Source of the DNA: Thermodesulfobacteriota bacterium
GTDB taxonomy: Bacteria > Desulfobacterota > Desulfarculia > JACQYL01
Assembly (NCBI GenBank): GCA_963675595.2
Contig: CAXXLZ010000001.1
Span: 544,001 to 608,000 of the forward strand
Length of the DNA stretch: 64,000 nt
Direction: 5' to 3'
In this document: positions 1 to 64,000 of the stretch, one piece after another
Position numbering within the stretch: position 1 is the first letter of the stretch
Layout: each line of letters begins with the position of its first letter
Notes under the pieces: model-generated
The model's database searches: none
What the model was told of the DNA's origin: nothing
What the model saw: only the letters and a program-made list of their open reading frames with translations
Made by a program: the position numbers and the translations under genes

Positions 1-1002
1 GGGAACGCCGCTACGCCCATGGGCCTGAAGGCCATGATGGAGCTGGACCGACTGAACCCGTCCAAGGGAACGGCCACGGACGCCATGTGCCTGTTTCTGG
101 CCATCAATACCTCGAACGTAACGATCCTGCCCCTGGGTGTGATTGCGGTGCGGGCTTCCGCGGGGAGCGCCGAACCGGCTTCCATTCTCGTGCCCACACT
201 GCTGGCCACCATCACCTCGACTCTCGTGGCGGTGGCGGCGGCCAAGTTTCTTTCCCGAGTTTCGCGAGGGGAGACCTCCGCATCGGAGGAATCCTCGGAA
301 ATCGCCTCGGAGGATGCGCCGACCCAGGGAGAGACGATGGATGAATCGCAGGCGAATTCGGAAAAGGAAGAGGCTCTTCAGCCGCCCGGATATTTGGGAC
401 GCTTGGCATGCCTGCTTTTGATGGCCGTTTTCGTTGTCGGGGCCGTGCTTCATTGGGTGCAGGCGGAGTCCGCGGCCGAAGCGGGCAAGGAATTTCTGTC
501 CTTCTGGTTGCTTCCCATGATCATGGGAGGGCTGCTTGTTTTCGGCTACCTGAAAGGCGTGGGTGTTTACGAGGCGGCCACGGAAGGCGCCAAGGAAGGC
601 TTTCAGGTGGCGGTCCGCATCATTCCCTTCTTGGTCATGATCCTGGTGGCTGTGGGAATGTTTCGGGCTTCGGGCGCATTCGACATGATGGTACGCATAC
701 TGAATCCGGTTACTTCACTCCTCGGCATGCCCCCGGAGGCGCTTCCCATGGCGCTCATGCGTCCCCTTTCAGGGAGCGGCGCTTTCGGAGTGATGAGTGA
801 GGTGGTCCAGCGGGCGCCGGACAGTTTCGGAGCCTATCTGGTGTCGTGCATGCAGGGCAGCACGGAAACCACGTTCTATGTCCTGGCCGTGTACTTCGGG
901 TCCGTCGGGATCGTTCGCACACGGTATGCCCTGACCGCAGCTTTGCTGGCGGATGCCGCCGGGATTCTCGCCTGCCTGTTCTTCTGTCGGATTCTTTTCT
1001 AG
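1..1002 (+). CDS. SpmA/SpmB-like fused nucleoside-recognition (Gate) membrane protein, 5'-truncated
   Basis: Frame is open from base 1 (GNAATPMGLKAM, SpmA-like motif); the C-terminal half has SpmB-like RPLSGSGA and GSTETTFYVLAVYFG; many hydrophobic segments. Confidence 0.8.
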   Translation, partial: GNAATPMGLKAMMELDRLNPSKGTATDAMCLFLAINTSNVTILPLGVIAVRASAGSAEPASILVPTLLATITSTLVAVAAAKFLSRVSRGETSASEESSEIASEDAPTQGETMDESQANSEKEEALQPPGYLGRLACLLLMAVFVVGAVLHWVQAESAAEAGKEFLSFWLLPMIMGGLLVFGYLKGVGVYEAATEGAKEGFQVAVRIIPFLVMILVAVGMFRASGAFDMMVRILNPVTSLLGMPPEALPMALMRPLSGSGAFGVMSEVVQRAPDSFGAYLVSCMQGSTETTFYVLAVYFGSVGIVRTRYALTAALLADAAGILACLFFCRILF

Positions 1003-1109
1003 ACGGCCTGCGGCTTGACGGCGGATCGATCCTCGGGTAAATAGACGGCATCGAGCACCACGGAGGGCTCAGCCAAGCAGCACGGTTCACATCATATCTT
1101 AGAAACCCC

Positions 1110-1161
1110 GGCCACGAAGGTCCGGGCCGCCGAGAGGCGCCCAGTCTTCGTGGCTTTTTTT
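1110..1161 (+). terminator. Intrinsic terminator/attenuator-like hairpin (copy 1 of GGCCACGAAGG...CTTCGYGGC-T7 element)
   Basis: GCCACGAAG (1111-1119) pairs with CTTCGTGGC (1146-1154); inner GAGA-loop stem; T-run 1155-1161; 21 nt before ATG 1183. Confidence 0.65.
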
Positions 1162-1182
1162 GTGCCGAACAAAGGGAAACCG

Positions 1183-2973
1183 ATGACACGCGAATTCCGC
1201 TCCTTTTTCCGGACGAACCTCATATTTGTCTTGCTCATTCCGACCCTCCTGTTCCTGGTTCCGGTGATTCCGGGGACGTCGGAGGCGGCCGATGGCCGTG
1301 TTATTCGGCAGGACACCGACGGCGACGGCAGGGACGATCGGGTCGTTCACCTGGATTCCAAAGGGCAAATCCAACGCCTGGAAGCGGACGCCGACGGCAA
1401 CGGAACCATGGACACCTTTCAGTACTATGAAAACGGCGTCCTGAGTCGCATAGAGCGAGACCTCAACGAAGACGGGGTCGTGGACGAGCGGGACATCCTG
1501 GAGAAGGGTGAACGCAAGCGTTTCGAGAAGCTCAACGCACGGGGAATCATTGTCGAAGTCGTTGAATTCGACGCCGGTGAACGGTTTCGTGTGTGGGAAC
1601 GAGACACCACGGGCGATGGAAAAAGAGATACGGTGCAGCGCTACGAGGGTGGAAAGTTGGTGTTGGTTACCAGGGACACCACGGGCGACGGTCGGGCGAA
1701 CTCCCGGGAAACTTACCGGAGCGGTCGTCCCACGGAACGGAAAGTCGACGAAGACGGGAACGGACGTTTGGAGCTGATCCTTAGATACGATGACGCCGGA
1801 CAACCTGCCGAGAGCGAGCACGACCTCGACGATGATGGGACGATGGAAACAAAGAGGTCTTACCGAAACGGCGTTCCCTTTGTGCAAGAGAAGGATACGG
1901 ACGGAGACGGAAGGCCGGATGTGGTCACGGAATATCGGGACGGCTTTGCAGTTTCCGAAAAGACCGATACCGACGGAGACGGTTCTTTCGATCTCGTGGT
2001 GCTGCTGAAGGACGGCAGGCCCTACGAACGGAGAGAAGACACGAACCGAGACGGGGCCCTGGACCGGTTCACCGAGTATGACTCGGAAGGACAACCCGTG
2101 GTGCTTCGGGAAGATACCCGGCATTCGGGAGAAATCAACCGGTTGTCCCGTTTCGAGAAGGGAGTACCGGTACGTATGGAAGAGGATGAGAACGGGGACG
2201 GAATCTTCGAGACGATTACGTTGTTCGAAAAAGGGGAACCCGTGAGCCGGACCCGGGACGACAACGGAGACGGCAAGCCGGAAACCGTGATTTATTTCGA
2301 CCCGGAGGGGCGGGTCGTGCGGGCCGTTACGGACGCCGACCGGGACGGCAAGGAAGATACCTGGGAATTCTATACGGCCGGTGAGCTTTCGGCGACGGAG
2401 CATGATCGGGATTATGACGGGCGCGTCGATGCGAAGGTGTCTTATTCGGAAGGCCGTCGGATCAGTGAACTGTTGGATACCGATGGAGATGGTCGTTTCG
2501 AGACCCGCCGCTTGTACAACGATCCCGAATGGTCGGTGGTTACGGAGCTCGATGGGGACGGAGACGGCTTTTACGAAACCCGATACTGCTATTCCGGAGA
2601 GGTGCTCCGGCTCAGGCAGACCTTTGACGACCCGGGGCGCCGCCTGAAAATCGTCGAAGAATACAACGAGCAGGGAAAGCTCGTGTTGTCCAGGGAAGAC
2701 CGGGACGGGGGAGGTCGTTTGAACCTGACCTGGCACTACGACGAGGCGCAATCTCCGGTTCTTGCGGAGAAGGACTCCGACGGCGATGGGCGGGTGGATA
2801 CGTGGTTCCATTACGAGAACGGCAAGCTTACGAGTACCGAGGAGGATCACGACGGAGACGGCAAGCCGGATTTCCGAGAAACCTACCAGGCCCCGGCGAG
2901 GGAAGGTGCGGAAACGCCGTCTCAAGGAGCGGCGGAGTCGCAATCCTCAACAAATGCGGAGCGGTCGCAGTGA
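1183..2973 (+). CDS. Secreted/periplasmic repeat protein with about 20 Dx[DN]xDG calcium-binding-like repeats
   Basis: N-terminal signal-like hydrophobic stretch; repeated DTDGDG/DADGNG/DENGDG motifs spaced about 22-23 aa; start taken at ATG 1183. Confidence 0.8.
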   Translation: MTREFRSFFRTNLIFVLLIPTLLFLVPVIPGTSEAADGRVIRQDTDGDGRDDRVVHLDSKGQIQRLEADADGNGTMDTFQYYENGVLSRIERDLNEDGVVDERDILEKGERKRFEKLNARGIIVEVVEFDAGERFRVWERDTTGDGKRDTVQRYEGGKLVLVTRDTTGDGRANSRETYRSGRPTERKVDEDGNGRLELILRYDDAGQPAESEHDLDDDGTMETKRSYRNGVPFVQEKDTDGDGRPDVVTEYRDGFAVSEKTDTDGDGSFDLVVLLKDGRPYERREDTNRDGALDRFTEYDSEGQPVVLREDTRHSGEINRLSRFEKGVPVRMEEDENGDGIFETITLFEKGEPVSRTRDDNGDGKPETVIYFDPEGRVVRAVTDADRDGKEDTWEFYTAGELSATEHDRDYDGRVDAKVSYSEGRRISELLDTDGDGRFETRRLYNDPEWSVVTELDGDGDGFYETRYCYSGEVLRLRQTFDDPGRRLKIVEEYNEQGKLVLSREDRDGGGRLNLTWHYDEAQSPVLAEKDSDGDGRVDTWFHYENGKLTSTEEDHDGDGKPDFRETYQAPAREGAETPSQGAAESQSSTNAERSQ

Positions 2974-3338
2974 TTTGTTCCTCGCCGCCGACCTGTTCCC
3001 CGGCTGAGTGCGGTGCGCGGGACACCATGGGATTTCAGGGGTTATCCAGGGAGAAGGCGGTTTCGCAGGTCATGAGATTGCGGCCGCTTCCGTGGCCGTT
3101 TCTTGTCGCGCGAGCCGCTTCGGACGTTGGTTTGTTTGTTGGTGTCGGTCGTTGGGATGCCTTTACCGGGTCGTTGAAAGACACGATCTGCGGCGTTGCA
3201 CTGCATCTCATCGTTTTTCTCCGGCATGCAATCATCCGACTTCTTCATCGGACTATTACCCGTGGTGTTGCGTGAGGCCGTTGGTCCATCGGTTTGATCC
3301 GGTGCCTCAGGGACACGGCGGCGGTTGGGGAGGAATGC

Positions 3339-3956
3339 ATGATCATGGACTTGATTTCCAAAGGAGGCCTTCTGGTGCCTCCCATCATACTATGTTCCGT
3401 TGTCGCTCTGGCCATTTTCGCTGAACGGGCGATTCGTTTTTATGTTTTGAGAAAGCGCGGTCGGACCGTCGCGGACCGCGTGGCCGCCTTTCTCGAGAAA
3501 GGTGAAAACGGCAACGCTCTTGAAGCGGCAGAAAACAGCCGGTCACCCATGGGTAGAGTACTGAGGCAGGGCATCGAAGTCATGGGCCATGATCGTGAAA
3601 CCCTCGAAACGGTGCTTGTCCATGCCGCCGAGGGGGAGGTCAGGGAACTCTCACGTTACTTGCGGACCCTAGCCACCATAGGCAACATTGCTCCCCTGCT
3701 CGGCCTTCTGGGTACCGTGATCGGCATGATCAAAGCCTTCATGGTGATTCAGGAGATGGGGGGCAAGGTGAACGCCGTATCTTTGGCGGGGGGAATTTGG
3801 GAGGCCATGCTGACAACGGCGTTGGGCCTTTCCGTCGCCTTGCCCGTCATGGTGGCTCACAGCTATCTGAGCGGTCGGGTGGATGATTACGAAGCCCGTC
3901 TGCTGGACGGTTCCGTGAAATTTCTCAAGAGCCTGTCACGCAGAAATAACGGATGA
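3339..3956 (+). CDS. exbB: MotA/TolQ/ExbB proton channel family protein
   Basis: APLLGLLGTVIGMI and LAGGIWEAMLTTALGL motifs; GGAGG RBS before ATG 3339; adjacent exbD/tonB. Confidence 0.88.
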   Translation: MIMDLISKGGLLVPPIILCSVVALAIFAERAIRFYVLRKRGRTVADRVAAFLEKGENGNALEAAENSRSPMGRVLRQGIEVMGHDRETLETVLVHAAEGEVRELSRYLRTLATIGNIAPLLGLLGTVIGMIKAFMVIQEMGGKVNAVSLAGGIWEAMLTTALGLSVALPVMVAHSYLSGRVDDYEARLLDGSVKFLKSLSRRNNG

Positions 3957-3959
3957 CCC

Positions 3960-4370
3960 ATGCTCGTTCACCGAAAGAAGAAAGAGCGCTATACGGTTCA
4001 GGCGCCCCTGACCTCTCTCATCGACATCGTCTTTTTGCTCCTTGTCTATTTCCTGTTGACGACAAGTTTCATGACGGAAGAGGCCGTTACGGTCAAGCTC
4101 CCTCGGGCGAATTCCTCGGCGCCGCAGACGCAGAAGCTGATCACCGTTTTCGTGGATGAAGAGGGTCGACCCTACCTCGACGGCGCGCAAATGACGTTCG
4201 ACGACTTGGCCGGCCGCCTGAAAGGAATGATCGGGCAAGAGGATCGGCCGGTGGTTATCAAGGCGGATCGACAGGTGATCCTGAACCGGGCCGTACGCGT
4301 GATGGATATCGCCAAAGAGGCGGGGGCTTCGCGGCTGTTGCTGGCAACGGAAAAGGAAACCGGAAATTGA
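3960..4370 (+). CDS. exbD: Biopolymer transporter ExbD
   Basis: LTSLIDIVFLLLVYFLL transmembrane motif, V.IKAD and VMDIAKEAG. Confidence 0.9.
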   Translation: MLVHRKKKERYTVQAPLTSLIDIVFLLLVYFLLTTSFMTEEAVTVKLPRANSSAPQTQKLITVFVDEEGRPYLDGAQMTFDDLAGRLKGMIGQEDRPVVIKADRQVILNRAVRVMDIAKEAGASRLLLATEKETGN

Positions 4371-5776
4371 GGGAGCGGTCGGTAAACGGCGAGCGATTTC
4401 AGTGGAATCGAATGCTTGCCGCCATGGTTTTGCTTTCCGTGGCGATGCATTGGTTCGTCCTGCTGAAGTGCGATCATTGGTTTCGAATTCAGCCCGTGGA
4501 GTATGTGGAATTCGAAATCGAGGTGAGTGAGGCGCGACCCGTTCAGGAACCTCCTCCTACTCCGAAGGTGGCGCAGCCTAAGCCCACGCCGCCCGTCACA
4601 CCCGAGGTCACCGCGAGGAGGGAGGAAATCGTCCGGCCCGAAGCGCCTGAAATGAGGGAGTTGCGGGTCGAGGAGCCCCCCGAGGTCCTCGACCCGTTGC
4701 GCACCCCGGAAACACCACATGCACCGGCTTTGCAGACATTAGCCGACATTGTTTCGCTCCGCGATTCGATGCCGGTGCCCCAGGTGAATCTCTCCGTTCC
4801 GGCTCCGGAGGCGCCGATGGAAACACCAACTCTTGGGAAGACGTCGGTGAAGAGTGTTTCCATCCCGGAAGCGGCGGCCCATCGGGTGGAGGTTCCTCGA
4901 CTGGTTGTGCGGCCTCTTGTTGAGGAGGCACCGTCGAGTTTGCCGCCCTCGTTTCAGCCCGTTGACGTTGCGGACGTTCGAGGCGCCGAATCGATTCCGG
5001 TCCCGTCCGGGCCTGGTGCGATTCCGGAATTCGGGCCTCTGCCGGGAGTGCCAAAGAGGAACCTGACCGTTTCCACGTCGGCTGTTTCGGAGCCGATTTC
5101 CTCGGAGCTTCGCATTTCGGCGCCTGAGAACGCACCTGAGGCCGTGGTCGAGCCGGGAGCTCCCGAAATTCCCGGACGGGTTGCATTCCAGCCGCTTGAT
5201 TCAGGATTGCGCCAAGAGGCCCCCGAGGCTCCGAGGAATCGACGGTGGGTTACACCGGCCCCTTTACCGGTCGCGAAGGAGTCCGGGATAGTACGGGGAA
5301 GGCCGGACCGCGTCGAGTTGCCCCGGATTCCGGCCCTTGCCTACATGAAGAAGACTGCGGGAGAGGCTCCGGTTGTCCGGTTGGAGGACTCGGTCGTATC
5401 GGACAAGCCGGAGACGTCCCGCCTTGCCCCCTTATCCTGGAGCCCCGAAAAGGAGCGGCGGCCTGAAATGGCTCCCGCGCACGGCAAAGAGGGAGACTAC
5501 TATCACGGCGTGTGGCTGAAAATCGAAGGGCGAAAGAGATATCCTCCCACAGCCGTCCGGCGGAGGCTGGAAGGACGAGTCGGAGTCCGATTCGTCATCG
5601 AGACGGACGGCACGGCGAGGAATATCGAAATTCTGGATCCCTGCCCACACCGTATTCTGAATGATGCCGCAGTGAAAGCGATCAGGAAAGCCTCTCCTTT
5701 CGCCCCGCCTCCCAAGGAATTGTTCAAAGGCCCCCTTACGGTGGATATTTATATCGGCTACGAATTAAAGAGCTGA
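4367..5776 (+). CDS. tonB: TonB family energy transducer with long Pro-rich linker
   Basis: N-terminal TM anchor, Pro/Glu-rich spacer, C-terminal YPPTAVRRRLEGRVGVRFVI...LNDAAVKAI TonB_C; overlaps the exbD stop. Confidence 0.8.
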   Translation: MRERSVNGERFQWNRMLAAMVLLSVAMHWFVLLKCDHWFRIQPVEYVEFEIEVSEARPVQEPPPTPKVAQPKPTPPVTPEVTARREEIVRPEAPEMRELRVEEPPEVLDPLRTPETPHAPALQTLADIVSLRDSMPVPQVNLSVPAPEAPMETPTLGKTSVKSVSIPEAAAHRVEVPRLVVRPLVEEAPSSLPPSFQPVDVADVRGAESIPVPSGPGAIPEFGPLPGVPKRNLTVSTSAVSEPISSELRISAPENAPEAVVEPGAPEIPGRVAFQPLDSGLRQEAPEAPRNRRWVTPAPLPVAKESGIVRGRPDRVELPRIPALAYMKKTAGEAPVVRLEDSVVSDKPETSRLAPLSWSPEKERRPEMAPAHGKEGDYYHGVWLKIEGRKRYPPTAVRRRLEGRVGVRFVIETDGTARNIEILDPCPHRILNDAAVKAIRKASPFAPPPKELFKGPLTVDIYIGYELKS

Positions 5777-5972
5777 TTCCTTGATTTTCGGGCCTGTGAA
5801 CAAGCAACGGCTGCAACTGTCCCGTTTCCCCGAAACGATGCCGCTAAACCTTTAGCGGTTACGCGAATCTTGAACCAAATAGAGACCGGCCGGCTGTTTG
5901 TCCGGCGGACTCGGCATGATCAACGAATGAAATATCGATCTTCCTGAAACAGGGAGCAAGGAGGTATCACCG

Positions 5973-6593
5973 ATGGACGCAAGAGAAATCATGGAATCGG
6001 AGGATTTCAGGAAATGTGTGGACTTTCACGGTCACATTTGTCCCGGCCTTTCCATCGGCTACAAGGCGGCCAAAGTCGCACTTGAAAAGCTGAATGAGCA
6101 GCGCTCCGAAGACGAAGAGATCGTGGCCGTTGTGGAGACGGATGCGTGTTCCGCCGATGCGGTGCAGGTGCTCACGGGGTGTACTTTCGGTAAGGGAAAT
6201 CTGATCTACAAAGACTACGGCAAAATGGCCTTGACTCTGTTGAGTCGCAAGACCGGCGAAGGAATCCGCGTGGTCTTGCGTCCGGGAGCCTTTTCGCCGG
6301 ATGAGGAGCATCTCGCGCTGATACGCAAGATGGTGAGTGGGGAAGCCGACGAAGACGAGAAAAAGAAATTCCAGGAGATCCATTTCCGTAGAAGTTGCGA
6401 TGTTCTGACGACCCCTGAGGATCGGCTCTTCGTCATGAAGCCCGTGAAAACGGAATTGCCCGCCAAAGCCAAGATCGATTGTTCCCGGCCCTGCTCCGTT
6501 TGCGGAGAACCCACCATGGCCGCCAAATTGCTGTCCGACGGCGATCGGAAGGTCTGCCGGGAGTGTTTGGAGAAGACACACTCAGCGGTCTGA
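5973..6593 (+). CDS. FmdE family protein with C-terminal zinc finger (copy 1)
   Basis: FHGHICPG, ETDACSADAVQ, GCTFGKGNL, C-terminal CxxC...CxxC; AGGAGG RBS. Confidence 0.88.
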   Translation: MDAREIMESEDFRKCVDFHGHICPGLSIGYKAAKVALEKLNEQRSEDEEIVAVVETDACSADAVQVLTGCTFGKGNLIYKDYGKMALTLLSRKTGEGIRVVLRPGAFSPDEEHLALIRKMVSGEADEDEKKKFQEIHFRRSCDVLTTPEDRLFVMKPVKTELPAKAKIDCSRPCSVCGEPTMAAKLLSDGDRKVCRECLEKTHSAV

Positions 6594-6747
6594 TGGTGAA
6601 AAGTGCATCACAGGTGATCTTTGGAGAAATGGAACGCCGCCGAAGTCATCTTTGGGTCGTCCACCGGGAGCCGAACGACGGCCCGGAGACGCCCACACTG
6701 CTTGGTTCTGCATACCGGGGTTTCCACAACGCCGGTATGGAGGACCG

Positions 6748-7944
6748 TTAGGGCGTGATGACCACTACCTGATTGGACAATGTACCGGAACCGTCAACCT
6801 TGTCGGCGAGAATACGAGCGGCGCAGGAGGTTCCCGGAGCCACCTGAAAGACCGCGCCGGTTTCGGGGCCCAGGTCGACTCCCGTGGCGGGGCTCATGGC
6901 CGGATAGGGTGAGAAGACCAGTGCGTAACTCTTGGTATCCGGAACCTTGTTCCAAACCAGCGACACGGTATCGCCTTCCACGCTGAAATTGAGTACCGGG
7001 GAGGGCCGGGCTTCACACTGGAAGTAAGCGTTCCAATCGGACGAGGCCGTGTCGTAGGCGCGATGCAGCGTGACCCGGGCGCAGCCTGCGGCCGGATCGA
7101 TACGAATGATGAATTCACTCACGCCTTCCGGATGCTCCATATTGCCCCAGTCATAAGTGTAGCCCAGACGAGTCCAAGGCCAACCCCAAGTACTCGGGTC
7201 GTTTTCGTCGCCGACCACGTAGATGGAATCGGCGCGATCCGCATACCATTGTCTAAAGGTCACTTCGCCGGCTTCGGACCACGGTGAGTCGAGAAACGGC
7301 ATGGTATCGTCGTATCGGATGAAGGGGTTGGTTTCGTATGGAAAGACCCATTGTCCCGTGTCGCTCTTGCGAGCCCTTTCCCCTTCGTGATCGGTGATTT
7401 CAGGATCCGCGGAGGGCCGAAACAAGAGTGCGGGGTCCACCCACATTTCCACGAGGACGTCGTAATCGTAGGCGGGGTGCAGGCCCAACAGCTGTTTCAC
7501 TCTTTTTCCGGTGGGAGGGCATTCGCCTTTCACGAAAAAATTCTTGAGTTGCGGCGCCACGGTAACCCAAAGGGACTTTTGCAGCACATATTCCCGCGCT
7601 CCGCTTTCAAGGTTTTCTTTGTAATATTTTTCATAGTCCGATCGAGCCATGAAAGTGGCCGCCAGAACCCGAGACGCTCCCGGATTCCCTTCCCACGTGA
7701 TCCCTTCGCCGTGAAGAATCTCGTAGTTGATCGGATCGTAGTCGGGAAGCACGGCTAGCAGGTGGGCCGATACTTCTTCTTGTGTGGTCGTCCGGGTGTC
7801 TCGAAGGGCTTCAAGGTAGGCCTGCTTGTCCGCGGGAGTGACTTGCGCGGCCCCCACCCATGAAGCCAAGGCAAGCGTAAAGAGGACCGAAAAAGCGAAC
7901 ATTCGGTACAGTCCCGTAAAAAAAGCTCCATTCCGTCGGTTCAT
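6748..7944 (-). CDS. Secreted conserved hypothetical protein (WPWTRLGYTYDW motif)
   Basis: Signal-peptide-like N-terminus after AGGAGGGAG RBS; QLLGL, LFRP and WTRLGYTYDW motifs; beta-rich C-terminal tail. Confidence 0.7.
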   Translation of the reverse strand: MNRRNGAFFTGLYRMFAFSVLFTLALASWVGAAQVTPADKQAYLEALRDTRTTTQEEVSAHLLAVLPDYDPINYEILHGEGITWEGNPGASRVLAATFMARSDYEKYYKENLESGAREYVLQKSLWVTVAPQLKNFFVKGECPPTGKRVKQLLGLHPAYDYDVLVEMWVDPALLFRPSADPEITDHEGERARKSDTGQWVFPYETNPFIRYDDTMPFLDSPWSEAGEVTFRQWYADRADSIYVVGDENDPSTWGWPWTRLGYTYDWGNMEHPEGVSEFIIRIDPAAGCARVTLHRAYDTASSDWNAYFQCEARPSPVLNFSVEGDTVSLVWNKVPDTKSYALVFSPYPAMSPATGVDLGPETGAVFQVAPGTSCAARILADKVDGSGTLSNQVVVITP

Positions 7945-8341
7945 TCGGACACTCCCTCCTAAGTCCGTCGAATTCAGGCATAGCATTTAACTATTCAAGA
8001 GCTGCGGGCAAAAGGTATCGCACGGTAGTCCGAACGTCAATGTGCTCATGCAGAGTGGCCGGCCGGGAAGAGACTCTTGCGTCGGCTGAAGAAACGGGCG
8101 GCTCGTTTGCATTTCTCCCCGGACACTTCCCATGCCTGCCGCAGTGATCGAAAGAGGGTGTTGACGCACCCCTGCGTGGGTGTTAAAAATCGTCAAGAAT
8201 CGTTGCATGATGCTGCGGCGGGTGCCTTTTGAGTCAAGCCGTCGGCAGCGGTTCGGTCCTGAAGGCCGTTCCGGCGATTCGGCATGCGAAGTCGCCTCTT
8301 TCGAAGCAGGGGAGAGGCGGATTCAGGATTCAAGACACCAT

Positions 8342-8394
8342 GGCCACGAAGGCGCTTCCCCTGAAGGGAAGTAGACTCTTCGCGGCCTTTTTTT
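8342..8394 (+). promoter_or_regulatory. Leader terminator/attenuator hairpin (copy 2 of GGCCACGAAGG element)
   Basis: GGCCACGAAG/CTTCGCGGCC outer stem, GCTTCCC/GGGAAGT inner stem, T7 run; the upstream gene is divergent, so it lies in the 5' leader of the ABC operon. Confidence 0.65.
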
Positions 8395-8433
8395 ATTTCC
8401 GGGGAGAAGAACGATAATCTCCCGGTAGAGACC

Positions 8434-9474
8434 ATGATCAGCGGAAATCGGGCGGGAACGCATTTCGGAGAGATTACCTCCGCATATCTGAATCGACGTC
8501 GCCACAGAGTGCTTTTGTTGATCGTCGTGCTGGTTGTGACGACCGGCATGGGAGCGTACGCCGTTGCCCACGGCACCTTTCATATCTCCATCAAAGAGAT
8601 GGTGCTTGCTCTCTTCGGAAACGCCGAGGACAACGTGCAGGTCGTAATTACTCGAATCCGGTTGCCCAGGGTGGTGGCCGCCGTTGTTTCGGGATGGGCG
8701 TTGTCCCTTGCCGGACTGTGCATCCAGTCTTTGCTCGGAAACCCTCTCGGCTCCCCGGATACTCTGGGGATCAGCCAGGGTGCCGCCTTCGGGGCCGGAA
8801 CGTCGATTGTGCTTTTCGGTGCGGGGTTCTTTTCCGTCACGGCGTGTGCATTCGGCGGTGCCATGGGTGCGACGGTGGTCATTCTGATTTTGTCCAAACT
8901 CAGGCGACTTTCTTCTGAAGCCGTGGTCTTGGCTGGTGTGGCCCTTTCCTCCCTTTTCAACTCTGCGTGGATTCTGACGCAGTATCTGGCGACGGAGACC
9001 GAGCTTTCCGTGGTCGTTTTTTGGATATTCGGCGACGTGGCGCGTTCCTCCTGGCATGAGATCGGGCTGTTATCGGGCGTCACGCTCGTCGTCAGCTTCT
9101 TCCTCTTCTATTTGAGGTGGGACTTCAATGCCCTGGCCTCCGGAGAAGAAGTCGCAAAGGGCCTGGGCGTGAACGTGCGGAGGCTCAGAATATCGGGCAT
9201 GCTCGCGGTATCTCTCGTAGCGGCCCTGGTTACCGCTTTTCACGGAGTCATCGCCTTCTTCGGCCTGATTGCGCCACACATGGCACGACGACTGATCGGA
9301 GAGGACCATTGTTTGCTGATTCCATTTTCCGCGGTCCTGGGCGCACTACTGCTGTTAACGGCCGATATCATCGGTCGGTTGCTCATCGGTTCGGGCTCTC
9401 TTCCGGTGGGGGTCATCACCTCCTTCCTGGGAGCTCCCATATTCCTCTATTTGTTGGTTCGAGGGTATCGATGA
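8434..9474 (+). CDS. FecCD/BtuC family ABC transporter permease
   Basis: IRLPRVVAA, NPLGSPDTLGISQGAAFG, G.IAFFGLIAPHMAR, LPVGVITSFLGAP. Confidence 0.92.
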   Translation: MISGNRAGTHFGEITSAYLNRRRHRVLLLIVVLVVTTGMGAYAVAHGTFHISIKEMVLALFGNAEDNVQVVITRIRLPRVVAAVVSGWALSLAGLCIQSLLGNPLGSPDTLGISQGAAFGAGTSIVLFGAGFFSVTACAFGGAMGATVVILILSKLRRLSSEAVVLAGVALSSLFNSAWILTQYLATETELSVVVFWIFGDVARSSWHEIGLLSGVTLVVSFFLFYLRWDFNALASGEEVAKGLGVNVRRLRISGMLAVSLVAALVTAFHGVIAFFGLIAPHMARRLIGEDHCLLIPFSAVLGALLLLTADIIGRLLIGSGSLPVGVITSFLGAPIFLYLLVRGYR

Positions 9475-10223
9475 GGCTGGAAGTATGCGGCGTTTCCTTC
9501 TCCCACAACAGTCATCCCGTGCTGACGGATGTGGGTTTCTCCGTTGAGCCGGGAGAACTGGTTTGCATCATGGGTGTCAACGGCGCCGGGAAGTCGACCC
9601 TGCTGAGGTGCCTGAACCGAGTTCTTACGCCGTCGGGTGGGGCCGTGCTGATGGACGGTGAAGATCTTTCCTTCATGAGTCGGAAGAAAATCGCCCAAAA
9701 GGTGGGCTACGTTCCCCAGCGCCGGCAGGATTCGTCTTCGTCCGTGTTTGAAACCGTGCTCATGGGGCGAAGGCCTCATATACGATGGGCCGTTTCAGAT
9801 GATGACTACGCATTGGTTGAAAGGATCATCGGAGAGCTGGGGCTGGCGCACCTGGCTATGAGGCCGGTGGACACCTTGAGCGGCGGGGAGAGTCAGAAGG
9901 TGGCCATTGCCCGCGCACTCGCCCAGTCTCCTCAGGTTCTCCTGTTGGACGAGCCGACCAGCAACCTCGACCTGGGCGGCCAACTGGAGGTGATGGGACT
10001 GGTCCGGCGAATAGTGAGAAGTCGGGAGTTGGCGGCGGCGATTGCAATCCATGACCTGAACGTTGCCGTACGCTTCGCGGACCGCTTCATTTTTCTCAAG
10101 GAGCATCGCATACGAGCGGTGACCGACGGAAACGGGCTCAGCGCGGAAATCATTCATGACGTTTACGGTGTCGAGGTTCAGTTGACCCGGGTCTGCGGGC
10201 ACACTGTGGTGGTGCCGACATAA
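9471..10223 (+). CDS. FecE/BtuD-type ABC transporter ATP-binding protein
   Basis: GVNGAGKST, LSGGESQK, LLLDEPTSNLD; ATGA overlap with the permease gives start 9471. Confidence 0.92.
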   Translation: MRLEVCGVSFSHNSHPVLTDVGFSVEPGELVCIMGVNGAGKSTLLRCLNRVLTPSGGAVLMDGEDLSFMSRKKIAQKVGYVPQRRQDSSSSVFETVLMGRRPHIRWAVSDDDYALVERIIGELGLAHLAMRPVDTLSGGESQKVAIARALAQSPQVLLLDEPTSNLDLGGQLEVMGLVRRIVRSRELAAAIAIHDLNVAVRFADRFIFLKEHRIRAVTDGNGLSAEIIHDVYGVEVQLTRVCGHTVVVPT

Positions 10224-10239
10224 TGCGGCGGAGGAGCCG

Positions 10240-11331
10240 ATGAAAGCTTTTTTTATTGTCTTATCGTGCCTGCCGGCGTGGATGATGTTCCTCGTACCTG
10301 CGTCCGCCGGTGCCGTGGTGGTTACGGATATGGCGAATCGGGAAGTTACGGTTCCTTTTGATCCAAATAGAATCCTCTGCATCGGCCCCGGAGCTTTGAG
10401 ACTGGTAGTCTACCTTCAGGCGGAGAACAGAGTGGTGGGCGTGGAGGATATGGAAAAAATGAACCCCGGGGGCAGGCCGTACTGGATTGCCCATCCCGAG
10501 CTTCACCGTTTGCCCCGTTGCGGACCCGGAGGACCGGCGGGCATCAACAAGAAGCCCGACCTCGAGACTCTGTTGAGCCTGGCTCCCGATGTCGTGTTCG
10601 TGACCTACATGGAGGGGCCTCTTGCCGACGAAGTGACCCGGACCTTGGGGATTCCCTTGGTCGTCCTGAGTTATGGAGCCTTCGCCACCTTTGATGAGGC
10701 GGTCTACGACGCATTACGGGTTGCCGGTAAGGTGCTGAATCGTGAGAACAGGGCGCGCGAGGTGGTGGCCTATATCGAATCGTTGCGCAAGGACTTGGCA
10801 GAGAGGACCGGGGACATACCGCAAGACCGAAGACCCGAGGTTTACGTGGGAGGTATCGGCTACCGCGGAGCCCACGGCATCGAAAGCACGGAACAGCGGT
10901 TCGTTCCCTTCGACTGGGTGAATGCGACAAACGTAGCTCAAAGGCTGGAAGCGGATGTCGGAACTCATGTTTTCGTTGACAAGGAAATGCTCCTAAGCCT
11001 GGACCCCGAGGCAATATTCATCGACGGCGGCGGAGTGTCCGTGGTGAAGAAGGACTACGAAAACAAGACGGCTTATTATTCGGCTTTCAAGGCGTTTAAA
11101 ACAGGGCGGGTGTACACACTGCACCCGTTCAACTGGTACACCACCAACATCGGAACGGCTTTGGCCGACGCCTACGCCGTTGGAAAGATTCTGTATGCGG
11201 ATCGATTCCAAGAGATCGACCCTGAGACGAAAACGGACGATATTTATGAGTTTTTTGTCGGGAAAAGAGTTCATGAAGCGATGAAAAGGGATTACGGACC
11301 GATCGGCGGAAAGGCGCCGTTTCTCCCGTAA
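10240..11331 (+). CDS. Iron-siderophore/cobalamin-type periplasmic binding protein
   Basis: Signal peptide, VTDMANREVTVP..P.RI, VVGVE, E.LLSL.PDV; operon context. Confidence 0.88.
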   Translation: MKAFFIVLSCLPAWMMFLVPASAGAVVVTDMANREVTVPFDPNRILCIGPGALRLVVYLQAENRVVGVEDMEKMNPGGRPYWIAHPELHRLPRCGPGGPAGINKKPDLETLLSLAPDVVFVTYMEGPLADEVTRTLGIPLVVLSYGAFATFDEAVYDALRVAGKVLNRENRAREVVAYIESLRKDLAERTGDIPQDRRPEVYVGGIGYRGAHGIESTEQRFVPFDWVNATNVAQRLEADVGTHVFVDKEMLLSLDPEAIFIDGGGVSVVKKDYENKTAYYSAFKAFKTGRVYTLHPFNWYTTNIGTALADAYAVGKILYADRFQEIDPETKTDDIYEFFVGKRVHEAMKRDYGPIGGKAPFLP

Positions 11332-11448
11332 CGGGCCTGCGCTCGGGTTTCTCGACGGGCCGGCCTACCCATCCTGGGGGCTTCGGATCATCGAGGAGAT
11401 GAATGGAACCGACCTCCCATGGGTGGGAAACAATGAGGAGGTAACAAA

Positions 11449-12069
11449 GTGGATGCACGAGAGATCGTGGAATCGGAGGATTTCAGGAAATGTGCGGAGT
11501 TTCACGGACACATATGTCCCGGGCTTTCCATCGGCTACAGGGCGGCCAAGGTTGCGCTGGAGCGCTTGAGGGAAGAGCGGGCCGAAGATGAAGAAATCGT
11601 GGCGGTTGTGGAGACGGACGCGTGTTCCGCCGATGCCGTGCAGGTGCTCACGGGATGCACTTTTGGAAAAGGAAATTTGATCTACAAGGATTACGGCAAA
11701 GTGGCCTTGACGCTTTTCAGCCGTGGAACCGGGGAAGGGGTTCGCGTGGTTTTGCGTCCGGAAGCCGCTTTGCCTGATGAGGCGCATTTCGCCCTCTTGC
11801 GCAGAGTCATGAGCGGGGAGGCCGACGAACACGAGGAAAAGCGGTTTAGAGAACTCCATTTTCAGAAAAGCTGTGACGTGCTTACAATCCCCACGGATGA
11901 GCTGTTCATCGTGAAGCCTGTGAAGACCGAATTACCCGCCAAAGCCAAGATCGAACGCTCCGAACTTTGTGCGGTTTGCGGAGAACCCACCATGTCCGCC
12001 AAGCTAGCGGCTGTGGGGGGACGTAAAATCTGTCGCGAATGCTTCGAGAAGATGCGATGGTGTGTTTGA
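11449..12069 (+). CDS. FmdE family protein (copy 2)
   Basis: Same motifs and length (206 aa) as 5973-6593; GTG start with GAGGAGG RBS. Confidence 0.88.
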   Translation: MDAREIVESEDFRKCAEFHGHICPGLSIGYRAAKVALERLREERAEDEEIVAVVETDACSADAVQVLTGCTFGKGNLIYKDYGKVALTLFSRGTGEGVRVVLRPEAALPDEAHFALLRRVMSGEADEHEEKRFRELHFQKSCDVLTIPTDELFIVKPVKTELPAKAKIERSELCAVCGEPTMSAKLAAVGGRKICRECFEKMRWCV

Positions 12070-12340
12070 AGCCTGGAGGCTGAACCCGGGACTCCTACCT
12101 ATCGGAGGAACGGGGAACCTTGTCGCACTCCCGCCCGTAGGCGGCATCCGGCGCCGCATGGCCCAACCAAGCGCGCCTTTTCTCCGACCCGGCAGAAGCC
12201 GGGATTCCTCGTCCCTTACTAAATACAGCGTGATCCCATTCCCGTTCCGCATGCATGCGGTCGCGCGAAATTTCTCCAGACCGGCTTGACGGTTCCGGGT
12301 TGCCGAGGATTGCGAAAAACATGAGTTGAAGGAGCCGGAG

Positions 12341-14296
12341 ATGAATCGATTGCGAAACACTTGGATGCTGGTTTGTTTTTTGGTTTTTTCCTCCGTCTGT
12401 TGCCGGATTGCGGCCGCCGACGAGCCCGCCGAGGTCACCCGATTGGAGCCCGTAACGGTCATAGCCAATCCGGTAATTGAGGGAAACGAAACGGACCGAT
12501 ACGCCGGTCAAAAGACCACGGTCACGGAAAGCCAGATCGACGATCTCAACGCCCAAGACTTGACCGGCGCGCTGAGGCGGACTCCGGGGGTCAACATTTC
12601 CCGTTACAACATAGTGGGTTCCTTCGGGGGGGCCACAGGCGGAGGCGTCTTCATCAGAGGCAAGGGGTCGAGTCGTCCCGGAGCGGAAATCAAGACCCTT
12701 GTGGATGGGATTCCCATGTACATGAGCCTGTGGAACCACCCATTGCTGGATTTAATGAGCATCGATCCGGCCCAGTCCATCGAAGTGTACAAAAGCCCTC
12801 AACCCCATGTGTTCGGGAACGCCTTCGGGGTGGTCAACATCGTACCCAAGAAGATGACGGAACAGGGTTTTCGCACCAAAGGCAAGGTTGCCGGAGGAAG
12901 CTTCGGCACCTTTGTGGGCAAGGGGGAGCACGGAGGAGCGATCGAGGGTTTGGACTACTATTTGGGCGGCGGATACCGAACCTCCGACGGCCATCGAGAC
13001 AATGCCGACGGTGAGCTTCGAGACGTTTACGGGCGGATCGGCTATCGCATTTCGGACAACTGGTCCGTGTCCGTGTTCAGCCTCTGGAACGACAACTACG
13101 CCAACGATCCGGGAGCGGAAGGCGCGGCCCCCGAACTGCGGGAGGGACGTTACGAGACCCGGACGTGGCTGACGGTGGGCACCGTCGAAAACCGGTTCGA
13201 CGTGGCCGAGGGGTATCTGAAACTCTACAGGAACGCCGGCGAGGGAGACTGGCTTGATCAACCTACCGACACGGTCGGAGTTCGGGAAGACCTTTTCAAC
13301 GATTTTACCTTCTACGGTTTGAAGGCCAGGGAAGCATTGCACTTCTGGCCGGGAGGCGAGATCATCGTCGGCTTGGACTGGGATGTGACGGACGGGGAAT
13401 ATGACCTGGACTACAGCGACGGAACAAGTGATCGCTGGGACGGCCACGACTTCACCATTGTCTCGCCTTACACGGCGATCAGCCACCAGTTCGGCGACAA
13501 GGACGGATTCTACGTGACGCCCTCGGCGGGCGTGCGTTACTACGACAATTCGGATTTCGACGAGGAATGGTCGCCCCACGTGGGCATCATCGTCGGGTAC
13601 AAGCGGACGGAACTGCATGCCGGGTATTCCAGAGGCGTGGTCTATCCCGGTTTGGATGTTGTCCTGTTCTCCGAGAAGGTCATTCCAGCTTTGGGGTCCA
13701 GTTGGAAGGACCTTAACGCCGAGGTTGCGGATCATTTCGAGGTCGGCGTTCGCCATGGATTCGGTCGGCTGGTCGAGGTGGACGTCACTTTCTTCTACGA
13801 CGAGGGAAAGGACCGTTATGTGATCGTTCCTCCGCCGCCTCCGCCTCCCGTATACGCCAACATCGAAGAATACCGCATCCGCGGAGTGGAAGCCGTTTTG
13901 ACGCTGCATCCCATGGACGATCTGGCCTTGTTTACCGGGTTTACCTACCAGAACACCGATCCCTCCGATTTGCCCTACGCTCCCGAGTTCACCGTGAGCG
14001 CCGGCGCAAACTGGAAGCTGTTCAGGAGCTTCAAATTCAGCGTGGATTGCCAATATGTGGACGAGATGCACGTTGACGCCTGGGCTCGTAGGAAAGGCGC
14101 CGAGAATGCGACCACGGTGGACGGCTATTTCCTGCTGAACGGCAAGGTCGGCTACGAATTGGCCATGGGCGGCAAATGGCCGACCATGGAAGTCTACGTG
14201 GCCGGAGAAAACCTCACGGACACGGACTATGAGTACCTCCCCGGGTATCCCATGCCCGGCGCCACGGTCATGGCCGGAGTGGGGTTCGAATTCTGA
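12341..14296 (+). CDS. TonB-dependent outer-membrane receptor
   Basis: TonB-box-like EPVTVIA, plug motifs LRRTPGV and IEVYK, ENLTD..Y near the C-terminus, terminal Phe. Confidence 0.9.
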   Translation: MNRLRNTWMLVCFLVFSSVCCRIAAADEPAEVTRLEPVTVIANPVIEGNETDRYAGQKTTVTESQIDDLNAQDLTGALRRTPGVNISRYNIVGSFGGATGGGVFIRGKGSSRPGAEIKTLVDGIPMYMSLWNHPLLDLMSIDPAQSIEVYKSPQPHVFGNAFGVVNIVPKKMTEQGFRTKGKVAGGSFGTFVGKGEHGGAIEGLDYYLGGGYRTSDGHRDNADGELRDVYGRIGYRISDNWSVSVFSLWNDNYANDPGAEGAAPELREGRYETRTWLTVGTVENRFDVAEGYLKLYRNAGEGDWLDQPTDTVGVREDLFNDFTFYGLKAREALHFWPGGEIIVGLDWDVTDGEYDLDYSDGTSDRWDGHDFTIVSPYTAISHQFGDKDGFYVTPSAGVRYYDNSDFDEEWSPHVGIIVGYKRTELHAGYSRGVVYPGLDVVLFSEKVIPALGSSWKDLNAEVADHFEVGVRHGFGRLVEVDVTFFYDEGKDRYVIVPPPPPPPVYANIEEYRIRGVEAVLTLHPMDDLALFTGFTYQNTDPSDLPYAPEFTVSAGANWKLFRSFKFSVDCQYVDEMHVDAWARRKGAENATTVDGYFLLNGKVGYELAMGGKWPTMEVYVAGENLTDTDYEYLPGYPMPGATVMAGVGFEF

Positions 14297-14313
14297 CGAA
14301 CAGGGGAGGGGAG

Positions 14314-14913
14314 ATGTCGTCCCGATCCGCTTTCTTCGACAGCCGGGCTCGTGAATGGGAGAAAAACTGCTATCCTCCTCCGGTACGCGAGCGTCTCGAG
14401 GAGCTCATTCTCGAATTTCGTGTGAAAACCGGTACACGGGTCTTGGATATCGGTACGGGCCCCGGCGTGTTGATTCCTTATTTGAAACGATTGGTCGGAA
14501 GCGACGGCACTGTCTGCGCTTTCGACCTTTCCCTGGAAATGGCGCGGCAAGCTGGAAGCAAACCGCTTTCCTCGAAGGATGCGGTGGTCCAGGCCGATGT
14601 GCATCGTATGCCGTTCGGGGGCGATGTGTTCGACCAGGCGATCTGCTTTGCCGCGTTCCCGCACTTTGCGGATCCCGGCCGAGCCCTTGGCGAAATGAGT
14701 CGGGTGATCCACTCGGGCGGTCACATCGTCATCGCGCATTTGCTGAGCCGTAAGGAGCTGTCGATGCATCATGCGGCCCACTCCGCCGTGGAAGGCGACG
14801 TGTTGCCGGACGATTCGCGAATGACGGAACTCTTCTCCAAAGCCGGGTTGGAGCTGTTGGAGATCGCGGACGTGCCGGGTCGCTATCTGGCCCGAGGCGT
14901 GAAACGGACGTAG
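14314..14913 (+). CDS. Class I SAM-dependent methyltransferase
   Basis: VLDIGTGPG motif I, DLSLEM, ADVH.MPF. Confidence 0.85.
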   Translation: MSSRSAFFDSRAREWEKNCYPPPVRERLEELILEFRVKTGTRVLDIGTGPGVLIPYLKRLVGSDGTVCAFDLSLEMARQAGSKPLSSKDAVVQADVHRMPFGGDVFDQAICFAAFPHFADPGRALGEMSRVIHSGGHIVIAHLLSRKELSMHHAAHSAVEGDVLPDDSRMTELFSKAGLELLEIADVPGRYLARGVKRT

Positions 14914-15648
14914 GTGAAGGGCGGACTTCGAGACGGAATAGAGGTCGGAGGACGACTATTCTTTGGGCGAGCTGAGCGGGAGAGCGGCTCGGCCGCCCAT
15001 AGCGTCCCAATTCCGTCTGCCGGCCGGCTGAAGAAGGCCGGTTGCCTGCAGGTTGGTGAAGAACGATGAGATGCAAGGCGCACAGATCCCGAGGAACAAG
15101 GCGTTCATAGAAGTGCGTTGCAGTGACGATGGGTGAAGCGCAACGCTGTGGATCGCGTTTTTCATCCGCCTGCTGCGAAGCGTTTCGTCCACGGGATATG
15201 CCGCGGCCACTAAGTCGGAGTCAATCATCGCCGGCAGTTTGCAGGCATGATCACCTTCGCTGGGTATTTCTAAATAATATTAGTTAAACATTTGTGCATA
15301 CAAAAGCCCCATGATGGCCCACAGCCGGCAATCCGTCCCATTTGCGTCCACGTCGGTGTCGTCAAAGCTTCCGGGCCTTCGGCTCCTCCTGTTTGAATTC
15401 CGCGGCTCACCATCTACAAGCAACATGGCGGCTTCTCCACTCATAGTCGGGGTACGGAAGGACTCATAGACATCAAGTCGACTTCCGCACGTCACGATTC
15501 GCGGCATGCTTCCGGCAAGTCCCTACCAACACGTACGTTCGCTAAAGCCTTTCAGTCCGTTGTGCGGATAAGGAATCGCCCGCAAGAGCGACTCATGGAA
15601 AAGACTCTTTGACCTCGGGCACCCATTTCCTATAAAGCATTTTTTCAC

Positions 15649-17316
15649 ATGATCATGATCTTCCCGGACCGAACCGATTCGGCAAACGAGAAGACGGGAA
15701 CGGGGATGCCGGCGTCGGTGGAGTCGGCCCCCGGAAGGAGGACGGGTTCGAGTTCCATGGATGCTTCGCGCTTTTCGCGCTATCTGCTGGGCGGTTTCGC
15801 CAACATCGCGCAGCATCGACAAACCCTGGACGCCATCAACGTCTTTCCCGTACCCGACGGCGATACGGGGAGGAACTTGACGATCACCACGTCCGGAATC
15901 GCCGCGGCCCTTCGCGCTGAAGAACAATGGGAGTTCGAAGGGTTATACCGGCTGATCGCGCGGGAGGCCCTTGAGTCGGCCCGCGGCAACTCCGGAATGA
16001 TCTTCTCACAGTTCCTCAAGGGGCTGTTGCGCCCCATGACGTTCGCCGAAAGCATCGACGCCGAGGTGTGGCATCGGGCATGGGGTTCGGCTCGGGATTG
16101 CGCCTATGCCGGTGTTTCACGACCTCGCTCGGGAACCATCCTCTCTTTGCTGGATCGCGCCGCCGAGGAACATGAGCCGGGTCTCGCTTCGGAAGAACTT
16201 TCAGCTCTTGTGGAAATCTGTGGGACCTGCCTCCTGGACACCCCTAGCAAACTTCCCGAGTTGAAAAGAGCCGGAGTCGTGGACGCGGGCGGTCTCGCGC
16301 TGGTGTTGTTCTTGGAAGGGGGATTGTTATCCCTGGTAGGAAACGGAATTCCCGGATTGAGCCCTTGGATGGAGCGAAATCTGCCCCCGGAGAAACGAAA
16401 GGTGCTTCCCGGCGGCATAAGCGAGGAAGTTCCGGAACATCGCTTCTGCCTTGAAATGCTCCTTGAGGGACCGGAACCGTTGGTGGATGATTTGATGCTC
16501 CGCTTGAAGTACATGGGGAACTCCATCGAGACTTTGTGGGATGACTCAAGGGTGAGAATCCATATGCATACCAACGAACCTTACGCGGTTCGGGAAACGA
16601 TTCACGCGGACATCAAAGTGTGGCGGATGCAGTTGGAGGACATGGCTCCCCGGGTCCGGGGGCGAAATGCGGAAGAGGGGCGGCCGCCCGACAACTTGCC
16701 GGCGGTTTGTGCGCTGGTGCGAGGAAAAGGTTTTGTGGGCGTTCTGGAAAGCCTGGAAATCGATTATGTGATTGATCTGGAGACGAATCCTATGCCGGGA
16801 GAGACTCTGCGACGTCAATTGCATGATTCCGGGCGTGGGAAAGCTCTGGTGCTTGTTCCCGGCGACGATGGTTGCGATTCTCTTGAGAAGGAGACCTCCA
16901 TTGCGAAGGGGGATTGGGAGGTCTGGAACGCGTGGAGCGAGGCGGCCGTGGTTGCGGCCTGCGTGGCCTTTACGCCCTGGGAAACCGAAGAATTGAACCG
17001 CGTTCGCATGGCCGAGGCCCTGCGCCGGCTGCGATATGGAATGGTGCTGGACGAAGCGGACGGGTTCTGCTTCCGGGTTGGAGTCGGGGAGGAAGTCAGC
17101 AAGTTGTATCCAGCGGTCGGAGACGCCGCGGCCGCCCTCGTGGCCGCCCTGATTGACCCTCAGGATCGCTTGATTACGATCTATACGGGCGTTCGGCCGA
17201 TTCTCGCACAGGTCGAAGAAGTACGATCCTCTCTATCGCTTCGTTTTCCCGGTGTGGAAACGGAAGTGGTCTATGGTGGGCAGGCCCGTGGTATGTTTCA
17301 GATTTCCGTGGAGTAA
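15649..17316 (+). CDS. DAK2-domain fatty-acid-kinase (FakA/YloV-like) protein
   Basis: INVFPVPDGDTGRN, ARGNSGMI.SQ, GVVDAGG, HMHT, EVVYGGQ; start uncertain. Confidence 0.82.
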   Translation: MIMIFPDRTDSANEKTGTGMPASVESAPGRRTGSSSMDASRFSRYLLGGFANIAQHRQTLDAINVFPVPDGDTGRNLTITTSGIAAALRAEEQWEFEGLYRLIAREALESARGNSGMIFSQFLKGLLRPMTFAESIDAEVWHRAWGSARDCAYAGVSRPRSGTILSLLDRAAEEHEPGLASEELSALVEICGTCLLDTPSKLPELKRAGVVDAGGLALVLFLEGGLLSLVGNGIPGLSPWMERNLPPEKRKVLPGGISEEVPEHRFCLEMLLEGPEPLVDDLMLRLKYMGNSIETLWDDSRVRIHMHTNEPYAVRETIHADIKVWRMQLEDMAPRVRGRNAEEGRPPDNLPAVCALVRGKGFVGVLESLEIDYVIDLETNPMPGETLRRQLHDSGRGKALVLVPGDDGCDSLEKETSIAKGDWEVWNAWSEAAVVAACVAFTPWETEELNRVRMAEALRRLRYGMVLDEADGFCFRVGVGEEVSKLYPAVGDAAAALVAALIDPQDRLITIYTGVRPILAQVEEVRSSLSLRFPGVETEVVYGGQARGMFQISVE

Positions 17317-17318
17317 TC

Positions 17319-18164
17319 ATGTCGAAGGTCGCTCTGGTCACGGACAGCGCTTGTTGTATCACCCGGGAATGGGCCCGCCGTCACGGCATCCGGGTCATCC
17401 AGAACCATGTGATTCTGGAAGGGGAAAGTTTTCGAGATCACGACTTGGACCTGCAGCAATATTTTCGGTCCCTGCGATCCTCGCGGGAACTGCCCACTAC
17501 GGCCCATCCTTCGTTCGAAGAGGTCCGGCAGGTTTTTGACGAAGAGCTTTCAAACAACGAAGCCGTGGTTTACATTGCCGTGTCCCCGAGTTATACGCGG
17601 CTGCATGACATGGCGCTGAAGGTGAGGGAGACGCACGCCGAGGGGCGAAGGCTTTATGTGTTGAACTCCGCAGCGGCGTCGGGCCAGATGGCGGCGGCGG
17701 TGCTGTATACGGCACGGAATAGGGCGATGCAGTGCGACGCCGACCGATTGGCGGCCTTCGGCGCCGAAGCCAAAGACAAGGCCAAAGAAATCATAGTGCT
17801 GGATACGCTGAGTTATTTAGCGAGAGGAGGACGGATCGGGCGGGTTCGTTCCCTGCTGGGAATCGCTTTGTCCATCAAGCCCCTTATCGGGCACCGAGAT
17901 GGAGCGGCCGCCCCCTGGGGCAAGGTACGCACACATGCGCAAGGCTTGGAGTTCATTCTCGGAAAAATAAGAGAGCTCGGCCTTACGCCGGAGAAACCTT
18001 TCTTCCTGATCTCGGACGCGGATCAGGAGGAATGGGCGGACCGCGCCGCCGGAGTCCTTGAGAGGGAATATCCTTCGGCCGATATCTTGAGGACTCCCAT
18101 GGCGGCTTCGGCGGGAACTCATATGGGGCCCGGAACCTGGAGCGTTTCCTGGATTACGGCCTGA
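17319..18164 (+). CDS. DegV family fatty-acid-binding protein (FakB-like)
   Basis: KVALVTDS, PTTAHPS, L.YLARGGRIG, IKPLI, THMGPG. Confidence 0.85.
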   Translation: MSKVALVTDSACCITREWARRHGIRVIQNHVILEGESFRDHDLDLQQYFRSLRSSRELPTTAHPSFEEVRQVFDEELSNNEAVVYIAVSPSYTRLHDMALKVRETHAEGRRLYVLNSAAASGQMAAAVLYTARNRAMQCDADRLAAFGAEAKDKAKEIIVLDTLSYLARGGRIGRVRSLLGIALSIKPLIGHRDGAAAPWGKVRTHAQGLEFILGKIRELGLTPEKPFFLISDADQEEWADRAAGVLEREYPSADILRTPMAASAGTHMGPGTWSVSWITA

Positions 18165-18267
18165 AGAAGGGCTTTGGAGGCTGTTCCCGGCGAATGACGA
18201 TGTTCCGAAAACCCGACGGGTCTTTGGATACCATGGATTAGGAGCTATGCGGTTGGGGAAAAGTGAA

Positions 18268-18816
18268 ATGTCGGGCAAAGAGATGGATCGAGGTTGCATC
18301 CTGATCATCGGGGGTGCGAAGAGCGGCAAGAGCCGCTACGCTTTGGACTTGTGCGGTCGTTTTGAGAAGAAGCGAAAAGTGTTTCTCGCGACGGCTCAAG
18401 CGTGGGACGAAGAGATGGAGGAGCGGATCCGGAGACACAAGGAGGAGCGGGGCCCTGATTGGGGGCTGGTGGAGGAACCGCTGAAAGTGGCGGAGGTCAT
18501 CCGGACGACGGATCGGAGCGACACGGTGATCCTTCTTGATTGCATGACCTTGTGGTTGAACAATCTCTTCATGAAGCACGAGAACGATGAGGCCTCGATC
18601 CGGGAAGAGATGGACGGTTTGGCTGCCGTTCTGTCGGAGGTCAAGGGAGTGGTGGTTCTGGTGGCCAATGAAGTGGGCCTGGGAATCGTCCCCGGCGACC
18701 CGTTGTCCAGAAAGTACCGAGATGTGGCGGGCGCCGCGAATCAGGCTCTGGCCGGACTTTCGAGGAAGGTTTTCCTTGTTGCCGCGGGGCTGCCCTTGGC
18801 TCTTAAAGACGAATAG
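18268..18816 (+). CDS. cobU: Adenosylcobinamide kinase/adenosylcobinamide-phosphate guanylyltransferase
   Basis: GGAKSGKS, ATAQ..DEEM.ERI.RH, DC.TLW, NEVGLGIVP; start uncertain (18247-18283). Confidence 0.92.
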   Translation: MSGKEMDRGCILIIGGAKSGKSRYALDLCGRFEKKRKVFLATAQAWDEEMEERIRRHKEERGPDWGLVEEPLKVAEVIRTTDRSDTVILLDCMTLWLNNLFMKHENDEASIREEMDGLAAVLSEVKGVVVLVANEVGLGIVPGDPLSRKYRDVAGAANQALAGLSRKVFLVAAGLPLALKDE

Positions 18817-18854
18817 AAACTTCAGCTGGGAATTGGATTTTTGGGGAGGTCCTG

Positions 18855-19916
18855 ATGGAAACCCGAGTGGAGAATGTGATCGGAGCTTTGCCCTTGCCGG
18901 ACGAGGCATTGCTGGCTTCAGCCCGGAAGCGCCTGGATTCGTTGACCAAACCCAGAGGCAGCTTGGGGCGTCTCGAAGACTTCGCCGCGGAATACGTGGT
19001 GATGCGCAACGATCTCAATGCACGGGTTTCGCGGAAAGCCGTGGTGGTGTTCGCTTCGGACCACGGAGTGGTGGAGGAAGGGGTAAGCGCTTATCCGAAG
19101 GATGTTACCTATCAGATGGTTCTGAATTTTCTGGCCGGCGGGGCCGCAATTAATGTGATCTCGAAACATACGTCCACGGAAGTGCTGATTGTGGACATCG
19201 GCGTGGATTACGATTTCGGGCACGTTCCCGGCCTGCTTCACGCAAAGGTGGCGAAAGGGACGCGGAATATGGCCCGAGGTCCGGCCATGGATCGTGAAAC
19301 CGCCCTTCGGGCTATGAATGAAGGGTATCGGATTGCGTGCGAACTCGCCGATCAGGGGGTCGACCTGATGGCTCCCGGCGAGATGGGAATCGGGAATACT
19401 ACGGCCTCGAGCGCGCTGGCCGCCGTGTTTACCGGTCGGTCCGTGGAGGAAGTGACCGGCATGGGTACGGGAATCGACGATGACACGCATCGACACAAAA
19501 TCGACGTCATTCGACGGGTCATCGAGGTGAACCGGCCGGACCCCGCTGATGCCATGGATGTTCTATCCAAAGTGGGCGGACTCGAGATCGCCGGTATCGC
19601 AGGTTTGATTTTGGGCGCCGCGAGTCGTCGGATACCCGTGGTTCTGGACGGGTTGATTTCCACCGCCGGCGGGCTGGCGGCTTTCGAGTTCGACCGCGGA
19701 GTGCGCAATTTTCTGTTCGCCGCCCATCGTTCCGTGGAAGTCGGCCACGCGGTGATGCTTGAACGGATGGGGTTGGTTCCCTTCGTCGATCTTTCCATGA
19801 GACTTGGAGAGGGCACGGGTGCGGCCATCGGGATGGACATGGTGCAGTTGGGAATGGAACTCTTCCATGGAATGGCCTCCTTTGACTCCGCGGGTGTGAG
19901 CGACAAGGAAGAGTGA
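18855..19916 (+). CDS. cobT: Nicotinate-nucleotide--dimethylbenzimidazole phosphoribosyltransferase
   Basis: LTKPRGSLGRLE, DHGVVEEGVSAYP, GEMGIGNTT, MRLGEGTGA. Confidence 0.95.
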   Translation: METRVENVIGALPLPDEALLASARKRLDSLTKPRGSLGRLEDFAAEYVVMRNDLNARVSRKAVVVFASDHGVVEEGVSAYPKDVTYQMVLNFLAGGAAINVISKHTSTEVLIVDIGVDYDFGHVPGLLHAKVAKGTRNMARGPAMDRETALRAMNEGYRIACELADQGVDLMAPGEMGIGNTTASSALAAVFTGRSVEEVTGMGTGIDDDTHRHKIDVIRRVIEVNRPDPADAMDVLSKVGGLEIAGIAGLILGAASRRIPVVLDGLISTAGGLAAFEFDRGVRNFLFAAHRSVEVGHAVMLERMGLVPFVDLSMRLGEGTGAAIGMDMVQLGMELFHGMASFDSAGVSDKEE

Positions 19917-20677
19917 TCGTGCGTATACTTCGTCGATTCGTATTGGCTCTTCAGTTTTTGAGCGTGATCCAGGTCTGGGGTCGGGTGCAGGCGGAGGACG
20001 CGGACCTGCCCGCCTCCATGACCTATTACCCCCTGGTGGGCCTGATACTGGGTGCGGCCACGGCGTGGGTGCACCAAGGAGCTCTTAAAGTCTGGCCTCC
20101 TTTTGTGTGCGATCTGACGGCGCTTCTCTTCATGGTGGTGCTCACGCGGGCTCTGCACCTTGACGGACTGGCCGACACCTTGGACGGGATTTTGGGATCC
20201 CATCGTGCCGAGCGCTCCTTGGAAATCATGAAGGACAGCAGCTTGGGCACGTTCGGCGTCACGGGCGTGGTCTGCATCATGCTGTGGAAGTTCGCGGCAC
20301 TCACCGCGGTACCGATGAACATCAAGTTTGACACCCTGCTGCTTATGCCCGTGTTGGGTCGTCACACCATGATTCAGATGGCGTGGCTTTCACCTTACGC
20401 CAGAAGCTCCGGGGGGCTGGGCAAAATCTTCGTCGACGGACTGACCTGGAAACACTATGTTCCGGCCGGGTTGTTCACACTGTTGGTCTGTTTCTGGGCT
20501 GCCGACGTAGCGGGAGTCATGCTGTTCGCGGCAATATGGGGGCTGGGGATCCTGGAGATGCTTCTCTTCAAGAGTCGACTCGGAGGCGTGACCGGGGACG
20601 TCCTCGGTGGATCGGCCGAATTCAACGAGGCCGTAATCCTGATGATCCTGGCCGCCGTGGGCTTCGGGCACCCCTGA
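19913..20677 (+). CDS. cobS: Adenosylcobinamide-GDP ribazoletransferase (cobalamin synthase)
   Basis: LHLDGLADTLDG, IMKDS, GGVTGDVLG. Confidence 0.95.
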   Translation: MIVRILRRFVLALQFLSVIQVWGRVQAEDADLPASMTYYPLVGLILGAATAWVHQGALKVWPPFVCDLTALLFMVVLTRALHLDGLADTLDGILGSHRAERSLEIMKDSSLGTFGVTGVVCIMLWKFAALTAVPMNIKFDTLLLMPVLGRHTMIQMAWLSPYARSSGGLGKIFVDGLTWKHYVPAGLFTLLVCFWAADVAGVMLFAAIWGLGILEMLLFKSRLGGVTGDVLGGSAEFNEAVILMILAAVGFGHP

Positions 20678-20796
20678 GAAAGGAACCGGGTACCGAGGAG
20701 GCGGAAAGGAATTGGGTCTTGCAAACAGCCCTTTTCCGTTCTACACTGCATAAATTCAAAAACTCGAAAAGATACGAGGGGTTCTAGGTTCTTCGC

Positions 20797-21381
20797 ATGG
20801 ATGGATTTCGGTTGTTCCCTCAGGAAAGACTATATGTCGACTATCCGGATTGGATATGGTTTTCCGGCATCATGAGCATAGCAGGCAGCGTCGTATCCGG
20901 CTGCATGATGTTGTACTTGATTTCCATAGATGCTTCCGCTTTGCTGATCTTGTTTTACTTCGTCATGTCGATCGTTCTCCCGCTTTGCGGACACGGATTG
21001 CTCAATTTAAAGAAATGGGCCAAGTCGTCCACGCTGTTGGCGGGCGTGGCGGTGGTGGTCATTACTCTGATTTCGGGAGTCCACCGGGTGGCCTTCGCAG
21101 ATATCCAGAGTATTCCGCCTCCCTCTCCGGGTTTGGTGGATAAGCTGGTGGTCTACGGGTGGATTCTGGCTAACGTGTATATCGTCTCGAGAATTCTCAT
21201 GGACCGAGGCGAGCAGTCTCTGTTCAATCTGCCCAGACCTTCGAGGCCGGATCAGGGGACCTTTTCGTTGGGAGGCCCGATCTACTATTATGTCTTTGTT
21301 TTCCTCTGGTTCGGATTGTTGCTCGCCGCATTCCTGCATCATGTCGGAGCCGTTTCCTTGCCCCTGTGGTCCTTTGCGTGA
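20797..21381 (+). CDS. Hypothetical multi-pass membrane protein
   Basis: About five hydrophobic segments; fills the gap between cobS and the SH3 gene. Confidence 0.55.
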   Translation: MDGFRLFPQERLYVDYPDWIWFSGIMSIAGSVVSGCMMLYLISIDASALLILFYFVMSIVLPLCGHGLLNLKKWAKSSTLLAGVAVVVITLISGVHRVAFADIQSIPPPSPGLVDKLVVYGWILANVYIVSRILMDRGEQSLFNLPRPSRPDQGTFSLGGPIYYYVFVFLWFGLLLAAFLHHVGAVSLPLWSFA

Positions 21382-21495
21382 GCCCTCCCGAGTGAGCGCG
21401 GACCTGCGAACCGAATTCCAGCAGGAGGCCGGGCACCGAATGCCGCCGGAAAACCACCGGAAATTTTCCAGTACAAACCCGAGGAGCGTGGTCTT

Positions 21496-22203
21496 TTGAC
21501 AATCCGAAGCTTGCACCGGTTGCACAGGAGAGTATTCCCCGCTACGATCGTTTTGGCCCTGGCTTTCCTGGTTTTTTTCAGGGCCGAGCCGGGCTGGGCC
21601 CAATACAAGCTGTATGTGACCGACCAGTTCCAGGTGACCTGCAGGAACGGTCCGGGTACGGAGTACCGAATCATCAAGATGCTCGGCTCCGGTGATCGGG
21701 TCGAGTTTCTTTCAGAGGCGGAGGGATGGACTCAGGTTCGCCTCAATGACGGCAAGGTGGGATGGGTGCTCACACGGTGGTTGGTGCGTGAAGAGCCCGC
21801 TTCTTTGGCCGCGGAGAGGTTCAAGAGGCAAAACAAGACCCTGAAGGAAGCCGCCGACGAGTGTGAACGACAACTCGAAGCGGTACAGACGGAAAACCGT
21901 AATCTGAGTTCCGAATTGGAGGGAGTGGCGTCTTTTAATCAGACGCTGAAATCCGATTACGCCACGCTCAGTGAAGAGTGCAAAGACTTCATCAGCCTGA
22001 AGGAGAGCCACGAGGCGGTGAGCGCACGCTACACACAGCTGGAGAAAGAATACAGCCGAGTGAAGTTGGAGCGTGACCAGTCGTTTAGAAGGCATCTCTG
22101 GATGGTGTACGGTGCCGGCATTTTCATTTTTGGGCTGTTGGTCGGGGCCCTTTCACGTAGAATGCGTTCCACCAAGAGGCGCGGAACCTATTTAAGAATG
22201 TAG
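21496..22203 (+). CDS. SH3-domain (YgiM/TIGR04211-like) protein with coiled coil and C-terminal TM
   Basis: YVTD....R.GPGTEYRII..L, GWTQVR, GWV, coiled coil, C-terminal TM helix. Confidence 0.8.
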   Translation: MTIRSLHRLHRRVFPATIVLALAFLVFFRAEPGWAQYKLYVTDQFQVTCRNGPGTEYRIIKMLGSGDRVEFLSEAEGWTQVRLNDGKVGWVLTRWLVREEPASLAAERFKRQNKTLKEAADECERQLEAVQTENRNLSSELEGVASFNQTLKSDYATLSEECKDFISLKESHEAVSARYTQLEKEYSRVKLERDQSFRRHLWMVYGAGIFIFGLLVGALSRRMRSTKRRGTYLRM

Positions 22204-22223
22204 GACGGGGTGACGTTACGAAG

Positions 22224-23654
22224 ATGGCGGGAAATCGAGACAAGAAAGAACTCAAAGCGATCAAGGACAAGCTCTTTCTGAAACCCGGACTCGTGTGGGA
22301 TTCCCTGAACGAGAAAGAGAAGAAGGAAGCCTTCGATTTAGGGGAACGATACAAGCGGTTTCTGACGGACTCGAAAACGGAGCGTGAGGCGGTTAAGGAA
22401 ATAGTCTCTTTTGCCGAATCCCGCGGATTCAAGACGTTGGACAAACCGGGTCGCCACCGAAAGGTGTATGCCGTCTACAAACGGAAGATGGTTGCTTTGG
22501 CGATTTTGGGCAAAGAGCCGCTCAGAAAGGGGCTTCGCATCATATCCGCCCATGTGGATTGCCCTCGTTTGGACCTCAAACAGAATCCTCTTTATGAGGA
22601 TCTGGATATGGCCTTCCTCAAAACCCACTACTATGGCGGGATTAAGAAATATCAATGGGTTGCTCGTCCCCTTGCCGTCCACGGGAAGGTCATTCTCGTG
22701 GACGGCCGAGAAGTGGATTTGGTGATCGGAGAGAATCCCGGGGACCCCGTTTTTATCGTGAACGATCTGTTGCCTCACCTTTCCCACAAAGTCCAGGCGG
22801 ACAAGAAGATGGGAGAGGTGGTCATCGGCGAGAAACTGAACGTTCTGGTGGGTGCGTTGCCTTACCCGAACCGTGATGCGGACGAGCGATTCAAATTCGC
22901 GGTGTTGGATTATTTGAACAAGACTTACGGCATCACGGAAAGCGACTTAGTGTCCGCCGAAATCGAGGTCGTGCCCGCAGGCCCCGCTGTGGACGTAGGT
23001 TTGGACAGAAGCCTCGTGGGGGGTTACGGACAGGACGACAGAGCAAGCGCTTTCAGCGCGTTGTCCGCCATGGGCGATTTGCAGAATCCTGAAACGACTT
23101 GCGTGGCCTTGTTCGTGGATAAGGAAGAAGTCGGGAGTGAGGGCCCCACGGGCGCCAAGAGCCGGTTTTTTGAGAACTTCGTTATGAAGCTGTTCGCAAA
23201 GGCGAATGAAACTCTCAACGTGGGCGCGCTGGAGGAGGCGTTGTTGAACTCCATGGCCGTTTCCGCGGACGTGAGCGCCGCAATGGACCCGAATTGGGCC
23301 GAAGTCCACGAAAAAAGAAACGCCGCCCGACTGGGCTATGGGGTCAGCCTGATCAAATTCACGGGAGTTGCCGGCAAGGTGGCCTCCAATGATGCCAATG
23401 CCGAGTACCTGGGTTGGATGCGCAAAGTTTTTGCAGACTCGGGCGTGATGTGGCATTCCTGTGAATTGGGCAAAGTAGACGAAGGAGGAGGCGGTACCAT
23501 TGCCAAGTTCCTTGCCGAGCACGGCATGGAAGTGGTGGACATGGGAATACCGGTCCTCTCGATGCATTCTCCCTTCGAAATCTCCCATAAGGGAGATCAA
23601 TACATGGCCTACAAGGCCTTCAAGGCGTTTTTCACCGCCAAAGCGCCCTCTTAA
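22224..23654 (+). CDS. M18 family aminopeptidase
   Basis: KTERE, AHVDCPRLDLK, YYGGIKKYQW, GQDDR, DKEEVGS, GGGGTI, LSMHSP. Confidence 0.9.
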   Translation: MAGNRDKKELKAIKDKLFLKPGLVWDSLNEKEKKEAFDLGERYKRFLTDSKTEREAVKEIVSFAESRGFKTLDKPGRHRKVYAVYKRKMVALAILGKEPLRKGLRIISAHVDCPRLDLKQNPLYEDLDMAFLKTHYYGGIKKYQWVARPLAVHGKVILVDGREVDLVIGENPGDPVFIVNDLLPHLSHKVQADKKMGEVVIGEKLNVLVGALPYPNRDADERFKFAVLDYLNKTYGITESDLVSAEIEVVPAGPAVDVGLDRSLVGGYGQDDRASAFSALSAMGDLQNPETTCVALFVDKEEVGSEGPTGAKSRFFENFVMKLFAKANETLNVGALEEALLNSMAVSADVSAAMDPNWAEVHEKRNAARLGYGVSLIKFTGVAGKVASNDANAEYLGWMRKVFADSGVMWHSCELGKVDEGGGGTIAKFLAEHGMEVVDMGIPVLSMHSPFEISHKGDQYMAYKAFKAFFTAKAPS

Positions 23655-23756
23655 CAGGCCGACGCCCATCGAGTGGTGTCGCCCTTTTCCTTCTGCGAGG
23701 AACTCCCGCCCAAGGTTTCGGCCTCAATTCTCTCACTCGGTCCGGCATAGTTCGTG

Positions 23757-24527
23757 TCAGAGTCGGACCGTGGCGAACACCGGAAAATGGTCCGATGGAT
23801 ATCTTTCGTCGTAGGTATTTTCGATAATCTTGATATCCAGGACCTGAACCCGCCCTTTTAGAAGTATCCAGTCGATCCTTCCACGATCCCCGATGCCGGT
23901 GAAACCATGCCAAGTCGACTTCTCGGACTTTTTCGATTCCGTCCAAGCGTCGCGGAAGCCGGCCTGCGGTCCCGTGAGGTTCACATAAGGAGCGGAGCCG
24001 GGGACGTCGTTAAAGTCCCCCATAAGCAGGACCGGAGTATCTTCAGGTATCCGTTTGGTCAATTCGTCCAGCAGTGTCCGGGATTGGCCGAATCTTGCCG
24101 GAGCACTCAAGTGGTCGAGGTGGGTGACACAGCAGAAGAGACGTTTGGTTTCTTCCGTGGACTCGAGAAGAGCCCAAGTCGCGAGTCTCGGAAAAGCGCT
24201 GTTCCAGCTTTTGCTTGCATGGCGGAGGGGGGTTTCGGAAAGCCAGAAATCTCCGCCGTCCGTGACCCGGAAACTTCCCGCTCGGTAGAAAAGACACGGG
24301 TACATTCGCTCGGGGTCCCAGTCCCTGTGGTCCTCCGCGGAACTATAGTCGGGGACGAGTTCCTGCAACTGCCGGATCTGGGGCCGGCGACCTTCCTGCG
24401 TTCCAAACAGGTCGGGGAGGTATTCTTCTATAAGACGCGCCGTACGGTGTTTTCTGAAGGGCCAGTTATCCTCGCCGTCTTCCGAGGTTTCACGCCGCAG
24501 GTTGATTGTGAGCACGCTGAGAATCAT
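23757..24527 (-). CDS. Endonuclease/exonuclease/phosphatase family protein
   Basis: T.N, GTQE, FWLSETP, THLD, MGDFN, RIDWI, SDHFPV. Confidence 0.9.
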   Translation of the reverse strand: MILSVLTINLRRETSEDGEDNWPFRKHRTARLIEEYLPDLFGTQEGRRPQIRQLQELVPDYSSAEDHRDWDPERMYPCLFYRAGSFRVTDGGDFWLSETPLRHASKSWNSAFPRLATWALLESTEETKRLFCCVTHLDHLSAPARFGQSRTLLDELTKRIPEDTPVLLMGDFNDVPGSAPYVNLTGPQAGFRDAWTESKKSEKSTWHGFTGIGDRGRIDWILLKGRVQVLDIKIIENTYDERYPSDHFPVFATVRL

Positions 24528-24671
24528 CGCTCTTCGCTAAGAACTGGGGTGGTTTCGCACTGAGTAGAAGTGTCGCGCTCAATTGGAGGCGCCGAATTGG
24601 ACGCTCTTCCGGAGATCGCCCCGCGTGTCGGCCCAAAGGCGAGCTTGAATCTCCCGCCTTTGAGCGTTGGG

Positions 24672-24938
24672 TTATTCGATAATATAGTCCCTTAATGCCT
24701 TGTGAGACCACACGGCCAATGGGCCGGTCTGCCCCGTCAGCGGGTCGACTCTATGACGATAAGAGGCATGAACTTGGTTCTGCTCAAGCATCCAGTTCCA
24801 TCCACGGACGAAATAGGGACATTCATCATTAAAACAAACGAACTGATATTCTCCCTCCCACGTCGTGGCGTCGGGGACCGCCCATTTCGTCATTTCCTCA
24901 CCGCAATGCGGGCATTTCGGGATTACGTTTCCGGTCAT
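24672..24938 (-). CDS. Small zinc-ribbon protein
   Basis: CPHC...CFNDEC; GGAGG RBS. Confidence 0.65.
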   Translation of the reverse strand: MTGNVIPKCPHCGEEMTKWAVPDATTWEGEYQFVCFNDECPYFVRGWNWMLEQNQVHASYRHRVDPLTGQTGPLAVWSHKALRDYIIE

Positions 24939-25266
24939 TTATACCTCCCTCGCGAGCGCATGCGATGCGTCGCTGTTTTTCTTTTGAGTGGGTCTTTTCA
25001 CAGATGTTAAATTTCTCGCCGGGGATTGTCAATTTTCTCGCTTTGAAATGTGGTAAGGTTGGAGAGCGTCTCGAGACGTTTTTCCTTTTTGTCGGAATGG
25101 AGGCCGTTCCCGGCGCCGCCGCGAAGTCGCGCGGTCCCATCTTTTCCGGCACTTTTCCGTTCGGATGATTGCCGCCGGCACCGATTCCGAATCCATCTCG
25201 TAATCGACCTGCGGCCGGCGGGGTTCAAGCAACGCAAAGGCGATTAAGTCGACATTTGGAGAATCC

Positions 25267-25791
25267 ATGAGTTTTGAGTCTCTTAAAGCATTCGTCCTGC
25301 AGGGAATCGCGGCGGCCGGCCTGAACCGAGCCGTCATGCGGGGGCTCGCGGCAGACCACGGTCTGCAGGGAGCGGCCCTTCTGGTTGTGGCGATCGGCGG
25401 CGCCTTGTCCGCCGTCGGTCATATGAATCCGATGGGCGTGTTGTACTACCCCTTCGTATCATTGTTGCTGTTTCTTCTCAACGTGGCTGCACTGCATTTG
25501 ATGGCGGGTGTGTTCTTCAAGGGCAAGGGAACGTACAATGGACTTATGATCGTGCTCGGTGCCGCATCCGTCGTTAACTGGGTGGCGGTAATCCCTCTCT
25601 TGGGCTCGATTTTAGGTTTCGCGGCATCTCTTTGGTTCCTGGTTGTCGGCGTGGCGGCCGTTGAGGAGCTTTACCGTCTGGACCGGATGCGGGCGGTGCT
25701 TTCCGTGATCGTCCCCATCATAGCGGTGTCTTTTCTTCTTGTGCTTTTCGGGCTGGCCGGAGTTCCGATCTGGAACGGCGGTCGAATGTGA
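25267..25791 (+). CDS. YIP1-like membrane protein
   Basis: About five TM segments, F.G.G.Y and IPLLG pattern; GGAG RBS. Confidence 0.65.
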   Translation: MSFESLKAFVLQGIAAAGLNRAVMRGLAADHGLQGAALLVVAIGGALSAVGHMNPMGVLYYPFVSLLLFLLNVAALHLMAGVFFKGKGTYNGLMIVLGAASVVNWVAVIPLLGSILGFAASLWFLVVGVAAVEELYRLDRMRAVLSVIVPIIAVSFLLVLFGLAGVPIWNGGRM

Positions 25792-26134
25792 GACAGTGGC
25801 AGGCTGTTGAAGAACGCAATTTGCGGAGTTGCGCTTTGTCCCTCGTCACTGGGGCTTACTATGTGTAAGGCGTATTCTTCGAGCAGCACGCGCCCGCACG
25901 ACATCGTTTTTCAACGAGCTGCGGCGAGGGAGCAATTTCAACGCTCTACGAAATGGGAGGGGAGGGCGATCTCGCGTTCCGCAGATCGTCCAATGCCGTA
26001 CTCGACAGGTCGCAGGCTCCTTGCAAGGACATAGGCCGGGTCCGTCACGCCTCCGAGATTCGTTACGAAAGTGTTTGAGCCGATCCTGGTGAATTTGTAT
26101 AACGGGATCAAAATGATGAGGATGGAGGGAATTC

Positions 26135-26626
26135 ATGGCCGAAGGCAAGCAGGTATCGGTGATCTTGAAGAACGAACCGGGTGAATTGGCTCGCTTGAGC
26201 GAGATATTCGAGAGGAATCACATTAATATCCTCGCAATCAGCATACAGAACGCAAAGAATTTCCTGATGGAATTGTTTCGAGCCAGGGAAAAGACCGGCC
26301 GCAGAATTACTATGGCGGATCATTATCGAGGGATTCTCAGAGAAACCGCTTCTTACTCACTCATACGTCTCCTCGTTGATCGACCCGACGAAGCGGAGGA
26401 AGAGCTGCTTTCCAACGGTTATGCCACGGATTCGTCCAAAGTGCTCGTCCTCGCCATGGACAATCGGCCGGGAATTCTTGGAAAAATGGCCAGGCAACTG
26501 GCCCTCGAGAACATTAATATAGATTACGTATACGGTTCAGCCATGGACGATGCCGAACGATCGATTTTTGTGTTCCATGTGGACGAAAACGATTGGGAGC
26601 GGGCTTCTACGGTATTTTCGGACTAA
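26135..26626 (+). CDS. Tandem ACT-domain protein
   Basis: QVSV.L.NEPGEL...INI.A and DNRPG.L...INIDY.Y. Confidence 0.82.
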
Positions 26627-26627
26627 C

Positions 26628-28025
26628 ATGATGAAGTCGACCACGACGAGGGTGGCTGAAATCCTGACGGGAACATTCCCCGAGGGTGAGGTGCGCGTCA
26701 AGGGCTGGGTACGGACGCGAAGGGATTCAAAGGGGGGCTTTTCTTTTATTGAGTTGAATGACGGCTCGTGTCTCAAGAGCGTCCAGGTAGTGGCGGACGG
26801 AGGTTTGGACAATTACGATTCGGAAGTCCTCAAGCTGACCACGGGCTGCTGCGTCGACGTGCGGGGCACGGTGGTGGCATCGCCCGGAAAAGGACAATCC
26901 CTTGAGATAATAGCGAAGCAGCTGCATGTTCTCGGCTGGGCCGATCCTGAAACCTACCCGCTTCAGAAGAAACGCCATTCTTATGAATACCTCAGGGGGG
27001 TCGCCCATCTAAGAGCACGGACCAATACTTTTGGCGCCGTGGCACGAATCCGAAGCGTCTTAAGCGATGCCTGTCACCAATTCTTTCAAGAAAGAGGTTT
27101 CGTGCTTCTTCACACTCCCATCATCACGGGGAGCGACTGCGAGGGGGCCGGAGCCATGTTTCGCGTTACCACCTCGAACGCGGAGGTTTCTCCCGGGGTG
27201 GGCCCGTCGGTGGAGGCCGAAGACTTTTTCGGGAAATCGGCCTACCTTACAGTGAGCGGTCAATTGGAGGCCGAGACCTATGCCATGGCACTGGGCCGCG
27301 TTTATACCTTCGGGCCGACTTTCCGTGCCGAGAATTCCAACACTTCGCGCCACTTGGCCGAATTCTGGATGGTCGAGCCCGAGATGGCTTTCTTCGATTT
27401 ATCGGACGACGCGGACCTCGCCGAGGCTTTTGTCAAACATTTGGCGGGGGCCGTATTGGAGCGGTGTTCGGACGATCTCGACCTGTTCCGACGGTTTGTG
27501 CAGTCGTCGCATACGCCGGATCTCCGGATCATGGTGGATGAACCCTTCGAGCGGATCACGTATACCGAAGCGGTGGACCTGCTGTTGAAGTCCGGGGAGC
27601 GTTTTGACACACCGGTGGAATGGGGGACCGACCTACAGTCGGAGCACGAACGGTACCTTGCGGAGACGGTCTTCAAAAGGCCTCTGATTCTCACGGACTA
27701 TCCCAAGGACATCAAACCGTTCTATATGAGGGTGAACGACGATGGGCGAACGGTTGCGGCCATGGACGTCCTGGTGGCCGGAATAGGTGAAATCATCGGA
27801 GGAGGACAGCGAGAGGAAAGGTATGACGTGCTCGTAAATCGAATGAAGGAACTGGGGATGGAACTCGAACCCTATTGGTGGTACCTGGACCTTCGGTCTT
27901 ACGGTACTGCTCCGCATGCGGGTTTCGGCTTGGGCTTCGATCGGATGGTCCAGTTCGTCACAGGTATGGCCAACATCCGGGACGTGATCCCTTTTCCCCG
28001 GACACCGGGAAACGTGGAGTTTTAG
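26628..28025 (+). CDS. asnS: Asparagine--tRNA ligase
   Basis: GWVRTRR OB fold, [43 protein letters not shown]. Confidence 0.97.
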
Positions 28026-28598
28026 ATGGCCGGCGTTCTACCTTGGAAACTTATCGGGAGTGTCCGCCGGTTTTCCGACCGGGTCTTCGACCTGCGATCG
28101 GACATGGCACAGTCGTCCATGACGGGACGGGAGCATGAATTTCACGTGCTGGAGGCGGGACCTTGGGTTAATGTAATTCCACTGACCCCCAATGAACGGG
28201 TGGTGCTCATTCGTCAGTTCCGGCACGGAATCCGGGACATGACTCTGGAGATTCCGGGCGGGATGGTGGAGCACGGTATGTCCCCGTTGCAGGCGGGCAA
28301 GCAGGAGCTTATTGAGGAAACGGGCTGCACCGCCGAGCGATGGACGGATTTGGGCTGGGTGCATCCCAACCCGGCGATTCTGACCAATCGTTGTCACACC
28401 TTTCTTGCGCGTGATTTGGCTTGTGATGAATCTCAAGAGCTCGACGAAACCGAGGAAATTGAGATTCTGAACGTGCCTTTGGACGAGATTCCCACCCTGA
28501 TTCGGGAAGGAAAGATCACTCACGCGCTGGTGGTCGTGGCCTTTTACCGTCTCTTCGTGGAAATCGGCTTCAAGGGCGGAAGCGACGCGCTTGCTTAG
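28026..28598 (+). CDS. NUDIX hydrolase (ADP-ribose pyrophosphatase-like)
   Basis: EIPGG.VE......AG.QELIEETG Nudix box; QFRH. Confidence 0.88.
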   Translation: MAGVLPWKLIGSVRRFSDRVFDLRSDMAQSSMTGREHEFHVLEAGPWVNVIPLTPNERVVLIRQFRHGIRDMTLEIPGGMVEHGMSPLQAGKQELIEETGCTAERWTDLGWVHPNPAILTNRCHTFLARDLACDESQELDETEEIEILNVPLDEIPTLIREGKITHALVVVAFYRLFVEIGFKGGSDALA

Positions 28599-28851
28599 GT
28601 CTTGAGAATACCGATCAGTCGGGCTGTCGGCTCTTCCCGTGTCGGGAGGCCGAAAACCCCGATCGGCGCATGGAATCCGTTGAATTTCAGATTGCCCCTG
28701 CAAACTTTTCGTGGAGGAATGCCGGCGAAGGGCAAGAATCGATGAATTCGCCATGATACCCTCGGAGAAGGCAACCATGCGAGGATTTGACAATGGAGCG
28801 ACGTTTTCATCTCGACCGGCGGTACTCGAATCGCCCGGCGATTTGAACGTC

Positions 28852-29376
28852 ATGGATGTGGACTGGAGGACGGAAGTAACCCGACAAGGAAACCGGGTTA
28901 CCCTGGCGGGCAGTTCCGTGGCGATGCACTGCCACCACTACAATATCAACCTTCAGACCATGTTGGAGGAGACGTTGGGAAGGGCCGGCGTGGAGCTCAT
29001 GTTCAGAGCCGCGGAGCTCTCGACGAGTCACGGATTCCGCACGCTCCTTGCCAGATATCCGCAAATACGCACCGTGAAATCGAAGATCGAACTGGCCGAA
29101 ACTCTGCACCAGACCTGTGGTATGGGTTTGATCCATTTTCGAGAGGCGGGAGCGAATCTTTCCAGAGCTGAATCCGTCTCGAGCCACCATGTAACCGGGT
29201 GGCTCGCCAAACATGGTAGAAGAACCAAACCGGGCTGCCACTTCACGAGAGGATGGATCGCCGGAATACTTTCAGTCTTGTTTGGAGGTGAATACGACGT
29301 CATCGAGACCTCGTGCAAGTTGGTCGAAGGAAACGTGTGTGAGTTCATAGCCAAAGAGAAGACCGATGGCCATTGA
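28852..29376 (+). CDS. V4R (4-vinyl reductase) domain protein
   Basis: G.G, CHFTRGWIAG and ETSC......CEF V4R Cys/Glu pattern; N-terminal HCHHYN; start uncertain. Confidence 0.7.
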   Translation: MDVDWRTEVTRQGNRVTLAGSSVAMHCHHYNINLQTMLEETLGRAGVELMFRAAELSTSHGFRTLLARYPQIRTVKSKIELAETLHQTCGMGLIHFREAGANLSRAESVSSHHVTGWLAKHGRRTKPGCHFTRGWIAGILSVLFGGEYDVIETSCKLVEGNVCEFIAKEKTDGH

Positions 29377-29980
29377 TGGAGACCGAATCATCCGTGCGGT
29401 AATGTTGAAATCCGGAGTGAGGGATTCCAAAGGCATCATGCCTATCTTTGGGGTGTATCTCTCGTTGAATTACATGTCTTACTATAATGAGATTTCTTTC
29501 GAGTTTGAGCGGGCCATGGGCAAGGAAAGGAGGGAGGAGGCCGAGGGACTTCTCGTGGCCGCCGCCCAAGAGTGTGGATACGCCACGTTTCATGGGATTC
29601 GTACGTCCGCCGAATGGGGGACACTCGTTCAGCCCATGATCGAGACCGATACGGATCGAATTCATGCCTTTGCCGCCATTGCCGTTGCCCTGGGGTGGGG
29701 GGAGCTCGTCGTTGAGGAGATCGTTCCACACGAACGGCTGGTGATTCAGGCCAGAAACGGTTACGAGGCGGATGGTTACCTCCAGAACTACGGGACTGCG
29801 GACTCGGGCAGGTGTTATATGCTGCGGGGCGTTACCGCGGGTTTCATGGACCTATTATACGGTCCCCCTTATCCGGACGGGTGTTTTGCATATGAAGCCA
29901 AGGAGACGAGATGCCGCGCGATGGGAGCTCCCTACTGCGAATTCATCGCGCAGAGAAAGTCGGGAAATTCCGGACTCTGA
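29366..29980 (+). CDS. V4R domain protein
   Basis: LGWG, CYMLRG..AG, ETRCRAMGAPYCEF. Confidence 0.8.
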   Translation: MAIDGDRIIRAVMLKSGVRDSKGIMPIFGVYLSLNYMSYYNEISFEFERAMGKERREEAEGLLVAAAQECGYATFHGIRTSAEWGTLVQPMIETDTDRIHAFAAIAVALGWGELVVEEIVPHERLVIQARNGYEADGYLQNYGTADSGRCYMLRGVTAGFMDLLYGPPYPDGCFAYEAKETRCRAMGAPYCEFIAQRKSGNSGL

Positions 29981-29993
29981 GAACGAAAGGTCT

Positions 29994-32177
29994 TTGTCGG
30001 CGTGCTGGGACATCACTCAGTGCAATGAGGAAAGGTGCCCATCGTTCCTGAGCGAGGAAGGCTATTGCTGGCTGAGAGCGGGTACGCGCCAACGCGACCA
30101 GGCTCGGGCCGGTTTTCACGCCAAGCTTGAGCATTGCCTCGTATGCGACGTCTTTCGTAGCCATGCAAACGCGGATGACGCCGGGTGGATGGGCTTTCTC
30201 GTAAAACAGGTGCGTGCTTACTGTGAAGACGTGCTCAGACGCGCCTATCAGCGAGAAGAACGGTTTTTCCAGATTCTGGATCGGCTTCCGGACGGCCTTT
30301 TCACCATAGACTCCGAATGGAAAATCACCTACATGAACCCCGCAGCGGAACTCATCACGGGATTCTCCGCCTATGATGCGGTGGGAATGTTCTGCAAGGA
30401 CGTTTTCAAGAATACGGTCTGTCTCACGGATTGTCCGGTCAAACATGCCGGGGTGACCGGTCAGAACATCTCCAACAGGGAATACACCATACGTAACGCA
30501 TTCGGACAAGAGATTCCGGTCATATGCAGCACGGCGGTGCTGAGGGGAGACGACAACGAAATTCTGGGCGGGATCGAGGTCTTCAAGGACATAACGGAAA
30601 GAAAGCGTCTCGAGGACGAACGGATTGCCTCGGAGAAGAAGTACCGCAGGATATTCGAAGGCTCCCAGGACATGATCTACTTGAACTCGAGGTCCGGAAA
30701 GCTGTTGGACATCAATCCGGCCGGAGTGAGGATGCTGGGATATTCAAGCAAGGCGGAGCTGCTGGCGCTCCAGTCGGTGGCCAAGTTATATCTTAATCCG
30801 TCGGACCCCAGAAAATTCAGAGACATCATCGAGCGGCAGGGATTCGCCAAAGACTTCGAGACGGAATTGGTCCGAAAAGACGGTAGGCCCATTACGGTTC
30901 TGCTTACCGGCAACGCGGTCTTCGATGCCAACGGCCGTTTGGAATTGATCGAAGGGTTGGCGAAAGACATCACCCAGAGAAAGGCGGCGGAGAAAAAGCT
31001 CAGGCAGCGAAACCGAGAGCTTCAATTTCTGAACAACATCTCTTTGACCATGAACCTCACCATGAATCTGGACGCCATTCTACAATTTTCTCTGGAGAAT
31101 GTGCTGAACATGTTGGGGCTCAGGCGCGGCGGGGTCTATCTGATCGACCGCGATTCGGGCGGGGCCGTTTTGAGGGCCCAAGTGGGATTGAACAGCGATC
31201 TGGTGGGCCGGAAGGGGCGGATTCGCCTCAGGGACGACCGGCTTATGAAGGCCTTGTTCCGGGAAAATACATCTTTTGCGCCCAAACCGCGCTTTCCGGT
31301 TTTTCGTGCGAACGTGAAGGTGGACGGTGAAAAATCCGTAGATTTCCATTGCTTTCTGATTACGGTGAAGGATCTGGCCACGGGATTTTTTGCTCTCGAA
31401 CCACCGCCCGACAAGGAGTTCAGCATCGAGGAAAAGGATTTGATGGGCTCAGTTGGAAATTTCCTCGGTGGGGCGGTGGAGAACACCCAATTAATGAATG
31501 CGGTGAAACGTCATAGGGAAGAACTTCAACGATTGACGGGAGAGCTTTTCCACAGCCAAGATATGGAGAGAAAGCGGATCGCTCGCGAACTGCACGATGA
31601 GGCGGGCCAGGCCCTTACCGGCATCAATCTGAGCCTTGAGAGCGTCATGCGGATGATTCCCGAAGACTCCGACGGGGTTCGGGAGGCCATCACGGAAACG
31701 CGGAAACAGGTTAACCGGACTTATCAGGATATTCGCCGGATGTCTCACCGCCTTCACCCTTCCATGCTCACTGATTTGGGCCTGAAGCCCACGCTGAACG
31801 ACATGTTCGATTATGTATGTTCCCATTTCGGGCTGCAGATCGAATTCAACATGGTGGGATTCGACTCGCGACTGGATCCCGAGGTGGAAACAGCCCTGTA
31901 CCGATTTTCCCAAGAGGCTCTCAACAATACGCTTAAGCACTCGGGAGCGGAGAACTTCAAACTGTCTCTGGTGCGCAGTTACCCCCATATCATTTTCATC
32001 GCCGAGGACGACGGCATGGGCTTTGACCCTCTCACGATAGGAGAGGGAAAGGCCGGATTGGGTTTGCTGGGCATGAGGGAACGTGCGGCGCTGGTGAACG
32101 GGAAGTTTCAGCTCAAGGCGGTCCCGGGCAAGGGTACACGTATACGTATCGAGATCCCCATCGAAGAAATGAACTGA
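29994..32177 (+). CDS. Cytoplasmic PAS-PAS-GAF sensor histidine kinase (HisKA_3) with Cys-rich N-terminal two-CW-like domain
   Basis: CW...C...CP...CW...CxxC N-terminus, two PAS domains (DITERK, DITQRK), ERKRIARELHDEAGQ, DDG.GF, GLGL.GM.ER; TTG start at 29994 is inferred. Confidence 0.88.
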   Translation: MSACWDITQCNEERCPSFLSEEGYCWLRAGTRQRDQARAGFHAKLEHCLVCDVFRSHANADDAGWMGFLVKQVRAYCEDVLRRAYQREERFFQILDRLPDGLFTIDSEWKITYMNPAAELITGFSAYDAVGMFCKDVFKNTVCLTDCPVKHAGVTGQNISNREYTIRNAFGQEIPVICSTAVLRGDDNEILGGIEVFKDITERKRLEDERIASEKKYRRIFEGSQDMIYLNSRSGKLLDINPAGVRMLGYSSKAELLALQSVAKLYLNPSDPRKFRDIIERQGFAKDFETELVRKDGRPITVLLTGNAVFDANGRLELIEGLAKDITQRKAAEKKLRQRNRELQFLNNISLTMNLTMNLDAILQFSLENVLNMLGLRRGGVYLIDRDSGGAVLRAQVGLNSDLVGRKGRIRLRDDRLMKALFRENTSFAPKPRFPVFRANVKVDGEKSVDFHCFLITVKDLATGFFALEPPPDKEFSIEEKDLMGSVGNFLGGAVENTQLMNAVKRHREELQRLTGELFHSQDMERKRIARELHDEAGQALTGINLSLESVMRMIPEDSDGVREAITETRKQVNRTYQDIRRMSHRLHPSMLTDLGLKPTLNDMFDYVCSHFGLQIEFNMVGFDSRLDPEVETALYRFSQEALNNTLKHSGAENFKLSLVRSYPHIIFIAEDDGMGFDPLTIGEGKAGLGLLGMRERAALVNGKFQLKAVPGKGTRIRIEIPIEEMN

Positions 32178-32178
32178 A

Positions 32179-32853
32179 ATGGACAGGAAAATAAAGATAC
32201 TTCTGGCGGATGATCACACGATCGTCAGGCAGGGTTTGGAGAAACTGCTGGAGGTGGAACCCGACTTTCTGATCGCCGGACAGGCGCGTACCGGCAGGGA
32301 GGCGGTGGATATGATTCAGGAACTCCACCCCGATGTGGTCCTTATGGACATTGCCATGCCGGTGTTGAACGGCATTGAAGCAACGCGTCAGATCAAAAGG
32401 AACCATCCCGAAGTCAAGGTCGTCATCCTCTCCATGCACTCCCATGCGCATTATATTAGTGAGCTTTTCGAGGCCGGGATTTCCGGCTACCTCGTCAAGG
32501 ATTCCACGGGGAAAGAAATCGTGGATGCGATCCATGCGGCGGTGCGCGGGGAGACCTTTCTGAGCCCCTCCATCTCCAAGAAGCTGGTGGACGACTACGT
32601 GGCTCTGAAGCGAAGCACGCGCAAGGAAGACCTTTACAACACGTTGTCCAACCGTGAGCGAGAAGTCTTTCAGATGATCGCCGAGGGGCTGTCGACTAAA
32701 GAGATCGCCGAAACGCTGTATATCAGCCCGAGCACGGTAAAGACGCATCGTGCCAACATCATGGAAAAACTACAACTCGAGAATCTTTCGAAGCTGGTTC
32801 AGTTCGCCGCCAAGTTGGGGTTGACGGATATGGATGCGAACCCGGCGGCCTAG
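32179..32853 (+). CDS. NarL/LuxR family response regulator
   Basis: ADDH, DVVLMDIAMP, LSNREREV...G.STKEIA..L.IS..TV.THR. Confidence 0.95.
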   Translation: MDRKIKILLADDHTIVRQGLEKLLEVEPDFLIAGQARTGREAVDMIQELHPDVVLMDIAMPVLNGIEATRQIKRNHPEVKVVILSMHSHAHYISELFEAGISGYLVKDSTGKEIVDAIHAAVRGETFLSPSISKKLVDDYVALKRSTRKEDLYNTLSNREREVFQMIAEGLSTKEIAETLYISPSTVKTHRANIMEKLQLENLSKLVQFAAKLGLTDMDANPAA

Positions 32854-33154
32854 CCGCCACTCCCTTCCCGCAGGACCTCCTTCCCAACGAGCTCTACCCT
32901 TAGGGTGTAGCGCACTTCAGGATTCCTCATTGTTTTGTTCAGAGTGTCCGGCTGTTCCGCAGTAGGTTTTGAACTGCGGAAACATCAACCCGGAGACGAT
33001 TCGACTCGTCGGCCCGAAGTCCGAGGAGCTGTCCGTTTGGAAAAAGTCCATTGTGACTTCAGTTAGTTATCATCGGGCTATGTTGGGCCGCGTGTTTTCG
33101 ATGGACGGTCACAAGAGTCATTGGAAGAAAAAATGGACCGTGGATAAGAAAAAA

Positions 33155-33171
33155 ATCGTCTTTTGGACGAT
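33155..33171. promoter_or_regulatory. Candidate operator (inverted repeat) upstream of the methyltransferase operon
   Basis: ATCGTC-N5-GACGAT in an A/T-rich patch with several nearby TGGAC/GTCCA half-sites. Confidence 0.3.
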
Positions 33172-33516
33172 GGTAACCCGAAACCACTTTTCGATATACG
33201 GACTATTAGCGTGGCGCATAGCCATCCAGTGCGTCTGCGTTCCCCGATCACCCTGGCAGCAGGACGGGTCCGGCCTCCCCCGGGCCCGTGAAAGGGAAAG
33301 AACCTGAATACCCTGTCTTACAACAAATCAGGGCTCCATTGTGCGATTCGACTCGCGTCGGATAGCGCTCTCCATTTTCTATCCCATCCAACTCGAAGGT
33401 TTGTCGGAGCTTTTCGCCGCAGCCGTTTTCCCGCGCGGCAGCCCTGGGCTTGGGTTGCGGGGTGAAGCGCGCGACCGTGAGATAACCTTGAGCATTTATT
33501 CAGAAAAGGAGGAAAT

Positions 33517-34473
33517 ATGTTTAAGTTCGCTACTGAGCAGAAAGTCGCCGAAGTCGGAGGGGTGAAGTTTGGGGGTCAGCCGGGCGAGTATCCCTGTGTG
33601 TGCTGCGCTTCGATCTTCCAGAAGGGTGACAAGGTATTCGAAGGCAAGAAGAGGAAAGAAGGATTCAACGAGGAATACGGACTCGAGCTGTTACAGTCCG
33701 CGGAGAAGATGTGGGATGAAACCGGGGTTCCCATTATGGCGGACATTGTGGCGAATACCGGAGCGGAGTTTCAGCAGTTTATCGATTTTGTGACCAATAA
33801 TTCGAAGCTCCCCTTCTGCGTGGATGCCTGGGTCATGAAGCCCAAACTCGAAGGCGCCGCATATTGCGCTGAGAAGGGTCTTTTGGACCGCATGTTCTAC
33901 AACAGCTTGACGGTGTGGGAACAGGACCTGGAAACGGAGATCAAGGAAATCGCCGACATCGGCGTCAAGCACGTGCTTCTGGTTGCTTTCGATCAGGAAG
34001 ACCAAATGCCTTCCGGACGAATCACAGGGACCCAGAAACTACTGGATGTCATTGACAAGGTGGGCGCCAAATTTGAAACGATTTTCGTGGACACGTCGGT
34101 CATGAATGCTCCCGCGACGGCCATGTGCTCCATCGCCAACCGGATGGTCAAAGAGAAATGGGGATTCCCCGCATCGAGCGCTCCCAGCAACGGCTCCTAC
34201 ATGTGGAAAAAAGCCGCCCAGGACAAATGGGGATTCAAGGGCTGGTCCGCAACGGACGCTTCCCTCGAAGGGCTGTCCGCCTTCATGTATCACGACATGA
34301 TTTTCAGCGGTCCCATGGCGGGCTGCTCGCGCATTGCACCCGCGGTGGCGTTGGCGGAAGCTTTCCTGGCCACATGGGTGTTCGCCGAAACGAAGAAACT
34401 TCCCGAGTTGGCAACCCACCCGCTGTACAAGGTGTTCCCGGATTTCGCCGAGCAGATGAAGGGTATGATGTAG
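33517..34473 (+). CDS. MtrH/CmuB/MtgA-like methylcorrinoid:pterin methyltransferase
   Basis: MFKF..EQKV.EVGGVKFGGQPGEYP N-terminus typical of the MtrH family, YNSL, HPL.K.F C-terminus. Confidence 0.85.
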   Translation: MFKFATEQKVAEVGGVKFGGQPGEYPCVCCASIFQKGDKVFEGKKRKEGFNEEYGLELLQSAEKMWDETGVPIMADIVANTGAEFQQFIDFVTNNSKLPFCVDAWVMKPKLEGAAYCAEKGLLDRMFYNSLTVWEQDLETEIKEIADIGVKHVLLVAFDQEDQMPSGRITGTQKLLDVIDKVGAKFETIFVDTSVMNAPATAMCSIANRMVKEKWGFPASSAPSNGSYMWKKAAQDKWGFKGWSATDASLEGLSAFMYHDMIFSGPMAGCSRIAPAVALAEAFLATWVFAETKKLPELATHPLYKVFPDFAEQMKGMM

Positions 34474-34536
34474 AGCGGAAGAGAATCCTGAAGCAGAAAA
34501 ACCATGTCCACAGGGGGACGAAAGGAGCGAGTAAGA

Positions 34537-35589
34537 ATGGCTGAAATGACGCCGAAGGAAAGAGTGCTTAGCCTGTTGAAGAGAGAACCCATCGATACCA
34601 TGCCCTTCTTCAGCGGTATGGGTATGGTGGTCATGCCGGGGATCAAGAAAGCCGGATTGAAGTTTCCTCAGGTGCACACGGACCCGAACAAAATGGCCCA
34701 GTCGGCGATCTGGTCCGCCAAGCTGATGGACTTTGATTGCGTGGTCATTCCTTACGACATGTGTATGGAATCCGAGGCCATGGGAAACAAGATCAGCTTG
34801 TACGAGGATTCCGAAGACATCCTCTATCCGACCATCCCCAATAAGCAATGGAAAACCATGGACGAGGTAGTGGTGCCCAAGAACATTATGGAATTGGGTC
34901 GCATGCCGCTGGTTCCCAAAGCTATTGAAATCATCAAGAAGGAAGCGCCGGAGTATCCCGTGGGGTGCTGGGTGCTCGGACCGTTCACCCAGACCGGCCA
35001 AGTTCTGGAACTGGACATGATCCTCAAGGCCGTTTTCAAGCAGAAGAGCCAGGTTGAAGCGCAGCTGGACAAGATGACCGAAATGGCGATCATTGAAGGA
35101 CAGGCCTTCCAGGCCGCCGGATGCGACTACATTACGCTCCGGGAGCCGGGGGTGGCCGCCGACCTGCTCAGCCCGAAAACGTTCAAGGAAATGATCAAGC
35201 CCAGACTGACCCGAATTCTCGAGGCTTGGAAGTCCCCGAAGATCCTCCATATCTGTGGTTCCTGCGACCCATTGGTGGAAATGATGGCCGATTGCGGCGC
35301 CGACGCCATCACGGTGGACATCAAGACCAGCATCGCCGACGCTCGAAAGAAGCTGGGCGACGATGTGTTGATCTTCGGGAACCTGGACACCTACAATATG
35401 ACGTGCAAGCCGGAAACGCCCAAAGAGATGGTGGTGGAAGAAATCAAGAAGACCATCGACAACGGCGTGGACGCGGTCATGCCCGGCTGCGACTTGTGGC
35501 CCGACATCAAGGAAGAGAATATGCTGGCTTGTGTCCAAACGACACACGAGTACGGCAAAAAACCCAGTCCGGCCGGCAAACGTTTATAG
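34537..35589 (+). CDS. MtaA/CmuA (UroD-fold) corrinoid methyltransferase
   Basis: MTPKERV, E.EAMG, GPFT, zinc ligands LHICG and PGCD. Confidence 0.9.
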   Translation: MAEMTPKERVLSLLKREPIDTMPFFSGMGMVVMPGIKKAGLKFPQVHTDPNKMAQSAIWSAKLMDFDCVVIPYDMCMESEAMGNKISLYEDSEDILYPTIPNKQWKTMDEVVVPKNIMELGRMPLVPKAIEIIKKEAPEYPVGCWVLGPFTQTGQVLELDMILKAVFKQKSQVEAQLDKMTEMAIIEGQAFQAAGCDYITLREPGVAADLLSPKTFKEMIKPRLTRILEAWKSPKILHICGSCDPLVEMMADCGADAITVDIKTSIADARKKLGDDVLIFGNLDTYNMTCKPETPKEMVVEEIKKTIDNGVDAVMPGCDLWPDIKEENMLACVQTTHEYGKKPSPAGKRL

Positions 35590-35628
35590 CAGTTGAAAGA
35601 CCTATAATCACGAAAAGGAGTTTGAGAC

Positions 35629-36300
35629 ATGGCGACGAAAGAAGAGATTTTGAAGGGACTTAGTGATTCCGTAGTGGAGTACAATGAAGACGGCGTTAAG
35701 GAATGGTCCAACAAAGCGTTGGAAGAAAAAGTGGACCCCCTTGAGGCGATCATGGACGGTTTGGCTCACGGCATGCAGATCGTGGGCGATCTCTATGAAC
35801 GTAATGAATACTTTGTGCCGGAAGTTCTGATGTGCGCCGATGCGCTTTACGCCGGTCTGGACATTCTTCGACCCCACGTGCCCCAAGAGCAAAGCGGCAA
35901 GATGAAGGGCCAGGTCGTCATCGGTTCCATCCAGGGCGACGTGCACGATATCGGTAAGAACTTGGTGAAGATGATGTTCGACGTAGCGGGCTTCGAGGTT
36001 TACGACCTGGGCCGCGACGTGCCTCTGGAGAACTTCGTGAAGGAGCAGCTCCGCACGGATTCGGAAATCGTGGCCATGAGCGCCATGATGACCACCACCA
36101 TGCTGGGCATGAAGAAGGTCATCAAGATGATCAAAGAAAAGAACCCCAACGTGATGATCATGTTGGGCGGGGCCCCCGTGACCCGTGACGTATCCACGCT
36201 GTTCGGCGCCGACGGCTACGCGGAAAGTGCCGGAAACGCGGTTACCGAAGGAATCAAGATGATTGGGCGCCTCAGGGAAGTGGAAGGCAAGAACAGATAA
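35629..36300 (+). CDS. Corrinoid (B12-binding) methyl-carrier protein
   Basis: Cap domain plus GDVHDIGKNLV (DxHxxG), SAMMTTT, GGAP. Confidence 0.95.
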   Translation: MATKEEILKGLSDSVVEYNEDGVKEWSNKALEEKVDPLEAIMDGLAHGMQIVGDLYERNEYFVPEVLMCADALYAGLDILRPHVPQEQSGKMKGQVVIGSIQGDVHDIGKNLVKMMFDVAGFEVYDLGRDVPLENFVKEQLRTDSEIVAMSAMMTTTMLGMKKVIKMIKEKNPNVMIMLGGAPVTRDVSTLFGADGYAESAGNAVTEGIKMIGRLREVEGKNR

Positions 36301-36477
36301 TGTGCGATCCGCCGTGGCCTTTTGGGGCACGGCGGGTTATGAAGGGTCCGGATTCCGTTGCCGGGACTGGTCTGGACGCGGGTCCGGATTCACCGCATAC
36401 GTGTTGGACGAACCGTGCGCGGGAACAAAGACGTTTCGCCGGAGAGGCGGAAGAGAACGACTGGAGGAAAGGCGTTA

Positions 36478-38535
36478 ATGGCAAACGACGATACTGTGAT
36501 GGTGATATTCCAACCTTCCGCTCGCCGGGGGCGTGTAAAAAAAGGCTTGAACATTATCGAAGCCTCGCGTGACATCGGTGTGGATATTGAGGCCCTGTGC
36601 GGGGAGAAGAAAGTCTGCGGAAAATGCAAGGTCCGCATCGAGGAAGGGTACTTCGAAAAATATAATATAACGTCCAACATGTCCCATGTTTCTGAATGGC
36701 AGGAAGAGGAAGCCAAGTTCATCAAGGGCAAGGAAAAGGAAGAAGGCTTTCGCCTCGGCTGCGTGGCCAAGATAATGGACGACGTCCTGATTTTCGTGCC
36801 CGAGGAATCCCGCGCCGGTAAGCAGGTGGTGAGCAAGGCGGCCCGCGACATCCATATCGACAACAACCCCGCGGTGAAAACCTACTATGTGGAAATGGAT
36901 CCGCCGACCTTTGAAGAGCCGAGAGGCGACTTTGAGCGCATCGAGGACGAACTGGAAAGAGAGTTCGGTCTCAAGAATCTCCGGCCGGACATCCAGTGCC
37001 TCAGAGACATTCCGGCTGCGGTACGAGACGGCGACTGGAAGGTTACCGCGTGGGTGTGGAACGACCGCGAGGTCATTCGGGTCATGCCCGGAAAAGTGGA
37101 AGACTCCTACGGGATCGCCATCGATATCGGTACCACGACGGTTGCCGGGTATTTCTGCAACCTTCGCACCATGGAGGTGATCAACACCCGTTCCATGATG
37201 AATCCCCAGTGTAAGTACGGTGAGGACGTCATGGCCCGGATCACCTACCATATGATGAACGAGGGCGGCCTTAAACGAATGAGCGATGAGATCATCGCCG
37301 GCTTGAATACCATCATCGACGACCTCGTCGCGGGAACTCATCCGCCCAAGGATCGCAAGAAAAAGAAGAAGGCGGAGGAGGAAGAGCTGGAGGACTTGCC
37401 GGAAAAAGAAGATGAGAGCAAGTACCTGTGCCTGGATCGTGAGGACATCGTTGACCTTACCCTGGTGTTCAACACGGCCATGCATCACATCTGCCTTCAG
37501 CTCGACCCGCAGTACGTCGGACTGGCTCCCTTTCCGCCGGTAATCCATAAGGGGCTCGACGTCAAAGCACGCGATTTGGGACTGAACCTCAACAAGTGCG
37601 CCTTCGTGCACGTGCTCCCCAATGAAGCCGGTTTCGTGGGCGCGGACAACGTGGGCGTGCTCATCGCCGAGGAGCCGTACAAGAAGGATGAGATGGCGCT
37701 GCTCATCGACATCGGCACCAACGGTGAATTGGTTTTGGGCAACAAACACAAGATGGTTTCCTCCTCCTGTGCCACCGGTCCGGCCTTGGAAGGCGCTCAG
37801 CTCAGCTACGGCATGCGGGCGGCCCCGGGTGCCATCGAGCGTATCGAGATCGATCCGGAAACACACGAGGTCAGTTACAAGACCATCGGTTGTGATGCGT
37901 GGTCCAAGTTCGCGGATAAGAAGGACCTTAAGACCAAGGGCATCTGCGGGTCAGGTATTCTGGACGTGCTGGCCGAACTGTACAAGTCCGGCGTCATCAA
38001 CAAGGCCGGGCGGTTCAGCAAGGACCAGAAGTCCAATCGGTACCGGATCAATCCCGAAACCAAGCAGCCTGAATTCGTCATCGCGTGGTCCGACGAAACT
38101 TCCATTAAGAAGGACGTGGTGATTTCGCAGAAGGACATCCGGCAGATTCAGTTGGCCAAGGGTGCCTTGTATTGCGGGTGCAAGCTCATGATGCGCCGCA
38201 TGGGCGTGGATAAGGTGGACACCATCAAGATCGCCGGTGCGTTCGGTACGCATGTGGACCGGGCCAAGGCGTTGATCATGGGGCTGTTCCCCGACTGTGA
38301 AATCGAAAAGATTCATTCCGTGGGCAATGCCGCCGGTGACGGCGCGCGCTGCGCACTGCTGAACAAGGAGAAGCGGACTGAGGCCAACTGGGTGGCCAGA
38401 AACGTGGAATACATCGAACTGACGGTGGAAGAGGATTTCCAGAAGCAGTTCATGGAAGCCATGCAGATTCCGCACATGACCGATCCTTTCCCGCATCTGA
38501 GAGGCGTGGTGAAAGACGAGATTCTGGACCAGTAG
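36478..38535 (+). CDS. ASKHA/DUF4445 reductive activator of corrinoid proteins (RACE/RACo-like) with N-terminal Fe-S domain
   Basis: CG...CGKC...RLGC, DIGTTT, NPQ..YGEDV, GFVGAD, DIGTNGE, CATGPALEG, GICGSG, AGAFG, GNAA. Confidence 0.92.
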   Translation: MANDDTVMVIFQPSARRGRVKKGLNIIEASRDIGVDIEALCGEKKVCGKCKVRIEEGYFEKYNITSNMSHVSEWQEEEAKFIKGKEKEEGFRLGCVAKIMDDVLIFVPEESRAGKQVVSKAARDIHIDNNPAVKTYYVEMDPPTFEEPRGDFERIEDELEREFGLKNLRPDIQCLRDIPAAVRDGDWKVTAWVWNDREVIRVMPGKVEDSYGIAIDIGTTTVAGYFCNLRTMEVINTRSMMNPQCKYGEDVMARITYHMMNEGGLKRMSDEIIAGLNTIIDDLVAGTHPPKDRKKKKKAEEEELEDLPEKEDESKYLCLDREDIVDLTLVFNTAMHHICLQLDPQYVGLAPFPPVIHKGLDVKARDLGLNLNKCAFVHVLPNEAGFVGADNVGVLIAEEPYKKDEMALLIDIGTNGELVLGNKHKMVSSSCATGPALEGAQLSYGMRAAPGAIERIEIDPETHEVSYKTIGCDAWSKFADKKDLKTKGICGSGILDVLAELYKSGVINKAGRFSKDQKSNRYRINPETKQPEFVIAWSDETSIKKDVVISQKDIRQIQLAKGALYCGCKLMMRRMGVDKVDTIKIAGAFGTHVDRAKALIMGLFPDCEIEKIHSVGNAAGDGARCALLNKEKRTEANWVARNVEYIELTVEEDFQKQFMEAMQIPHMTDPFPHLRGVVKDEILDQ

Positions 38536-38586
38536 GGGAAGACATCCTCGGAGGGCTCAGTGCCCTCCGGGGGATTTCGAGGTTGT

Positions 38587-38913
38587 ATGAAAGTTCGAGT
38601 GGATCCTGGAATTTGTGGATTTCATTGTAAGATTGAAGCGGTAAAACAAGAGAAGTATCGAGTTAAGTTGAGCATCGAGAGCGAATGCAAACTTATTCGG
38701 CATTTGGCTGATGAAGTCGTGGAAATGGACATGAGAGACGTGGTGGGAAAACCGCACGGCACGAGCGTGTTGGTCCAAAACGCGGGTCGCTGCCGTCTTC
38801 ACGCGGCATGTCCCATACCCATGGCGTGTATCAAGGCTGTCGAGGCGGAACTAGGTTTGGCGTTGCCGCGACCGGTTCGAATCGACTTCGAGGAGGAAGA
38901 CGGGCAAAGTTAA
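38587..38913 (+). CDS. Small Cys-containing conserved protein (DUF6951-like)
   Basis: PGICGF...S.C...H.ACP.P...K..E.E.GLAL pattern. Confidence 0.65.
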   Translation: MKVRVDPGICGFHCKIEAVKQEKYRVKLSIESECKLIRHLADEVVEMDMRDVVGKPHGTSVLVQNAGRCRLHAACPIPMACIKAVEAELGLALPRPVRIDFEEEDGQS

Positions 38914-39525
38914 GGAGGCCTTTCGCGCACCATGCTTGGCGAGTCGACAAGGTGGCCCCTATAGCGCTATAATTTTGTTTAAACGGTATAAATAAGCTGT
39001 GAGAGACCGATGACGGTTGTTGCACCTGCGAACAGATCTCTGCCGCGGTTCCCCTCGGGCGGGAGGTGACGTTACCCTTCCGGCGCCGGGATGCGTTCGG
39101 TGGTGTTCGACCGAAACCTCGCAGGTTCGCCGTGGGGTCTTGCGCGGAAGTCCGGCCCCGTCTCACGCCGCCGAAGAGTTCTTTCCGGCGGGAAACGCCC
39201 TGTAGATCAAAGACGTTCGTCTCAGATCATCCATCACTTTCCCAACGCATTCATTGAAGCATCGATCGTAGATAGGTTCTGCCAGGGTTCCCCGGTGACT
39301 CGATCCGGAGCTTTACTCGAGGCTCTCGAGAAGAGTGACCGCGATCCTGAACGTCCAACCGGTTCACATTGGAGACCAACGGACGCCCCCATTAGGCGTC
39401 TCAAGGCTTACCCTCGGACACTTTTGTTACTCCCGTTGGGGGGCGGGAACAACCAAGGTTCCGGCAGGGTGAAGTGTGAAGTAAGGTGAAGGTAAGAAGG
39501 ACCGAAACCAAGTAAGGAGGTACAC

Positions 39526-40587
39526 ATGGCGAAACAGCTACTCATTGATGCGTACCACGGAAAGAAGACCAAGGGTGTTCCGTGGGTGCCCTATGCCGGG
39601 GTTCATTGCGCATTCGTCATCGGGGAACCCGGTGACAAGTACATGCAGGACCCCGAGCTCCTGGCCAAGGGCGTGGTGGAGACGGCCAAGCTGTACAAGG
39701 CGGACGGAATTCCGTTGGTCTTCGACCTTTCCGTTGAGGCCACTTCCATGGGTTGCGGCATCAAATGGTGGCCGGATAACGTGCCCAGCGTAACGACGCA
39801 CCCCGCCGCCGGCTGCAGCGTAGCGGAAGCCGGACTGAAGATTCCCGGTCCCACCGACGGTCGCTGGCCCGTCCTCATCGAAGCGGCCAAGATCGCCAAA
39901 CCTCAACTGGACGAACTGGATTGCGCACTGATGGGCCTGCTTTGCGGGCCTCTCACCTTGGCCGCCCATCTCAAAGGCGTCAAAGTGTTTACGGATGTCT
40001 ACAAAGACAAAGCGGCCGCGCATGACGTAATCTCGTTCTCAGGCAAGGTGGCAGCCAAATCCGCCGAGATCTACGCCGACATGGGATGCGACATCATCGC
40101 CATCGTCGATCCCGTGGCTTCGCAGATCAAAGATGAAACCTTCCAAGAATTCGTAACCCCCAATTGCCAAGAAGCCATCAAAGTGATCCACGAACACGGA
40201 AAGACCTCCTCTTTCTTCATTTGTGGAGACGCCACCAAGGTGATGAAGTCCGTGGCTACCCTCGGGACCCATGGATTCGCCATCGACGAGCAGTTAAACA
40301 TGAACTTTGTCCGCGACATCGCTCTGAAATACGGCGTTGGATTCGGCGGCAACTTGAAGCTCACCCTGGCTCTTTCCCTGGGTCTGCTTTCTCCTCGTGA
40401 AGACGCCATTGTGAGTCTGGCCGCGGGAGGGTGCCACGGCTACACCTTCGCCCCTGGGTGAGACATGCCTTACGATGTTCCGGTGGAACATATGCAGCAG
40501 GCCATGGAGGCGAGAGACTGGTACTACGAATACTACGCCGCCTATCCCGATGATCCCGATATCGCGAAGACCTTCAAGGTCGCGTAA
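39526..40587 (+). CDS. Putative selenocysteine-containing UroD/MtaA-family methyltransferase (353 aa, Sec at UGA 40459-40461)
   Basis: The ORF track stops at ...TFAPG*, but the frame continues DMPYDVPVEHMQQAME... to TAA 40585-40587; the UGA aligns with the PGCD/SGCE Cys of the paralogues; SECIS-like hairpin follows. Confidence 0.85.
40462..40494 (+). promoter_or_regulatory. Bacterial SECIS-like hairpin
   Basis: ATGTTCC(40475-81)-GGT-GGAACAT(40485-91) perfect 7-bp stem; apical G about 21 nt after the UGA. Confidence 0.7.
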
Positions 40588-40598
40588 GGAGGTTGGAT

Positions 40599-40985
40599 AT
40601 GGCAACCATCAACATCGATATCCTCACACTGGACAGCGTTCAATGCGCGGCGTGCGGATATATGACGGAGGCCATCGCGGCCCTGCCGGATGACGTCCAG
40701 CAGCTGATTCAGTACAAGGAATGGTCGATCAAGCAGAAGGAGGGCATCGGTAAGTTCCTCGAGCTGAAGGGGAAGGTGCTTCCCACCATCTGTATCCAGG
40801 GTGACCTGGTATTTGAGAGTATCATTCCCCAATACGAGGAATTGATCGACGAAATGGCCAAAAGGGCTCCCAGCCCGGAGGTCGCCGATCGGCTCAAATC
40901 TCTCAGAGAGAAGGGCTTCGACTTCGAAAAAATCCAGGAGAACCTGGCGAAAGCCGGTGCGGGGCAGAACACCAGAGCGAATTAG
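40599..40985 (+). CDS. Thioredoxin-fold protein (CAAC)
   Basis: IDILTLDSVQCAACGYM, cis-Pro-like LPTICI.G..VF...IP; AAGGAGG RBS overlaps the upstream TAA. Confidence 0.85.
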   Translation: MATINIDILTLDSVQCAACGYMTEAIAALPDDVQQLIQYKEWSIKQKEGIGKFLELKGKVLPTICIQGDLVFESIIPQYEELIDEMAKRAPSPEVADRLKSLREKGFDFEKIQENLAKAGAGQNTRAN

Positions 40986-41018
40986 CCCCGCTCCCCCGGC
41001 TTCTAGCCGAAACGATTT

Positions 41019-41051
41019 CCATAACCGCCGGGTGCTTCCCGGCGGTTATGG
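41019..41051. terminator. Strong intergenic hairpin (terminator or mRNA-stabilising stem)
   Basis: CCATAACCGCCGGG/CCCGGCGGTTATGG perfect 14-bp stem; only a weak U-tail. Confidence 0.5.
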
Positions 41052-41234
41052 GATTTCGCCCCTCCGATCCTCGATAAGCGTTTTATTCGCCGAGAACGGG
41101 AACCCGGATTTTTGAACAGATGAGTTCCCGCGAGGTTGGGGGCGAGGGAATTGTCTGCGTGAAGCAGGGGAGACGAAACGCGCATCAAACGGGGATCTTT
41201 TCCCGGCAACTATTTAAGATGAGTCAGGAAAGGG

Positions 41235-41585
41235 GTGTTCTTCAGGTTGCCTAAAATCCATTTGGAGATCATCTATCAGGGAGAGCATTGCCCACAGTGT
41301 TTTTACATGCTCGAGGCCGTTGAGACGGTGGCGCCCAAGTTTGGGGACCGTATCAGCTATGAACTCATCGAGTACACCAAAAACAAAGCTCACGCCCGTC
41401 GTTTCTATGAACTTTCCGTTTCCCTCCATGGCGAAAAAGCGGTTCGAGGGCTGGTCAGGGTAGCGCCGATACCCTCCATATTCATCGGCGGCAAACTGGT
41501 TTTCGATTGTATTCCGCCCTTGGATGAACTCGAAGAGACTCTCGCCGGGCATCTGGCCTTGGCCGAGGGGCAGGCTTCGGAGTGA
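41235..41585 (+). CDS. Thioredoxin-fold protein (CPQC)
   Basis: LEIIYQGEHCPQCFYM, APIPSIFIGGKLVF; start could be TTG 41247. Confidence 0.8.
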   Translation: MFFRLPKIHLEIIYQGEHCPQCFYMLEAVETVAPKFGDRISYELIEYTKNKAHARRFYELSVSLHGEKAVRGLVRVAPIPSIFIGGKLVFDCIPPLDELEETLAGHLALAEGQASE

Positions 41586-41591
41586 ATTCCC

Positions 41592-41876
41592 ATGGCCAAA
41601 GTTCGATTGGAGGTCGTTTACGAGGGGGACCATTGTATTCCGTGCGTCTACATGGCGAGACTCGTAGAGGAAGTGGTCCCGCGTTTCGGTGAAAAGGTGA
41701 CTTGGGAGAAAATCGTGCTGCGGGACAAGGCAGGCGCCAAACGGTTTCATGAGCTGTCCGTTGCCATGGGCAGACCGGCTCCCATACCCTCCATCTTTAT
41801 TGACGGAGAACTACGATTTTCCATAACACCGGCGGCCGAGGACCTGGAAGCCGCCTTACGTGAGTGCTTGGACTGA
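41592..41876 (+). CDS. Thioredoxin-fold protein (CIPC)
   Basis: LEVVYEGDHCIPCVYM, APIPSIFIDGEL.F; paralogue of the upstream gene. Confidence 0.82.
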   Translation: MAKVRLEVVYEGDHCIPCVYMARLVEEVVPRFGEKVTWEKIVLRDKAGAKRFHELSVAMGRPAPIPSIFIDGELRFSITPAAEDLEAALRECLD

Positions 41877-41900
41877 GTTGCGTGTCCATGGTTCGGATGC

Positions 41901-42830
41901 ATGTACATTTTTAAGACTACATCCGTATGTGCGCGGGAGATTCACTTCGAACTTGATGGAGAAGTGATCCGATGGGTCCGCTTTGTGGGTGGCGGGTGTC
42001 CGGGAAACGCGGATGCGGTGGCGCGACTGCTGGAGGGCAAGACCCTTGATAGCGTGATCCCGATGCTTCGGGGGATCCCCTGCAGGGAAGGCACCTCGTG
42101 CCCAGATCAGCTGGTGCGTGCTTTTGAGTCGGTCCGGGCCGGGACAATGGCTCCCGCTCCCGCGATTCCCGTGGAGTCGGAGACCGAACCGTTGTGCCGG
42201 GTCGCCGTTGTGGCCGACGTCAATGGGAACCTCCGCGCGTTGGAGCGCTTCGCGGGTGTTTTTGAAACCGAAGATGTGCAGGCCGTGTATTGTTTGGGAA
42301 ATCTTGTTGCTCGCGGTATGGATAACGACTCTGTGGTCGGGTGGGTCCGGAAAAGCGGGTGGAGGTGTCTTCAAGGTTCTCTGGACCGGGCGTCCGCTCA
42401 CTTGTGCTCCGGAAACGCGAACGACGATAACGTACCTGTTCTCGAACCCAGAAACCGGGACTTCCTGGTAACCCTCCCACTGATGCGAACCTTTTTGATG
42501 GACACTCGAAAGGTTTTGGCATTTTACGATGGATTCATTCAGGATCTCGAAGGGTTCTCGGACTATGCGCCTTTTTCCACCGAGATCATTCAGGTCTGTG
42601 ATCTCAGTGAATACTTGAGCGACGAAAGCGTGTTTCCCGCTTTGGAGGCTATGACCGGGCAGTTTTCCTCGGATGTGGTGCTTTTCGGACACACCGGGAA
42701 AAACAAACACGTACGGTTGGGAGAGGTGGACTTCGTCAATGTAGGAGCGCTTTCGCTCAGCTCGTCCGGCACCTATACCTTGTTGACCCTCGATAATGGA
42801 AAACTCGTAGTGGAATTCAAACGCATTTGA
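41901..42830 (+). CDS. TSCPD-domain (TIGR03905-like) protein fused to a degenerate calcineurin-like metallophosphoesterase domain
   Basis: N-terminus VCA..I.F.....V.F.GGGCPGN...GI.C...TSCPDQL; C-terminus ADVNGN, CLGNLV, FGHTG, VNVGA. Confidence 0.75.
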   Translation: MYIFKTTSVCAREIHFELDGEVIRWVRFVGGGCPGNADAVARLLEGKTLDSVIPMLRGIPCREGTSCPDQLVRAFESVRAGTMAPAPAIPVESETEPLCRVAVVADVNGNLRALERFAGVFETEDVQAVYCLGNLVARGMDNDSVVGWVRKSGWRCLQGSLDRASAHLCSGNANDDNVPVLEPRNRDFLVTLPLMRTFLMDTRKVLAFYDGFIQDLEGFSDYAPFSTEIIQVCDLSEYLSDESVFPALEAMTGQFSSDVVLFGHTGKNKHVRLGEVDFVNVGALSLSSSGTYTLLTLDNGKLVVEFKRI

Positions 42831-42871
42831 GTTGAGAGGTCGCCAAGAGCGGGTTGTATTAGGAGGATCAG

Positions 42872-43150
42872 ATGGCAAGAGTGACAGTGGACGTGCTGCT
42901 GACGGATTTCAGGCAGTGACTGGCCTGCGTCTACATGGCGGAATCGGTAAAGGCTTTACCGAATGAGATACAAGACCTGATCGAAGTAAGAGAGTGGGAC
43001 ATGCGCACAAGGGAGGGAGTGGTCAGGTTCAAGCAATTGAAGGCGAAATCTCTTCCCAGCGTTGCCCTCAACGACGAACTCGTGTTCGAAGCCAATATCC
43101 CTCCTCAGGAAGACCTGATTCAGGCAATTAGGGACCGATACGTCGGATGA
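42872..43150 (+). CDS. Putative selenoprotein, thioredoxin fold with U-x-x-C (92 aa, Sec at UGA 42917-42919)
   Basis: AGGAGG RBS, ATG 42872, MARVTVDVLLTDFRQ-U-LACVYMAESV...; colinear with the CAAC paralogue at 40599; SECIS-like hairpin downstream. Confidence 0.88.
42920..42965 (+). promoter_or_regulatory. Bacterial SECIS-like hairpin
   Basis: TCGGTAAA(42944-51)-GGC-TTTACCGA(42955-62) perfect 8-bp stem; apical G 33 nt after the UGA. Confidence 0.65.
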
Positions 43151-43515
43151 AAGGGGGAAGGTGCGCGGGCATGCGCGCTGCTTTTCACAAGTGTCTTTGC
43201 GTTTCATCACGGAAGGAAGGCGTCGCGAACGGTGCTCTGCCGTACCGGCGATGCCGGAGACGGTTTCTGGAAGGCGGACGACACCCGTGAGGCTTGAGAA
43301 TGCTCTTTGGTGCGGTCGTACCGGCCCGGTCGGCTTTTACGCTGCGGGTGGTTGGAACGGCCCGGAGAGGACGGTGGGGGCTCTTGGCGAATCCTCCGCA
43401 TGCCGAATTCGTCGATTCGGAGTCAAACGAAATTTCGTAACCGGACTTTAGCTTGAAATACAGGGAGTGCCGGGGGAATCCATACGACGGCTGTTTTCCC
43501 CTCGCGAAGGTCTAC

Positions 43516-44499
43516 ATGCTTTTTCTAGAAGAATTCAAAGCGCATGGATTCAAGTCTTATGCGGAGGAAGTCACCGCTTCATTCAATCCCGGGATCGGAG
43601 TGATCATCGGGAACAACGGGGTGGGAAAATCCAACATTCTTGACGCCATCACTTGGGCGTTGGGAGAGGACGATCTTGGGAAACTCAGATGCTACTCCAC
43701 GGAGGACTTGTTCTACACGGGGGGGAAGGACCATCCACGTGCGGAAGAAGTCCGGGTGGAACTGCGTTTCAAAAAGGGACCCGATAAGAACGATGAAAGT
43801 TTCGTGACCTCGCGTTGTCTGGACCGATCCGGAATCGAATCCTATTTCATCGAGGGAGATCGACTTTCCAAGGACGCCTACCGAGAGCGCCTTTTTGAGT
43901 TTGGGCTCGGGGATGCCCTCAAGTCCCTGGTGAGGCAGGAGGAACTCAACGACTTCCTGCAACTGCACCCCTGTGATCGTCTGGAGTACTTTCGGTTCTT
44001 TGTTGAATCATCGGCGGAAGAATCGGACAATGGCGCGGGGATTGAGGCCTTCGACGCCGAGTTTCGCAGACTTTACAGGGGCATGATGGCACGAGGTGAT
44101 GGGCGTGTTTTCATTGATCGGTTCAACGGTCGCTCAGGACTCGAAATAGAGGTGACTTTTCCCGACAAAGGGACCAAGAAGGCACGGTTCCTCTCGGGAG
44201 GTGAGAAAACCGTGGCGTCGCTTGCGGCGAAGCTTGCGCTGTTCGGCAGGCTGCAGTCTCCCTTCTACCTGCTCGACGAGGTGGAACCCTCTCTGGATTG
44301 GACGAACCATCGGAACATGTCCAATTTACTGAAGGACTTGGCAAAACGACGGCAACTGATCATGATCACCCATCTCAGGAGCACCATCGAGGTGGCCGAC
44401 ACGGTTCACGGGGTAAGAACCCAGTTTGACGGCAGCTCGTTTATGAAGTTCCATTTCGTCATGGATAAGAGGTTACTCCGCCTCTACAAATGCTGTTGA
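43516..44499 (+). CDS. SMC-head-like ABC ATPase lacking long coiled coils/hinge, C-terminal Cys-Cys
   Basis: GFKSY, GNNGVGKSNILDAI, Q-loop VRQ, LSGGEK, FYLLDEVE..LD, ITH; about 327 aa. Confidence 0.82.
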   Translation: MLFLEEFKAHGFKSYAEEVTASFNPGIGVIIGNNGVGKSNILDAITWALGEDDLGKLRCYSTEDLFYTGGKDHPRAEEVRVELRFKKGPDKNDESFVTSRCLDRSGIESYFIEGDRLSKDAYRERLFEFGLGDALKSLVRQEELNDFLQLHPCDRLEYFRFFVESSAEESDNGAGIEAFDAEFRRLYRGMMARGDGRVFIDRFNGRSGLEIEVTFPDKGTKKARFLSGGEKTVASLAAKLALFGRLQSPFYLLDEVEPSLDWTNHRNMSNLLKDLAKRRQLIMITHLRSTIEVADTVHGVRTQFDGSSFMKFHFVMDKRLLRLYKCC

Positions 44500-44538
44500 T
44501 AATCCTTGGGCATTGACTTTGTGGTGCGTAGGAAGGTT

Positions 44539-44844
44539 ATGATGGATTCGGAGAAGGCACTGGACGTCCTGAGTAACATTATTTTCGACAATGCGCTTCC
44601 TCATACGGTCTACATGTTGGTGGGCGTCCGGTGTCCTTATTGTGGAAAGTCCGATCGAATACGACCATTGGAGTCGCCCGGCGAGGTATCCGGCCTGTCC
44701 GAATCGGAGTTCAGGCTTTACCGGGACGCATGGGACGCTTTGACGACGGATGACGGAACGTTGGGGGTCTGCTTTTTCTGTCGTCAGGTGATCGGCCTGG
44801 ACGTCGACTTGTCCCGTGCGGGTGCACTCACGGAACTGGAGTGA
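44539..44844 (+). CDS. Small zinc-finger-like protein (2x CxxC)
   Basis: CPYC...CFFC; AGGAAGG RBS; operon position. Confidence 0.7.
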   Translation: MMDSEKALDVLSNIIFDNALPHTVYMLVGVRCPYCGKSDRIRPLESPGEVSGLSESEFRLYRDAWDALTTDDGTLGVCFFCRQVIGLDVDLSRAGALTELE

Positions 44845-44857
44845 GGAGTAGGAATTC

Positions 44858-45931
44858 ATGACGCAACCATCGTCGATTGCAGGCTCGGCCAAAGCCAAGG
44901 TGGTACTGCTGGCGGGGTTTCTGGGGGCGGGAAAGACCACGCTGTTGAAGCGAATCTTATCCTGGGAGGGCGACCTTTCGGACACCGTTGTGCTGGTGAA
45001 TGAGTTCGGCGACGTGGGCATCGACGGAGCTCTGCTTCAGCAAGCGGGTTCCGACGTGATCGAACTGACCAGCGGCTGCATTTGCTGCACGCTGGCGGCC
45101 GACTTAATCCAGAGTCTGAAAGGCATCGCGGAGCGTTTCAATCCGAAACGAATCATGATCGAAGCCACGGGTGTTGCAGATCCCACTTCCATTACGGCCG
45201 TGCTGGATCAGCCTTTCATCAGGGATGTAATGGAGCATCAATCCACGCTGACCGTTCTTGACGCCGATTTCTGGGAGGCGAGGGAAAACTTCGGGCCGCT
45301 GTTTTATCGTCAGTTGAGCGAGGGGGATCTGATTCTTCTCAACAAGATCGACTTGCTCGAACCGGAACAGGTCCCCGTGTTCCTAAAGGAGATTCATCAA
45401 GAGTTTCCCGGTAGTAGGGTAGTGCCTACGGTGCACTGCGCAGTGGACCCGGACACTTTGTGGAATGTGCGATCCAAACGACACGGCGGAACCGAGTTGG
45501 CTCCTTTTTTCCCCACGCTCTCCGTCGAGCAAGGCGATGAGCAGGGAACCGCCGAACACCACCCACATCATCATAGTGATCATCATCACCATGGGCACGA
45601 TCACCACCATGGGCACGATCACCACCATGACTGCGAGTCCCATGCGGGGATTCAGGCCCCGGAGGCGGGATATGTCAGCTTCTATTTTCGGGACGACCGG
45701 CCCTTGGACGAAAGCCTTTTCGCGAGTTTCCTGGCGGAATTACCTTGGGAGGTGTTTCGGGTGAAAGGTCCGGTACGTTTCCCCGACAAGACCTTGTTGG
45801 TGAATTTCGTCGGAGGCAAGGCCGAATGGATCGACTGGGAGGACGTGGGCACAAGCCTTGCCTTTGTCGCTTGGAAAGTGGACTCCCGGGAGATTCTTTC
45901 AAAGCTGGAACGGTGTTTTGCCCCTTCTTGA
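44858..45931 (+). CDS. COG0523/CobW family metallochaperone GTPase with His-rich loop
   Basis: GFLGAGKTT, NEFG, GCICC, EATG, NKID, poly-His tract, R.KG in CobW_C. Confidence 0.92.
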   Translation: MTQPSSIAGSAKAKVVLLAGFLGAGKTTLLKRILSWEGDLSDTVVLVNEFGDVGIDGALLQQAGSDVIELTSGCICCTLAADLIQSLKGIAERFNPKRIMIEATGVADPTSITAVLDQPFIRDVMEHQSTLTVLDADFWEARENFGPLFYRQLSEGDLILLNKIDLLEPEQVPVFLKEIHQEFPGSRVVPTVHCAVDPDTLWNVRSKRHGGTELAPFFPTLSVEQGDEQGTAEHHPHHHSDHHHHGHDHHHGHDHHHDCESHAGIQAPEAGYVSFYFRDDRPLDESLFASFLAELPWEVFRVKGPVRFPDKTLLVNFVGGKAEWIDWEDVGTSLAFVAWKVDSREILSKLERCFAPS

Positions 45932-45973
45932 AGGACTGAGGACCGACAATTACCGTCCAGGGAGGAAGAGAAG

Positions 45974-46219
45974 ATGAAAATCCAGGTATTAGGCCCAGGC
46001 TGCAAGAGATGCAATCAACTTTACGACAATGTCGTTGAAGCGGTGAAGAGCCTGAATCTCGCCGACCGGGCAGAGATTGTCAAAGTGGGAGACTTGGACG
46101 TTTTTGCAAAATACGGCGTGTTCACCACGCCCGGTCTGGTCATCGACGAGCAGGTCATATCCGTGGGTAAGCTATTGACCGTTCAGGAAATTGAAAAAGA
46201 GATCAAAGCGAGGATCTAA
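45974..46219 (+). CDS. Small redox-active disulfide protein (MTH895/TIGR00412-like)
   Basis: MKIQVLGPGCKRC, YGV..TPGLVIDE. Confidence 0.88.
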   Translation: MKIQVLGPGCKRCNQLYDNVVEAVKSLNLADRAEIVKVGDLDVFAKYGVFTTPGLVIDEQVISVGKLLTVQEIEKEIKARI

Positions 46220-46221
46220 TC

Positions 46222-47229
46222 ATGGCGGGAAAGACGTTCGTCTTTCTGATCACCGGCTTTTTGGGATCGGGGAAGACCACATTTCTCAACCGGGTTATCC
46301 GCCAATTCCCGGGAGATCGCAAGCTGATGATCCTGATGAATGAATTCGGCGAGGTCGACGTGGACGGTACGCTGGTCGAGGGTGAGGACCTCGATATGGT
46401 GGAGATCAGCAAAGGTTCCATCTTCTGTGCCTGTGTTAAGACCGATTTCGTCAAGGCGCTGAATTCCATCGCCCAGACCATCCGTCCCGACGTGCTGCTC
46501 ATCGAATCCACGGGCGTGGCCAACCCATCCGACTTGAAGAGAGATCTGAGACTATCGATTTTTAAGGATCGATTCCAATTTCAAGAGCAGTTCTGCATGA
46601 TCGACGCCGGTCACTTCCTGGACGCCTACGGTGCCTACCAGTCCATTGAGAAGCAGTTGGCTTCGTCCACGGTTTTCTTGATCAACAAGACGGATACCGC
46701 CGATGGGGGAACCATCGCTCGGATCAAAGAGGTGGTTCGGGAGCACCATCCGGACCCCGTGTTTCACGAAACGACTTTCGCCGAAGTCGATGTAAGTCAT
46801 CTTCTCTTGCCCGGAGAAACCGAGGAAGCGTTCTCGGAAGAGGGACCGGATACACCCATGACTCCGGAAGAACTGGACAGCTACTGTGAAAAATTGTTAG
46901 AAGATCCTGAAGCGCAGGTGACCCCTCCGGACCGTCTTCTTTCCGCGGTGTACCGGTGGGAAGGCGAAAGTATTGATGCCTTCAAGAAAACGGCCGGCAA
47001 TCTTCCTAAAGGGATTGTGCGTTCCAAGGGGTTCCTGGTGGATGGCGAGGAAACGGTCCTGTTCAGTTATGTTCTGGGGGACTGGAAGTTGATGCCGCGA
47101 CAGGTTCCCGACGGAAGGGCGGGGCAGAAAAACCTGATCGTGTTTATCGGTTCCCCGGAGTCCATGGCGGAGCTTGCCGAAAGAGCCTCGGAGGCGAATC
47201 TTTCGCCGGCGCCCAAGAACGAAGCATGA
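46222..47229 (+). CDS. COG0523/CobW-like GTPase (GSIFCAC variant)
   Basis: GFLGSGKTT, NEFG, GSIFCAC, ESTG, NKTD, RSKGF. Confidence 0.88.
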   Translation: MAGKTFVFLITGFLGSGKTTFLNRVIRQFPGDRKLMILMNEFGEVDVDGTLVEGEDLDMVEISKGSIFCACVKTDFVKALNSIAQTIRPDVLLIESTGVANPSDLKRDLRLSIFKDRFQFQEQFCMIDAGHFLDAYGAYQSIEKQLASSTVFLINKTDTADGGTIARIKEVVREHHPDPVFHETTFAEVDVSHLLLPGETEEAFSEEGPDTPMTPEELDSYCEKLLEDPEAQVTPPDRLLSAVYRWEGESIDAFKKTAGNLPKGIVRSKGFLVDGEETVLFSYVLGDWKLMPRQVPDGRAGQKNLIVFIGSPESMAELAERASEANLSPAPKNEA

Positions 47230-47266
47230 CCACTCAAAGCGTCCCAAAACGGAACTGGAGAACGGA

Positions 47267-47566
47267 ATGATTACGGTGATTGCTACGCTGGAAGCCAAAG
47301 AAGGAAAGGAAGAAGCTCTGGAGAAGGCCCTGTCGCAGATCATTGAGCCCACGAGAAAAGAGGGCGGTTGCATCAACTACGATTTGCACCGCACATTGGA
47401 CAACCCGAAGGTGTTCGTGTTCTATGAAAATTGGACGGGTCGCGCCGAGCTGGACGCCCATTTGAGCGCCCCTCATATGGTGGATTTCATCGGCAAGGCG
47501 AAGGAGCTTCTCGCGCGGCCTTTGGATGTCTCTTTGCTCGAAATGCTCTCCGAACCCGCCTCATAA
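47267..47566 (+). CDS. Antibiotic biosynthesis monooxygenase (putative quinol monooxygenase) family protein
   Basis: ITVIA.L.AK.G, TRKEGGCINYDLH, F.FYENW....LDAH...PH. Confidence 0.85.
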   Translation: MITVIATLEAKEGKEEALEKALSQIIEPTRKEGGCINYDLHRTLDNPKVFVFYENWTGRAELDAHLSAPHMVDFIGKAKELLARPLDVSLLEMLSEPAS

Positions 47567-47584
47567 TCACGCCGACTGATCCAC

Positions 47585-47630
47585 GCCCTCGTCGCCTTCC
47601 GGTACACGCCGCGACGGGGGCCGAGTTTTT
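47585..47630 (+). terminator. Possible terminator at the end of the selenoprotein operon
   Basis: GCCCTCGTCGC/GCGACGGGGGC stem followed by a short T-run. Confidence 0.4.
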
Positions 47631-47668
47631 GTCCCGTATTTTGAGTTCACCGCATCAAGCGTAATAGA

Positions 47669-58019: not shown

Positions 58020-59525
58020 TTACACAGGTCCCAGATACAGGTTTTCCACAAAGAAATCGTCGAACTCAGGGCAGTTCGTCAGATGAATCAATTCGGCTCG
58101 TTCCCCCACGTCTTTCAGACGTTGGACGGAAGAGGGGCACAGCAGTGCCTCCTCGCATCCCAACAAGGCCGTATTTCCGCACAGTTCGATCCGATCGGAT
58201 GGAATGCACGGCAACAGCCCAATGGCCTGTGCGCCGGCGACATTGAGCCGGCGGCTGAAAGTCCCCGAAACACAGATGCGTTGCAGGTCTTCGTTTCCCA
58301 AACCGGCCTTTGCTTCCAAGACCCTTACGGCCCCGCAGACGGCGGCTTTGGTCTCTTGGAACTCCGTCACGTCTTCTTGCGTGAGGACAATGGTCCGTTC
58401 GTCATGCACCAGAGAGAACCCCTCTTGTGGAACGGTCGATGTGAAGCGACCCGTGGGGCTCAAGACGCGGGAGCCCACAAGGCGGGCTATCACATCGATG
58501 AGTTGGGCGCCTTCGACGGCGAAACCTGACCCTTCCGATCCCGATGCCGTCTGCCGAACTCGGTTGATCGCCGATCCCGCAAACGGAGGGTTCTTGGCGG
58601 GTGATGTGACTCTCAGCACTCGTCCGTCCCACAAGGCGATGCCCGAAGCGAAGTCCAGGTCCATGAAGAGGCCGGGGCTTTCGTCCTCAAGGAGACCTGA
58701 GGCCATGACGCCTGCAAGCAGGTGAGAGCCTCCCTGTTCTTTCAAAGGCGGCACGATCTCGACTTCGGCTTCCGGATGAATGGCCCACTGGCCCGCCCAG
58801 TCTCGTGCAGGTTCCGGACGGCCGCGAGCCCGATCCGACGACGAGGTCTCCGCCGCGGCATTCCCCACCAGCGCGACCCGCACCACTCGGCCGAGATCGA
58901 TTCCTTCCCGAACGGCGATGTCCCAAAGCCCCTCTTTCACGGCTTCCAAGGTGCGGCGGCCTAAGGCTATGCCGCCCAAAAGGGATTCGGGATCGTTGGT
59001 TGACCCCGCTGCATCATCCGGATCCGGGTCGTCGGGCGCATATGGGCCGTAACGTCCTGCCAGGCGTTTGCCGTCGCCGAGATCACACAAAGAAAGACCG
59101 ATGTCGATGGGACCGACGTCCACAGCGGCACCGCAGGGCCTTTGGACCCCCTGGGGCAGGTCTTGTCTCAAATCCTCCTCGGGAAGTCTCTTGCACCGCT
59201 CACGATTGATGTCCAAGGGCCTCCACACGGACTCCGGCGTCGGTGCCGGGATCGTCACCCACAGGTCTTCTTCGGGTATTACCTGGCACGCCAGTCGGAT
59301 GCCCCGGGCCAGTTCCTCGGTGTTCAGGTGCAGGCGTTCTGCGGTATTGGGCGCTCCCACATTCCCCTTTTCGATAGATACCCGGCAGAGCCCGCATCCG
59401 CCGATTCCGCTGCATCCCGAGCGGACTCCGGCGCCTGCGGCATCCAGTATCCGACGCAAAGAGGGCCCGGAGACAAAGGATATCCTTCGTTCTCCATCTG
59501 CCCGCCTGACGGTTAATATGGGCAC
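58020..59525 (-). CDS. Degenerate ASKHA/RACE-like corrinoid activator with 2Fe-2S domain
   Basis: CSG.GGCG.C...RLAC ferredoxin; C-terminal LTQ.DV...Q..K.A, G.F, IGLLP, GN.AL.G; the ATPase DIGT motifs are eroded. Confidence 0.72.
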   Translation of the reverse strand: MPILTVRRADGERRISFVSGPSLRRILDAAGAGVRSGCSGIGGCGLCRVSIEKGNVGAPNTAERLHLNTEELARGIRLACQVIPEEDLWVTIPAPTPESVWRPLDINRERCKRLPEEDLRQDLPQGVQRPCGAAVDVGPIDIGLSLCDLGDGKRLAGRYGPYAPDDPDPDDAAGSTNDPESLLGGIALGRRTLEAVKEGLWDIAVREGIDLGRVVRVALVGNAAAETSSSDRARGRPEPARDWAGQWAIHPEAEVEIVPPLKEQGGSHLLAGVMASGLLEDESPGLFMDLDFASGIALWDGRVLRVTSPAKNPPFAGSAINRVRQTASGSEGSGFAVEGAQLIDVIARLVGSRVLSPTGRFTSTVPQEGFSLVHDERTIVLTQEDVTEFQETKAAVCGAVRVLEAKAGLGNEDLQRICVSGTFSRRLNVAGAQAIGLLPCIPSDRIELCGNTALLGCEEALLCPSSVQRLKDVGERAELIHLTNCPEFDDFFVENLYLGPV

Positions 59526-59528
59526 GGA

Positions 59529-60542
59529 TTACCTTTCCCCGCAAGCGGCCGAAACCATGGCGGCGATGTTCTCGGGCGCGGCTTCCGGAGGAATTTCGCA
59601 GCCCGAAGAGAGAATGAACCCACCACGCCGGGCAAATATACGTAACAAACGGTGTGATTCATCCGAAATTTGCTCGGGAGTGCCTTCCACAAAGGAGAGC
59701 GGCTTGATATTGCCGTTGAAACAGGTATGGGGGAGCGCCTCCATGGCCTGTTGCGGGTCCACGCAGAAATCGAGGTTGGCGAGGTTCACGTGGGCTTGGG
59801 GATAGAAGCGGAGAATCGGCGCCACGGGACCTGCCGTGTGCAGCCAGTTTACAGCCGACCCCGCCTGTTTGAAGGCGGCGAAGATGCGTTGAAGCCGGGG
59901 CAGCAGGAATTCTCGGTAAAACCCGGGGGGGACCACGTCCGGTGATGCGGAAGGATCGAAAACGATGGGCAAGTGGGCGCCCGCCTCCAACTGTGCCGTA
60001 CCGAAACGGATGATTACTTCGGAGGCGAAGTCCAGGAGACGCTCAAAAAGCTCCGGGGCGTCAATGGCCAAGTAAAGGCTCGTCTCCGCACCGGCCAACT
60101 GCATGGCCAAAGTCATGGGGCCCACCACGCAGCCCACCACCAGAACGTCGTTCCCCACTTCCCGCCGCAGGATGCCCGCAGCCTTCAACAGCTCGGGCAT
60201 ACGGCCCTCGGTGCGTGGGTCGGGCACGAGAAGCGTGTCAATATCCATGCCTGCAGAAAAGACGTAGGACGACACCACCGGATACCGACCGGTTCCATAG
60301 CTCAAAACCGAACCCACGGCTTCCGTTTCCACGCCCACGTCCATTAACGCGAAAACCGCGTCGTAGCCGTAGCGGTTGAGCGCCTTTGCCTGGCAGCGAG
60401 CCAGAAGCTCGCCGTCCCGGACGTAATGGTTCAAGTCCACTCCGCTCAGCACTGCGGCATGGCCGAACACCTGGGCGATCACCGGCACACGGTCCGTCCC
60501 CCGAAAGCTCACAGCCGCCTGAATGCGTTCCAGGCTATTCAA
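59529..60542 (-). CDS. UroD/MtaA-family protein
   Basis: SLERI.A...DRVPV, E.EAVG, GPMT, DPSAS, GNI.P, GFILSSGCEIP...PENI; HxC replaced by HTA. Confidence 0.88.
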   Translation of the reverse strand: MNSLERIQAAVSFRGTDRVPVIAQVFGHAAVLSGVDLNHYVRDGELLARCQAKALNRYGYDAVFALMDVGVETEAVGSVLSYGTGRYPVVSSYVFSAGMDIDTLLVPDPRTEGRMPELLKAAGILRREVGNDVLVVGCVVGPMTLAMQLAGAETSLYLAIDAPELFERLLDFASEVIIRFGTAQLEAGAHLPIVFDPSASPDVVPPGFYREFLLPRLQRIFAAFKQAGSAVNWLHTAGPVAPILRFYPQAHVNLANLDFCVDPQQAMEALPHTCFNGNIKPLSFVEGTPEQISDESHRLLRIFARRGGFILSSGCEIPPEAAPENIAAMVSAACGER

Positions 60543-60848
60543 CGTTCCCGATCCATTTCACAAGCGACCGGGACCGGTTCGCCGGGGACCGTCCTTCGCG
60601 CCCTCCCTCCTCAATGTGTCCCATATAAGGACGGGCGGGAGTCCCGGTTCGGCTCAAGAGAAACATTCCTTGCTCCTATTCACGGGGGCATTGAAGCCTT
60701 GTAAGCGTTTCTGCTCCGCCCCGTTTCGGGATATACCCCGTCCGCAATGCCTTATGCTCCCGCTCAGCCGAAGATGTGGAAGACCTCTCAATCGGCGTTG
60801 AAAAGGGCGGCGTGGATTTTTCCAAGGAGCCCCGAGTCACCATAATCA

Positions 60849-61487
60849 TCAGCCGGTCTCCTGCAACGCTTCGAGGTGGTGCAGGCCGTCGAAAGCGGTC
60901 TGAGCCACATAGTCCACGTTGAGGCTCTCCGGGGAAGATTGCTTGAGGGCGGCCCCTCCCGCCATGAGGTGCATGTGTCCCAGGCCACGTTCGACCATCT
61001 TCTCCTTCACTCCCCGGACTTGAGGCAGCACGGTGGAAATGAGCCCGCTGATGCCCACAACGAAGGTTCTCTCCGCTTCGGCGGTATCGAGCAACCTTTC
61101 CACGGGACAATCTTTGCCGCAGTCCACCACCCGGTACCCTGAAGCGGTCAGGACCATCTTGAGAATATTCTTACCCAAATCATGGACATCCCCTTCCAGG
61201 GTCGCGACCACGGCGGCGCCTTTGCTTTTCCGGAGGGGTTTATCGGGGGGGAAAATTTCTTTCATCACGCCCGTGGCGGCGCGCCCGCAAAGCATGATTT
61301 CCAGGAGATTGAATTCATCCACCGTGCACTTGGCGTTCAATCTCGCCATGGCTCCTTCCAGGCCTTCCGTGATGATTCGTTCACGCGGGACGCCCGAATC
61401 CAGAAGCTTTCGAGCCTCCCCCACGGATCGTTCCTGATCGCCTTCAAGCAACGCCTCAATGAGTGGATCCATGATGGTATAGTACAT
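60849..61487 (-). CDS. Corrinoid (B12-binding) protein
   Basis: Cap domain, EGDVHDLGKNI, SGL, GGAA. Confidence 0.9.
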   Translation of the reverse strand: MYYTIMDPLIEALLEGDQERSVGEARKLLDSGVPRERIITEGLEGAMARLNAKCTVDEFNLLEIMLCGRAATGVMKEIFPPDKPLRKSKGAAVVATLEGDVHDLGKNILKMVLTASGYRVVDCGKDCPVERLLDTAEAERTFVVGISGLISTVLPQVRGVKEKMVERGLGHMHLMAGGAALKQSSPESLNVDYVAQTAFDGLHHLEALQETG

Positions 61488-61566
61488 GATCGACCTTGTT
61501 CCCGCTTTTTCGTTTGGACTTACTCCGACTTCTCGGCGGTGGAAGAGTTTCGAGAAAGGAACGACT

Positions 61567-61619
61567 GAAAAAAAAAGTATTTCGTTAGTTAAGCTAACGA
61601 ATTCCGTGTTAACGGAATT
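61567..61619 (-). promoter_or_regulatory. Tandem inverted repeats plus U-run in the leader of the corrinoid/kinase operon
   Basis: AATTCCGT-N4-ACGGAATT abutting TTCGTTAG-N5-CTAACGAA, followed on the minus strand by T9. Confidence 0.4.
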
Positions 61620-62323
61620 TTGTTGATCTGTTCTCCAGCCCCCTTATGATTACAGGATCGGTTGCTGAAGTCAAAGGCATTACTTTTTCCGATTGAAGGC
61701 GCTTGTTGGGCGTTCGCGATGAGTCTCGAGGGCTTTCTCCTCTCCCCAAACAGCATGAGCGAAAAATGTTACGGAATTGTGAAGCCGTTCCGGTGGGATC
61801 CTCGAACGAACTCAGGAGAAGAGAAGCGCCCGGGGCATCCAAACCCGACCGCCCCTTACATCGGCTCCGTTTCTTGTCGCGCCGGAGGCTCACCTCAGCG
61901 GTAAGTCACCGGCCTTTTTCTGCGAGCCGTTGAAGGATAACCGCAAAGGGGCATTTCCGGAATTACAATTGTCCCTCGGGAGGGTCTCTGGTATTCTTAA
62001 TATATCTTCACAATACCGCAGCTTCGCCACAGCTTGTTGCCTTATGGGGTAGGGCCGCGCCGGAGCAGGACTCGAATCTTTCACAAACCGTCGGAAGCGG
62101 CCCGCTTCGGAATCCGCCTTTGACCGGGCCCGCCAATGAGCTTGAGCGAGGGAGAGGCAGGATGCCGCATCGCGCTCTGGAGCAAAACCGTATTTCCTCC
62201 TATTTGCAGGTTCCTTCAAGACTTACACTCCAGACTTTTCGGCTTCGGAACCTCCCGTGTCCGAACTGCATTTCAGTTCCCTCTCCGTCGAAGGCGGAGA
62301 CGGCCGCTTAAACAGCTTTGAAA

Positions 62324-62359
62324 AGGGGTATGGAGGAAAACTTGCTCGAAAGTTTTCCT
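62324..62359 (+). repeat. REP-like palindromic element, copy D
   Basis: AGGGG-TAT-GG-AGGAAAACTT/AAGTTTTCCT. Confidence 0.4.
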
Positions 62360-62394
62360 GCGAAGAACCCGTTCGAAAAATGATGGAGGCGGCG

Positions 62395-64000
62395 ATGCGC
62401 ATCAAGGCAACGGTGGTTTTCCTTGTCGGTTTGTTGGCTTTCAACTTCGGGCCGGTGGGTATGCGTACGGCATTCTCGGCCGAGGCGCGCCTCAAATCCC
62501 TGAGTCCGAGGACCCTCGCCGCCACGGCGGAGAATGTGATTACCAACGGCGTGCCCTACGAGACGTCTTTAGGATCCAACAGCTATGGTAATGCCTATAT
62601 CGACGTGCCGGAAGGCGCGACCCGGCTCACCATCACGGTATCCGACGGAAGCGGGGACCTGGACCTCTACGTGAAGTACGGGGCCCCGTTGCAGGGAAGC
62701 ACCGTGGCGGAACTGGATTCGGAAACCGATTTCATGTCCGACGGGCCCACCGCTTCGGAACAGGTGGTGGTGACCCCGTCCGACGATCCGCCGTTGCAGG
62801 CGGGCAAATGGTACGCGGCGGTGTTGAACTACAACGCCTACCAGACTTCCTTCACCATCACGGCCACCTACGAGGTGCCGGGAACCGGTCTGGAAAACGG
62901 AATTCCGCTGAACTATGCTCTCAACGGCGGCCGCTTCCTGCAAAACCTGTACATCGACGTGCCGGCGGAAGCCAAGAAGCTCACCATCAAGCTGACGGAC
63001 GGGCAGGGCGATTTGGCCCTGTATGTGAAACGCGGGTCCGACGTGAGCGGCGCCACTCTGGAAGAGCTTCGAGAGGACGCGGACTTCTTTTCGAGCACTT
63101 CCGGAGCGGATGAAACCGTTATAGTGGAAACAACCACTTCACCGCCCATCGCCCCGGGCAAGTGGTACGCGGCCGTGGGCAACCCCAACGACGATTCCGT
63201 CAACCTGACCCTCACGGCGTCCTATGAAACCGTGCCGGACGCGACGCCGCACCAACTCACCGTGGAAGCGACCCCTCAACGCATCGTGCCTGGGGACCCC
63301 CTCGATTGGACCTACTCCGTGACACCGGGCACCGTGGAGGGGCGAGTGGACTTGGCCGCGGCCATCATGCTTCCCTGGGGCGACCTCATGTTTCTGACGG
63401 AAAACGGCCTGTCCTATGAGCCGGACGTGTTCCGTTGGGGACTGGACGTCGAGGACCTGAGCACGGGTGTCCTCTTTCATGAGCTGCCTTTTCCCTCCAG
63501 TGTGCCCGAAGGCCAATACGGGTTCTATGCGGTGTTGCTGAGGGAGGGCAATCCGGTTCCGGACGCCTCGAACTGGGTGAGCAACGTGGGGGGCTCTTTG
63601 GTGCAATTCAATTACCGTTCACCGGACCATGACTGGTTTCTGAGCCAAGAGGGCTTTCCCAACGGGTTTGTGAAATCCTTCAGCGAACACGATGGTCTCG
63701 TACGCGTGGACGAAACCTGGGTTTATGCCGCCAATGGACTCACGGTGTCCTTTGTGAACGGCAACTTCGCCGGGGACGAACCCATGGCGGATTCCGTCAC
63801 CGGCACGGCGACTCCCTTCAGACCGGAAAACTACCCATTCGACACCGGCCGAGGGGGGATCGAGTCCAGGCACGGTCCGGCCCCGATATCCGGGCAATAT
63901 TCCGTTTGGGACGGCACGTTGGAGGTCCTGGTGTACGACGGTATTGTGTTTGGACTGCACAACGGCCGTTTGGTCGCTGTGGTGGCGGGACCATCCACAG
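62395..64000 (+). CDS. Secreted protein with two PPC (pre-peptidase C-terminal)-like domains, 3'-truncated
   Basis: Absent from the ORF track because it runs off the window; GGAGG RBS, signal peptide, two repeats of YIDVP..A..LTI...DG.GDL.LYVK.G ... GKWYAAV.N. Confidence 0.8.
   Translation, partial: MRIKATVVFLVGLLAFNFGPVGMRTAFSAEARLKSLSPRTLAATAENVITNGVPYETSLGSNSYGNAYIDVPEGATRLTITVSDGSGDLDLYVKYGAPLQGSTVAELDSETDFMSDGPTASEQVVVTPSDDPPLQAGKWYAAVLNYNAYQTSFTITATYEVPGTGLENGIPLNYALNGGRFLQNLYIDVPAEAKKLTIKLTDGQGDLALYVKRGSDVSGATLEELREDADFFSSTSGADETVIVETTTSPPIAPGKWYAAVGNPNDDSVNLTLTASYETVPDATPHQLTVEATPQRIVPGDPLDWTYSVTPGTVEGRVDLAAAIMLPWGDLMFLTENGLSYEPDVFRWGLDVEDLSTGVLFHELPFPSSVPEGQYGFYAVLLREGNPVPDASNWVSNVGGSLVQFNYRSPDHDWFLSQEGFPNGFVKSFSEHDGLVRVDETWVYAANGLTVSFVNGNFAGDEPMADSVTGTATPFRPENYPFDTGRGGIESRHGPAPISGQYSVWDGTLEVLVYDGIVFGLHNGRLVAVVAGPST

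Follow-up and report, generated by a model that had tools for sequence, protein, structure and literature searches.

Selenocysteine (Sec) stands in place of a metal-binding cysteine in formate dehydrogenase and in [NiFeSe] hydrogenase. HgcA and the metal-binding protein MbdU are listed in the table of selenoproteins of a 2026 review, and the same list already holds the thioredoxin-like selenoprotein HUIPC (NF047660), with Haft and Tolstoy 2025 as its source (PMC13188914). The closest described systems by fold belong to the MtaA/UroD superfamily. PMC10418091 gives the zinc site of UroD-type S-methyltransferases as His-Cys-Cys and describes the Mlp proteins as bacterial MtaA homologues that are encoded beside a corrinoid protein and a RACo-type activase and are statistically tied to selenium-using genomes. 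According to the same paper, one Mlp moves a methyl group from methylcobalamin to selenide, and the MtaA-like enzymes of type I mlp clusters and of Methanococcus sdm are linked to methyl-selenium metabolism (PMC10418091).

Here we describe a gene at 39526..40587 on the + strand of the window (the whole 64-kb stretch of DNA that was analysed) that resembles these systems in part. With MtaA of Methanosarcina mazei (PDB 4AY7/4AY8) it shares the superfamily, the length, the Cys of an x-C-G motif, an acidic residue, a C-terminal PG-C motif and a gene context of corrinoid protein and activase. Unlike MtaA, it has what is almost certainly Sec in place of the C-terminal Cys, has Phe in place of His, scores 126 against a cut-off of 235 on TIGR01463, goes with a seemingly obligatory thioredoxin-like partner, and is found in sulfate reducers and Bacillota, hosts that to our knowledge are not known to make coenzyme M. 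The resemblance to Mlp and sdm lies in an MtaA homologue with a corrinoid protein and a RACo-type activase nearby; those proteins, however, keep the His-Cys-Cys site and are not described as selenoproteins in the available sections of PMC10418091, whereas here the selenium would be inside the enzyme. Formate dehydrogenase, [NiFeSe] hydrogenase, HgcA and MbdU offer a parallel in the exchange of Sec and Cys at a residue that contacts a metal or organometallic cofactor, but they have another fold and another metal.

The reading frame opens with the ATG at 39526 and reaches a TGA at 40459..40461 (+ strand), giving an open reading frame of 311 amino acids, the form found in databases; it then runs on for 41 codons to a TAA at 40585-87. 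Translated with the TGA as U, the product has 353 amino acids with Sec at residue 312, in the context ...YTFAPG-U-DMPYDVPVEH.... The original prediction had placed an in-frame UGA between TFAPG and DMPYDVP and had a read-through product of 353 amino acids ending at a TAA that overlaps the next ribosome binding site; both follow from the sequence and from the coordinates 39526-40587, the TAA overlapping the AAGGAGG that precedes the next ATG (40599). The Pfam family URO-D (PF01208) matches residues 2-331 with 155 bits against a cut-off of 23.9, and the UGA lies inside the match. Alignment also confirmed the proposed Cys at the UGA column in two paralogues, the genes at 34504 (AVMPGCDLWP) and 59529 (ILSSGCEIPP). 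Contigs from two DNA runs and two RNA-library runs show TGA only, with no alternative letter, and from this uniformity we conclude that the UGA is not a sequencing error. The RNA-library contigs (X1, X2) span the UGA; such libraries may contain DNA, and holes in their coverage prove nothing.

We compared the UGA column at the DNA level in 65 loci, namely the window locus, 10 loci from a 401-genome sample of the phylum (a match was present in 10 of the 401 genomes) and 54 from named genome contigs. These loci were drawn from Thermodesulfobacteriota, Bacillota, SAR324 and others; carriers include Desulfobacterales, Desulfobulbaceae, Desulfotomaculum and Peptococcaceae, together with MAGs labelled SAR324, Myxococcota and Spirochaetia. 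Of the 65 codons at the column, 62 are TGA, two are TGC and one is TGT, so that the Cys/UGA pairs sought among homologues exist. UGA-bearing homologues are the rule, and the situation that the original prediction had named as speaking against it, close relatives that all carry TGC or TGT, does not obtain. Past the TGA, 61 of the 62 TGA loci have an open and conserved frame of 30-47 codons, and the DNA of the remaining one (L045) ends 27 nt after it; the consensus of this part reads D[MLI]P[YF]DVPxEH...W[FY]..Y..YP. Among the best 120 matches in 5.8 billion proteins, 111 are 311 amino acids long, three are 307 and six are full length (341-346 amino acids). Thus 114 of the best 120 database matches end at the UGA, which is the truncation by standard annotation that had been foreseen; the RefSeq multispecies Desulfofundulus entry, too, has 311 amino acids. 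Of the six full-length homologues, five carry Cys at this position and P0011 carries Trp; over all non-TGA relatives, Cys occupies the column in 8 of 9.

A perfect 7-bp hairpin with a GGT loop had been noted about 21 nt downstream of the UGA. It is located at 40475..40491 (+ strand), with arms at 40475-81 and 40485-91, a GGU loop at 40482-84 and a UGA-loop spacing of 20 nt. The consensus for bacterial SECIS elements (bSECIS), as given in the 2026 review, comprises a loop of 3-9 nt, a stem of 4-16 bp, a UGA-loop distance of 16-37 nt, a minimum free energy of -7.5 or lower, and a G within the first two positions of the loop, usually with G or U after it (PMC13188914). With a loop of 3 nt, a stem of 7 bp (5 bp conserved), G-G in the loop and a distance of 20 nt, the hairpin is within all of these structural limits. 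On the energy limit of -7.5, the hairpin alone (-7.2 kcal/mol, z -2.53, 4 of 200 shuffles as good) falls just short, and it passes only together with a putative lower stem (-13.5 kcal/mol in a 47-nt fold, z -0.92, 31 of 200 shuffles as good). For a 72-nt fold, 118 of 200 shuffles did as well (z +0.28). Because the longer folds are no more stable than shuffles, the support for a SECIS element is comparative and not thermodynamic.

The comparative support came from a codon-level analysis of the 61 TGA-bearing sequences whose DNA extends 66 nt downstream. Synonymous entropy drops to about zero only in the hairpin, where Val+6 is GTT (60/60), Pro+7 is CCG (60/61), Glu+9 is GAA (59/60) and the third base of codon +8 is G in every sequence; in most of the conserved flanking codons on both sides it amounts to 0.8-1.9 bits. 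The core GUUCC-GNN-GGAAC (40477-40489) is conserved, and RNAalifold recovered its 5 bp from the alignment. Every one of the 61 sequences starts its loop with G and continues it with G or U, and this includes L073, in which the stem is shifted by one base. Paired cells make up 94.5% in the hairpin versus 16-55% in slid controls, and two compensatory changes were seen (U-A to C-G in L031, and one in L073) versus 0.1 expected in shuffles, most pairs being invariant. The three Cys-form DNAs keep GTTCC...GGAAC, with CCC replacing CCG and a different first base in the next codon; the leading G of the loop is therefore gone in all three. The expectation of a SECIS element directly 3' of the UGA with an apical G was thus borne out in the G-first loop of every TGA-bearing sequence and in the match to the published model. 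An Rfam scan of 33000-43500 at E <= 1 gave no match, so neither the hairpin nor the 600-nt leader falls within a curated RNA family. Promoter-like sites (2 versus 1.9 expected) and terminator-like sites (5 versus 5.8 expected) were not above chance. One scanned site, at 38944-73, agrees at 11 of 12 positions.

The 6.79-Mb genome encodes SelA (621 bits), SelB (404 bits) and SelD (386 bits) together with a tRNA-SeC with anticodon TCA, and its selD itself holds one TGA. A genome devoid of selABC, the other circumstance that would have spoken against Sec, is not what we found. A tRNA scan of the 64-kb window found none. Against this background two other readings of the UGA can be weighed. Were it a true stop, the product would be a truncated or decaying protein of 311 amino acids and 41 codons would stay untranslated. 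This is how gene callers treat it in 114 of the best 120 matches, and the longer folds do not stand out in their thermodynamic scores; yet in 61 of 62 TGA loci the frame stays open past the UGA and its amino-acid sequence is conserved, homologues have Cys at the column, the part lost would correspond to the final helix of MtaA, the alignment to 4AY7 reaching residue 347 of 348, and the ribosome site of the next gene is at the TAA and not at the TGA. We consider a true stop extremely improbable. The full Sec machinery of the genome and the conserved G-first hairpin at SECIS distance also leave little room for a UGA read as Trp, Cys or Gly through near-cognate decoding or local recoding. P0011, with W at the column, would suit such a reading, but its W may come either from a TGG codon or from a table-4 gene call, 8 of the 9 non-TGA relatives have Cys and not Trp, and TGA terminates ordinary genes of the window (e.g. 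at 43148-50); this reading, too, we hold to be very improbable. The stop-like UGA thus almost certainly encodes selenocysteine, at the active site of the enzyme.

By sequence, MtaA of M. mazei (PDB 4AY7) is the only relative with a solved structure (E 8e-24, residues 22-334 versus 37-347). In this alignment U312 falls on the Cys of LAPGCGI, C233 on the Cys of LHICG and D254, which is invariant in the family, on the acidic residue of SVEEK. We take the aligned MtaA residues to be ligands of its His-Cys-Cys zinc site, which fits the numbering of the 4AY7 alignment. Of this triad the first Cys remains, Sec takes the place of the second, and the position of the canonical His is Phe in 61 of 61 Sec forms, within the motif FFICG[DN]; the His is absent also from most Cys forms and outgroups. 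As His is Phe throughout, the classical His-Cys-Cys zinc site is not preserved. The UGA had been proposed to fall on a metal-ligand Cys of MtaA-type enzymes. The alignment upholds the column, in that Sec312 is placed at the active site where MtaA has its C-terminal zinc-ligand Cys; a role of Sec312 as zinc ligand is a matter of homology to an enzyme whose His is lost here, and would have to be carried over from it. The scores on TIGR01463 (126.4 versus a cut-off of 235.4) and NF040654 (105.6 versus 400) are both below cut-off, which indicates a separate clade with an altered classical site.

We then placed the Sec and Cys forms in a quick maximum-likelihood tree. Its 76 rows comprise 61 Sec forms, 8 Cys forms, P0011 and 6 outgroups trimmed to the enzyme domain; the truncated L045 was left out, and the root was set at the midpoint only. 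Most Sec forms make up a mostly-Sec clade that excludes the Cys-form outgroups and a basal Cys pair (L032, L077), and inside that clade Cys forms are scattered, with 7 changes, at least 5 of them forced by well-supported branches. The window gene groups with a Cys paralogue of its own genome (G000:C2:2857594) with an SH-aLRT of 93, on a long branch. Since the tree is a quick one with a midpoint root, the order of Sec/Cys events that it implies is only a suggestion.

The gene for a thioredoxin-like CAAC protein, which we call G1, lies at 40599..40985 (+ strand), its start coupled to the selenoprotein gene. G1 has a thioredoxin fold with an invariant Q-C-A-A-C and a V-L-P loop. It lies directly 3' of the enzyme gene in 60 of the 64 other loci, with 52-81% identity; the four loci without it are the Cys paralogue of the same genome, one Cys form, one early-ending locus and L087. 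Distant homologues were searched for exhaustively among 1.84 billion representatives. Enzyme and G1 domains are joined in one chain in P0126 (with CAPC), P0128, P0132 and P0134, all of them distant Cys homologues of 34-39% identity; P0128 has both PGCDMPYDVP and CAAC within a single chain of 458 amino acids. In P0157 the active-site Cys and the CxxC are lost together. The fusion of Cys homologues to a CAAC domain, named in the original prediction, thus holds for these distant homologues, but not for close Cys homologues, which are unfused.

For the natural Cys-form enzyme of L032 and its partner, the modelled complex scored 0.83, versus 0.18 for the best of three controls. Of 80 solved complexes 58 reached the mark of 0.83, as did 2 of 110 mismatched pairs; these counts hold only roughly because custom alignments were used for the complex model. 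At least 87% of contacts are common to the model runs, and the pLDDT of the partner is at least 83. In the modelled interface the enzyme contributes residues 232-234 (x-C-G), 253, 255 and 311-312 (the Sec column), and the partner residues 15-19 (Q-C-A-A) and 61-63 (V-L-P). The model supports a docking of G1 with its CAAC motif onto the predicted Cys233/Sec312 site. So placed, G1 would cover the face where the corrinoid protein, by our expectation, should dock.

Further thioredoxin-like genes follow on the + strand. Two belong to the HUIPC family in Cys form, HCPQC at 41235..41585 (84.8 bits on NF047660, below the cut-off of 105) and HCIPC at 41592..41876 (132 bits, above it); at the HUIPC motif column 12 loci have TGA and, apart from the window, another 10 have Cys. 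A second hidden selenoprotein, G2, is encoded at 42872..43150: it is a thioredoxin-like protein of 92 amino acids with Q-U-L-A-C (QUxAC), whose TGA is at 42917-19 and is followed by a hairpin of 8 bp with a GGC loop at 42944-62. Its motif DFxQ-U-xxC has TGA in 29 of the 29 sources that have the motif, the window included. G1 and G2 are distant relatives of HUIPC (NF047660; E 1e-8 and 4e-12). The cluster thus holds up to four thioredoxin-fold genes, and two of these families use Sec. HUIPC, encoded in this cluster by the gene with 132 bits, is already listed, whereas neither the MtaA-like enzyme nor the QUxAC protein is in the review table (PMC13188914).

Beyond these genes are two CobW/COG0523-type GTPases, one at 44858..45931 (+ strand; Pfam cobW and CobW_C), a putative metallochaperone with a His-rich stretch, and one at 46222..47229 (+ strand; Pfam cobW). 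A CobW-type gene is within reach in 43 of 64 loci (at least 50% coverage). Upstream, at 33517..38913 (+ strand), Pfam and NCBIfam matches identify a corrinoid methyl-transfer set made up of an MtrH-like protein, a canonical MtaA-like protein (H-x-C ... GC), a corrinoid protein, a RACo activase and DUF6951. Genes of this set occur no more than 6 kb away in 18-31 of 64 loci; as many of the loci are short, these counts are minima. The corrinoid protein (35629-36300) is present in at least 31 of 64 and the reductive activase (36358-38535) in at least 26 of 64. Such a gene context suggests that methyl groups are transferred on a soft heteroatom in a corrinoid-linked reaction.

Drawing on standard Sec biology, we propose that SelB with Sec-tRNA(Sec) would read the UGA at 40459-61 as Sec, directed by the hairpin GUUCC-GNN-GGAAC with its loop 20 nt past the UGA. 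Sec312 would then come to lie next to the conserved Cys233 of FFICGD and Asp254, and Cys233, Sec312 and probably Asp254 would form an active site within reach of the CAAC motif of the partner. The family would have lost the canonical His ligand and gained an obligatory thioredoxin-like CAAC partner. To this explanation as a whole, a 353-aa selenoprotein of the MtaA/UroD superfamily encoded at 39526-40587, with SECIS-directed decoding and a partner-dependent active site, we assign a probability of about 0.88. Most likely the enzyme would move a methyl group to or from a soft heteroatom of the S, Se or As type in a corrinoid-linked reaction, in which the Cys/Sec pair may either hold a catalytic metal or cycle through a selenenylsulfide resolved by the partner.

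These last two possibilities are close to balance. An altered metal site, perhaps loaded by the CobW-type GTPases or completed by the partner, has about even odds. A little short of even odds is a Sec that is real and yet no metal ligand, with Cys233 and Sec312 acting as a redox-active or nucleophilic pair; the selenolate might, for example, take a methyl group from methyl-corrinoid or attack the substrate, and the resulting selenenylsulfide would be reduced by the CAAC, QUxAC or HUIPC proteins. The Phe that replaces His in every Sec form and in most outgroups fits such a pair, as the zinc site of UroD-type S-methyltransferases is His-Cys-Cys (PMC10418091). So do the up to four thioredoxin-fold genes of the cluster with their two Sec-using families, the partner CxxC modelled at the Cys/Sec site and the joint loss of Cys and CxxC in P0157. 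Asp254, however, is invariant and aligned with the acidic residue of MtaA, CobW/COG0523 GTPases typical of metal delivery accompany the gene in 43 of 64 loci, and a metal could still bind at a Cys/Asp/Sec site or at a site completed by the partner. A wider and more speculative proposal, which we think unlikely though worth stating, is that the Sec-MtaA-like enzyme, the CAAC partner, the QUxAC and HUIPC proteins and the CobW GTPases form one machine for an undescribed corrinoid-dependent reaction, with a Cys/Sec centre that the partner completes in trans as active site instead of the classical His-Cys-Cys zinc site. Possible reactions of such a machine would be the methylation or demethylation of metalloids of the Se or As type, or methyl transfer to a protein-borne thiol or selenol.

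We compared the family with published selenoprotein lists, as had been advised for judging its novelty. The main text of the 2026 review, including its table of prokaryotic selenoproteins, contains no mention of uroporphyrinogen, MtaA, URO-D, PF01208 or TIGR01463, and its seven "methyltransferase" entries are other families; the MtaA/UroD family is absent from the table (PMC13188914). NCBIfam release 20 has no model specific to the Sec-MtaA-like protein, and the main text of BSepDB, whose family list sits in the supplement, contains no URO-D, MtaA, corrinoid or methyltransferase term. Among the papers examined from full-text literature searches, with Haft and Gwadz 2023 and Haft and Tolstoy 2025 outside their scope, none describes a Sec-containing MtaA/UroD protein, nor is a Sec-MtaA described in the papers on dichloromethane (DCM) fermenters PMC9768040 and PMC6778437. 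A separate candidate was the methanol operon of D. kuznetsovii, which is reported to contain a "uroporphyrinogen decarboxylase" and a P47K gene (PMC11206085, PMC5770442); no link of this decarboxylase to the Sec-MtaA family could be made. The enzyme represents a genuine selenoprotein family that has apparently gone undescribed and that combines an MtaA-like fold containing Sec, an altered active site and a dedicated thioredoxin-like partner.

Since the UGA is taken as a stop, databases carry a widespread enzyme of sulfate reducers as a shortened protein. In sulfate-reducing and related anaerobes the entries lose 30-47 residues together with the key catalytic residue, and metabolic models or proteome searches based on the truncated entry miss that residue and the C-terminal part. 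Selenium inside the active site of a corrinoid-methyltransferase fold is not among the families of the 2026 review table. The enzyme comes with a defined set of partners: a thioredoxin-like protein, either fused or adjacent, two more selenoprotein families of the thioredoxin type, and GTPases of the metallochaperone type. There are cultured carriers, among them Desulfospira joergensenii DSM 10085, Desulfotomaculum copahuensis and Desulfofundulus species, so that the system is open to bench work. The presence of a Sec form (in the window) and a Cys form (G000:C2:2857594) in one genome provides a natural test of why Sec is used.

A second gene (42872-43150, forward strand) is masked by an in-frame TGA, at 42917-42919. 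It encodes a thioredoxin-like protein of 92 amino acids in which the TGA falls within the motif TDFRQ-U-LAC-VYM, and Met 42935 is the start that gene callers would choose for it. An 8-bp hairpin lies at 42944-62 on the same strand, and its GGC loop is separated from the UGA by 32 nt. The TGA was present at the motif column in all 29 sources that have this motif; among these 29, no Cys form was seen. The sole NCBIfam match of the 92-residue protein was to NF047660, a HUIPC-type thioredoxin-like family, and this match was sub-threshold. Another small thioredoxin-like protein, of the MTH895/ArsE family, is encoded at 45974-46219, between the two CobW-type genes. The same cluster also encodes a TSCPD-metallophosphoesterase fusion (41901-42830) and a short SMC-head-type ATPase (43453-44499), which were found in 9 and 7, respectively, of the 64 orthologous loci compared for neighbours, in both cases mainly in Bacillota.

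The 612 nt ahead of the MtaA/UroD-family selenoprotein gene (38914-39525) contain no listed gene and gave no Rfam match. Near the start of this gap is a strong sigma-70-like site (38944-73; 11 of 12 matches); transcription from it would give the gene a leader of about 550 nt.

The genome that contains the window also encodes a paralogue of the Sec enzyme in its Cys form, with TGC at the Sec column (G000:C2:2857594-2858622; locus L033, and L088 at 8595-9623). The two proteins are 72% identical and may form a Sec/Cys isoenzyme pair. The Cys paralogue has no thioredoxin-like partner gene and is neighboured by genes for a CCG/4Fe-4S protein, a TPP/POR-type enzyme and an old-yellow-enzyme-type flavoprotein. 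A different residue, Trp, occupies the Sec column (SPGWDMPYDVP) in the database match P0011 (344 amino acids), which is placed beside a Sec clade in the tree; this Trp could reflect either a mutation to TGG or gene prediction under a genetic code in which TGA stands for Trp. A third MtaA-like paralogue, on the reverse strand at 59529-60542, keeps the His and the SSGCE motif, but its first Cys is replaced by Ala (LHTAG); it is a further departure from the canonical His-Cys-Cys zinc site inside one window.

The orthologous cluster of Desulfotomaculum copahuensis (L034) includes genes for an ATP:corrinoid adenosyltransferase, a DUF5714 protein and a triple-HTH regulator. Also within this cluster, at L034 7780-8907, a 375-residue protein is encoded in which a MIP channel of the aquaporin/glycerol-facilitator type is fused to a thioredoxin domain. 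This fusion hints at a small uncharged substrate.
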